From contig CM059432.1 of NCBI GenBank assembly GCA_030390025.1, positions 39,744,001 through 39,808,000 of the forward strand: a DNA stretch of 64,000 nt, read 5' to 3'. How positions within the stretch are numbered: the first letter of the stretch is position 1; the number at the start of each line of letters is the position of its first letter. Positions 1-64,000 of this stretch are shown piece by piece. This DNA is from Squalus acanthias. Taxonomy: Eukaryota. A program made the position numbers and the translations under genes. The notes below the pieces were generated by a model. That model saw only the letters and a program-made list of their open reading frames with translations, had not been told where the DNA came from and did no database searches.

Positions 1-309
1 TTCAACCCGCAGAGGTCCATTTGTGCACCTGCACTGCCATTTTAAAATGCTGCTGTAATTATACCTATCATGGTGAATGTCTATGGCTACTTCTATCACT
101 ATAATGCTTAAAGTGATGGGTTCGCATATTGTAGGTTTTATGAGAAAATGAGTTAGATGGGTTGAATTACACACTTTATCCTTACTTAGCTTTGTGATCT
201 TTGTCCAACTTAAAATATGGAGGAAAGTCTAAATCATAATGCTCGATCACACTAAGGGATTTATAATGGATGCATTAAGAAATCGTACAGAAACGCTGTC
301 AGTTAGAAT

Positions 310-725
310 TGTAGAATCATAGAGTGGTTACAGCACAGAAGGAGGCCATTCGGCCCATCGAGCCTGTGCCAGCTCTCTGCAAGAGCACTTCAGCTCGTCC
401 CACTCCCCCGCCCTTTCCCTGTAGCCCTGCAATTTTTTTTCCTTCAGGTACTTATCCAATTCCCTTTTGAAAGTCACGATTGAATCTGCCTCCACCACCC
501 TTTCAGGCAGTACATTCCAGATCCTAACCACTCACTGCGTAAAAAAGTTTTTCCTCATGTCACCTTTGGTTCTTCTGCCAATCACCTTAAATCTGTGTCC
601 TCTGGTTCTCGATCCTGCCGCCAATGGGAACAGTTTCCCTCTATCTACTCTGTCTAGACCCCTCATGATTTTGAACACCTTTATCAAATATCCTCTCAAC
701 CTTCTCTGCTCTAAGGAGACCAACC
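310..725 (-). mobile_element. CR1 (HER1-like) LINE, 3' end; continues at 3448 after a nested insertion
   Basis: Minus-strand ORF2 C-terminus (SLEQRRLRG..NFFTQ, WNVLPERVVEA..FKRELDKYL), CR1 3'UTR hairpin (ggccattcggccc) and short-repeat tail near 310-325. Confidence 0.9.
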
Positions 726-727
726 TT

Positions 728-3361
728 AGGGGGTGTAAAAAAGGAGGGGGTGTCGCAATATTAATCAAGGAGTCAATTACTGCTGTAAGGAGGGATGATA
801 TCTTAGCAGGTTCCTCTAATGAGGCCATATGGGTAGAACTTAAAAACAAAAAGTGGGCAAGCACTTTGCTGGGAGTGTACTATAGGCCCCAAAACAGTCA
901 GGGGGAGATAGAGGAACAGATATGTAGGCAAATCTCAGAGAAGTGTAGAAATAATAGGATAATAATAGTAGGGGATTTCAACTTCCCCAATATTAACTGG
1001 GATAGTCAGAGTGTGAAAGGCTTAGAGGGTGCGGAATTCTTAAAGTGCATCCAGGAGAGCTTTTTGAGCCAGCATGTAGAAAGTCCCACAAGAGAGGGGG
1101 CGGTACTGGACCTAATTCTAGGGAATGTAGCCGGGCAAGTGGTAGAAGTGTCAGTAGGAGAGCATTTTGGTGACAGTGACCATAATTCGGTGAGATTTAA
1201 GGTAGTCATGGAAAAGGACAAAAATAGACCGGAAATAAAGGTTCTAAATTGGGGGAAGGCCGATTTTAATATGATAAGGCAGGATCTGGCCAAAGTGGAC
1301 TGGGATCAGCTACTTGTAGGAAAATCCACATCAGAGCAGTGGGAGTCTTTCAGAAAGGAAATAGAGAGAGTACAACGCCAACATGTTCCCGTAAAGGTCA
1401 AGGGTGGGACGAACAAGCCCAGGGAACCCTGGATGTCAAGGGATATACAAGAATGGATTAGGAAAAAAAGGGAGGCTTTTGGCAGATACAAAGAACTAAA
1501 AACAGTGGAAGCCCTAGAGGAATATAGAAAGTGCAGGGGGGTACTTAAAAAAGAAATTAGGAGAGCGAAGAGGGGGCATGAAAAAACACTGGCGGGCAAA
1601 ATAAAGGAAAATCCCAAGGTGTTTTATAAGTATATTAAGGGCAAGAGGATAACCAGGGAAAGAGTAGGGCCCATTAGGGACCAAAGTGGCAATCTGTGTG
1701 TAGAGCCGGAAGATGTGGGTGAGGTTTTAAATGAATATTTTGCATCTGTGTTCACTATGGAGAAGGATGATGTAGGCATAGAAATCAGACAGGGGGATTG
1801 TGATATACTTGAACAAATTAGTATTGAGAGGGAAGAGGTACTAGCAGTTTTAGCGGGCTTCAAAGTGGATAAATCCCCAGGCCCAGACGAGATGTATCCC
1901 AGGCTGCTGTGTGAGGCAAGGGAGGAGATTGCAGGGGCTCTGACACAAATTTTCAGAACCTCTCTGGCCACAGGGGAGGTGCCAGAGGACTGGAGAACAG
2001 CTAACGTAGGACCATTATTCAAGAAGGGTAGTAGTGATAAATCAGGGAATTACAGGCCAGTGAGCCTAACATCAGCAGTAGGGAAATTATTGGAAAAAAT
2101 TCTGAGGGACAGAATTAGTCTCCACTTGGTGAGGCAAGGATTAATCAAGGATAGTCAGCATAGCTTTGGCAGGGGGAGATCATGTCTAACCAATTTGATT
2201 GAATTTTTCGAGGGGGTGACTAGGTGTGTGGATGAGGGTAGTGCAGTTGATGTAGTCTACATGGACTTCAGTAAGGCTTTTGACAAAGTCCCACATAGGA
2301 GACTGGTCAAGAAGGTAAGAGCCCATGGGATCCAGGGCAATTTGGCACATTGGATCCAAAATTGGCTTAGTGGCAGGAGGCAGAGGGTGATGGTCGAAGG
2401 TTGTTTTTGTGACTGGAAGCCTGTGTCCAGTGGTGTACCGCAGGGATCGGTGCTGGGTCCTTTGCTGTTTGTAGTGTACATTAATGATTTAGATATGAAT
2501 GTAGGAGGTATGATCAGTAAGTTCGCAGATGACACGAAAATTGGTGGAGTGGTAAATAGCGAGGAGGGAAGCCTCAGGCTACAGGATGATATAAACGGGT
2601 TGGTCAGATGGGCAGAACAATGGCAAATGGAATTTAACCCTGAAAAGTATGAGGTGATGCATTTTGGGAGGACTAACAAGGCAAGGGAATACATAATGAA
2701 TGGTAGGACCCTAGGAAGGACAGAGGATCAGAGGGACCTTGGTGTGCATGTACATCGATCCCTGAAGGCAGCAGGACAGGTAGATAAGGTGGTTAAAAAG
2801 GCATATGGGATACTTGCCTTCATTAGCCGAGGCATAGAATATAAGAGCAGGGTGGTTATGATGGAGCTATACAAAACGCTAGTTAGGCCACAGCTGGAAT
2901 ACTGTGTGCAGTTCTGGTCGCCACACTATAGGAAGGATGTGATTGCATTGGAGAGGGTGCAGAGGAGATTCACCAGGATGTTACCTGGGCTGGAGCGCTT
3001 CAGCTATGAAGAGAGACTGGACAGGCTGGGGTTGTTTTCCTTAGAGCAGAGAAGGCTGAGGGGGGACCTGATTGAGGTGTACAAAATTATGAGGGGCATA
3101 GATAGGGCAGATAGAAAGGAACTTTTTCCCTTCGTAGAGGGGTCAATAACCAGGGGACGTAGTTTCAAGGTAAGGGGCAGGAGGTTTAGAGGGGATTTGA
3201 GGAAAAACTTTTTCACCCAGAGGGTGGTTGGAATCTGGAACTCACTGCCTGAAAGGGTGGTAGAGGCAGGAACCCTCACAACATTCAAGAAGCATTTAGA
3301 TGAGCACTTGAAACGCCATAGCATACAAGGCTACGGACCAAGTGCTGGAAAATGGGATTAG
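728..3361 (+). CDS. CR1 ORF2 (APE endonuclease lacking its N-terminus + reverse transcriptase), open to the native stop
   Basis: Motifs VYYRP, IVGDFNFP, LDLIL, SDHN (EN); [37 protein letters not shown] (RT). The first ~87 aa of the listed 964-aa ORF are antisense host-CR1 sequence. Confidence 0.9.
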   Translation, partial: RGCKKGGGVAILIKESITAVRRDDILAGSSNEAIWVELKNKKWASTLLGVYYRPQNSQGEIEEQICRQISEKCRNNRIIIVGDFNFPNINWDSQSVKGLEGAEFLKCIQESFLSQHVESPTREGAVLDLILGNVAGQVVEVSVGEHFGDSDHNSVRFKVVMEKDKNRPEIKVLNWGKADFNMIRQDLAKVDWDQLLVGKSTSEQWESFRKEIERVQRQHVPVKVKGGTNKPREPWMSRDIQEWIRKKREAFGRYKELKTVEALEEYRKCRGVLKKEIRRAKRGHEKTLAGKIKENPKVFYKYIKGKRITRERVGPIRDQSGNLCVEPEDVGEVLNEYFASVFTMEKDDVGIEIRQGDCDILEQISIEREEVLAVLAGFKVDKSPGPDEMYPRLLCEAREEIAGALTQIFRTSLATGEVPEDWRTANVGPLFKKGSSDKSGNYRPVSLTSAVGKLLEKILRDRISLHLVRQGLIKDSQHSFGRGRSCLTNLIEFFEGVTRCVDEGSAVDVVYMDFSKAFDKVPHRRLVKKVRAHGIQGNLAHWIQNWLSGRRQRVMVEGCFCDWKPVSSGVPQGSVLGPLLFVVYINDLDMNVGGMISKFADDTKIGGVVNSEEGSLRLQDDINGLVRWAEQWQMEFNPEKYEVMHFGRTNKAREYIMNGRTLGRTEDQRDLGVHVHRSLKAAGQVDKVVKKAYGILAFISRGIEYKSRVVMMELYKTLVRPQLEYCVQFWSPHYRKDVIALERVQRRFTRMLPGLERFSYEERLDRLGLFSLEQRRLRGDLIEVYKIMRGIDRADRKELFPFVEGSITRGRSFKVRGRRFRGDLRKNFFTQRVVGIWNSLPERVVEAGTLTTFKKHLDEHLKRHSIQGYGPSAGKWD

Positions 3362-3447
3362 AATAGATAGGGCTTGATGGCCGGCGCGGACACGATGGGC
3401 TGAAGGGCCTCTTTCTGTGCTGTATAACTCTATGATTCTATGACTCT
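728..3447 (+). mobile_element. Young 5'-truncated CR1 LINE nested in an older antisense CR1
   Basis: Uninterrupted APE-endonuclease (partial) plus RT frame; 3'UTR with (ACTCTATG/ATTCTATG) tail ending at 3447; host CR1 sequence resumes at 3448 (AACC on both sides). Confidence 0.95.
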
Positions 3448-5153
3448 AACCCCAGCTTCGCTAGTCTAGCCACGTGACTGAAGTCCCTCATCACTGGAAT
3501 CATTCTCGTAAATCTTTTCTGCACCCTCTCTAAGGCCTTCACATCCTTCCTAAAGTGCGGCGCCCAGCATTGGACACAATACTCCAGTTGGGGCTGAACC
3601 AGTGTTTTATAAAGGTTCATCATACCATCCTTGCTTTTGTACTCTATACCTCTATTTATGAAGCCCAGTATCCCGTATGCTTTTTTTTCCGCTTTCTCAA
3701 CCTGCCCTGCCACCTTCAACGATTTGTGCACATATACCCCCAGGTCTCTCTTTTCCTGCACCCACTTTAGGATTGTACCCTTTAGTTTATATTGTCTCTA
3801 CTCGTTCTTCCTACCAAAATGTATCACTTTGCACTTTTCTGCATTAAATTTCATCTGCCATGTGTCCGCCCATTTCACCAGCCTATCTATGTCTCCCTGA
3901 AGTCTATCACTATCCTCCTCACCTATTCACTATACTGCCAAGTTTTGTGTCATCTGCAAATTTTGAAATTGTGCCCTGTACTCCCAAGTCCAAGTCATTA
4001 ATATATATCAAGAAAAGCAGTGGTCCTGGTACCAACTCCTGGGGAACACCACTGTATACCTTCCTCCAGTCCAAAAAACAACCATTCACCACTACTCTCT
4101 GTTTCCTGTCACTTAGCCAATTCGTATCCATGCTGCCACTGTCCCTTTTTTTCCATGGGCTTCAACTTTGCTGGCAAGCCTATTAGGTATCTTTTGGAAA
4201 TCCATATACCCCACATCAACTGCATTGCCCTCATCAACTCTCTCTGTTACCTCATCAAAAAACTCAATCAAGTTAATTAATCACGATTTGCCTTTAACAA
4301 ATCTGTGCTGGCTTTTCTTAATTAATCCACACTTGTCCAAGTGACTGTTAACTTTGTCCCTGATCATCGTTTCTAAAAGCTTCCCCATTACCGAGGTTAA
4401 ACTGACTGGCCTGTAGTTGCTGGGTTTATCCTTACACCCTTTTTTGAACAAGGGTGTAACATTTGCAATTCTCCAGCCCTCTGGCACCACCCCCGTATCT
4501 AAGGAGGATTGGAAGATTATGGCCAGTACTTCCACGATTTCCTCCTTAACCTCCCTCAGCATCCTAGGATGCATTCCATCCGGTCCTGGTGACTTATCAA
4601 CTTTAAGTACAGACAGCCTTTCTAGTAGCTCCTCTTTTTCAATGTTTATCCCATCCAGTATCTCCACTACCTCCTCTTTCACTATGACTTTGGCAGCATC
4701 TTCTTCCTTGGTGAAGACAGATGCAAAGTATTCATTTAGTACCTCAGCCATGCCCTCTGCCTCCATGCACAGGTCTCCTTTTTGGTCCCTAATCAGCCCC
4801 ACTCCTCCTCTTACTACCCGTTTATTATTTTTATGCCTATAGAAGACTTTTGAATTCCCTTTAATGTTAGCTGTCAATCTATTCTCATACTCTCTCTTTG
4901 CCCCTCTTATTTTCTTTTTCACTTCCCCTCTGAACTTTCTATATTCAGCTTGGTTCTCACTTGTATTCTCAACCTGACATCTGTCATACGCGCTCTTTTT
5001 CTGCTTCATCTTACTCTCTATCTCTTTCGTCATCCAGGGAGCTCTGGCTTTGGTTGCCTTACTTTCCCCCCTCATGGCAATGTACCTCGACTGTACTTGA
5101 ACCATCTCCTCTTTAAAGGCAGCCCATTGTTCAATTACAGTTTTGCCTGCCAT
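3448..5153 (-). mobile_element. Older CR1 LINE (continuation of 310-725), degenerate RT, 5'-truncated
   Basis: Minus-strand ORF fragments with KSPGPDG, NYRPVSL, KFADDTK and LEYCVQ; frameshifts and an internal deletion near 4185. Confidence 0.9.
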
Positions 5154-8100
5154 TGAAAATATAACGATAATTTTTATTATTAGTTAGTGACTTTTGACAA
5201 TCAGCCAAATTTGGATGGGCCCTTATGTGAAACATGAAAAAGTCTTTTAAACTGATCTCTAAAGGAAAAATCACAAGCACTGGACTTGTATTAAAGTTCG
5301 CACCATCTCTATTCACTCATTTCAGCTGATTTTGCTCTCGTGTTCTGCAAAATCCTATTTTTTTCTCTTAATGTTCTGTGTTACATCTGCAAAAGCATTC
5401 ATAAAATGCTAATGTATGCACATCAAAAGGAAAGACATCTGCAGCATCTCTTCACTATTATTGTTTCAATTTTATAGTCATTCTGATTATAGTGTAGACC
5501 TTGTATTCTCTCACATTGAGCTCAATTATATAATAGTATGCTATTAATTTGAACCACCTGGAGGCATCATAGTAAGCAGATACCATGTAAAATGATTTTA
5601 TGAATATTGAATTTTTCGGATAATTAGCTGCTCATTCTGGAGTTTTAAAGTGTTTTTATCCATTAAAGTGATGTTCCACTAGACTGTATCCTATGTAACT
5701 AATGAATCCCAGGGATACGCCATCAGCAGAATTGCAGTTCTTCTCTTCCAATTTCAAATTTCCTACTTAGGTTTGTGAGTAAATTCTTCAATGGAATTTG
5801 AAGGACAAATCAAACCATTGCTATAAAAGCAATTCATTACGAGATAGACCTTTTCCTTCATTTCTGTCCTACATTGCAGATCATTTCTGTTATTTTGTGT
5901 TCTTTTCCTGTTTTGTTGGTCTTGCTGTTCGGCACTTGGGCAGTTATTTTCCCCCATGTGAGTGCATGCATCCTACAATGATGAGCGGGGCAGGTGCATG
6001 GTCCCTTTAAGAAGCACTTATGCTTCCTGCTGTTGAAAATTTGATGTCCCCCTTTAACTAGCTACAGCCTTTTACAGTGGCAATAAAATAATGATTTTTC
6101 ATGCATTTTGTTTTACTCTTTGTCATAAAGTAAATTGATTGTTGCAGAGTTCTTTAAAGAATCAATTTGTAAAGACCAAAGGGGAGCATGAAAGATTAAG
6201 ATTGATGAAACCTGCAAGATGAGAGACCCCAAATTTGAAAACTATGAAACCTGACATTCTTATTTCATCAAACAATGGGAGAAAAATCAATTTTTCATCA
6301 TAAGTAACGAACCGCAAACTGAATTGCAGCTTTGAAATCTGAGAATGAGATTTCTTTAGAGGTAATGAAAAACTAGCAAGAAATCATGATACATCTTTAA
6401 TAAAGATCCTTTAATGTTTCTCAAGCTGCTAATGAGCCACTTAACTGGTATAAATGTCAAAAAGTTCATTTGTCAAGTTATAAGGTATGCAATTGTCTGT
6501 AAAATTACTAAACAGCAATAATGAAAGGCCTTATTAATGAGGTTCTATACATTCTGGTAACTTCTTTTATGGTGAAAAGTCCGTCGATTTCTTGACATGA
6601 GGGAGGAGATGGCTTGGCACGTCTTCTTCGACATTGAATTGCAGCCTCCTTTCTGAGCCAGAGATCCTTATGCACTACTTCTCAAACATGCCCAAGTAGC
6701 TGACTCTGTTGCAGTGCACTGCCTGGTGTAGTACCCACTGTGAGCTGTACACCTCCTTTACCCTCTGCACTCCTGGTTCGCTATTACCTCCTGCTCCACT
6801 GAGATTTACCCATCAGCGGTCACTATACCTTCGCCCTTGGTGAGAAACTCCTTACACCACTCATTTTTTCACGGCCATTGTGACATTTCAAAACCTTTCT
6901 CTTTGTTAAGTGGAGTAAAACAATATTTTTTTTAAGTGGCTGCAACTGAGGAATGCTGCACAAGTTCATCATTAAAGACTGTAATAAGAGTTTAACAAGC
7001 AAAAATTAGACTTTAACTCACTCTCCTCTAGCATTTTTGAACATTTTTTGGAATTGTAGGAATCATCAAAGTGGTGCGAAACACAGCTGAATAATACATT
7101 AATACATTCTGCCAACATCACACTACTTTTTGCTCAGGTCTACTTTTTCATTCAACTGAGCAAAGACGGAAATGTCAGAGCTTATATTGCTGGGATTGGG
7201 ACAAAGAATCTTAACGTAGTTTCTGTAAGCAATTGGTTTGCAAAACAAATTTCAGGTGGCATCATACATTTAAGTCTCCATTTCTGCTTCATTACCCACT
7301 CATTGCTTTAAGGGTAACTTTTGTGAGGTGAGACTCCTGCTGGGAGCACGGATCAGAGAATCAAGCATGGGGTTCAACTTTAAACACTGGAAAATCGGAA
7401 GCAGTGTCTCGATGCAGTTGTTAAAGAACTCAACCTATAATTATGGGGCAGCTGACTGATCACTTACATATTTAACTGTAGGCATTGACAAAGTTAATGA
7501 TATATATAACATTTTTATCTGCATAATCTTACTGTATTTGAAGAAATCAATATGCCCATAGTGCATGCATGATATAAAAGTGAATATATTACTCAAGGAG
7601 GGTCATGACCTGTGGAATGTTGTGTAGTGCAATCAGGACTCAGCCAATGTTCCATAGGAACAGCCAGAATTCAATCCTATTACCTGCTTGGTGGTTGGTA
7701 ATGCTCAGTGTCCACTGAAAAAGAATGAGTCTTTTATTTAAACATTTAACGTGTGGCTCTTTACTTTCATATTATAAATGGACGTCACGGACAAGAATAC
7801 CAGAAATACTATTGACCTAATCAACACTTTTTAATTACAGTGTTGTTATCATTGAACTTTTCATTGAATATTTAGGAATTTCAATGGTTCGTGCAACAGA
7901 TCTTCTTTAATTTCAATACTGATTGTAACAACAATCATAATCTTAATTGCTGCAGTTCCTGTCTAGAAGTGATTCTGTCTAGAAGTGATTCAAAATAAAT
8001 GTCGCTCTCTTGCAGCCATCAACTGTCAGACATGTGGGGGCGCTCCATGCTTACTTCTTGAACCAGATATAACCCTACATCTGTACCGGAAGCTGCATTT

Positions 8101-8262
8101 ACTTTTTCAGTTCTCACTGTAGCAAAAATATGCAATCAACTTTTAAATCTATGTTCTGCTTGCAATCCAAGCAACATAGCTCAGCTTCACATATCATAGC
8201 TTCAGCTGAGCTGAAATTACCTCTGCACAATTACGTTATCCACTAGTCTGCTGCATTCATAG

Positions 8263-8540
8263 ATGTCAGCTGTGGCTCAGTGGGTAGCTACTTGTCTCCG
8301 CTGAGTCAGAAGGCTGTGAGTTCAAGTCCCACTCCAGGGACTTTGAGCACACATATCTAGGCTGATACTCTAGTGCAGTGCTGAGGGAGTGCTGCACTGT
8401 CAGAGGTGCCGTCTTTCAGATGAGACATTAAACCAAGGCCCCATCTACTCTCTCAAGTGGACGTAAAAGATCCATGGCACTATTTTGAAGAAGAGCGGGG
8501 GAGTTATCCCCGGTGTCCTGGCCAATATTTATCCCTCAAG
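8263..8540 (+). mobile_element. tRNA-derived SINE with Deu-like central domain (SacSINE1/AmnSINE-like), 3'-truncated
   Basis: A box (tggctcagtgg) and B box (gttcaagtccc), followed by gtgctgcactgtcagaggtgccgtctttcagatgagac...ggacgtaaaagatccatggcact; matches the minus-strand copy at 54120-54452. Confidence 0.75.
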
Positions 8541-8547
8541 AGGTGAG

Positions 8548-9553
8548 GTGAGAGTGACATCAAGGCAGCATTTGACTGAGTGTGGCATCAAGGGGCCCTA
8601 GTAAAACTGAAGTCAATGTGAATCAGGGGGAAAACGCTCCACTGGCTGGAGTCATACATAGCACAAGGGAAGATGGTTGTGGTGGTTGAAGGTCAATCAT
8701 CACAGCCCCAGGACAGCGCTGCAGGAGTTCCTCAGGGCAGTGTCCTAGGCCCAACCATCTTCAGCTGCTTCATCAATGGCCTTCCCTCCAACATAAGGTC
8801 AGAAATGGGGATGTTCGCTGATGACTGCACAGTGTTCAGCGCCATTCACAACTCCACAGCTAATGAAGCAGTCCATGCCCGCATGCAACAAGACCTGGAC
8901 GACGTTCAGGTTTGGGCTGATAAGTGGCAGGTAACATTCGAGCCACAGAAGTACCAGGCAATGACTATCTACAACAAGCAAGAGTCTAATCACCTCCCCG
9001 TGACATTCAACAGCATTACCATCACCGAATCCCCCACCATCAACATCCTGGGGGTCACCATTGACCAGAAACTTAACTGGACCAGACACATAAATACTGT
9101 GGCAACAAGAGCAGGTCAGAGGCTAGGTATTCTGCGGCGTATGTCTCACCTCCTGACTCCCCAAAGCCTTTCCACCATCTACAAGGCACAAGTAAGGAGT
9201 GTGATGGAATACTCTCCACTTGCCTGGATGAGTGCAGCTCCAACAACACTCAAGAAGCTCGACACCATCCAGGACAAAGCAGCCCGCTTGATTGGCACCC
9301 CATCCACCACCTTAAACATTCACTTCCTCCACCACTGGCGTACCGTGGCTGCGGTGTGTAACATCTACAAGATGCGCTGCAGCAACTCGCAAAGGCTTCT
9401 TTGGCAGCACCTCCCAAACCCCCGACCTCTTCCACCTAGAAGGACAAGGGCAGCAGGTGCATGGGAACACCACCACCTCCAAGTTCCCCTCCAAGTCACA
9501 CACCAACCTGACTTCGAAGTATATCACCAATCCTTCATCGTCGCTGGGTCAAA
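8548..9553 (+). mobile_element. CR1-clade LINE family B, RT C-terminal fragment
   Basis: [41 protein letters not shown]; same family as 37405-38556 and 46486-46984. Confidence 0.85.
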
Positions 9554-10899
9554 ATATATGCAAATAGGCGGCCTAACACCTGTTTGCGGCCCTGCCTTGC
9601 AAAATTCATCACCGACTGACCTCAACATGTACCGTGCATGCTGCGGTCAGCATTCTCAGGTGCTTGGCAGCCAAACCAGCAACCGTTATAGGTAAATTTT
9701 AATTCATGTACTTATCATTTTGTGGAGCCTGGAGGAGCAGGAGTGTTCCTCCCAGCTCCACATTAAATTCGCGGGTGGCTGCTGGCCATTGCTTGCTCCC
9801 CCTCCCGATTGCCTCACGTCTCCCACTACCACCGGACTCTGCTTACAACCTCGGACGTTGGCCGATCTTGATGCTGCCCATGACTGGCAACCTGTCCCTG
9901 GGACCGCGCTGGCACACAATCCAATTCAGACACAATCCAATTTCAAGGCCAATATGTCTTGTATATTAGAATGGTATGAGTCACAAATGTGATATAAATA
10001 TATATTATTAATGATACTTTTTGCTCTCGACAAAAATGTGCTACGGAAATATGATGTAGCTATATTTTCATATAATCTCCAGAAAACTGTGATTTTGATT
10101 ATACCTGCAACTGCCTGCCTATCATCTTTTTAAAATCAACCAAAGGTACCTTAGCAGTATAGAGGATACACTTCCATGACAACCTCAGTATAAAATGGTT
10201 TGCCATCCCTCCACTTACTTTATAAGATAGGCTTACCTCATAGGTCTTTTTGCTATCTTTTTATAAAATAAAGACTGCTACGTCAGGGATGAAGTCCACT
10301 ACGCTAGTACATTAACTCTTCATCATGATAGCGCCTTTGCATTTGTAGAAGTCCCAACAATTCAAAAGGCTTCATTTAACTCCATCATGTGCTATAGCAA
10401 AACTGCTAGTGATGTAGGAAAAGCACAGAAACAGCATGGCCAGTTGTGAATTGAAAGGCTGATGTGTCATTTAACTGTCAGAGTCTAAGGGGAAATAGGC
10501 AAGTTTGCAAGAAAGCCCTGCAGAACAGAATTACTTCATATCAACAACAGATCTCAGTATTAATAATGTACTGAGGATAGCAGATTCTCTCAACCATGAA
10601 TAACCCACTTATTATCAATTCCCTGATGCTGTATAAGCAGTCACCCATTATCATTTAAAGGATCATCTTAACACAATACTTCCATTATTAAAATCTTTTA
10701 TTCACCACCTCCATCCCAACTGTTTTGTTGTAGAGCATCAGAATTAGATGTACTCTGTAATGACCCAGTTTTGTGCTTCGTCATGTGCCATTAACTCTTT
10801 TGTTGTACTGTGGGACAAATTACTAGAGTATTCAGGGACATCAAGTTGAGGAACTAACTTCATTTTTTTCCCATTAGTGGTACCATAACAGTAGTGAGA

Positions 10900-12860
10900 G
10901 TCCTGTTTTCAGGGGCAGACACAAGGGAGTGGAATTGGAAGGGGGATATGGTTGGTGAGTGATATAATAAAGTGGCCGTAGATGGCCTAGTTTGTGATTT
11001 AGGCCAAGGGTGTAGAGAGACCACAATAGATAGCAAGGTTGAGGGAATGGTGTGAATATGGGTAGGAGAGTTTATATGGAAGGAAAGGTTTAGGGAGTAC
11101 AGGATGGCAGTGAATTCAGAGGAAAGAGAAGATGAGCTGAGATGCAGATTGAAATCACCAAGGATAAGGAGTTGCTCAGTGCAGACGCTGAGGGAGGAAA
11201 GGAGGTAAACATATCTTGGGGAGAAACTCATGGTGAGGCTTGGGGCTGGTAGGCATTAAGGATTTTAAAGAAGAGGCGAGAGGGGTGGAAATAGGTAAGG
11301 TGCTTGAAGGAGGAGAGAGCACCAGAGGATTAGGAGGAGAGACCAAGACATCATTTGATTTATGGGCCGCACCACTACCATGAAGGTCGGCAAGAGAGAA
11401 GGATGGGGCAGTTGAGGTTGGCTCATAAGGAGGCAGTGGGAGAGGGGGGGATGATAGCCGAGAGGAGAGCAATGAAAGATGGCAGGACTGATGACAGGAA
11501 AAGGAGGGGACAGGAGAGAAGTACCTGAGAGAGGCCAAGAGAAAAAAAAGGAGATTGTAGTAAATGGCTCAGATCCGGAGTGGCAGCTAAAATGCACACA
11601 TAAATGGACACAGAGGGACTTTGGGTTACATAGGCATGGTAGAGATTAGGAGAGACATGTCCTGATCATATGCAGAACAGGGAGGTGATGATATGAGGTC
11701 CTGTGGGATGGGATGAAGACAGTGTGGAGTCAGCTTGGTGCATCCACGAACCAGCTTCCAGGTTTGGAGACTGCTGTGGAGATGGAGTAGATCCAGGATC
11801 CATTCAAGGGGCAGAGTATTAGTGGGGGTACTGCTGGAACCTGTCCAGTGGAATCAGAGGTCCAAGGAGGAGTGAAGAGTTGATGATGACCCAGCAGAGT
11901 TGATCCAGGGGTATAGTGCGGTGTGTAGTGGCCTCAGATGTTAGCAGTGCACACCAGTAGATCTAATAGACTAGGAGAGCAGCGAGAAACAGTGTTAGTG
12001 AAACTGAGGACCAAGATCAGTGAAGTCCAGGGAGCCAGGGGGCAGTGGAAGATAAATCCAAGGGATAAGTGTAAATGAGGAAGCTGGTCCAAGGAAAAGC
12101 TGTAGGCCGTTGAAGAGCTAACACGATCAGGGGCAGCAGGAGGAGCTTGCAGAGCCGATCCAAACTAGTCCAGCGGAGGGTGATGGAGGAATTCCGAAGA
12201 TAATGAAATGGTTGTGAATATGGGAGGACAGGTGGCCATGGGAAACAAGCAGATAGTAGCAAAGCAGATATCATTCATTAGCATGGTAGCAGAATTCAGA
12301 GCAGGACTGGAACCAGCAGGAACGGATCAGAGCTAATTCAATGTTGAATAAAAAGTCCCAGCAGAGCAGCAGAAAACTGAGACACAGAAGAGGGACACAT
12401 ACTGGAGTGGAGGCTGTCCAGCAGACAATACAGAGTCAGTAGAAAGTGGCAGTGAAAGTGGCAGTGAAAGTGGCAGTGAAAGTGGCAGTGAAAGTGGCAG
12501 TGAAAGTGGCAGTGAAAGTGGCAGTGAAAGTGGCAGTGAAAGTGGAGGTCAGAAAGCCCAGAAGCCAGCAGAGAAATGGAATTTGCCTCAGGAGAAAACA
12601 AATTTCTGTCCAGGGCTCAACAAAGCAGCAGAGTAAACTGAGAAGCCAGCAGTACACGGGAGTACATACTGAAGTTCAGCAAGTAACAGCGGGAGGTGAG
12701 GGATTGGGGCACTGTAGACTGGAACACGTTACCTTAAACTTAAAGCGTTTGAGTGGCAGAGCAGTGTCACAGCAGTTAAGGCATACAGTGTAATCCAGCA
12801 GAGCAGTGCAGTCCTAGTGACAGAAGAGTTGAGGAGGGTGAAATTAGACATGGGCAGGGA
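10900..12860 (-). mobile_element. Decayed L2-like LINE 5' region with endonuclease remnant
   Basis: LLILGDFNLH...SPTH APE motifs at 10860-11231; strong purine/pyrimidine skew typical of L2; boundaries approximate. Confidence 0.55.
12442..12546. repeat. 12-bp tandem repeat (GAAAGTGGCAGT) x ~8.7
   Basis: Directly visible perfect repeat. Confidence 0.95.
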
Positions 12861-13011
12861 TGCAAAACAGACAGAGTCGCATTCGCCAACCATTATACGA
12901 CTCACCCGATATTCAGTCCTACTGAAGCATATAACAGGCAATCGATGCGATACCCCATTTTGTATCCATGCCCATATCCAGTTTCACCCTCCAGGAGTGC
13001 AGGACATCAAG

Positions 13012-15013
13012 AGGGCAATTTTTCGGGGGGTCAGTGGGCACGTTTGTTGGCGGGTCCGGTGGGAAAATAAAATTTTAATAGCAGGTCAGGAATCCACTGT
13101 CAACCCGCCACCATGCGACTTTCCTAGATGTTGGGTCTGTCAACGCTGAACAGACCCGACACGTAGCGGCGGGGGAGGCAATTTAGGTCATTATGACCTT
13201 GTTAGCAACCCATTTGACATGAATCTTGTCATTCATGTGGAAATGACTTATGAAATAATACTGGGCGGCCTGCTGGTGGCGCTGTCCAGGGAGAGTATAA
13301 ATACTCGGGCATAGGCCCAGCTTGCTCAGGACATTCTTTAACAGGAACTAGTGAAGGACACAACTAGATCTCCATGTTGAAAAACAGTTGATTAAAGCCT
13401 TGTTTAATACTCAGACCAAGTGCCTAGTAGTTTTCTTACGTCACCATTAAAGAGAATTTTGAGCTCACCTTTAAATTTTACGAGGTCGCCCACGGGTTCC
13501 CCGCTGCTCGGGGATCACGTCAGGTAATGAAGGCCAGGAGTTGTGTCACCATGAAATGATCTCTTTACTTGACAGCTGCAAATGTGCTATAAAAGCTCCC
13601 ATCTCACAGCTGCTCACTTTCCAAGCTCAGAAGCTGTTGCTTACTGCATTTGGAAGACAGATTGGGCTTTATGCAGGTTGCAAGTGTTTGGAGTAAACTC
13701 TCTATCCAGTGTCCTCATTGGAACAACCTCTCTCACCATTGACAGATCGCTTCTGTCATCTCAACCTCACCTGTCATCTATTACATCAACATCGGTGCCC
13801 TTGAAACTATCTCACCTTAGTCCTCAGAATCCCACCACAATCAGCCCCAACACCAGCAGCACCAGGCACACCAGCAGCACCAACAACAACACCAAGGTTC
13901 TCTGTAATCAACTGATGCTGCACAGGACCCAGGGCATCAGCACCCGACCACATTGCTGCCCGGGAGGCCAGCGATGGCCTCGCCATAGCCAGATGTACTT
14001 CACTTGATGCTGTACACCCTGGCTGCCACATGATGCGCCAGGTTGGCACCAGCCCACACCAACACCATAAAACATCCCTACAATGCCCAAGCCATTCCTT
14101 TCACACTCATCACCATTCTGGAGGGGTACTGTTAAGTCTCACCATTCACTGCAACTCAATAAGCCACTTCCAAAGGTGCACATAAATCTGTCCAAGAACA
14201 CAAAGTGTTGAAAATAAAGATTTCAATGTTTGACAGCACATTAACAGAAACTTCACATGAACATTGGCTAAAACACACAAGTGCCTACCCTTGTGTGTTA
14301 TTAGTTGGTATGATTGGACTAGGATGAGGGTGAGTGTGAGGGGTGCCTAGTGAGATGGGGAAGTGATAATGCAGATAGAGAAGGATGGGTGGAGGTGCAA
14401 GGTAAGTTGGTGTGAGTAAGGATGTGCAGGAGTAGGGTAGGGAAGGCAAAGTGATGGGAATGTGATGAGTGGCACAGCAGGATGAGGTTGAGTGTGGCTT
14501 TGCAGTAATGTTTCGTGAGCTACTGAGATCACTGCAGCCTGGTCCTCCTGATGACATCCCTGCTTGTGTCCTCCTGTGCAACGTGCAACCAGGCTGTGTT
14601 GGTCTCCTGGGGAGGTCTCTTCCGCTCATTGGAAGTGAAGAAGACCTCCCTGCATGCTGTGATTCCCTCCATAAGCATATGAAGAGAGTCATGGGAGAGC
14701 CTGGGTGCAGCTATGCACCTCTGCGCAGTGCTCGTCAGTGTTTGCAGCACTTCAATGCTATAGGCCACTGACAGCACAAATGTCAAAATCAATTTGCGCA
14801 TGGTCCCTTTAAAGAAACCGTCTGATGACACGTCATCAAGTGACGTCATCAGACCCGCTTCCTTCGATTGGCCGGCAAACGCGCTGGGCGGGCTTAACAA
14901 GCCCAATCAACGTAAAATCATTCTACAGAGCGGGCTGGAGCCAGCAGAGGGGTTGGGACCCGCCACCGACCCCGGCCGCCCCGGACCCGCCAAGGAAAGG
15001 GAAATCGCGGCCC
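13012..15013. mobile_element. Non-autonomous PIF/Harbinger derivative with a decayed Myb/SANT-like exon on the minus strand
   Basis: Right end GGAAATCGCGGCCC; degenerate left end; AAG at 13009-13011 and 15014-15016; peptide APRLSHDSLHMLMEGITACREVFF..W..VAQEDTSR..RT aligns with Myb exon 1 at 43073-43309. Confidence 0.65.
13215..13443 (+). mobile_element. Solo LTR (229 bp), copy 1
   Basis: TGAC...GTCA ends, 5-bp TSD CCATT, TATAAAT and ATTAAA inside; homologous to 28735-28961. Confidence 0.85.
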
Positions 15014-15929
15014 AAGTGTGGCCAAAGGATGGTGCTGGATGGCCTTGGATCAATTTTCTGTTCTGACTACATTCTGTCAACCTTGATTATGAACTCAATT
15101 CCTTGTGCTGGCCTCAAATCCACTGCCTTCTGACTCGAGACGAGAGTTCTACAAATTCACGTTTTAAGAATAAAATGACACTTTAAAATGATTTTAAATA
15201 AAATAGAGGAAAAAGAAAAATTCAAATTTTCTGTGGACTGGAACTATGTACCCCATCTGATCAGTATTTTATCAATTTCCATTCTGTTTGAATCCTACCA
15301 CAGGCAGCTACCAACTTATTATAAATTAATTCATCATAGAAAAGCAATTACTTTTAAAGTAGTAATTCATTTTGAAAAGCCGTCCAGAATGAGTTTCACA
15401 CTTTCTGGTAGATATGCATGTTCCTATAAAAGACAGGAAATTACTGTTCAGTTAACAGTTTTGTTATCTGTAAACCTCTGTTGCTGAAAAAATAGGAAGT
15501 GAGAATTTAACTCTGGTTTTGGTTTTCAGTTTCTGTAACAGAAACCAGGCCTGTACTGATGCATGTAGTTTTGTATTGCCAGCCAGATTAAGCTCGCTAA
15601 GAGCAGGTGACTCGCTTTAATTTGAATTTCCTTTCAGCTAAGTTGTGATGTGGATAACAGAATGTTTGGTCCAGGCTGCCATTTTTTGAATAGGATAAAA
15701 TAATATAGGTGTAAATCAGAGAGGAAATCAGACTGAGAAACAAGCAAAAGAAACAGGGGAGGAACAGACAGCAAGTAGCAATGTTGTTGTACCTAACCTG
15801 GTGTATGTAGCAAGTCCACCTCCTGAGGCTACTTGAAGAACAATATTTAAGACATACTAGGCAGTTATACTGGCTACATACAATCGTGTCCTCGAGCTTT
15901 CTCAAAAAATGCGATGCACCACTGCATAT

Positions 15930-16352
15930 GTACTGCATGCATTTTGGTAGGAAGAATAATGAGGTCACATACTCCTTGGAAAGTAAGAATCTAAATGGAG
16001 CAGAGGCGTAAAGGGATCTAGGGGCACCCATTCGGAATAGGCTCGAGGAGCTCAATGGCCTACTCCTGTTCCTATGTTCCTATTCCTATTCACAAATCAT
16101 TGAAAGTAGCAACGTAGGTTAACAAGGCCATAAAAAATGCAAACAAAACAGTGGGGTTCATTTCTAGGAGAATAGAATTGAAAATAGAGAAGTTATGTTA
16201 AACTTGTCTAGAACCTTGGTTAGCCCACACTTGGAGTACTGTGTACAGTTCTGGTCTCCATATTGCAAAAAGGATGTAGAGGCACTGGAGAAGGTGCAAG
16301 AAAGATTTCCAATGATGATACCAGAACTGAGAAATTATAACTATCAGGAAAA
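15930..16352 (+). mobile_element. CR1 fragment (+), interrupted at 16352 and resuming at ~18491
   Basis: cacttggagtactgtgtacagttctggtctcc; ends ...ataactatcaggaaaag and resumes tgaacaggctggggttc; contains a small CR1 3'-tail insert at ~16030-16090. Confidence 0.75.
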
Positions 16353-16451
16353 GTAGCTAGCATAATGCGTAACCTTTAGGTTATGATAGGTACGTACAGC
16401 CTAGCATTCTTTGACTTAGAGATGGACTTCCAATTCAATTACTTTATACGT

Positions 16452-18403
16452 AAGAACATAGGAACAGGAGTAGGCCATTTAGCCCCTCGAGCCTGTTCAG
16501 CCATTCAATGAGATCATGGCTGATCTGCGACCTAACTCCATATATCCGTCTTTGGCCCCTATCCCTTAATACCTTTGGTTAACAAAAATCTATCAATCTC
16601 AGATTTAAAATTAATAATTGATCTTGCATCAACTGCCGTTTGTGTAAAAGAGTTTCAAACTTCTACCACCCTTTGTGTGTAGAAGTGTTTCCTAACTTCA
16701 TTCCTGAAAGGTCTGGCTCTAATTTTTAGACTATGCACCCTAGTCCTAGATTCCCCAACCAGCAGAAATAGTTTCTCTCTATCTACCCTATCTGTTCCCC
16801 TTAATATCCTGAAAACTTTGATCAAATCATCCCTTAACCTTCTAAATTCCAGGGAATACAACCAACGTTCCCTCTAAGCTACATAGCCCAGGATCGGCTT
16901 TTCAACTCTGAAATTTCGCGCATGTGCAAAACTTTGAATGGGCCATGCAACCCGTCAAAGGGACCTCATATGACCAAAAAATTAGGGGGAACTTTGAATA
17001 CAACCATAGTTTGTGTAATCTCTCTGCATAATTTAACCCTTGGAGTCAGGTATCATTCTGGTAAATCTACGCTGCACTCCCTCCAAGGCCAGTATATCCT
17101 TCCTAAGGTGCAGTGCCCAGAACTGCTCAGAGTACTCCAGGAGTGGTCTAACCAGGGTTTTGTATAGCTGTAGCATAACATCTACCCCCTTGTATTCTAG
17201 TCTTCTAGATATAAAGGCTAGCATTCCATTGATTATTTTCTGCACCTGTTCATGACATTTTAATGATCTGTGTTTCTAGCTTTTCACCAGTTAGAAAGTA
17301 CTCTGTTATATCCTTTTTAGGTCCAAAGTGGGTGACTTCACATTTGCCTATATTGAAATCCATTTGCCACAGTTTTGCCCATTCACTTAATCTATTTATA
17401 TCTCTTTGTAATTTTAAGCTTCCATCTATACTGCTTACAGTGCTATCTATCTTTGTGCCATCGGCAAACTAGGATTGCGTGGCTCTCTATCCCATCATCT
17501 AAGTCGTTAATAAATGCGGTGAAAAGTTGAGGCCCCAATACTGATCCTTGCGGGACACCACTAATCACATCCTGCCAATTAGAGTACCTGCCAATTAGAG
17601 TACCTGCCCATTATCCCTACACTCTGGGCTGGATTTTGATACTGGGGCAGGTTGGGGTCGTGTCATCCACTTTTCGTGTTATTCACCCGACTGCAATTGG
17701 ATGTGGGAGATTGATGCAATTTTCACCTCATTGGGCAATTGAGTTCCAGCATGTGGGAAGCCATGAACTAATTAATGTTTTCAGTCTGAACGTCGCCTTT
17801 GATGATGTCATCATTACTGCATTGAAAGTCTTCAGAGACTGCCTGGCCTTTGCTGTGAGAGGACCTGGATGCAAAATGAGCAGCAGCAGCCCTGAGAGAG
17901 AGAGAGAGAGAGAAAGAGAAAGAGAAAGAGAGAGAGACACTTTCCTTTGCTGTGAGAGGACCTGAAGGCAAAATGAGCAGCAGCAGCCCTAGGTCTGCTC
18001 CCAGATATTGTTCCTACTACTACTCCATTGTAATAGTGCACCTGCAGCTGATAGTCAGCTTTCGAAATGTGTTACCGCCAGGTTTCACATTCGTGGTTCA
18101 CAACAGGCGTGTTTCGCGTAGAACAAGTGTTAAAATCACAAAGGCCTTTCAAAATGGCATTGTAGAGCCAATTTAGTGCTTGTTAAGGGCCTTAACAGCC
18201 TATCCCGCCTCTTAAAGGCGGGACGGAGTCGGGACCAGCAGACATGATTTAATGAAAATTGCGTGGAGGCGGGATGGAGGCAGACTTGTGCCCGCCCACC
18301 AGTTTTCGCAATTTTAACCCCCCACATGCCTCCAAACCCGCCTCCACGGGTCAATGAAAATCCAGCCCTCTGTCTCCTGCTGTTCAGTCAATTTCCTAAC
18401 CAG
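16452..18403 (-). mobile_element. CR1 fragment (-), interrupted by the MITE at 17626-18368
   Basis: Tail aagaacataggaacagg; ORF2 C-terminal peptides (YSLEFRRLR, LYKTLVRPLLEY). Confidence 0.85.
17626..18368. mobile_element. Harbinger-type MITE
   Basis: Perfect 12-bp TIR GGGCTGGATTTT/AAAATCCAGCCC, 3-bp TSD TCT; internal ~47-bp direct repeat flanking a (GA)n tract. Confidence 0.85.
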
Positions 18404-18490
18404 ATAAAAGATGTAATACAAATACATAGGAAAACAGTTGGAGAGAAAAAAAGGCAGCCAGAAAGGAACAGCATCAGTGATTATGTCATG

Positions 18491-18910
18491 TGAACAGGCT
18501 GGGGTTCTTTTCTCTAGAAAAGAGAAGGCTGAGGGGTGACCTAATAGAGGTCTTTACAAATTATGAAGGGGTTTGATAGGGTAGATGTAGAGAAGATCTT
18601 TCCACTTGTGGGGGAGTCCAAAACTAGGGGCCATAAATATAAGATAGTCACTAATACATCCAGTAAGGAATTCAGGAGAAACTTCTTTCCCCACAGAGTG
18701 GTTAGAATGTGGAACTTGCTACCACGTGGAGTAGTTGAGGCGAATAGCACAGATGTATTTAAGGGAAGCTAGATAAGTACATGAATGAGAAAGGATAGAA
18801 GGATATGCTGACCGGTGTTAGATGAGGTTGAGTGGGAGGAGGCTCGTGTGGAGCATAAACACCAGCATAGACCTGTTGGGCTGAATGACCTGTTTCTGTG
18901 CTGTAAATTC
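18491..18910 (+). mobile_element. CR1 3' end (continuation of 15930-16352)
   Basis: KGFDRVD..RRNFFPHRVVRMWNLLP and CR1 3'UTR ending tgtgctgtaaattcta. Confidence 0.85.
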
Positions 18911-19067
18911 TATATCATTCCATACGGATGTGGATGTTCCCAGTTTCAGAGGATGCCAAAGAATGCTCGGCTGTACGTACCTATCATAACCTAAATGTTA
19001 CATGTTGTGCTGGCTACTTTTCCATTTGTCAATCCAAGAAATTTGATGTGTCCTGGAAAGTATATAT

Positions 19068-20181
19068 ACATAGAAACATAGAAGATAGGAGCAGGAGTAG
19101 GCCATTCGGCCCCTCGAGCCTGCTCCGCCATTCAATGCGATCATGGCTGATCATCCAAATTCAGTACCCTGTCCCTGCTTTCTCCCCATATCTCTTGATC
19201 CCCTTAGCCTTAAGAAATATATCTAACTCCTTCTTGAATATATTTAATGAATTGGCCTCAACTGCCTTCTGTGGTAGAGAATTCCACAGGTTCACCATTC
19301 CCTGGGTGAAGAAATTCCTCCTCATCTCAGTCCTAAATGGTTTACCCCTTATCCTTAGACTGTGACCCTTGGTTCTGGACTCCCCCGCCATCGGAAACAG
19401 CCTTCCTGCATCTAGTCTATCTAGTCCTGTTAGAATTTTATAAGTTTCAATGAGATCCCCTCTCATTCTTCTAAACTCTAGCGAATAGAAGCCTAATCGA
19501 CCCAATCTCTCTTCATACGTCATTCCTGCCATCCCAGGTATCAGTCTGGTGAATCTTCGCTGCACTCCCTCCATGGCAAGAACATCCTTCCTCAGATAAG
19601 GCGACCAAAACTGCACACAATACTCAAGGTGTGGTCTCACCAAGGCCCTGTACAACTGCAGCAAGACATCCTTGCTCCTGTACTCGAATCCTCTCGCTAT
19701 GAAGGCCAACATACCATTTGCCTTCTTAACCGTCTGCTGCACCTGCATGCTTACCTTCAGCGACTGGTGCACAAGGATACCCAGGTCTCATTGCACTTCC
19801 CCTTTTCCCAATCTATTGCCGTTCAGATAATAATCTGCCTTCCTGTTTTTGCCACCAAAGTGGATAACCTCGCATTTATCCACACTATACTGCATCTGCC
19901 ATGCATCTGCCCAATCACCCAACCTGTCCAAATCATACTGGAGTTTCTCTGCATCCTCCTCACAGCACACACGCCCACCCAGCTTTGTGTCATCTGCAAA
20001 CTTGGAGATATTACATCTAGTTCCCTCTTCTAGATCATTAATATATATTGTGAATAACTGGAGTCCTAGCACCGATCCCTGCGGTACCCCACTAGTCACT
20101 GCCTGCCACTCGGAAAAAGACCCGTTTATTACAACTCTTTGCTTCCTGTCTGCCAACCAGTTTTCTATCCAAGTCAGTACC
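19068..20181 (-). mobile_element. CR1 LINE 3' portion
   Basis: (CATAGAAA) tail; RT motifs [26 protein letters not shown]. Confidence 0.9.
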
Positions 20182-20895
20182 TTATCCGTGTGGATGCCTC
20201 CTATCGGAAAAAAATCTACACTCTTACCTGAGGGCTCCCGAGGTCTGGACACTTCCAATCATGGGCCTCTCCACAGTCGAAATGCACAGGGCTCACGTAT
20301 TCCAGGGGCGCAGGCAGTTTGTAAGCGTCCCTGGGATCACGTGGGCCAGGTGAGCCAATAGGAGAAGGGAATCCCCTTGATACTTTTGACAGATAGACCT
20401 GTCAAATATATGAATGGGGATCACCCCAAAAACACATCAAAACATTAAATAAATTTTAAAAAAAACATCACATTTTTAAAATGAGTTAAAATTACATTAA
20501 ATTAAATATTTTAAACAAAAATTTAATTTTTTGAAAAAATAATTAAAGTTTTTTATGGGGCTAAAAATAAACTTACCTTTTTTAAAAGTATTTTTAAATT
20601 ATAAATGAGTGAAAAATTTTTTTTTACTTTTTTTAAACTCTTATGCTGGTAAAAGCAGGCCTTACACATGCTTTTACCAGGTGTAAGATTTCTAAGGGTT
20701 TTCAGCAGGCGGAGGTTCTGCAGAAAGCGGAACTCTCCGCCCGCAGAGGCCCTTCTCCAGGGCAGGCGGCGATCTGTCAAGAGGATTCTTGACAGATCGG
20801 TAATGCCAGTTTTCAGCTTCGCATGCCTGAAACCGGCATTTCCGATGTCCCTACGGGTGTGCACACAGCCCGTAGGCATCGGAAAATACGGGCCC
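20182..20895. mobile_element. Harbinger-type MITE, left end lost
   Basis: Right end GGAAAATACGGGCCC; GC-rich flanks with an AT-rich core similar to 21175-21939 and 51400-52160. Confidence 0.6.
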
Positions 20896-21174
20896 ATGTG
20901 TTACACTGGATTCAAAACAATCCTAGTCGCCTGCTTGACAACCAGTTGCCTGGATCAGCGGTGGTGATGCAGTTGGAGATGGGTTTCAATTCAATTACTT
21001 TATACGTAGAAATCCATGGTACATTTAAGCCATTGTGAACATAATAGCAAGAATCGTAGTACAAAAAAGATATAATGCAAATACGTAGGAAAACAGTTGG
21101 AGAGAAATAAAGGCAGTCAGAAAGGAACATCATCAGTGATTATGTCATGTGACAGAAAGAAAATAAAACACAAT

Positions 21175-21939
21175 GGCCCAAAAATTCGGCCATTCCCGGG
21201 TGAGTACTCAGTGCGTACTCACCCGTATTGCTTTCCGAAGTGCCGGTTTCCTGCATGCACTGCGCATGCGCGGGAAACCAGCACTTCCGGTATGGTGAAG
21301 GGGGCGGTTCCTAGGTGAACCGCGTGTGCGCTAGAGGCTGCGCGCACGCAGCACACTTAGATTTTTTTTCAGGTTTCTACGCGAGGGTAAGTATTGAAGA
21401 TTCTCCGCTAGTAAAAAGGAGGCGTAAGACCCCTTTTGAACAAGGTAAGTGGTTAATTAAGTATAATTTAAAAAAAATTTCAACAGATTTATCTTTTTTA
21501 GATACTTTAAAGAAAGGTAAGTTTATTTTTATCACTTTTAAAAAGTATTTTAATTTTTTCAAAAATTTACATTTTTGTTTAAAGTGGTTAATTTATTTAG
21601 CTATAGTTATTTTATAAATGTGATGGTTTTTAAAAAAAAATTATTTTAAGTTTAGCTGTTCTTTTGGGGCCGATTTCAATTCACAGATTTGACAGGTCTC
21701 CTGTCAAATCTATGAATGAAAGATGGTCTGCTGCCATTGGCTCTCCATGGCCCATGTGATCCCAGGGGTCGCATCGCACTAACTGCGCCCCTGGAACACG
21801 CAAGCACTGCGCGCTGGCTCTTGGGAGAGGCCCAGGACCCGAAGTTCCTGTGGGCCCAAAACACAACGGCAGGCGCGGTGGGTAAGAGCGCGCGCGATCC
21901 TTACCCCCGCGACAAGCCGGCCACGCGAATTTCTAGGCC
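21175..21939 (+). mobile_element. Harbinger-type MITE (765 bp)
   Basis: Ends GGCCCAAAAATTCG / CGAATTTCTAGGCC, TSD AAT; reverse-complement homolog at 51400-52160. Confidence 0.85.
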
Positions 21940-22519
21940 AATAGTGGCAGAATGGAAAATGTGTAGAAAATAATTGCTTCTAACCTATTCAGGAAGACAG
22001 ACACCTTTTTCTACCACCCACACCTCACTATCTTCAGTAATAGCTGATACTAGAAAAGAAAGTTTAATTTATATTGATTGCATAATGCTTTCTGCGTGTT
22101 GTTTACTGTCCAACAGGTTAGAGGATCAGCATCTACAATCAGCTCTTTTAAAGTGAGTTCAACATTCCTGGTTTCATTGGTGTTCGATCAGTGATCGAAT
22201 TTCAATACTGAATAAAATAAATAGTATTACTGCAAATAATATCAAATATTTTCCAGACAATATTGGCATTATTAATGTAACCTTAAGCTAATAGCACTTT
22301 TTGTCAATTTCTGCAGCAATTTTAGTAAGTTAACTATGTGGTGGCAATACAAATAAATAATTTTTTTGACTGAAATACATTTACAACCAAAGCTTATAAC
22401 TGCTTCAGTTGTGTAAAGCCTACAAATGTTTCAGCTCATATTTTATTGTGGCTCACAAGGATCTGTCTGAATTTTTAAATTCATAATATAGTCGCCTGAC
22501 ACTCACTATAAATTGGGAT

Positions 22520-23050
22520 GAGCTCAGCTCCCCAAACAGCCAGCCTCTTACTCGTTGTGCAGGGGGAATGGAGGATGCAGTCACTAAGGCCCTGAACTTG
22601 GGTTGAATCCTGCAAACTCTATGAATCCCATAGTCCTATCCTACTGGTTCCAGTTGCCCATGGGGAAATTATAAAAGTGTTTGCTTTAACAAACATGGCA
22701 TCAGTCACCTGCTTAATACAAGCATGAACTACAGATTGACTGATGTTGCTGATATCACCAGTGACAACCTGGAAGTAGCTGGAGGCAAAGACATTCAGGG
22801 CTGCAGTAGCCTTGACTGCAACAGGCAATGCTGTTCTAGTTGTGGTAGTTGGTTGCAGGTCTTGTTGCAGGAGGGCAAACAACTCTGTGACAACCTCTCT
22901 AGAGAAACATAGCTTCCTTCTGCACTGCTCTTCAGAGAAGTGCAGGTATGTTGTCCTGGGCCTATACACTTTGTTGGAAGGGTAAGGATTCCTCTAAGCA
23001 TGCCTCCTTCTATCTGTTCTACCCAGAAACCCCTTAAAAGTTCAGAATTT
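22520..23050 (-). pseudogene. Decayed Harbinger transposase N-terminal fragment
   Basis: YLHFSEEQCRRKLCFSREVVTEL..LQQDLQP..LPVAVKATAALN..GDISNISQ aligns with the transposase at 39961-41124. Confidence 0.85.
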
Positions 23051-23338
23051 TATGTAGCCACTTCAAGCACTTTAAAACCATGTAAGTGCTGTGAATTGAA
23101 AAGTTGTAGTTACCTCTTGAACCAATAAAGATAGTGAAGCCAACTGTACCGTGGTGTGTTCTTTACCTGCTGCCTAATCATAAAATGTTACAGCACAGGA
23201 AAAGATCATTTGACCCGTCAAGTCTGTTTCTGTTTTTCTCCATATAAGCCATTTACTCTTTAATATTCCTCTTTTTCAAGCAACTACCTGCTTCCCTTTT
23301 AAGAGAGCTTATGGGCTTTGCTTAAACAACTTCATGTT

Positions 23339-24246
23339 CTGATGAAGGGTCATCGACCTGAAATGTTGGGCTGGATTTTGCCAGCCGAGAAGAGTTGGGG
23401 GCGGGACTGCTGCCTTCCGGGTTCTAGTCACACCCCCAGCGACGTATGATGAATCCACGCTATTTTCCCTTGATTGGCCTTGTTTACCAGCCAATTAAGG
23501 GAAAGCCGGTGACAGATGATGTCAGTGTATGACGCTTCATCTGTTGAAAAATTTTTGACAGATGAATTGTCAGCGTTTGACAGCTTTGAGAAGCTGTCAA
23601 ACACTGACAATCTCTGTTCTAAGGTGAGCCCTTGCACAAAGGCTCACCAAAACCTCTCTCCTCAGCAGAAAACAGATGGCTGCTGAATCTGAGAATGCAG
23701 CAGCCATTCTGTCATCTCTGCCGTTGAGATCAGGAACCTCCAGATCCTCAACAGTTGAAGCCTGCAGAAAGAAGCAAAGGTAAGGAAACTTTTTTTAAAA
23801 ACTTTACACTCACCTCTCATACTTACCTGTCCACACTTGCACACATTACTCACCTCTACATCTGACATTTCGGTCTCTCAGACCCACTGCTCGCCTCTCT
23901 GACTCTGGCGAGGATCGCAGCCGTCGGGAAGCCCGCAATTGCAGGTGTAAAATGGGGAAAAGCCTCAAAACTGCCTGTTAACAGGCAGTTAATTGGCTCT
24001 AATCCCCTTCCCGCCTCGAGGAGACCGGTCCCTGCGCAACTCGGGGACCCGCCTCCCGGGAAGATGGCATGGAGGTGGGTTGGGAGCGGGGTTGGTCCCC
24101 GCTCCCAGTTTCTGCCATTTTCCCGGCAGTCCCGCCTCCAAACCCGCCTCCTCAGGGCTGGGAAAATTCCCACCGTTAACTCTGTTTCTCTCTCCACAGA
24201 TGCTGCCTGACCTGCTGAGTATTTCCAGCATTTTCTGTTTATATTT
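23339..24246 (+). mobile_element. Short Penelope-like terminal fragment with a hammerhead core, split by a MITE
   Basis: ctgatgaagggtcatcgacctgaaatgtt | MITE | gttaactctgtttctctctccacagatgctgcc...; same sequence as 54818-54915. Confidence 0.7.
23368..24174. mobile_element. Harbinger-type MITE
   Basis: Left end GGGCTGGATTTTGCCAGCC, right end GGGCTGGGAAAATTCCCACC, 3-bp TSD GTT. Confidence 0.8.
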
Positions 24247-24993
24247 CATGTTTACAAATGTGTCAAACTAGTTTTGACCTCATGTACATGTTGCTGTGAA
24301 CAATTAAACCATTTTACACCAGACATTATCAAAAGGATGCTAAAATAGAGGGGCAGATCACTTGTGACCCAGTACGGAGCTGCCGGGACTGATGCTCCTT
24401 CGGTGTTGGCCTCACCTGCACCTACACATGCTGACCTGGCATGATAATGTGAAGTCAGCTCATTTCATGAACTTAGTGGCCTCCTGGCACTGGGAGCACC
24501 ACCAAGATTGGGGCGGAGGGCAGCATGTTGAGTGTCAGCAACAACTGAAGGGATGCTGGTTACCTGTAAAGAATGGGAATTTTTATTTTTGGGGGAAACA
24601 AAGTTCCCACTGAAGAACTGGCTGCCGGCAGCCAAGTTACAGGTGGGACTAAAAGGAAGGGTGGCCCCATTATAAGAAGAACATTTTTACACTTTTACAG
24701 CAAGCTCCTCCAGCTCTTAGGACCGAGTGGCCCTTGTTCAACTAATTTTCACAGGGAACCCTTCTCCAATTCGTATTCAAAGTTCTCGTTTTTAATGTTT
24801 GCTGCAATCACCAAGATCTGTTCCAAATGGGTGTTTTGTGTCTGGACCACTGCTCAGAGACTTCAGTCGCTTTAGGGGGAGGACTCCCAACTTAAATCAT
24901 TATTGTGGCATCACAGTTCAGGATCTTTTAACCACAGAAAAGATTTGGCAAAATTAAAGTTCCTTTATATGTTATGTTGTAAAAGCATTGTGT

Positions 24994-25105
24994 ATACATT
25001 ACAACAGTGACTAAAAGTTCAAAAAGTACTTAATTGGCTGTAAAGTGCTTTGGGACGTCCGGTGGTCATGAAAGGCACTATATAAATGCAAGTCTTTCTT
25101 TTTTT
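24994..25105 (+). mobile_element. Deu-SINE/L2-type 3' tail fragment
   Basis: tacattacaacagtgact...tgtaaagtgctttgggacgtcc...tatataaatgcaagtctttc; reverse complement of the tail at 54120-54240. Confidence 0.7.
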
Positions 25106-25999
25106 TTCCTGCAAGAAAGAAAAAGGCACTGAGACTGTGGATAGTTAAGATGCTAATGAGTTAGCTTTGATGTTGTTTCCCCATAGACTGCAAATAATAA
25201 GCAGTTCCGTAGTTTTTCTCCATAATCATGTTGAAAACGTTTTCATTTCTTTCTGAATGAAGTCAGGAATAAAGCAGAGTTACAGACACCTGAAGGACAG
25301 TCTAGCTTTTACTACTATTAGAAACGTATAAGCAGCTGGATCACTTGGAATTTGCACTAGTCGTAGTTATACTGAAGCCTTTATAAAGCAAAATTGTCAG
25401 GGTCTAATCATATTGTATCACATTTATTTGATGCAATACAACCAGATTATAAGAGCCACCCCAACTACCAACAGACAAGCAAACTGGTAATGTTAGTACA
25501 ATAAGCCAATGTAGGGTCCACTAGGCTGAGACACATTGACTATATTAGATATTTAAACACAAACCTTCTTTCAATCTTTAAAAGTCTTGGACAGAATAGC
25601 AATAACAAGCAATTTCTTTGTACATACAGTTGACAGTAGGGCTGTTTTTTTTTGTCCAATCCAGAGGCAGAATAGGAGCCAGTTGGTGTTGGGATCATCA
25701 TCTGAGAAGAATGGCCAGCACGAATTTCAAATCCGCAGCAACCAATTACACGCCGCAACACCAGCGGACGTTGTGAAATCAGGAGGGTTTCCATTATCCC
25801 TTAGATAACAATATGATGACAAAATGGCACTGAGACCACAGTTACACAGAAATAGGTGAAATAAACTAACTCCAGTTTTAAAACCAGATTTTCATGTCTG
25901 GTCTGTTTTACATTTAAGACATTTTATATATGACCTACTTAGAAACTATATTATCTAGTCCAAAACAAGACAGATATCAACCTATCCAACAATAGCATT

Positions 26000-26500
26000 C
26001 CTCATGGGGTTTATAGAGCACCTAGGCATGGCACACAAGCTCAAGGGTTGTAATTTTAATCCAGATCCAGTTTCTTTCTGGTCCCAGTCCTTCCAGCAGT
26101 TATACAGCATGGAAGAATACATTTGTACAACTTGTGTGGGATGTGGTCTTTGCACATATCTAAAGCTGGTACTTGACCATGCGAAGATAACAGACTCCCG
26201 TATGTACATGGGGATGTCCTGCCTGAGGGACGTGCCTTCCGTTTGAGAATAGTTAAGCATATGCCCAGAGAGTTACTCTGATTTTCTGATGCTGGAAGTG
26301 AGGTGGTTAGGTTAGTTAATATTCAGTAGTATGTCCTTGGCATGCAGGGATATTTTGTGGTTCAGCCTTCCAGTCTGCTTTGCATAGGCGTTTGGATTTG
26401 CTCTGCTGAATGTCATTAGCAGTACTATAGCCTAAGCAAAGAGTGGAAATAGAGGACATCCCTGTCTGGTCCCTTGAAGGAGAAACAACACAGAGGAAGC
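26000..26500 (-). pseudogene. Possible highly decayed L1-clade RT fragment
   Basis: Minus-strand GTRQGCPLFPL near 26440-26475 resembles the L1/Tx1 motif GTRQGCPLSP; little other support. Confidence 0.35.
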
Positions 26501-28480
26501 TAAGGCCATTACATTATTCAGTTTTGTCTCATACTTTAATTTTAGTTTAAATAATTTTATTTTTTAAATCATGCTGTGCTTAGTATTAAATGGAAAATCA
26601 TTCATTTACTCAATACCCGTCTGCCACAATAAATAAGAAATTTAAGTTCTTCCAGTTTCTCTGGATTACTATCTGAACCTCAGCTGAACTCATTTTACAA
26701 ATGCTTCATAATCATAACAACACTCACATTTCTGCTTCCACAGCATAACAAACTCATATTTTTTTGATGTATGAATCACCAACAGTTGGTAATGTCTCAG
26801 AGGAGACCCAAGAATCTGTTGGGGGACTTGTGGGTGTTCCCCTTTGTTTGGCTGTATTGCAAAATGAGTTGTGGCACAGTGCTGAACACAGTCTCCATCA
26901 CGAAGTGTGGAAGACTAAAAGAATTCTGCAACAAGTACAGAAGCAGCAAAACCATTTTTTATTTAAAAGTTCAAAAATAAAAAAAATTCTTGACAATGCC
27001 AGCCTGACCCTTTAAGACACATACCACCGAAAGAGCAGCTGAGAAATAAGTAGCTCCAGGTTTTTTTATGGGGCCAGTCAGCCCCAATCTGCACTTGGCA
27101 CTATTAGAGATAATCTGTGTGCAAAGCCTTCCACCTCAATTTGCATGCAATTTGCATCTTCAGACACACGTCAAATGTACACACCAGAATCGCCATTGAG
27201 GAAGGTTCAAGTACAGCGCTATTCTGGAGCAGAATGGGGACAAAAGGTTAGCACTCGCTTTTCCACTGCCATGTTTTGGGCTCTATCTGAGAAGAAGAAA
27301 ATTGGTCCTAGTATTTTTGTACATATAAGCCGTCTTAAAATGAGATATAATGCATAACTGCAGACCACTACTTCAGCTATCGGACATACATGCTGTATGA
27401 GTTAGCAGTGCCAAATCTCCTCTCATTCCACCCTACCAATGCTCACCCGCCCACTTGACGTACCCCTGACCCCATCCCAGATCCCAGGGAACCTGCATTT
27501 AACCATTCTCAGCAGGCACACATGCCACTTATGGTACAAGTGGGGCACTCACCTCAGGGAGAAGGTTGGAAATTTACTATGGTGCTTTCCTGCAACCACG
27601 CAATAATCTTCAAAAGTTTTTAAAAGTGCCCCCATTTTATTAACTTTTAATAAGTTGGTTTCCATACTACCCAGTGTTGCTATGGTGCAGATCGTGGGGA
27701 ATGTGCCATATACACCTCCCTCATTTGCACGGTGTCTAAATACACTTGCTCATTTGTGTGGCATCATATACTTAACCAAATCCACAGGAAATTTTAATCG
27801 ACGGGAAAACAGGTGGGGACTTGGTGTGTCCAGGCCCCGGTCCAATTTCCACCTTTGTCCAGAATGTCTTTACACCGACAAAACAGAGGAAATTCAAACC
27901 TTTTTGTTATCTTGTCAATCACGATTTCACTTCATGTCTTGTATTAATTGTTATTTTTGCATTATTTTTGTAACATCTTTGCTAATGTTACGTTGTAAAA
28001 AAAAATTAAATAAGTAGTTTAAAAAAATGTAAGAGAAATAGAACTGGACCAGATATTTCCAATGCATGGTTAATGTATGATTGAGTCAGGGCCCACAAGT
28101 CTGGATCCCACTGTACAGACCGTGTGGTTAAATCCTGTCAAGATTGGTCGGTGGTGCACTCACGCTCATAAAGCATTATTCACGTTAGAGTTACTGTGTA
28201 AGTGTTCACTCACTTTCTGTATATCACAGAAATGTGAACAGAGGACTCCTCTGAGCAGACGAAAATCCCATGTTATAGTGGCAAGTGGCCACTACTATCT
28301 GTGGAAAAGATGTGAGTTATGGAAAAAGCCTTAGCTGTAATAAACCTCAACTTACATTTCTTCAGCTCTCCTCGTGTAAAAATAAAACATCTCACAGCAC
28401 TTTACAAGGCAAAGGAAAAAATGAACGGCAAATAGGAGAGGAAAGGGAAATAGATGTTGGATCCAGGCTGAAGAAAAAGG

Positions 28481-28618
28481 GAGGCTAATTTTCACTTTGG
28501 GCGCATGCAGAAATCTAGCGGTTGCAGATTGGTGGCCCGCCCTATTTTCCTTTCCATTGACTTCAATCTGATCCACAACCGTCAGTTTTCCAACCGTGCC
28601 CAAAGTGAAAATTACTCC
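28481..28618. mobile_element. Short MITE with ~20-bp terminal inverted repeats
   Basis: TAATTTTCACTTTGGGC ... GCCCAAAGTGAAAATTA. Confidence 0.6.
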
Positions 28619-28734
28619 ATGACCTTCACACAAGCAGGCTTTTCATGGGGCTGCTGTTGGGGCTAATTTAGCAGTGAGTCCATCTACAGATCACACTGGC
28701 TGTAATTTAAATTGGACATAGCATGAAAACTGTC

Positions 28735-28961
28735 TGACATGAATTTGTCATTCATGAAAGAAAGACTTATGAAATAATACTGAGTGGCCTGCGGGTGGCA
28801 CTGTCCAGGGAGAGTATAAATACTCGGGCATGGGCCCAGCTTGCGCAGGACATTCTTAACAGGAATCAGTGAAGGACACAACTAGACCTCCATGTTGTAA
28901 AACAGTTGATTAAAGCTTTGTTTAACGCTTAGGCCAAGTGCCTAGTAGTTTTCTTACGTCA
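28735..28961 (+). mobile_element. Solo LTR (227 bp), copy 2
   Basis: TGAC...GTCA ends, 5-bp TSD CTGTC; homolog of 13215-13443. Confidence 0.85.
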
Positions 28962-30124
28962 CTGTCTGAGGTAGTTTTATTTGAATTGGGACAAATTCTG
29001 GAAACATAATTCATGGCACATATGATATGTAAATACCATTACAAGGAGATTGGATTTCTGCAAGTTTGGGGATGTTATAAGTGATATTTAATGGCCCATA
29101 TTAAAGAACCACTTCCTGAAGTATTTTTATTGCAGAGCAGTTTCTATGGCAGCTGAAATGACTTTAAAACAGTGCATACAAGACTGTTTTAAAGTCTCCA
29201 CCTTTATTTACCTCAGTTTTCAGCTTCCAGAACCTCCCTCACTAGCTGGAGAATATCCATACAAACCAGTTAGTGAGACTGTTTCACTGTCTGTATGAAA
29301 GTAGGTGGAAATACTAGACACTGGAGACTATGGCGACGCTGCCAGTGAAGGAACAGCTGAAAACCATTTACTTCCCCAGCACATGCATTGCCCTACACTG
29401 TGAGTTTGCTGCCAACTTTAGAGCTGGTGTTGACTTCAAACCGTGAAAGTAAGTAAGCCACAAAGTAGTTGTAAGTCAACAATTCAAGAAATACAAATGA
29501 ATGCTTTCATTGGTAAAGAGGCAGTGCTGAACCAAATTATGAGATGCAATTAATCCTGGAGATTAAGTGAAGTTAGAGAGGTATTCATAAATGTGCAACT
29601 GCATAAACTGTCCATATAAAGTAAACTAATAGCCACATTGAACTTGCTGGTAATATGCATCAGCTGTATTTAAAGCTTGGTTTATTCCTCAAATTCACAT
29701 TCATGTTTCTTGAATTGCACCAAATCAGTGTAAATTCACAACAATCTGATTAAGGCTGCACCTTTAAGCAGTGCATTGCTTGAGAGCAATCAATGTTCCA
29801 GCACACTAGGAAAATATTTCCTTTGTTCACTATGTGTGGCAAAATGGTAAATTAATTTATGAATAACATGTTTACAGTTTCCCTACACAGTGCACAGAGG
29901 AACTCTTTTCCCACTGAATTAGAATAAAATGCAAATTTGTGCCAGTGATTTTCATGCCTTTGTCACCTCCTGATTTGACTATTCGAATGCGCTCCCGGCC
30001 GCCCTCTCATCCTCCATCTTACATAAACTTTAGCTTGGTCTTGGTCTTCCATCACCCCTGTCCTCACTGAGTTACACTGACACCCGGTCCTCCAACACCT
30101 CAAATTTTACTTTCCCAGCAGCAC

Positions 30125-31485
30125 TGTAAGATTCTCAAAATTCACAGATCCCCCAAAACTCGAAGACATACCCTAAGGAAAAAGACTTTGGACTCTTTTT
30201 CTAACTATTACAGGTGGTGAAATGCATTGGGCTTAACCGAAGAACATTTTAGAGTGAAAACCAAGATTTGGTATTTTAAAAGACATGTCTGGACTTGTGA
30301 GGGAGAAAAGGCTGTAAAGGAAGGTGGGCTCATCCTCTGTAAAGACAGTTTGGATATTGGAGTTAATGGGAACTGTCTGGGGAACCGCATGACCTCGCTT
30401 GGAGTTAAATCGTCCCCTAGCAGACATTAACATCCTAACAATACCGGAGGAAAAACAGTCTCCACCCAAATTTACAGAGCCCATTAAAGACATGCATAAA
30501 ACAGAGACTCTATAGAAATCCTAGGCCCAGTCAAGAAACCCAAAACATGAGGACAATTCAAGACACATTAAACAACAGATCGACAGGATGGAGCTACCCC
30601 AAAATCACTTCGCACATTTACAAACCAGTTACTGTTAACGAGCCCTCCAAAATCTTACAATGACCGGGATTTGATTTGGCATGCAGATAAGGAAGCTTCA
30701 ATGGGTATAATTAAAGGCCCGTTCTCAACAGTTCAAGTTCGAGTTCTCCAGTACAGGTACACAGTTCAGCAGTTACAACAAGTTCCCTACAAGTTCAAGG
30801 GTGGAGCAGTTACACAGTTACAGCAAGCAGCAGGGAGTTCAGCAAGCAGTCCGGCAGAAGGCAGTTCCACAGTTCTGCAAGAAGGCAGTTCCACAGCTCT
30901 GAAGAAGACAGTTCAACAAGGCAAGGGGGCAACAGAAAGAAGTTCAACAAAGAAGGCCAGCAGCTCCAGAAGCAGGCCGACACACAAGAAGAGACCAGAG
31001 CGACCGCCTCAGTGACCATCGGACACCTCGCGGCAACAAGGGCCTTACGAAACTTTTTACTTAACAGGACTCTAAACCCTACCTCTAACCAAAGAAAAGT
31101 GGGTACTCACCCGATAAATCCAATCCAGCGAACCCCGAAACCGCAAACCATCTCAACTGTCAAGGATTCGTTTGGTGAGCATTATCCCTGGTTCTCCAGA
31201 GTCCAACTTAGCTAGTGAAGTGGGATTGGGAGGGGTGAAGTATTCTTCTAATGTTATTTCCCTCACTTGTCCCAAAGTGTTCCCCACTTTTAGAGTATTA
31301 AGAGTGTTTGTGTTGTGTTTTACTTTCTTGAATAAAGACCAAAGTTCTTGCATCAAAACCAGTTATCTGCTGCACCTTTTGTCACAACCCCCAAATAAGT
31401 CCAAGGTCTAGAACCAAGGGAGTGGGAGCGATTCGAACCGCTCAGAAGTCAGAGGTGAAGCTGACACAAACCACCACCCCCTACA
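30125..31485 (+). mobile_element. Long solo LTR A (1361 bp)
   Basis: TGTA...TACA ends, 4-bp TSD GCAC, TATAAT ~30706, AATAAA 31331; 3' part homologous to LTR B. Confidence 0.85.
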
Positions 31486-32885
31486 GCACTATACCATACA
31501 ATGGCATGTAGTGACTGCTGAAATGTGTTACAAAGAGTGTCTTACAGATTTCAAAATCTGTTTCTTCTCATTGTGTTTCCATAGGGTGACCTGAGGAGCA
31601 GCTGCTCACAGGCCCAGAGGCACAAGGGCTCAGTCACTCCTGCACCACACAGTACCACTCACTCAGCCTACAACAGCAACAGGCCAGAAATATAGAGTTA
31701 GACAGCACCGGGTGAAACACAGCATGAGTGAGAAGGCGCAAGCGTAGGTGGCAGCAGAAGGGCAGGAAGAAGTCAACTGGAGGGCTAGCCCTCAGATGCT
31801 GAGCTCTGGAATTGGCATCAGGCAGTACTTGCCTATTAAATAAGTTTGTTTTCTGAGTACCATCTATTCATTGTATCCTTTAAGAGTATGCCAAGAACAC
31901 TTGGCATAGCATGAGGATTAGTATTGGGAAGTCCATTAACTGCATCTGTGCAGTGACATTTGACTGCTTCACAGAACTGCTGTCCCCTAGGAGCATGTGG
32001 CATCTCTAGGGGCATCAGTGGGGCAGCCCCTTTACCCGAGGTCCTAAGCACAGCTGTGGACTCCCTCAGAAATAGCATAAACTGATGTTACAGAGACCTT
32101 GGGTTTTAATCTTTGTGACTCAGTTCTTTCAGGATTCTCCATGCTAGGGGATTGTCCAGTCAGGATGTTGGTGCAGGGCTTCCAGAGCCTCATGTCAGTT
32201 CAGAGGTCTGCCCCATGCAGATAGCCGAACATGCTAAGAGAATGCCCAGCAGAAGGGGAATGGTAGTTGGAGGCAGGAATGAGGGAAATGTCTCTCAAGA
32301 CGAGTCATTACCCCATCCCACCCAGCCACCCATTCAAAGGACTCATGCAGATCTAGGAAGTGAGCAGGGCCAGGCATCCACCACAGTAGCATAAGTGCAG
32401 GAGGAGGTTAATGAGCCACCCCGTCCCAGGAAGAAGAAGACAGGCAGCCAGCCACTTCACTTCCTTCTCCCACTAGAATAGGAGCATCAGGTTAATTAGT
32501 ACGTGATTCTACCATACACTGCCACCAAGGTGAAGCACCAGGGAAAGAAACAGTAATTGCACATAAGAAACACCTATTTCTCATAAATAAATTGTGTACT
32601 TTTGCACTTGACTGTGGTGCTGGGAGTTACTGTTGTGTTCGACTTTTCTGCTTGAGCACGTGCTGGATGTGCATTTGTGTTGGGAGAAGTATATTATGGG
32701 GCCATGATGTTACATGGGATTGGTGTGAGAATCCATGGGGAATATAATATAGAAATTCATGTTCGAAGGGGGCTTCCAAATGTGAAGAGAATTGATTGTC
32801 CAGTAACCGTTGGTGGATTTCCTGGGCATGTTGATGCTGAAGCTGATAAATCCTGAGGCTCAGCTTCATTACCAACATCTTCATC

Positions 32886-35800
32886 TGTAGGCTTCGCAAA
32901 ATCCCCCAGAAACTCGTATAGAACCCTAAAAGGGGTGATTTTTGGATTTTTCATACGAATTTGGGATGATGGGACCTAAATGTAGCGATTTGAGGCAAAA
33001 AACCTCAGTTTTGGACATTTTTAAGGATCAGGGAAGAAAACCCCTGAGGAAAATGACTTTTGGATATTTACTATTGGGAAAAAAACCTTTCACAGAGACA
33101 AGACAGGCTGCGGAGGGGTGTGGTGAGGCAGTGGACAGCTTTTGGTATTGGGGCCCAGTCAAGCTGTCTGGAAAATGTTTGCACTGCAATCCAAGCAGGA
33201 AGAAGAGCCTCACCCAAAACCTCACAAACACATCCAAAATTGAATAATTCAAGACCCCTTTTTGAATATCCCCAGGCCCAGACAGGATGCTAGAAGCCTG
33301 AAAACAATAAAACATCCAGTACACCCATCACAACCCAATTAGCCAAGTATCTACAGGGACAGATTAACAAGCCCGCCAATAACCTAAGACAAAGGGGGCG
33401 AGATTTGGCACATAGATAAAGGCCCTGCCTAAATGGAAGACATCGGAAGCCATCAGGACAAGTAAACATAAAGTTGAAGCCATGAAAACTTAACGAGCCC
33501 GCCAAAACCTAAGACAATGGGCCTGAAACAGTATAATTGAGGGCCTATTCCCCCAGCACACACAGCAAGCTACTCACCGCTACAGAGGGCCACATGACAC
33601 GAGCAGGAGGAGGAGAGAAGCAGCAAGGCCACGGCTTGGAAAACCTCTCCGGAAGCAGCAGGAAGACCCAACATCACAGCGAGGGGGCACGGTGGGGCAG
33701 GCTCGACCGAAGACGACAAGGCCGCAACCGCAGCCCTACACAAAGACCGACCACGAGCACCGCGGTAACCAAGGGCCGGGTAAACCATACCTTCAGATCA
33801 TTACCACCACTCAGGTAATGATCTAGGCCGCCGCGACCGAGCCGACACCAAAGACCGCCAACCGGACCCCAACAAAACTCGATGACCAGACCACCATCGG
33901 AAGAACAAAACCCGAAGTTTCCACTCTACAAGGTAAAGTACCCAACAAAGACTTTATTTTCCCTATTTCTAACTAAGAAAAGTGGGTACTTACCAGACAA
34001 ATCCATAACCGCGTCCTACCGCATCTGCGGACTCCACCCGACTGAGGAGCCCTCGCAGATTCCACAGACCGGTACCACGTGGGGACGGCAGGCCCCAAAG
34101 GACAAAAAGAGAGTACCCCAAAATCGCAATCAACTTACCTGGCTGGATTTCGAACTGTCAAAACCCCTGTTTGTGAGCATTATCCCTGATCTCCTGAAAT
34201 CAAAACTTAGCTAGATAGTGGGATTTTTGGGAGGGATAAGGTTTTTTTTGTATATTGTCTTTCTCCCTCGCCTGTACCATGTGTTGCCCAACCTGTTTAT
34301 GTAAGGGTTTTGCCTTGTGTGGCTCTGTGCTCAGCCTGGGTGCTAGTGCGAGGTTAGGCCTTGTTGCCTGTTCTGGCCTCCAGCCAGTCTGGGAGCACTA
34401 GACACCTGTGAGTGGTTCGACCCACTCGCCCTTACGGTTCTGACACTGGACTTAGATGCGAGAGCAGTAATGGAGAGAAGACTCAGGTAGACCCGGTTGA
34501 ATGGTACGAAATGGAAAATCTTTATTGCATATTATCCAAGATTACGAAATACATGTCATAAGCACAGATTAATGACAGTACAATCTTACACGCAGTTATG
34601 TAACTAATTTCAGGGAAACGAGGAACGAACGACACATCATAAATGGGGGCACACATTACAGTTATCCTTAAAACTTAAACCCTCCCCTATCAATACCTGC
34701 TCTAAACTAGACTTGTAGGATCGAGACTCATGCTCACCACTCGTGATAACTCGGAGAATTCCGAAAACTCTGATCAGATGTTTTTCACCGCAGCACCTGA
34801 TCACCCACGTGTTGATCAGGGGTCTCTGTACCCCACTGGTTTACTCGTTTCGGCTCCGGCTAGCAGGCTGGACCGTCTGCTGTCATGAAGATCTGTGTTG
34901 TCCTCGGAGTTCCGACTCTACTCAAAAAAGAGTCTTCCTGTGCCCTTGCACTGATGCGATAAAATTCGAAGAATAGTCTTCCTGCCAGTTCTGTAAAATT
35001 CAAAGATGGTCTTCCTGGGCAAGGAAAGTGTCTATTCGACCTACAGGCGCGGTCGGGGCTTACTGACCGTGGCGATACGTATGGTCGTCTTCTTCTCTTC
35101 TCATCTCATCTCATCTCATCTCATCTCATCTCATCTCATCTCGGGCCTTCGGTTCCAACACCGTTTACCGACTTCTCGGGATGGTGTGCCCGTTCCAAGG
35201 CTTCACAGCCCAGTTCCACACAGATCTTCGCGGCAAGCCACGAGGCAAATCCTGGCGGATCGTAAAGTTCAACCGTCTTTAAAAGCTGCAAGAGGCAGAG
35301 ACACGAGGCAAGCGGCAAGAGGCAGGAGAATAAGAGAAAGATGGACGGTTGTAGCTTACAGTTATAGTGCAAAACTCTTCTTTTCCCGCCCAACCTTAAT
35401 GTCTTTTCTTTTGTTAGGGTTTTGGCGCTCAAATTTCTTGTATAGGGTGATCTCCGTTTTAATGGGTTTCGGGGATACTCGTAACTGTCTGAGTACCTGT
35501 TAATACTTTTCCCAATGTGTAACCGGTCGGTATTCTCCCTGGAGGGGTTTTGGGGCTTCCAAATGTTTTCTGTAACTACCCGCTAACGGGTCTCTCATCG
35601 TAGAGTCGGGGGGATTTTGCATATTAATGTCTTTGGATGGGTTCTTGATCACTTGGTACAATAGCCCTTATTCGCACCTGGGAGACCGATTTCAGTATTT
35701 ATGTGTATACTGCAAACCCATGATGTCTTGTGTATTATCTCAAATGTGCTGAGTCTTGATCGATCTTGCACAAATGTTTATTGGAACGCCATCTTGTCTG

Positions 35801-36169
35801 CTTATCGAAAAGTCTAGAATGTTCTGCCACGAGGCGTGGCGGCCATTTTACAGGCTGCTTGTGTCCACTTTGAAAACCTGACAGCATTCTGCTGAAATAA
35901 AGCTGTTTGAACGAAACTATGTGTTTTCTCCTTATTTATAAAATCGCGATATATTGCGACTTCTACATTTAAGTGTTAAGTGTGTTTTAAGTTTGTTACC
36001 CTTTTACTTTTAATAAAAGTCAAGACTCTTTCATCCAAACCTGTTGACTACTGCATCTTTGTTCACAACCCCCAAATAAGTCCAAGGTCTAGAACCAGGG
36101 GCGTGGGAGCGATTCGAACCGCTCACTGAGTCAGAGGTGAGGCTGACCCCTACCACACCACCCCCTACA
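32886..36169 (+). mobile_element. Long solo LTR B (~1.6 kb excluding nested LTR C)
   Basis: TGTA...TACA ends, ATC on both sides, TATAAT ~33533, AATAAA 36012; last ~150 bp closely similar to LTR A. Confidence 0.8.
34300..35967 (-). mobile_element. Long solo LTR C (1668 bp) nested antisense in LTR B
   Basis: TGTA...TACA ends, 4-bp TSD TTTA, minus-strand AATAAA at 34521-34526, (TCTCA)n at ~35096-35142. Confidence 0.85.
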
Positions 36170-36554
36170 ATCAGCACCTTCGTGGCTTTCCTTCTGCCCC
36201 TGCTGGATGGTGAGTCATCTCCAGACAGTAAAATTGTGTAGAATGCAGCAGATAATTATAATTTTGGACATTCTCATCTCCCGGGCTACTTCAGACAGCT
36301 GAATCTTTCTTTGAGTAGTCTAATTGCATGTTGTTTGTAGAGGCATTTCCCTCATTATATTTTGTTTCAGCTGCAGTTCCCCAGAGGAGTATCCTTCATC
36401 AGCCAGAATCTATCCATTTAGAGCAGAATGGCTTTGAAATAAGAGAGGCACTGTGGACTGCTGTAGAATAAATGCATCGTGGCAGTTTCCAGGGTACCGA
36501 GCATCTACCTGAATGATGCAGCCCAATGGTCACATATAACCTGCATGTTGTCAG

Positions 36555-37240
36555 AACAGAATCCTTGTATTTACATAGATTTTACATAAAATGTAATGTA
36601 CAGAAACGAGTCATTCGGCCCAACTGGTCCATGCTGATGTTTATGCTCCACACGAGCCTCCTCTCACCCCTCTTCATATAATCTTATCAGTATTTTTTTT
36701 AATTCATTCATGGGATGCGGGCATTGCCAGTAAGGCCAGCATTTATTGCTCTTGAGAAGGTGGAGGTGAGCTGCCTTCTTGAACCGCTGCAGTTTTTCTT
36801 AGCGATTTGGTACAACTGAGTGGCTGAGCCATTTCAGAGGGCAGTTAAGAGTCAACCACATTGCTGTGGGTCTGGAGTCACATATAGGCCAGACCGGGTA
36901 AGGACGGCAGATTTCCTTCCATAAAGGACATTAGTGAACCAGATGGGTGTTTACAACAATCCAATAGTTTCATGGTCACCATTACTGATACTAGCGTTTT
37001 TCCAGATTTATTTCATTAAGTGAATTTAAACTCATGTCTCCAGATCATTAGTCCAGGGCTCTGGATTACTAAACCAGTAACATAACCACTATGCTACCGT
37101 TCCGCTGCATATCCTTCTATTCCTTTCTCCCTCTTATGCTTATCTAGCATTCCCTTCAATGCATCTATGCTATTTGTCTCAACTATTCCTTATGGTAGTG
37201 AGTTCCACATTCTAACCACTCTCTAGGTAAAGAAGTTGCT
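36555..37240 (-). mobile_element. CR1 3' fragment split by the SINE at 36703-37101
   Basis: CR1 3'UTR (cattcggcccaac..atgctccacacgagcc) and gagttccacattctaaccactct. Confidence 0.7.
36703..37101 (-). mobile_element. tRNA-head SINE whose 3' tail matches LINE family B
   Basis: Minus-strand head ggtagcatagtggttatg..ctggactaatg..gagtttaaattc; tail cttgagaaggtgg..gagc..cttgaaccgctgcagt shared with 37405-37510. Confidence 0.7.
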
Positions 37241-37404
37241 AATTTCTTCCTTGGATCCTTGCTGTGCGCAAATTGTCTGCTGCAATTCCCTACATTATAA
37301 CAGTGACTACACTTCAAAAATATTTAATTGGCTGTAAAGTGCTTTGGGATGTCCTGAGGATGTGAAAGACACTATAAGAAGGGAAGCTATTTCCATTTTT
37401 CTTT

Positions 37405-38556
37405 TATTCGTTCATGGGATGTAGGCGTCTCTGGCAAGGTAGCATTCATTGCCCATCCCTAGTTGCCCTTGAGAAGCTGGTGGTGAGCCGTCTACTTGAA
37501 CCGCTGCAGTCTGTGTGATGAAGGTACTCCCACAGTGCTGTTAGGGGGGGAGTTCCAGGATTTTGACCCAGCGACGATGAAGGATCGGCGATATACTTCT
37601 AGGTCAGGATGGTGTGTGACTTGGAGGGGAACTTGGAGGTGGTGGTGTTCCCATGTGCCTGCTGCCCTTGTCCTTCTAAGTGGTAGAAGTCGTGGGTTTG
37701 GGAGGTGCTGCTGAAGAAGCCTTGGCGAGTTGCTGCAGTGCATCTTCTGGATGTTACACACTGCAGCCACGGTATGCCGGTGATGGAGGGAGTGAATGTT
37801 TAAGATGGTGGATGGGGTGCCAATCAAGCGGGCTGCTTTGTCTTGGATGGTGGCGAGCTTCTTGAGTGTTGTTGGAGCTGCACTCATCCAGGCAAGTGGA
37901 GAGTATTCCATCACACTCCTTACTTGTGCCTTGTAGATGGTGGAAAGGCTTTGGGGAGTCAGGAGGTGAGACACTCACCACAGAATACCTAGCCTTTGAC
38001 CTGCTCTTGTTGCCACAATATTTATGTGGCTGGTCCAGTTAAGTTTCTGGTCAATGGTGACCCCCAGAATGTTGATGGTGGGGGATTCGGTGATGGTAAT
38101 GCTGTTGAATGTCAAGGGGTGGTGGTTAGACGCTCACTTTTTGGAGATAGTCATTGCCTGGCACTTCTGTGACGCGAATGTTACCTGCCACTTATCAGCC
38201 CAAGCCTGAATGTCATCCAGGTCTTGTTGCATGCGGGCATGGACTGCTTCATTATCTGAGGAGTTGCGAATGGCACTGAACACTGTGCAGTCATCAGCGA
38301 ACATCCCCACTTCTGACCTTATGATGGAGGGAAGGTCATTGATGAAGCAGCTGAAGATGATTGGGCCCAGGACACTGCCCTGAGGAACTCCTGCAGCGAA
38401 GTCCTGGGGCTGTGATGATTGACCTCCAACAATCGCAACCATCTTCCTTTATGCTAGGTTTGACTCCAGCCAGTGGAGAGTTTTCCCCCCGATTCCCATT
38501 GACTTCAGTTTTACTAGGGCTCCTTGATGCCACACCTGGTCAAATGCTGCCTTGAT
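37405..38556 (-). mobile_element. CR1-clade LINE family B, 3' 1.15 kb
   Basis: [26 protein letters not shown]; 3' tail catcccatgaacgaataaaag. Confidence 0.9.
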
Positions 38557-39960
38557 GTTCATTTCTTTTCTTTAATTCCACACAAGTTAACAGGAAGGAT
38601 GAAGTTTCTGGGTTGGTGTCTATTGACCAAGCCTCCCTCTTCCTGTTCATTAATGCCACAGCATTATGAAAGGGGCACATATTGGCCACGTGGGTTCTAT
38701 CAATGCACTTCTGGGAACTCAGCCATTATGCAAAGGTGAAGAGCCCTCTCCTGCTGATTTTCCTCATCCTTAGGAATATTTATAAAGTTGTTGGCCCTGG
38801 CAAATAATGCCTCATTTGCCTGCCTGATCTGGTATATGTCACCTGTGGCACCTTGAAAGAAGCCAATGGCATGCAAGTTCGAGGTAGTCGTGATTTTCAC
38901 CCCCACAGGCAGAGTAGTCCCAGTCGTAGAGGAGGTTTGGAGACCCCACTGCAGAGTCCGCAAAGTTCAATGACTGCCTTCGTAGTGAAATGTAAAAATG
39001 AAATGAAAAAGACACAGTTCCTCCAATATGTCCAGGAAACAGTGTTGTGGTATCTACAAATGGCTCAATAAAAACATAAGAACATAAGAAACATAAGACG
39101 TAGGAGCAGGAGGAGGCCAATCAGCCCCTCGAGCCTGCTCCGCCATTCAATAAGATCATGGCTGATCCAATCTTAGCCTCAACACCACTTTCCCACTCTC
39201 CCCATACCCCTTGATTGCCTTGTAGTTCAAATATCTGTCAAACTCGACCTTGAATATATTCAATGACTCCGCCTCCACAGCTCTCTGGGGTAGAGAATTC
39301 CAAAGATTCACGACCCTCTGAGAGAAGAAGTTCCTCCTCATCTCCGTCTTAAATGGGCGACACCTTATTCTGAAACTATACCCCCTATTTCTAGATACCC
39401 CCACTAGGGGAAACATCCTCTCAGCATCCACCCTGTCAATCCCCCTCAGAATCTTATGGGGGAAAAATTCAGTTGGTTTGCGCCTCCCGTTAGCGCGTAA
39501 GAGGGCGCTAATGGGGCGCAAAGCAACTAGCGCCCGGGCGCAGCGATATCTGCGCCTCTCACGAGATTGACCGGACATTTTGCGGCGGTGCTAAACAATA
39601 CCGCCCCAATCTCCTGTGCACGCAGATCTTGATGTCATTCGAGCGTGCAACGCCCTTCTGGCGCCCCGGAACAGAAATTGAGTGGTGCCCCCCTCCTTTC
39701 CACCTGGCGCAACCAACGACAGGTAGACTGGAACACTTCCCAGTCGCTGTGGGGCTGGGGGGGCGCTATTTAAAGGGGGCCTCTTCCTGTGGTAGACATT
39801 TTTGCACCACTCGTTCTGAGAGAGACAGAGAGATTCTGAGAGAGAGAGAAAGAAAGACTTCTGCATTGAGTCAATGCTGTGTGAAGTAGTTTTGGCTACT
39901 GAGCATAACTTTGCAGGTACTTTAGTTTTTGACCTTCATAACTTTGATTGCCAAGAGACT

Positions 39961-41124
39961 ATGGGGGCTGCACTAATTGGGGGCGTTGTCCTGTGCCAGC
40001 AGAATCGGAGGCCACAGAGACACAGAGAGAGAGTGGCAATCATGGCCAGACGGAGGAGGGCCAACAGGCCTCTGTACAGGAGACCTTACCCTCCCAGGGT
40101 ATTTCGGCAACAATTCTCCTACATTAATATGTCTGAGGAGCAGTGTTTGCGAAGGCTGCGCTTCAGCAAGGAGGTGGTCACTGAGCTCTGCCACCTGCTG
40201 CAGCCAGATCTGCAGCCTCAACTGAGGACCAGGACGTCTCTGTCGGTGGCAGTGAAGATCACAGTGGCTCTGAACTTTTATGCCACCGGCTCACTTCAAT
40301 CAGCTACTGGGGACATCGCCAATATCTCCCAGTTCGCGGTCCATTGCTGCATCCGTCAGGTCACAAATGCCCTCTTTAAAAGGAGACGAGAGTACATCTC
40401 TTTCCCCATAACCCCGGCCAAGCAGCATGAACGCGCAATGGGCTTTGTGAGGATAGCGGGCTTCCCCATGGTGCAGGACGCCATTGACTGCACGCATGTG
40501 GCTTTGCGTGCTCCGCATGAGAATGCAGAGGATTTCCGCAACCGAAAGGGGTTCCATTCCTTAAACGTGCAGTTGGTCTGTGACCACAGACAGCTGATAC
40601 TCGCTGTCAATGCCCACTATCCTGGCAGCAGCCACGATGCATTCATCCTGCGCCAGACTACTGTGGCAGAACTTTTCCAGGCACCGCATCACCCAGGTGG
40701 TTGGCTTCTCGGGGACAAGGAATATCCACTGTGCACTTGGCTGATGACACCGCTCCGTACGCCCAACACCCCTGCTGAGCTGCGGTACAACGAGAGCCAT
40801 CTTGCTACCAGGAACATCGTTGAGCACACAATCGGCATGCTCAAGCAACGGTTCCGCTGTCTGGACCATTCTGGAGGAGCCCTGCAGTACTCGCCTGAGC
40901 GAGTCTCCCTCTTCGTAGTTGTGTGCTGCATGCTGCATAACCTGGCAATCCTCAGGACCCAGCCAATGCCACCAGGCCTTGGCGCACCACCAGAGGAAGA
41001 GGAGGAGGAAGAGGAGGAGGAAGAGGAGGAGGATGATCATCAGCAGCACCAAGGCGGGAGGGAGGCACACAATGTAGAAACTGGAAGGGCCGTCCGTCAA
41101 CGTCTGATAACAAGCCGCTTCTAG
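39961..41124 (+). CDS. Harbinger DDE transposase (HARBI1-like family), 387 aa from ATG 39961
   Basis: AIDCTH, NRKGFHSLNVQLVCD, YPGSSHDAFIL, WLLGDKEYP, RNIVEHTIGMLKQRFRCL, CCMLHNL, poly-E tail; no stops. Confidence 0.93.
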   Translation: MGAALIGGVVLCQQNRRPQRHRERVAIMARRRRANRPLYRRPYPPRVFRQQFSYINMSEEQCLRRLRFSKEVVTELCHLLQPDLQPQLRTRTSLSVAVKITVALNFYATGSLQSATGDIANISQFAVHCCIRQVTNALFKRRREYISFPITPAKQHERAMGFVRIAGFPMVQDAIDCTHVALRAPHENAEDFRNRKGFHSLNVQLVCDHRQLILAVNAHYPGSSHDAFILRQTTVAELFQAPHHPGGWLLGDKEYPLCTWLMTPLRTPNTPAELRYNESHLATRNIVEHTIGMLKQRFRCLDHSGGALQYSPERVSLFVVVCCMLHNLAILRTQPMPPGLGAPPEEEEEEEEEEEEEDDHQQHQGGREAHNVETGRAVRQRLITSRF

Positions 41125-41435
41125 GCCCCTGCTGAGGAAATGGCTTCTGCCATTGAGAACAACATGAATGAAACCAACCCGCAACCCCTAAGCATGCCAA
41201 GGCAGCAATGATTCCAAAGACCAAACATGTACATTTTGAATACAGAAACTTATTTATTTTACAAACTCTGTGTGTGTCATTTCCTCATGACAAACTAATA
41301 GAAAGAAACACAAAAAAACAGTCATTAACATAACTGGTTCTCACAACCTGGAGATAATGTCCAAAACACTAAACAAAAGTTTGACCACGAACCTCGGCCT
41401 TTAATAAAAAAATGACCAACATTTTGTCACACCTC

Positions 41436-43309
41436 CTACTTTTTGCCCTTCGAGGGTGATCTCCTTCCCTTGCGTACTTCCCCCCTTCCCACCCTACTGC
41501 TCCTCCGTAATGGGACCCCAGTGGCTGCAGCAAGGCAGGTGGAAGGCTGCTGATTGTCAGAACCTGAGACTGCAGATGCCCTTGAAGGATGGCCTCGACC
41601 AGCTCTGGGCCTGGAGGGCCCGGCTGCAGACTGCACCAACTCTGCATGGGCGGCAGCAGTCTGTACTACAGGCAGTGGCAAGTGCAGTGGAGAAGTGACA
41701 GTGGCGGCAGCAGGAATGCTGTCATCTTGAGAGAGGACAGCAACTCCCTGCTCGACCAACACACTGGCACTCCCACGGGGCAGCACTTCAGCATCCGGAG
41801 CAATCTGCTGGAGCACAGATTGCTGGCCTGCTGCGGCGCGGTGAGCGCCCCGGGGAAATGTGTCCGAACCAGCGAGGATGGCAGCAGTCAGTGCTTGCGT
41901 GGCCTCAATCTGAGTCTGCATGAGAGCAGTCAGAGATGGGGTCATGGCAGCCAGTGACTGAATTGCAGCACTAAACATTTGCGTGGCATCCGCCTGTGCT
42001 ACAGCAAAGTGCTCCACACTCCTTGCCAGTGATTCAATGCATTCGGGCACCCTTCCCACTGCACCCATGAGCTCAGTGTGCATGTCCACCGCCTGGGTGT
42101 TCATTTCAGTGATCAGCCGCTCCTCCTCTGCGTCCAGTGCAGTAGGACTCGCTGGCATACTTTCCCTCCGGGGAGAAGGCCCCCGAGCTTCCCTACTCCC
42201 ATCACGTTGCTGCAGCCCGCTGGGTCCTGGAGCTTCACCCTCATCAGACCCTTCCCCCCTTCTCCCCTCCAGGGAAGGTGTGTTCCCAGTGTGGGCATGG
42301 GCTTGCTCGGGAGAGGGTGGCGTTGATGCTCCGGCTTCATTTTCCTCCTCGCCTGCAGCTTCACTCCCACTGGCAGCTTGAGGGCCCGTCTCCTCAGCTG
42401 GTGAATCACCATCTGAAAGCAGGGAGGTACAAGAGTGGCTTTAGCGTGAGGACAGGGGGGCAGTAAGGGAGGAATGAGTGCAGCGATTTAGTAAGTTGGA
42501 TTGAAAGTGTCAAAGGCTGGTGTTGTGAGGGACAAGTGGAAGGACAGAGGACAAAAAGGTGATGACCTTACCATTACTGTCCAGAACAGGGTCGGCGTCT
42601 TCTGGGGCGACGGGACCGATCACCCGGCTTGCCACAATCCTCTGGGCGCACGCCTCAAGATCGCTGAGGGTTTGCAGCTGAGGCCGCCCTCCACCCGTCC
42701 GTTGCTGCTGTCTCCTATTATGAGATAGCTTGGCCTGCAAGAAAAAGGACGGCGTCTGAGTAAATATACAGCCATGGTCTTGCCTGATGTGCCTCCCATA
42801 GGTGAATAGTCATTACTGTATGCAGCCATGGTCTTGCCTGATGTGCCTCCCATAGGTGAATAGCCATTACTGTATGCAGCCATGGTCTTGCCTGATGTGC
42901 CTCCCATAGATAAATAGCCATTACTATATGCAAAGTGCGGAATGTGCATGTGTGTTTCATGAGAGGGCCATAGGTGTTGGATGAGTGTTGGGCATTGGGG
43001 TTTTAAGACCCTCTGGCCATAGAGTGAGGTTGAGATGGAGGGATGGAGAGGTATTGAAAAAAAGCCACTCACCCTGACGACCCGAGTGAGGTCGTTGAAC
43101 TTCTTTCTACATTGTATATGGGTCCTGGGCACCATGCTCCTGGAGGAGACGCTCTGAGCCACCTCCCTCCACACTCTTCTGTACTCGCACGGTAAAGGCC
43201 TCCTGCCACTCTCTGGGTACAGTATTGATCTTCTGCGCTCCACCGCACCAACCAGAGTCTCCAAGGCCCGCTCGTTGAAGCGCTGTGCTCGCTCCCTGGC
43301 CCTCTCCAT
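41436..43309 (-). CDS. Harbinger Myb/SANT-like DNA-binding protein; 3 exons 43309-43073, 42734-42572, 42412-41436 (458 aa predicted)
   Basis: Exon 1 RFNERALETLV..WREVAQSV..RTHIQCRKKFNDL; donors GTGAGT and GTAAGG; acceptors ttcttgcAG and ctttcAG; splice phases 0 and 1 give one open frame ending in a basic tail. Confidence 0.85.
42769..42930. repeat. 54-bp minisatellite x3 in intron 1 of the Myb-like gene
   Basis: cagccatggtcttgcctgatgtgcctcccata... starts at 42769, 42823 and 42877. Confidence 0.9.
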
Positions 43310-46229
43310 AGTCCTTGGCTGCAAGATTTAGCTACAGGTCTCTCCAGGCCGAGATTCAAGGCTCCAATGAGCAGGGTGTGGCTGGAGAGCAAGATCGAGC
43401 CTCCCCTTTAAGAACTGGCCGGCGCCAGTGTGTCTGTGTTCCATCGCTAACTGACAACACCTGCACTGCTCCCGCGCTCTGAGTTAGCGCCTCGCTCCTC
43501 GGCCTTTGCGCCTTAAGACAGGTGTGTAGCGCCTGATTTAGCGCTCCAATCAACTCCAGGGCGATAAAAGCCAAGTTTGCAGTCAGAGGCGATAATTAGC
43601 GCCAGGCGCTAAACTTTGTGGCCGGCCGATAATCGTGCCCCAAACGGGGCGATACTGAATTTTTCCCCCTATATGTTTCAATAAGATCACCTCTCATTCT
43701 TCTAAACTCCAATGAGTATAGGCCCAACCTGCTCAACCTTTTATCATACGTCAACCCCTTCATCCCAGGAATCAACCTCGTGAACCTTCTCTGCACTGCC
43801 TCCAGTGTAAGTATATCCTTTCTTAAATATGGAGACCAAAACTGTACGCAATACTCCAGGTGCGGTCGCACCAGCGCCCTGCAATGTTACATCAAAACTT
43901 CCCTACTTTTATACTCCATACCCTTTGCAATAAAGGCCAACATTCCATTAGCCTTCCTAATTACTTGCTGTACCTTCATGCTAACTTTTTGTGTTTCACG
44001 TACTAGAACCCCCAGATACCTTTGTACCGCAGCATTTTGTAGTCTCACTCCATTTAATAATAATTTGCTTTTTCATTCTTCCTTCCAAAGTGGATAACCT
44101 CACATTTTTCCACATTATACTCCATCTGCCAAATTTTTGCCCACTCACTTAACCTATCTATATCCCTTTGCAGACTCTTTGTGTCCTCCTCACAACTTGC
44201 TAATCCACCTATCTTTGTATCATCAGCATATTTGGCTACAGTACACTCGGTCCCTTCATCCAAGTCATTAATATAGATTGTAAATAGTTGAGGCCCCAGC
44301 ACTGATCCCTGCGGCACCCCACTAGTTACTGATTGCCAACCGGAAAATGATCCGTTTATCCCGACTCACTGTTTTCTGTTAGTTAGCCAATCCCCTATCC
44401 ATGCCAATATATTACCCCCAACCCCGTGTGCTCTTATCTTGTGCAGTAACCTTTTATGTGGCACCTTATCGAATGCCTTCTGGAAATCCAAATACACTAC
44501 ATCTACTGGTTCCCCTTTATCCACCCTGTTTGTTACATCCTCAAAGAACTCTAGCAAATTTGTCAAACACGATTTCCCTTTCATAAAACCATGTTGACTC
44601 TGCTTGATTGTCTTAAGATTTTCTAAATGTCCTGCTATTACCTCCTTAATAACGGATTCCAGCATTTTCCCAATGACAGATGTTAGGCTAACTGGCCTAT
44701 AGTTTCCTGCTTTCTGTCTCCTTCCTTTCTTGAATAGTGGCATTACATTTGCAGTTTTCCAATCCGCTGGGACCTCTCCAGAATCCAGGGAATTTTGGTA
44801 GATTACAACTAATGCATCCACTATCTCTGCAGCCTCTTCTTTTAAGACCCTAGGATGCAGGCCATCAGGCCCAGAGGACTTGTCGGCCTTTAGCCCCATT
44901 AGTTTGCCTAGTACTTTTTCTCTAGTGATAGAGATTGTTTTAAGTTCCTCCCTCCCTATAGCCCCTTGATTATCTATTATTATTGGGATGTTTTTAGTGT
45001 CTTCTACCATGAAGACCAATCCAAAATAATTGTTTAGAGTCTCTGCCATTTCTCTATTTCCCATTATTAATTCCCCAGTCTCATCCTCTAAGAGACCAAC
45101 GTTTACTTTAGCTACTCTCTTCCTTTTTATGTACCTGTAGAAGCTCTTACTGTCTGTTTTTATATTATTTGCTAGTTTACTCTTATACTCTATCTTCTCC
45201 CTCTTTATAATTTTTTAGTCATCCTTTGCTGGTTTCTAAAAATTTCCCAATCCTCTGGCCTACCACTAATCTTCGCAACATTGTATGGCTTTTCTTTCAA
45301 TTTGATACCATCCTTAACTTCCATAGGCAGGCATGGATCCACTGAACCCTCCTCCAATGTTGGTGTGCCTGCTTCTGCTCCTGGCTATAAATTCCCCATT
45401 AGCCTCCATCTCCCTCAGGACAAGGGGAATTTCAAAAGGAAACTCCAGCACATGATGAGGATCTGGGTTCCAGCCTAGTTTCTAGCTGTTCCCAGAGAAA
45501 AGGAGGAGTATGATTGAATGACTGTGGATTTTCGAAGCCAAGTTAGTTTATCCTGCAATAGAACAATGTGATATCATCCCATAGTAACAAAGTAGCTTGG
45601 ATTTTACTCTAGGGGAGTTGGGGCAGGACTTCTATCTGCCACATGAGCCCTGCTGTGACCCCTGGATCAGGGGTCATGAGTGATGCAAGAAAAGGCCCTG
45701 ATGGGAACCCCACTCAATTCTAATGGTGTTGCAGCCATACTACTGCCTGAGGAGGCAAAACAAGTTAAAGGAGGTAGAAGAGCCCCAAAGATGCAGGCAG
45801 TTTTTGGATCCAAAGCCTAAAAAGGTAAGAGTATGCAACCTAATGGGATAGATAGGTGCCCAATATGCTCCCTCTCTCCCATAAGTGGCACCACAGGGCC
45901 TTTTGTCACTGCCGTGAAGATTACCAGGACCACCCTCCTGGCAGTCCCTGTGGGCAATGGTGGCATGGGCGGAAGGGAGGAAAGTGGGTCAGCTTTTTGG
46001 GTCCTATCTGCCCACTATAACACGGGTCAGATAGGGAAAGGAGCAGGGTGGCAGAAGATAACCTGTCAAAAATGATCTCCCTAAAGCAGCTGTGGAAGTA
46101 AGTTTGAAACTTGATTTTTTTTGTGCTGCTGAAGTGATTAAAATTAGCCATGATGGGAATCCAATAAAACAGGAGTGTTCTGTGTATTAAAAATGACTTA
46201 TTTGGAACTCAAAAATAAACCTTTCAATA

Positions 46230-47045
46230 CAAGAACATAAGAAACAGGAGCAAGACTAGGATATAGGGCTCCTAAAGCCTGCTCCACCATTCAATAAGAT
46301 CACAGCTCAACTTTTACATCAACTCCACTTTCCCGGCCTATCCCCGTATCTCTTGGTTCCCTTAGTGCCCAAAAGTCTATCGATCTCAGCCTTGAATATA
46401 CTCAATGACAGACATACACAGCCCTCTAGGGTAGAGAATTCCAAAGATTCACACTCCTCTGCGTGAAGAAATTTCTCCTCATCTCTGGATGAGTGCAGCT
46501 CCAACAACACTCAAGAAGCTCGACACCATTCAGGACAAAGCAGCCCGTTTGATTTGGCACCCATCCACCACCTTAAACGTTCACTCTCTCCACCACCGGC
46601 GTACCGTGGCTGCAATGTGTACCATCTACAAGATGCACTGCAGCAACTCGCCAAGGCTTCTTCGGCAGCACCTCCCAAATCCGCGGCCTCTGCCACCTAG
46701 AAGGACAAGGGCAGCAGGCACATGGGAACACCACCACCTCCAAGTTCCTCTCCAAGTCACACACCATCCTGACTTAGAAGTATATTGCCGATCCTTCATC
46801 ATCGTTGGGTCAAAATCCTGGAACTCCCTCCCTAACAGCACTGTGGGAGTACCTTCACCACACGGACTGCAGTGGTTCAAGAAGGCGGCTCACCACCACC
46901 TTCTCCAAGGGCAATTAGGGATGGGCAATAAATGCTGGCCTTGCCAGCGACGCCCACATCCCATAAAACGAATCAAAAAGAAAAGTCCTAAACGGCCGAC
47001 CCCTTATCCTGAGATTATGACCCCTGGTTGTAGACTCTCGAGCCA
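46230..47045 (-). mobile_element. CR1 3' fragment with a nested LINE family B 3' end (+, 46486-46984)
   Basis: CR1 breaks at ctcatctc and resumes gtcctaaacggccgacc; the insert encodes MSAAPTTLKKLDTIQ and ends in an A-rich tail. Confidence 0.85.
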
Positions 47046-48312
47046 TATAGAAGAGATAACTAATTCATTTCCGGGCCTTAACTGAACCTATGTTGTTAAG
47101 TTGCTATAATTACTGAAGCTGATATGAAACTACATTTTTACCTATTGACTTCTGTACTTTGTATTCTTGAGGCTTATAGCATGCAATCTTGGGCTTGGTT
47201 TTGGTTTTCACTGACATTGCTAGGACTGTAGAAATGTATAACAGCCACCCAGTCCATTCTGATAAACAATAGTTTTTACCATAAAGTTTAGACAAATAAA
47301 AAAGAATATAAATAGAGATACACAAGTGGGAAATGACTCTTTAATCCTTCCTACTGAATGCAGTGGGTCCAGAATCTAAGGCAGAAAATTAACAACTTTC
47401 TAAACAAACTAAAAGACATTTCTTAGTTGCAGAAACAAGATGTAACTACAGGTAACTTTCCTACAGTTATAGTAAGATCAGATTTTTAAAGGCTTTTTTT
47501 TTTAAAGATTATGGACAAAACTAGCCGTGTCAAACGCACAATTACAGAATAAAGCAGCATATAAGTCAGTTATAATGAATAAATCAATAATTCATTATAA
47601 CTGAATATTAAAACTTTAAGACTAGCTTTAATTACTGGTATTGAATCTGCCTACGCAGGTGTAGATATAATTGGGCTGATTTTGCCTACCAGCAGTGGCA
47701 GAGAATGGGTGCACCCTTTCCTGCACGATTGTGATCTCCATGGTTAACAAACCAGACAATAAGTGCGCATTCAACTTTAATACAAAAAATGGCAAATCAC
47801 AAACCAGCCTCTATGAATAACTGCAAGCAAAGTAAGTGCTCTTTGAACGTGACATGATCAATGGGCAGATACAACCAAATAATCATCCTACCGTTTCCTA
47901 ACACCATGCATCCCAGTATTGCCGAGACATGCCTTTCTATCACCTATTCGAGTGCTGCGTCTAACAGTGCCCTGAGGGCCAGGACAGTGGGAAGTGATGG
48001 GCTTCTGATGCTGGACTGAAGGGCAATGGGACAGAGGTGGCTCTCAGCTCACAACAACTGGCTCCTGGCACAGTGTTATCTCTGGAGGGAGCTTTTAGAC
48101 AGCCTAGCTTTGCCTGCAAATTCCGCTGGCATGGTTCTGAGAGGGAAGGCCCTCACAAGTCCTGCCTCTTGCAGCTGTTTGCAAGACAGCATCATCAGGC
48201 ACTTAGACTGCAACCGCCACCCTTCCACTTGAACCTGGATCTGTGGCCCCAGTCATCAGCTAGATGGCTGGTTTAATGGCAGCCACCAAATCTTGGATGC
48301 CTTAAGTCACTG

Positions 48313-49050
48313 AATCATGGCTGATCATCTACCTCATCTCCACTTTCCTGAACTATCCCCATATCCCTTGATTCCCTTAATATTCAAAAATCTATCGATC
48401 GCTGTCTTGAATATACTCAACGACTGAGCCTCCACAGCCCTCTGGGGTAGAGAATTCCAAAGATTCACTACCTCCGAGTGAAGAAATTTCACCTCATCTC
48501 AGTCCTAAATGGCCGACCCCTTATTCTGAGACTGTGACCCCTGGTTCTAGACTCCACAGCCAGGGGAAACATCCTCCCTACATCTACCCTGTCAGCCCTG
48601 TAAGAATTGTGTTTGTTTCAATGAGATCACATCTCATTCTTCTAAACGCTAGAGAATATAGGCCTAGTCTACTCATTCTCTCCTCATAGGACAATCCCCC
48701 CCATCCCAGGAACCAGTCTGGTGAACCTTCATTGCACTCCCTCTATGGCAAGCATATCCTTCCTTAGGTAAGGAGATCAAAACTGTACACAATACTCCAG
48801 GTGTGATCTCACCAGGGCCCTATATAATTGCAGTAAGACGTCTTTACTCTTGTACTCAAATCCTCTTGTAATAAAGGCCAACATACTATTTGCTTTCCTA
48901 ATTACTTGCTGTACCTGCATGTTAACTTTCAGTGATTCGTGTACAAGGACACCCAGGTCCCTCTGAACACCAACATTTCCCAATCTCTCACCATTTAAAA
49001 AATACTCTGCTTTTCTATTTTTCCTACCAAAGTGGATAACTTCACATATC
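48313..49050 (-). mobile_element. CR1 3' fragment
   Basis: [26 protein letters not shown]. Confidence 0.85.
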
Positions 49051-49051
49051 T

Positions 49052-49678
49052 CCACCACCTTCTCAAGGGCAATTAAGGATGGGCAATAAATGCTGGCCTT
49101 GCCAGCGACACCCACATCCCGTGATAGAATGACTAAAAAAATATCTGGTCATTTCTCCTCAGAGCCTAAGTAGAAGGCAGCCAAGGACTTCAAAGTACTG
49201 GGCCCAGACTTCATGGGTACTCGCGTCAAAAGACACATGTCTTTTGAGAGATGACACCAATGATTCAATCTGTGCTTTCATGGAGGTGGTGGTCCCGACT
49301 GGTCCCTGGCAGCCTCTTACCTGGGGATCTACTGCAGATCTCAATGAAACTGCCACTTGCTGTATCGGTTCTTACACAACTGACAATGCCTCCATGATGT
49401 TGCCACCAATCAGAGTTGTGAGCCACACCTGTGAGTTGCTGCGAATCTCATCACCCCAGGGCACTAATGTACCTCTCATCTCTCAAAAGACATGTGTCTT
49501 TTGACGCGAGTACCCATGAAGTCAGGGCCCAGTATTTTGAAGTCCTTGGCTGCCTTCTACTTAGGCTCTGAGGAGAAATGACCAGACATTCTTTTAGTCA
49601 TTCTATCATGGGATGTGGGCATCGCTGGCAAGGCCAGCATTTATCGCCCATCCTTAATTGCCCTTGAGAAGATGGTGG
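49052..49678. repeat. Long inverted repeat: 203-bp arms (49052-49254 and 49476-49678) with a 221-bp spacer
   Basis: Arms are near-perfect reverse complements, read directly. Confidence 0.92.
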
Positions 49679-51399
49679 TGAGCCGCCTACTTGAACCGCT
49701 TGGCACTCTTCTGGGTCCCCCATGATTTGTGCCTCAGCCGCTAATAATCTTTTACAAATATCTTTGATACTATTATAAGACATAATTAACTTGCCCGCAT
49801 GCGCCCAAAGACGGAGGCCTGAGGATGGCTAGAAATTGGTCCTCGGGCCTCATCTACATATTTGATGTGAGCTGCCAGGTCCTGTCACACTTCCACAAGC
49901 AGCCTGCCCATGAGAAGACTTCAATTTCGGGCCGACTGCCTCATCGGCAGCAGCCCTCAGGTAAGTACTGAGAGGGTGGGACAGGAGCCGATCGCACCGC
50001 CAGGAGTAGTTTTTACAAACCTTTTCAGTGGTGGCCACTGGCTAGGCTGTATCCACGTTCAGAAAGCCCGAGTAGAGCCTCCAAATTTCTGGAAAGGGTC
50101 CTTAAACAGGTGTTCGGCCCCATCATCATAGGGAAGGGGCTTAACACTTGTTTTTAGGCAGCCACCCGTCCTAATTTTTGGTGGGGCATTTTTCAGGCAT
50201 GTTGCACCCCAAAATTAGTGCGGCATAAAACGAGTGCAACGAGGACCAACTAATAGCACCTCTTAGCCTAAATGAAAAATGATCTCACTAACAGGAATCA
50301 TCCAAATACACACGAAGACTACGCATACAGTGGAGCAACAACAGCCTGCAATGACATGCCACGAGGTAGTGCAATCTCTCCATCCCGTCCAACTTCCTGG
50401 TTTGTGTGATCACAATCTAGCCCCTGGATTTCAACATCGAGCGATTTTATTACAGTAACTCGTAAAAGCTAGGAGCAGTCTGATAACAGCAGTATGTGGA
50501 AGTTGACCAATAATGCAAGTGGCCTAAGGTTTTCAGCATGGGGCCTGAGGAGAAAAATTACCTAAATTCCACATTTGCTTCAGCAGCAAAGTCTCTCTGC
50601 TGGCAACAAAAATCACACCCAGAGAACAAATGCCTGAGTTGGTAGTTCCACAACAAGCTTTCCATAGAATACACAGGCTGAAACTACATCTGTAATATAT
50701 GTGGGTAGAACAAATGAAGGACAGAAACACTAGTTGCTAGTTCGTGAGCTTGCTTTACAAGGCCAGAGTGAACTGAGCATGCTCATATTAAACCGTGTGA
50801 CAAACCATGTGATAATACATTAAACTGCTTTCCCCTTAAAACAAAATGCACATATTCCCCTATCAAATACAACAAAACTATGGTTCCACCTTTCCCAGCA
50901 TTACATGTACCACATAACAAAAACTCCTGGCTTTTTTTTCTTTTAAATCAACTACAAATGCTACAAATGAACTACAAATCCAGTTTAATAACAGGTTTAG
51001 GGAGCCTTCCGAATCTCCTTACAAAAGGTTTTGGTGTTGAACCAATTTTTGGGCTGTTTTGTTCTGGTTCCAAACCCAAAGATGATCCTGTTTCAATCTC
51101 AGATTTGTTTGAACCTGGTACTTAAGTTTCTGAAGTTTGAACGGAGTCAAACTCATGTATGTGTTCATGATTAAGTGGTTCAAGATCATGTCTTAGTTCA
51201 TCTCTAGCAGAGATTACTTGATCTAAATGAGCACTTCGGATTTTGTCACCAATCTCAACTAAATTTCTCTTGGTTCTACCAACCTCTACCACAGTTCCTA
51301 TATCCCACTTGTGTGAACTCAACTTGCCAGGGGGACTGAGAACACAAACACACTCCTTTTGTCTGAAACGGCATTCTTTCCGATTGCTGTCATAATAAT

Positions 51400-52160
51400 G
51401 GCCCAGAAATTAAACAGTGAGGGTTCCCGCAGGGGTAAGGAGTCCCTGCGATATCGCACTCCGCACCTACCTTTTTGCTCCGGGCCCACACGAACTATAG
51501 TTTCAAAGGCTCTCTCTGTTGGAACCATGCAGTGCTTGCGTGACCCAGAGGCGCAATTAGTTCGTGCGAGCTCTGGGATCACGTGATTTAGTTAGAGCCA
51601 ATGGCAGCACACCATCTTTCATTCATAGTTTTGACGGCAAGTGCTGTCAAAGCTATGAATACTACACACCCCCAAAAGAACAGCTAAACCTCAATTAAAT
51701 TTTAAAAAAAAGCCATCACATTAATAAAATAAGTATAGTTAAATAAATTAACCACTTTAAACAAAAAATTAAATTTTTGAAAAGATTTAAAATCTTTTTA
51801 AAAGTTATAAAAATAAACTTACCTTTCTTTAAAGTCTCTAAAAAAGATAAACCTGTTGAAAAAAATTTAAAATAACACTTAATTAACGACTTACCTTGTT
51901 AAAAGGGGGTCCTACGCCTGCTTTATGTGTAAAATCTTCACCACTTACCTGCGCGTTCAAAGCTGGAAAAAAAACTAAGTGCACTGCGTGCGCACAGCCT
52001 GTAGTGCGCACGCGGTTCACTTAGGAACCGCCCCCTTTTCAATTCACGAAGTGCCGGTTTCCCGCGCATGCGCAGTGCATGCAGGAAACCGGCAATTCGG
52101 GATCTAATACGCGAGAGTACACAGTGCGTACTCTCGCGTATTAGGTTTAATTTTCGGGCC
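51400..52160 (-). mobile_element. Harbinger-type MITE (761 bp) in the Gypsy integrase region
   Basis: Ends GGCCCAGAAATTAAAC / GTTTAATTTTCGGGCC, TSD AAT; homolog of 21175-21939. Confidence 0.88.
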
Positions 52161-54119
52161 AATGTTTCTGATTCAACTGTTTCTGTTCAACTCTTGAGGC
52201 CAAATTTGCTTGAACAAGACTCAATCGTGTTCTCAATCGCCTCTTCATCAAGAGTTCTGCTGGGGTATATCCACTTGTAGTGTGCGGAGTCGTTCTGTAC
52301 TCCAGCAAGAAATTTGCCAAACGTTGCTTCATGCTGAATCCCGAACAGCGCTGCAACACTTGCTTTTTGAGAGCTTCTTTAACTATTCTGACTGATCTTT
52401 TGGCTGCTCCATTTGAAGCTGGATGATATGGTGGACTGAGAGTATGTTTGATACCGTTCCATTTCATGAACTCTTGGACTAAAGCAGAACGGAACTGAGG
52501 GCCATTGTCAGAAACAAGCTCTTCTGGTAAGCCATGACATGCGGAGATAGACCTCAACTCATCTATGGTACGTTCAGTTGTAGTATTTGAACCCATGTGT
52601 TTCACTTCAATCCAATTTGAGTGACTATCTACAAGTACCAGGAAATAATAATTTGCTTTCTCACAGAAGTCTACATGTACTCTCTGAAAAGCTCTACTTG
52701 GCCATGACTAGGGTTGTAGTGGAGTTTTGGGTGGTTTGTTTATGCAATTTTGGCAAACACTGCATTTGCTGACAAGTGATTCAAGATCACTGTCCAATCC
52801 AGGCCAGTAAACAGAACTTCTTGCAACTGATTTCATACTGATGATCCCTGGATGTTCAGTATGAAGTTCGTCCAGAATTCTATCTCTCAAAGAAGAAGGT
52901 ACCACCACGCTGTTTCCCCACTTGATACAACCTTGCTCACAAGACAATTCAGTACGACGGTTATGGAATGGTTTCAACTCTGTGTCCAGACACTGATCAG
53001 TCCATCCATTCAAGGTGTTTTCATGCACTCTTTTCAGTACTGAGTCCTTTTGAGTCTCATCTGCAATCTCAGTTGCATTCACAGGAAAGTCTTTGTCAAC
53101 TGCACCTAGCATGAAAATCTCACCTTCACCAACACAAGTCTTCATGTGGCAACCTGGACAAGGCATCTGCGATTGCGTTTTGCTTTGAAGTGCGATATTC
53201 AATTGTGTAGTCATATTGTGACAACAACACCGCCCAATGTAGCATTCTTGATGCAGCCATTGCAGGGATGGCAGATTTGGGCCCCAATGTTGCTAGGAGC
53301 AGTTTGTGATTAGTTATCAGGGTAAAGTTTCTGCCGATCAGGAACTGTTGGAATTTCTTGATTCCAAACACTATGGTGAGTGCTTCCTTTTCAACTTGCG
53401 CGTAATTACTTTCGTTCTTTGTGAGGGTTCGCGATGCGAGCGCAATTGGTTTCTCTTGGCCATCATCCATTACGTATCTTATGACAGCTCCCACACCATA
53501 GCTAGAAGCATCACATGCTAGCTTAAGCTCACACTCTGTGTCGTAGTGCACAAGTAGAGCATCGCTAGAGAGACTTCTCTTACAAGCATCGTAAGCTTCC
53601 AGTTGCACTTTTGTCCACTTCCACTGGACATCCTTCTTGAGGAGCTCGTGCAATGGAGCTAACATGGTCGCTAACTCAGGTAAGAAACGTACGTAGTACT
53701 GGACCATTCAAGGAAAGATCTTAACTCAGACACGTTCTGTGGCTTTGGAGCATTGATGACAGCATCAACCTTTTCCTTTACTGGTTGCAAGCTATTTGCA
53801 TCAACTTTCAGACCAAGGTACACAACCTCGGGCTACACAAAAGCACATTGGCTCCTTTTCAATTTTACATTGTGGGAATTCAACCTTTGAAAGCACTAAT
53901 TCTAACATTTCTGGATTTTCTTCCTCGCTGCTTGTTGCAATCAGCTCATCATCTTGATTGCATAAGCAATTTGGAATTCCTTGCAAAATCTTATCCATCA
54001 TAGCCTGGAAGATTTTAGGGGAGGACTTTACACCATACGACAGCTTGGTGTATGAGTACAGTCCCTTGTTGATAGTGAGATACTGTTGACTTTCTTTGTC
54101 AACATTCAGCTGAGCGTAA

Positions 54120-54452
54120 GAAAAGAAAGACTTGAAAGACTTGCATTTATACAGCGCCTTTCACGACCACCAGACGTCTCAAAGCGCTTTACAGTCAATG
54201 AAGTACTTTTGGAGTGTAGTCACTGTTGTAATGTGGGAAACGTGTAATTTGCACACAGCAAACTCCCACAAACAGCAATGTGGTAATGACCAGATAATCT
54301 GTTTTTGTTATGTTGATTAAGGGATAAATATTGGCCAGGACACCGGGGATAACTCCCCTGCTCTTCTTTGAAATAGTGCCATGGGATATTTTACGTCCAC
54401 CTGAGAGAGCAGATGGGGCCTCGGTTTAACGTCTCATCTGAAAGACGGTGGC
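54120..54452 (-). mobile_element. Deu-domain SINE, 5'-truncated, in the Gypsy RT
   Basis: Reverse complement of 8405-8540 plus an L2-type tail. Confidence 0.8.
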
Positions 54453-54817
54453 AACAGGTCAAGCCAACAGAAAACCTTTGACCCAGAGAGTGTTGCATAC
54501 AAATCTTGTGATGTAGGTAACCGGTACTGTTCATCGTCAACTGCTTGGTTGATAGTAACTTTGTAGTCACCGCACAAGTGTACAGTTTTGTCTGCTTTGA
54601 GCACTACCACAATCGGGGTAGCCCATTCACTTTTGTCAGTTTTTACTCGCACTCCGTTCTCTCTCAGTTTCTCTAGATCTTCTTCCACCTGACTTTTCAA
54701 CACATAGGGGACCAGCCTTGCCTTAAAATAGACAGGCTTCGCATTGGACTTGATGCGAATATACTCGTCATACCCAGTGATGTCCTCATAACTGTCTGTG
54801 AACATGCTTTTATACTT

Positions 54818-54915
54818 CTGATGAAGGATCATCGACCTGAAACGTTAACTCTGTTTCTCTCTCCACAGATGCTACCTGACCTGCTGAGTATTTGTTGCAT
54901 TTTCTGTTTTTATTT
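54818..54915 (+). mobile_element. 98-bp Penelope-like terminal insertion starting with a hammerhead core
   Basis: 14-bp TSD ATGCTTTTATACTT (54804-54817 and 54916-54929); CTGATGA-stem-GAAAC-GTT. Confidence 0.8.
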
Positions 54916-55335
54916 ATGCTTTTATACTTGTTCAGCATTGTGTTGAGTCGCTTCTTTGAAGCATCTACACTGAAGATGTTTTTCCAGTCTAGTTTCAACT
55001 TTCTCAACCAGTCTTTGCCCATGAGGGTTGGGCTGTTGTTGTAGTTCGCTACAATAATAGGCAGCTTTACTGACTGGCCATTGTGCTGAACTGTACATTC
55101 CATTTGTCCACATATCTCTAGGATTTCTCCAGAGTAGGTTTTTAACTCTACGGTACTCTTTGTAAGTGGTATTTGATTAAATTTACTCTCATATGTGTCC
55201 TTACTCATGATAGAGCAGTCCGCCACCGTGTCAATACACATATCAATATATTGGTCATTGATCAAAATTTTTTACGGCAGTCTTTCTCACGACTTCTAGC
55301 ATTGTCGCTAGTGGTATAGATACTGTAGATGACTA

Positions 55336-56976
55336 GTGATATCTTGAGACACAGCATATATATACACAACAGCACAACATGGCTTCTGGTAAGAACTGTA
55401 CTGCATATGGCTTTATTATTATATACATCAGTAGTCCACCAGGTGGCTCTATTTAACTTCTTCAATAAGGAGGGAGAAGTGTATCAGCAAATAATCATTG
55501 TACATGACTTGCATGGTATACACAACTCTTGGTATACATTTCTCAAATGGAACCCATTTTATGTTTCCAACTGATCCTTGTATTTCACTGGTATGGTGAC
55601 ACTTCCTACTACAGGGATTTTCTCTCCTGAGTAGACTCGCATCTCTACCTTCAATTTCTCTAGTCGATAATCACGCAACTTGTCGCAATACAGTGATTCC
55701 AGTACTATGTCACGGATGCAGCAGTGTCGATTTCCACGAGTATCCTGCTTCCTGCGACATCTACTTGGATGACGATACCTCGTGAATCGCTGTTAGATAC
55801 CTTCGTGCTCCTGATGATGTGAATCTCCAGAAACTCCTCGTCCTGTTGCTTCTCTTCGACAGTATGTAGTGTCTGGTGATTTCTACTTCTAGCATTGCCA
55901 GTCGGTTTACTCTTCTGTCGGCATGCCTTCGCAAGATGCCCAGTTTTCTTGCAATAGAAACACTCTGCCTTCACAGATGGACAGCTTTGAGCGATATGTT
56001 GTCCCCGGCACTGATAGCACGACTTCAATGCACTGTTACCTTGGCCAGTTGCTGAGGCTTTGGGGCCCAACTGTCTTTTACTTTTAGTCTGCAGCCGATT
56101 CTCCTCAGTTGGCTGACGACTGGAAATGGCACGGAACTCTCGGGAGTATCGGTCAGCCATATCCATCGACATAGCTGTCTGACAAGCTAAGTCAAAAAGC
56201 AAGTTAGGGGTTGTCAACAATTTACTTCTGATACGTTCATTTTTCAACCCACAAACAAAGTGGTCACGCAAAGCTCGGTCCTGAAAGTTTCCAAAATGAC
56301 AGTGAATAGATAGCTTTTTTAAAGCTACAATGTACTCACTGATGCCCTCGTCATTAATTGATCACATGCATCAAAACAGTAACTTTCAGCAATTTCCAGG
56401 GGCTCAGGACTGTAGTGCTATTCTAACTTGGTTATGATCTCCTTCAGTGGCGTGTCCTTTGGCTTGGCGGGAACAAGCTAATTTTTCAGGGTTTCATACA
56501 CCTCGGGGCCTGCTTCAGTCAAAAAAATAGCCCGTTTAATTCCTTACGGTTTACATCATCAGGGACTTCGACAATACTAACCGCAGTGAAAAACATTTCT
56601 AGCCGCTCCACATATGTTATGAAAGTCTCTCGATCATGATGGAACTCACCCAAGCGCCCCATCATTCCCATAGGCACAGCCATCTGTACTCTGGCAACAT
56701 CAACAGTTCAGCCACGTGTGCTCGAAATTTACCTCAGATTTTTAAGATTTTCTTCAAAACAAAGAACCTCTAACAGTCCCTCCGTCAGTTGGCAGGATTA
56801 TCCTCCAACAAAAATTTCAGCTAGGGAAATCTGCAATCGCATCCTCATCGCCAATTCTGTGATATATTGAGACACGGCATATATAAACAACAGCACAACA
56901 TGGCTTCCAGTAAGAACTGTACTGCACCTGACTTTATTATTATATATACCAGTAGTCACCAAGTGGCTCTATTACA
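55336..56976 (-). mobile_element. Internally deleted Gypsy element (LTR-PBS-gag-protease-LTR) nested in the outer Gypsy
   Basis: ~119-bp LTRs at 56858-56976 and 55336-~55454; PBS TGGCGATGAGGAT (56841-56853, tRNA-Ser-like); two CCHC knuckles; EIDTAAS; TSD GACTA/GCCTA. Confidence 0.85.
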
Positions 56977-56981
56977 GCCTA

Positions 56982-57567
56982 CTTCTTCAATATCAGGTCT
57001 GTTCACTTCAATATTGTGAATTCCTCCCTTTTGTTGTCGCTCTTTTGCATTGCCACTAGAATGGTTCTTACTTCCTGCTTTCGATCTAGCTCAGCAAGCT
57101 GTTGAAATATGGCCTTGCTTCTGGCAGTGAAACACTTCACATTTCTGTATTGGCAGGTCTGTGGTGAGTGATTTCCATTGCAGCGATAATAATTCACTGA
57201 ACTGCTCTCACTGACATGCTTTTGACTTGGTCTCGCAGCTTTAGGTTCGGCGGTGGCTTTTTGACTGTAGACCTCAGCTACACGAGTCACTTGAGTTGGA
57301 CGGAACTCCCTAGCATTCTTAGATGCCATCTCCATAGATAGGGCAATTTTGCATGCTATGTCAAACATTAGGTTCGGAGTGTTCAGTAATTTGGACTGTG
57401 TGCGCTCATCAATCAGTCCACACACAAACTTATCTCGCAACGCACAATCCAAAAATGTGCCGAAGTTACAATGCAAAGACAGGTTTTTAAGAGCTACAAT
57501 GTACTCACTGATGGTTTCACTTTGTTTTGGTTTCTGGTATCAAATTTATAGCTCTCTGCTATTTAAG
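56982..57567 (-). pseudogene. Outer Gypsy gag (C-terminal part); N-terminus at ~59790-59925
   Basis: HCNFGTFLDCALRDKFVCGL; zinc-knuckle remnants; MATPTGFIGSLG..YIEQMEMFFKVNNI. Confidence 0.8.
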
Positions 57568-59420
57568 TACATAAGAACATAAGAAATAAGAGCAGGAGTA
57601 GGCCATACGGCCCCTCGAGCCTGCTCCGCCATTCAATAAGATCATGGCTGATCGTCGCCCTCAACTCCACTTTCCCACCTGATCTCCATATCCCTTGATT
57701 CCCCTAGAGTCCAAAAATCTATCTATCTCAGCCTTGAATTTACTCAAACACTCAGCATTCACAGGCCTCTGGGGCAGAGAATTCAAAGATTCACAACCCT
57801 CTGAGTGAAGAAATTCCTCCTCATCTCAGTCTTAAATGGCCTACCCCTTATCCTGAGACTATGCCCCCTAGTTCTAGACACTCCAGCCAGGGGAAACAAC
57901 CTCTCAGCATCTACCCTGTCAATCCCCTTCAGAATCTTGTATGTTTCAATGAGATCACCGCTCATTCTTCTAAACTCCAGAGAGTATAGGCCCATTCTAC
58001 ACAATCTCTCATCATAGGACAGCCCTCTCATCCCAGGAATCAATCTAGTGAACCTTTGTTGCACCGTCTCCAAGGCAAGTATATCCTTCCTTAGATAAGG
58101 AGACCAAAACTGTGCACAGTACTCCATGTGTGGTCTCACCAAGGCCCTGTACAATTGTAGCAAGACTTCCTCACTCTTATACTCCAACCCCCTTGTAATA
58201 AAGGCCAACATGCCATTTGCCTTCCTTATTGCTTGCTGTACCTGCATGCTAGCTTTCTTTGTTTCTTGCATGAGGACACCCAAATCTCTCTGAACACCAA
58301 CATTTGAAAGTATCTCACAATTTCAAAAATATTGTTTTTCTATTCTTCCTACCAAAGTGAATAACCTCACATTTCCCTACATTATACTCCATCTGCCACC
58401 TTACTGCCCACTCACTTAGTCTATCTATATCCCTTTGCAGACTCTTTGTGTTCTCCTCACAGCTTACTGTCCCACCTAGCTTTGTATCATCAGCAAACTT
58501 GGATACATTACACTCGGTCCCTTCATCTAGGTCATTAATATAGATTGTAAATAGCTGAGGCCCCAATACTGATCCTTGCGGCACCCCACTAGTTACAGCC
58601 TGCCAACATGAAAAAAATTCATTTATCCCTACTCTCTTTTCTGTCCATTAACCAATCCTCTATCCATGCTATTATATTACCCCCAACCCCATGAGCCCTA
58701 ATCTTGTGTAATAACCTGTTATGTGGCACCTTATCAAATGCCTTTTGGAAATCCAAATATACTACATCCACTGGTTCCCCTTAATCTACCCTGCTAGTTA
58801 CATCCTCAAAAAACTCTAATAAATTTATCAAATTCGATTTCCCTTTAATAAAACCATGTTGAATCTGCCTAATCATGTTATGATTTTCTCAGGTGACTTG
58901 ATACCACTTCCTTAACAATGGATTCCAGCATTTTCCCGATGACTGATGTCAGGCTAACTGGCCTGTAGTTCGCTGTTTTTTCTCTCCCTCCTTTCTTGAA
59001 TAGCGGTGTTACATTTGCGACCTTCCAATCCGCTGGGACCATTCCAGAATCTAGGGAATTTTGGAAGATCAAAACCAATGCATCCACTATCTCTTCAGCC
59101 ACCTCGGATGTAGACGGCAGGTCCAGGGGATTTGTCGGTTTTTAGTCCCATTAGTTTCTCTCGTACTTTTTCTCTACTTATATTAATTACGTTAAGTTCC
59201 TCACCCTCATTAGACCCTTGGTTCCCCACGATTTTTGGTATGTTTATTGTGTCTTCTACTGTGAAGACAGATACAAAATATTTGTTTAATGTTTCTGCCA
59301 TTTCCTTATTCCCCATAATAATTTCTCCTGTCTTAGCGTCGAAGGGCCAACATTTACTTTTGCTACTCTTCCTTTTCACATACTTGTAGAAACTCTTACA
59401 ATCTGCTTTTATATCGAGTT
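57568..59420 (-). mobile_element. CR1 LINE (5'-truncated) in Gypsy gag
   Basis: (CATAAGAA) tail, RT motifs; same subfamily as 39073-45325. Confidence 0.9.
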
Positions 59421-59427
59421 TCTCAAC

Positions 59428-59600
59428 AATCACAGAATCACAGAATCCCCACAGTGCAGATAGAGGCCATTTCGGCCCATCGAACCTGCACCGACACATA
59501 TCCCACCCTATCCCCGTAACCCCACGTATTTAATCCCCCCTAACAGTAAGGGTCAATTTATCATAGCCAAATCAACCTAACCCGCACATCTTTGGACTGT
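59428..59600 (-). mobile_element. HE1-like SINE, 5'-truncated
   Basis: (CACAGAAT) tail, CR1-like 3' hairpin, core ccaaatcaacctaacccgcacatctttggactgt. Confidence 0.65.
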
Positions 59601-60082
59601 CTTCAAACGACACATCCTTCACTTTCTCTGGCGCGAGTAAATTTGTTAACATTCCTTAGACATCTGGCTCAATCTCCATTGGAAAAATTGCTTTTTTACA
59701 TTCACGAATTACTTTATTTTGAGCTTGAACAGGAGCAGGCTCGAGGGGCCGATTGGCCTACTCCTGCTCCTATTTCTTATGTTCTTATGTTCATCTGCAC
59801 CTTCAGTCTCAATAATGTTATTGACCTTAAAAAACATCTCCATCTGTTCAATGTAAGAACTGAATGGTTTGCGAGATCGGTCATATATGCCAAGGCTTCC
59901 GATGAATCCCGTAGGTGTGGCCATGATTGTCACGAACCCGTTGACCAGTGACTCAGAACACTACCTGTGTGCCTGTGAGAATCAACGCTGCTGTTGCACG
60001 AAGGCGAACCACACATGATTCTGACTAGTCCACAAGCTAGCTTTACCAGACCAGAGTGAACTGAGCATGCTCATACTAAACC

Positions 60083-63000
60083 ATAGAGTTATAGAGTTAT
60101 ACAGCACAGAAAGAGGCCCTTCGGCCCATCGTGTCCGTGCCGACCATCAAGCCCTGTCTATTCTAATCCCATTTTCCAGCACTTGGTCCGTAGCCTTGTA
60201 TGCTATGGCGTTTCAAGTGCTCATCTAAATGCTTCTTGAATGTTGTGAGGGTTCCTGCCTCTACCACCCTTTCAGGCAGTGAGTTCCAGATTCCAACCAC
60301 CCTCTGGGTGAAAAAGTTTTTCCTCAAATCCCCTCTAAACCTCCTGCCCCTTACCTTAAAACAATGCCCCCTGGCTATTGACCCCTCTACTAAGGGGAAA
60401 AGTTCATTTCTATCTACCCTATCTATGCCCCTCATAATTTTGTACACCTCAATCAGGTCCCCCTCAGCTTTCTCTGCTCGAAGGCAAACAACACCAGCCT
60501 GTCCAGTCTCTCTTCATAGCTGAAGCGCTCCAGCCCAGGTAACATCCTGGTGAATCTCCTCTGCACCCTCTCCAATGCAATCACATCCCTCCTATAGTGT
60601 GGCGACCAGAACTGCACACAGTATTCCAGCTGTGGCCTAACTAGCATTTTGTACAGCTCCATCATAACCTCCCTGCTCTTATATTCTATGCTTCGGCTAA
60701 TGGAGGCAAGTACCCCTTTTCACTTTTTAACCACCTTATCTACCTGTCCTGCTGCCTTCAGGGATCTATGTACATGCACACCAAAGTCCCTCTGATCCTC
60801 TGTCCTTCCTAGGGTCCTACCATTCATTATGTATTCCCTTGCCTTGTTAGTCCTCCCAAAATGCATCACCTCACACTTTTCAGGGTTAAATTCCATTTGC
60901 CGCTGTTCTGCCCATCTAACCATCCCGTTTATATCGTCCTGTAGCCTGAGGCTTCCCTCCTCGCTATTTACCACTCCACCAATTTTCGTGTCATCTGCGA
61001 ACTTACTGATCATACCTCCTACATTCATATCTGAATCATTAATGTACACTACAAACAGCAAAGGACCCAGCACCGATCCCTGCGGTACACCACTGGACAC
61101 AGGCTTCCAGTCACAAAAACAACCTTCGACCATCACCCTCTGCCTCCTGCCACTAAGCCAATTTTGGATCCAATGTGCCAAGTTGCCCTGGATCCCATAG
61201 GCTCTTACCTTCTTGACCAGCCTCCCATGTGGGACTTTGTCAAAAGCCTTACTGAAATCCATGTAGACTACATCAACTGCACTACCCTCATCCACAAACC
61301 TAGTCACCTCCTCGAAAAATTCAATCAAATTGGTCAGACATGATCTCCCCCTGACAAAGCCATTCCTGATTAATCCCTGCCTCTCCAAGTGGAGACTAAT
61401 TCTGTCCCTCAGAATTTTTTCCAATAATTTCCCTACCACTGATGTTAGGCTCACTGGCCTGTAATTCCCTGGTTTATCCCGACTACCATTCTTGAACAAT
61501 AGTACTACGTTAGCTGTTCTCCAGTCCTCTGGCACCTCCCCTGTGGCCAGAGAGGTTCAGAAATTTGTGTCAGAGCCCCTGCAATCTCCTCTCTTGCCTC
61601 ACACAGCAGCCTGGGATACATCCCATCAGGGCCTGGGGATTTATCCACTTTTAAGCCTGCTAAAACCGCTAGTACCTCCTCCCTCTCAATACTAATTTGT
61701 TCAAGTATATCACAATCCCCCTGCCTGATTTCTATGCCTACATCATCCTTCTCCATAGTGAACACAGATGCAAAATATTCATTTAAAACCTCACCCACAT
61801 CTTCCGGCTCTACACACAGATTGCCACTTTGGTCCCTAATGGGCCCTACTCTTTCCCTGGTTATCCTCTTGCCCTTAATATACTTATAAAACACCTTGGG
61901 ATTTTCCTTTATTTTGCCCGCCAGTGTTTTTTCATGCCCCCTCTTCGCTCTCCTAATTTCTTTTTTAAGTACCCCCCTGCACTTTCTATACTCCTCTAGG
62001 GCTTCCACTGTTTTTAGTCTTTGTATCTGCCAAAAGCCTCCCTTTTTTTCCTAATCCATTCTTGTATATCCCTTGACATCCAGGGTTCCCTGGGTTTGTT
62101 CGTCCCACCCTTGACCTTTACGGGAACATGTTGGCGTTGTACTCTCTCTATTTCCTTTCTGAAAGACTCCCACTGCTCTGATGTGGATTTTCCTACAAGT
62201 AGCTGATCCCAGTCCACTATGGCCAGATCCTGCTTATCATATTAAAATCGGCCTTCCCCCAATTTAGAACCTTTATTTCCGGTCCATCTTTGTCCTTTTC
62301 CATGACTACCTTAACTCTCACCGAATTATGGTCACTGTCACCAAAATGCTCTCCTACTGACACTTCTACCACTTGCCCGGCTACATTCCCTAGAATTAGG
62401 TCCAGTACCACCCCCTCTCTTGTAGGACTTTCTACATGCTGGCTCAAAAAGCTCTCCTGGATGCACTTTAAGAATTCCGCACCCTCTAAGCCTTTCACAC
62501 TCTGACTATCCCAGTTAATATTGGGGAAGTTGAAATCCCCTACTATTATTACCCTATTATTTCTACACTTCTCTGAGATTTGCCTACATATCTGTTCCTC
62601 TATCTCCCCCTGACTGTTTGGGGGCCTATAGTACACTCCCAGCAAAGTGCTTGCCCTCTTTTTGTTTTTAAGGTCTACCCATATGGCCTCATTAGAGGAA
62701 CCTGCTAAGATATCATCCCTCCTTACAGCAGTAATTGACTCCTTGATTAATATTGTGACACCCCCTCCTCTTTTACACCCCCCTCTGTCTCGCCTGAAGA
62801 TTCTATACCCCGGAATATTGAGCTGCCAGTCCTGCCCCTCCCTCAACCATGTCTCTGTGATAGCAACAATATCATACTCCCATGTGTTCATCAACACCTT
62901 CAATTCATCTGCCTTACTCACAAGACTCCTTGCATTAAAATAAATGCCATCCAGCCTTGCCAAACTCCCTTGTGCAGTTACATATTTGCTCTGCCTTCCA

Positions 63001-63100
63001 GGCTGACTTGTTTTTTCCTCTATATTTGGCTGTGCATCGCTCCCTACTGTAGCTCCACTCCGTATCCCATCCCCCTGCCAAGTTAGTTTAAAACCCCCCC
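60083..63100 (-). mobile_element. Young CR1 with near-complete but frameshifted ORF2, inserted in the Gypsy 5' LTR
   Basis: YFNARSL, ITETWL, GDFN, SDHN, KFADD; nearly identical to 728-3447; tail ATAGAGTT repeats. Confidence 0.93.
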
Positions 63101-63369
63101 ATGTGATAATACATTACAACATCAAAGTGCCAATCAAAGGTTCTAATGTGCTATATAGTGAAGTACGTCCATGTTATATGTGTACATTTGGACACATGTA
63201 GAGACAGAATTTTGAGTTCCTTCTTACCATAACTTCAGAGGGTGTGTGCTTGTCGGATTGCAAATTAGGCCAAGACCTGGTTATGCCAGAATATCACCTA
63301 CTAAAAAAAGTTTCCTAGGTGACCTGCTGGGGGCAGAGCCTCTGCCAGCCCCATACAAGGCGATTAACA

Positions 63370-63647
63370 CAGCCAAAATCTCTGCGCTCCTCCAACTCTG
63401 GCCTCTTGTGTGTCCCCGATTTCCATCATCCCACTATTGCGGCCGTGCCTTCAGCTGCCTAGGCCCTAAGCTCAGGAATTCCGTCCCTAAATCTTTCCAC
63501 TTCTCTAGCTCTTTCTCCTACCTCTCACCCAGCCTAATATCTCTTTATATGACTCTGTGTCAAATTTTTTCTCATAATGCTCCTGTGAAGCGCCTTGGGA
63601 CGTTTTACTACATTAAAGGCGCCATGTAAATGCAAGTTGTTGTTGTT
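63370..63647 (+). mobile_element. L2-type LINE 3' end
   Basis: GRAFSCLGPKL(W/R)NS motif; tail tgtgaagcgccttgggacg..aaatgcaagttgttgttgtt. Confidence 0.7.
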
Positions 63648-64000
63648 AAAATTGGTACATTTAACACAATTTGAGCAAATCTGTGGGGGTTTTAATTGTT
63701 ACTAAATCAGGTTACAGACTGGTGGCAAAGTATGAAAATAAAACTGATGAGAATCAATTGGAGAGCCTAAAATACAACATTTAAAAAAAATCAATGCCTA
63801 GAAATCTAATCAGTTTGTGTTAATCACTTTTACACAAAATAATACTGGAAGGGCCAGCATGACAGACTCCTAAAATAAAATAGGCCCACATAAAATGACA
63901 TCTTACAGGACTATAAAGGAACTTAGCAATGCTATGGCAACAGCAAATGTAAGCCTGCAACGCTGTATCAGGTGGCACGATTCTGCAGCAGGACTGCTTA

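Follow-up and report, generated by a model that had tools for sequence, protein, structure and literature searches.

In the window, a 64,000-nucleotide stretch of Squalus acanthias DNA, a LINE is interrupted by a cut-and-paste transposon of the PHIS/Harbinger superfamily that has two genes and is complete in structure (Table 1). Its terminal inverted repeats (TIRs) are complementary at 16/16 positions, with GGGGG as their first bases. When the element and one TAT were removed by script, the flanks formed a gapless junction alignment to LINE paralogs at ~57.9 kb and ~19.4 kb. Divergence at the junction was greater in a third LINE paralog, at 48.6 kb. In 4/4 sequencing runs (8, 5, 6 and 13 contigs), a joint with 3 ambiguous letters was found that skips exactly 4215 bases. 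The empty sites in the paralogous LINEs confirm the 3-bp TAT target site duplication (TSD), and T|TAT|A is the extended target at the single site examined. As in PHIS (PIF-Harbinger) transposons, the element combines a DDE_Tnp_4-type transposase carrying D-D-E, a Myb/SANT second gene, short TIRs whose first base is G (G or A being usual in the superfamily), a 3-bp TSD with an empty site and dispersed multi-copy status. The complete Harbinger-type element with perfect 16-bp TIRs, TAT TSD and 387-aa D-D-E transposase that had been predicted was borne out by the TIRs, the empty sites and the PF13359 match.

Table 1 Features of the element and its insertion site (window coordinates)
Feature	Position	Strand	Evidence
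Host LINE, 3' part, split by insertion	39077..39457	-	83% identity to copy 57564-57938
Left TSD, TAT	39455..39457	.	empty-site alignment; 4215-base joint in 4/4 runs
Left TIR, 16 bp	39458..39473	+	sequence complementarity
Left subterminal region, GCGC-rich; candidate Myb-binding sites	39474..39770	.	GCGC count
Putative TATA-like box upstream of transposase	39767..39774	+	motif scan
Intronless DDE transposase ORF, 387 aa	39961..41124	+	PF13359 E=1.1e-39; predicted model pLDDT 87
Catalytic residues D176, D252, E288	40486, 40714, 40822	+	homolog alignment
Transposase departures L112, V163, D173, A236, E254	within 39961..41124	+	homolog alignment / family depth
Candidate poly(A) signal, Myb-like gene	41253..41258	-	sequence motif
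Candidate poly(A) signal, transposase gene	41403..41408	+	sequence motif
Myb-like exon 3, 977 nt, stop codon at end; acidic linker, conserved block, basic tail	41436..42412	-	exon-1 homologs
Intron 2, 159 nt, GT-AG	42413..42571	-	read-through: stops, 0/68 matches
Myb-like exon 2, 163 nt, RTGGG motif	42572..42734	-	adjoins exon 1 in 11/11 matching homologs, 68 tested
Intron 1, 338 nt, GT-AG; keeps the exon-1 frame open	42735..43072	-	0/68 homolog matches
Intron 1 repeat: 54-bp unit in three tandem copies, 2-5 positions different	42765..42932	.	sequence repeat
Myb-like exon 1, 237 nt, Myb/SANT-like domain	43073..43309	-	PF13873 E=2.7e-9; 68 homologs
Right subterminal region, GCGC-rich	43400..43653	.	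GCGC count
Putative TATA-like box in right subterminal region	43407-43414	-	motif scan
Right TIR, 16 bp	43654..43669	-	sequence complementarity
Right TSD, TAT	43670..43672	.	empty-site alignment; 4215-base joint
Host LINE, 5'-ward part, with reverse transcriptase fragment	43673..45214	-	81% identity to 57940-59414; PF00078 E=4.4e-16

The two genes and their predicted products

Each of the catalytic residues D176, D252 and E288 agrees with the majority in an alignment of 120 transposase homologs, 56 of which retain D-D-E intact. In the predicted model D176 lies on a strand and E288 on a helix. Two substitutions flagged in the original prediction are real: D173 replaces a residue that is G in 99/117 non-gap homologs, and E254 one that is G in 81/115. 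Three further departures had been overlooked, namely L112 (F in 104/112 homologs), A236 (P in 90/113) and I100 (V in 94/110). A PDB search by sequence returned poly-Glu matches only, and one by fold gave nothing at E<=0.001, with weak piggyBac, Tn5 and integrase matches (best E=5e-3).

On the opposite strand, exons of 237, 163 and 977 nt join into an open frame of 458 aa. Homology supports this three-exon model, and the gene is presumably spliced in this way in vivo. Exon 2 follows exon 1 residue-exactly in 11/68 relatives searched without low-complexity masking (0/68 with masking), and exon 3 matches 5-6/68 exon-1 homologs (best E=3e-21). These relatives were reached through exon 1; a word-indexed search with the exon-3 block yielded 0/449 candidates. 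For 6/6 homologs tested, alignment scores were 273-723 with the spliced model versus 161-237 with the read-through, and protein P0125 is collinear with all three exons, aligning to spliced-model residues 2-455. The spliced gene that had been proposed is therefore supported by sequence, with GT-AG introns, the PF13873 domain and homolog adjacency.

Expression of the Myb-like gene in another form, such as a 229-aa product of intron 1 read-through, is very improbable. The exon-1 frame does stay open through intron 1 to 42620, the 54-bp repeat preserves it, and spliced reads did not turn up in any of the data searched, but intron 1 finds no counterpart in any of the 68 homologs, which together with the exon 2 adjacency and the P0125 alignment argues for the spliced form. 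The triplication itself is a feature that the earlier reading had passed over. Runs X16 and X18, guessed to be RNA, contained no splice joint among the 15 listed of 333 joints. Both runs behave like DNA and are uninformative on expression: two X18 contigs cross exon-intron borders (42207-42445 and 42981-43362), and the depth of an intron-1 bin equals that of the exon bins.

The tetranucleotide GCGC occurs 10 times in 313 bp at the left end versus 3.4 simulated (P=0.003), and 8 times in 270 bp at the right end versus 3.1 (P=0.016). The 3' UTRs of the convergent transposase and Myb-like genes would overlap by ~155 nt.

The steps by which such elements move are established for Harbinger3_DR and Ping/Pong. 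By analogy, the two convergent genes would be transcribed from opposite element ends, and the spliced Myb-like protein would bind the ends, here probably at the TIR and the GCGC-rich subterminal sites. It would also bind the transposase and bring it into the nucleus, where the D-D-E enzyme would excise the element and reinsert it with a 3-bp duplication. A complex prediction with transposase residues 30-340 and exon-3 residues 85-215, run without alignments, scored 0.00 and was read neither for nor against an interaction.

Family copies, private substitutions and age

The family was surveyed in four sequencing runs. All 30 element bins were covered in 4/4 runs, in two DNA-type runs tens to more than 100 distinct contigs covered each position, and at position 40294 an alternative letter was carried by 55 and 108 different contigs in these two runs, revealing the element to be one copy of a dispersed multi-copy family. 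Summed contig depth was rejected as a measure of copy number. The family-depth comparison covers the 40 sites listed of 672; position 40478 (G173D) falls outside these sites. Of 37 listed sites in the element, 16 carry a letter that at least 90% of the depth in each of the four runs does not share, and F112L, A163V and G254E are among the private transposase differences. Residue 254 is G in 97-100% of depth in 4/4 runs, which supports the earlier suspicion of copy-specific damage by G254E. Silent changes make up 5/14 private coding differences, matching the neutral expectation of 0.27 (P=0.32), so the private differences look neutral; silent changes account for 8 of all 17 differences listed in the Myb gene (P=0.04-0.10). 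Because Squalus acanthias may be absent from the four runs, some private letters could stem from an unsampled younger subfamily.

Since the best run contains 0.65 of the sampled element words, private divergence is capped near 1.4%. With the shark mutation rate of 7e-10 per generation, from another species (PMC10587355), a divergence of 0.38% corresponds to ~5 million generations, or to 2.7-27 million across the interval given for that rate. Perfect TIRs were rejected as proof of youth, given that perfect TIRs and TSD together have a probability of 0.59-0.89 at 0.3-1.4% divergence. Both ORFs would be open with P ~0.02 at 1.4% neutral divergence under an assumed indel rate, and with 0.26-0.44 at 0.3-0.5%. 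Two open ORFs being unlikely at 1.4% but ordinary at 0.3-0.5%, the element is among the younger copies of its family.

We consider it probable that this is a full-length PHIS/Harbinger transposon of an abundant elasmobranch family, which inserted into the LINE with TAT duplication and has since drifted neutrally, an ageing copy more probably than one that jumps today. Both frames are still open, but with F112L, G173D and G254E at conserved sites its transposase has more likely lost function than kept the capacity to act as a source. G254E by itself is probably tolerated by the fold, because P0019, P0062 and P0082, conserved proteins of elasmobranchs, also combine GDKEY with D-D-E. The element ends are probably still mobilisable in trans.

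It is rather unlikely that the element is instead a young, competent autonomous copy, its substitutions tolerated and its recent subfamily lying outside the four runs. Such a copy would account for the open ORFs, the intact D-D-E, the perfect TIRs, TSD and splice sites, the confident fold model (pLDDT 87), the occurrence of GDKEY in conserved relatives and the silent share among the listed Myb differences. It fits less well with the transposase, in which 3/4 listed differences change the residue, two of them at conserved columns. Run X1 shares the element's letter at 10 subfamily-type sites, yet differs at all 16 private sites, and the ends are common, at 0.59-0.65 of words, to runs from four studies that carry four organism labels, which fits amplification before those splits. 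The original description of the element as young and still competent is thus weakly supported: the open ORFs speak for it, at least 16 neutral-looking private differences speak against it, and the perfect ends are uninformative on youth. Its proposed role as mobiliser of local MITEs found no support in the window, where BLASTN returned the element and its internal repeat only and a TIR scan (<=3 mismatches) one unpaired extra match; genome-wide derivatives of the element are only hinted at.

Relatives, target choice and significance

The closest relatives are elasmobranch proteins, among them those of the sawshark Pristiophorus japonicus (e.g. P0001 and P0125), with 68% identity over 90% of the transposase. 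These are automatically named gene models, many degenerate, compared here at the protein level. Related transposases form several clades conserved across shark and ray orders, around P0019, P0010, P0006, P0004 and P0130, which look domesticated and serve as a lead. An ESM Atlas search gave a top score of 0.84, a lead at most. Metagenome locus L001, the sole match to a 20-nt subterminal pattern, was rejected as chance, having no further likeness to the element, and 0/602 candidate stretches in viral contigs were confirmed.

HARBI1, NAIF1 and MSANTD1-4 derive from the same two Harbinger gene kinds and are host genes across jawed vertebrates, whereas the element has TIRs, TSD and many copies (PMC9392472). 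That the locus is itself a domesticated pair of the HARBI1/NAIF1 type is hardly credible. The sources of the homologs label them 'putative nuclease HARBI1', which was rejected here as proof of orthology, and the cross-order clades show that related genes have been conserved. A domesticated gene would, however, be single-copy and syntenic, with no TIR or TSD, and the element has TIRs, a TSD, an empty site within a LINE and many copies; its private changes look neutral, and in the tree it falls in a starred 19-row clade with long-branched sawshark copies, apart from the cross-order short-branch clades. These transposon hallmarks already refute the domesticated reading, except in the event that this one locus were syntenic and under purifying selection between species.

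Among known systems, Harbinger3_DR of zebrafish is likewise a vertebrate two-gene element with DDE and Myb-like proteins and a 3-bp TSD, reportedly reconstructed and active in human cells (as related in PMC3016246 and PMC2836001). The element's target agrees with the 15-bp Harbinger3_DR motif, as described there, at 8/15 positions, which are confined to the outer arms and the centre, a score that 4.6% of window positions reach; the core is TAT/ATA versus CWG. NuwaI and NuwaII likewise have two ORFs (DDE; Myb/SANT), TIRs of 12-61 bp starting GGG, lengths of ~4.2-4.7 kb and animal hosts, with no cartilaginous fish named in their host lists, and differ in their TSDs, CWG (NuwaI) and C|TNA|G (NuwaII), from the TAT at our single site (PMC4482050). 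Narrow PIF/Harbinger elements share two ORFs, TIRs <60 bp starting with G, a length near the 4124-bp mean and an A/T-rich 3-bp TSD; TAT (ATA on the other strand), at one site only, is one base off their TWA consensus (PMC4482050). At this one site, TAT would fit none of the published PHIS target classes, which serves as a lead.

A 2022 survey did not find Harbinger in elephant shark and recommended that other cartilaginous fishes be examined (PMC9179366), and in shark genome papers the Harbinger superfamily appears as a repeat class and nothing more (PMC8455134, PMC12498223). The locus supplies the full anatomy of such an element, with ends, TSD, exon structure and family alleles; the transposition mechanism itself is already known. 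Because sharks mutate slowly, their copies stay near-intact for long, and 'intact' therefore cannot be read as 'young'. For a two-component assay, and for solving the first structure of a Harbinger transposase, near-intact shark copies offer good templates.

A more speculative reading, rather unlikely to be right, is that the element represents a Harbinger clade of elasmobranchs that has yet to be described. Its target rule would be its own, a TAT/ATA core between outer arms like those of Harbinger3_DR, and would differ from the TWA, ANT, CWG and TNA classes published so far. Members of this clade may still move, and it would have been domesticated at least 4 times in sharks and rays, giving lineage-specific transposase- and Myb-derived genes. 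If so, it would provide a second two-component transposon from vertebrates whose target choice is extended, and a near-intact mobile form beside domesticated descendants would allow a direct test of what domestication changes.

Insertion site and surroundings

The features described in the original prediction are all present in the sequence. The element has perfect 16-bp TIRs and is bordered by TAT at both ends. It splits a LINE: when the two flanks are rejoined with one TAT, LINE paralogs near 57.9 and 19.4 kb align with them gap-free through the join. A 4215-base skipping joint (4212 + 3, with three ambiguous letters) was detected in all four sequencing runs compared; these joints are most likely paralogous LINE sites, and thus prove the 3-bp duplication, not polymorphism. 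The TAT/ATA TSD differs from all of the groups (TWA, AT, ANT, CWG, TNA) in the available text of Han et al. (PMC4482050). Comparison of the 15-bp target with the Harbinger3_DR motif (available text of PMC3016246) gave 8/15 matching positions, a score attained by 4.6% of window positions, and the likeness is a weak lead from one site.

Features of the window
Feature	Strand	Coordinates
Harbinger element		39458..43669
Host LINE, two parts		39077..39457; 43673..45214
Transposase ORF	plus	39961-41124
Myb-like gene, exons 1, 2, 3	minus	43309-43073; 42734-42572; 42412-41436
Candidate poly(A) signals, both genes		41253-41408
54-bp triplication, intron 1		42765-42932
Depth bin, right end		43416-43569
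Depth bin, left end		39566-39719
LINE pair, opposite orientation		729-3442; 60082-62782
LTR retrotransposon fragments	minus	about 51400-57550
Gag-like stretches of the LTR element		55708-56361; 57006-57539
Reverse transcriptase-bearing element, three copies		8557-9555; 37397-38558; 46474-46984
Inverted repeat (arms 49049-49254, 49476-49681)		49049-49700

Elsewhere the window consists of LINE and LTR debris. The members of the LINE pair are 96% identical, and the copy at 729-3442 holds an open frame of 978 codons that encodes endonuclease and reverse transcriptase domains, together indicating a young LINE family. The LTR retrotransposon fragments encode RNase H and integrase domains and include a gag-like stretch that seems to have been duplicated. 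Another reverse transcriptase-bearing element is present in three copies 90-93% alike, one of which sits just left of the host LINE.

Transposase and predicted spliced Myb-like gene

The 387-aa transposase ORF matches PF13359 (E=1.1e-39). Several of its top homologs have MGAL-type N-termini, in agreement with its start codon, and AlphaFold2, given a 74-row alignment, modelled it with a mean pLDDT of 87. The best 58 matches are from sharks and rays without exception, led by a sawshark protein at 68% identity.

Exon 1 of the Myb-like gene matches PF13873 (E=2.7e-9), and the 10 matches looked up (of 68) are likewise elasmobranch. By both sets of matches, the window almost certainly comes from a shark or ray. 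The exon-1 frame stays open across intron 1, so the splice model needed testing, for which 68 proteins were collected with exon 1 as sole query. Exon 2 was matched by 11 of these, directly residue-adjacent to exon 1 in 11/11, and exon 3 by 5 (6 under other settings), while intron read-throughs and other frames were matched by 0/68. One homolog, P0125, aligned across residues 2-455 of the 458-aa spliced model, and the spliced model outscored the read-through in all six homologs tested. Support is comparative, since the homologs are themselves gene models; on these alignments, the proposed hidden three-exon gene appears well-supported. The triplication in intron 1 has copies 2-5 changes apart and keeps the frame. 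A sawshark gene model, P0009, fuses a Myb domain and an exon-2-like segment to a transposase, probably because parts of tandem elements were joined in error.

Contigs of three of the four runs (X18, X5 and X1) show a loose end at 43333, with different upstream sequence (window 43286-43333); as judged by eye, this sequence still contains the first codons in reverse complement. The pattern agrees with a conserved start preceded by a 5' UTR that varies, and shows a second subfamily differing in the Myb-like gene 5' UTR.

In Harbinger systems both proteins are required: the Myb-like protein binds the TIRs and the transposase N-terminus and imports the transposase, and excision usually takes out one TSD copy (available text of PMC9179366; PMC9392472; PMC2836001). 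By the same scheme, the Myb-like protein of this element would bind its ends and its transposase, and import the latter. GCGC cores, putative binding sites, are enriched at both ends (P=0.003 and 0.016, dinucleotide simulations) and not in the interior, and a TATA-like box, a putative promoter, lies at each end, oriented toward that end's gene. The positions of the candidate poly(A) signals of these convergent genes imply overlapping 3' ends, which could form double-stranded RNA.

The suggestion that the element mobilises local MITEs was not borne out, as no MITE of this element is present in the 64-kb window. The right-end bin, wholly within the element, has 3.0-31.7x the transposase median depth in 4/4 runs; the left-end bin, at 0.1-1.8x (4 runs), is not raised. 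Because this is summed contig depth and not copy number, the excess only hints that non-autonomous relatives sharing the right end exist. The 206-bp inverted repeat (95% identity), with partial copies at 37.4 and 46.9 kb, is possibly a MITE of another family.

Family, divergence and age

The element belongs to a dispersed multi-copy family. A share of 0.59-0.65 of sampled element words is present in 12 of the 24 listed runs (4 studies, 4 organism labels). Detailed comparison covered 4 of the 24, with totals taking in 200 bp of LINE flank per side; all four cover all 30 bins, likeness is 90-99% for most contigs, and tens to >100 contigs span single positions of the transposase.

Examination of 40 of 672 difference rows, 37 of them within the element, revealed 16 element sites where, in each of the four runs, at least 90% of the depth carries a letter other than the window's. 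Private divergence thus has a lower bound of 0.38% (16 sites) and an upper bound near 1.4% (word share). At 10 other sites X1 mostly agrees with the window, and so holds the same subfamily, yet it differs at all 16. Five of the 14 coding private differences are silent, as expected under neutral drift. Private transposase differences among the examined rows are F112L, G254E, A163V, which is due to CpG decay, and one that is silent; G173D is not among these rows, and 99/117 homologs differ from it.

At 7e-10 per generation, reported for the epaulette shark (available text of PMC10587355), the lower bound corresponds to 2.7-27 million generations, with a rate from another species and assuming post-insertion changes. 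Against such an age count the improbability of two open frames at 1.4%, the 8/17 silent among all Myb-gene differences in the examined rows, the possible absence of the window's species from the runs, and the occurrence of GDKEY with D-D-E in three conserved relatives. The expectation of a young, possibly still competent element therefore holds for completeness and for youth within the family; given the 16 private sites and F112L, G173D and G254E, the copy is probably old in generations and its competence doubtful.

Elasmobranch relatives

A transposase tree of the window and 63 of 120 homologs (16 hand-picked sawshark rows and 47 others; 2 more were dropped for low coverage), containing no known HARBI1, Nuwa or Harbinger3_DR sequence, grouped the window with sawshark copies and two ray proteins in a starred clade of 19 rows. 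At least four short-branched clades cross shark or ray orders (P0019/P0023/P0062/P0082; P0010/P0016; P0006/P0012/P0014/P0015/P0020/P0022; P0004/P0005), and 90%-identity clusters unite, for example, catshark, white shark and bamboo sharks. The D-D-E triad is incomplete in most members of these clades, which look like candidate undescribed elasmobranch-specific domestications, pipeline-labelled 'HARBI1'. The exon-3 block of the Myb-like gene is also present in Myb-like proteins of the P0130 type, whose cluster is at least 90% conserved across the ray genera Hypanus, Mobula and Hemitrygon; similar proteins (with P0121, P0131 and P0132) occur in Narcine, Rhinoraja and Heptranchias. The P0130-type protein is a possible domesticated partner gene.

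Among the papers listed by literature searches, none describes a full-length shark Harbinger or shark-specific domestications; the family may already have an entry in Repbase, Dfam or a paper's supplement. In the available text of the sources, Harbinger is given as absent from elephant shark (PMC9179366), and repeat annotations of whale shark and grey reef shark name the superfamily (PMC8455134; PMC12498223). The locus is a real, complete Harbinger-type element, an instance of a known system from a lineage that has been little described.
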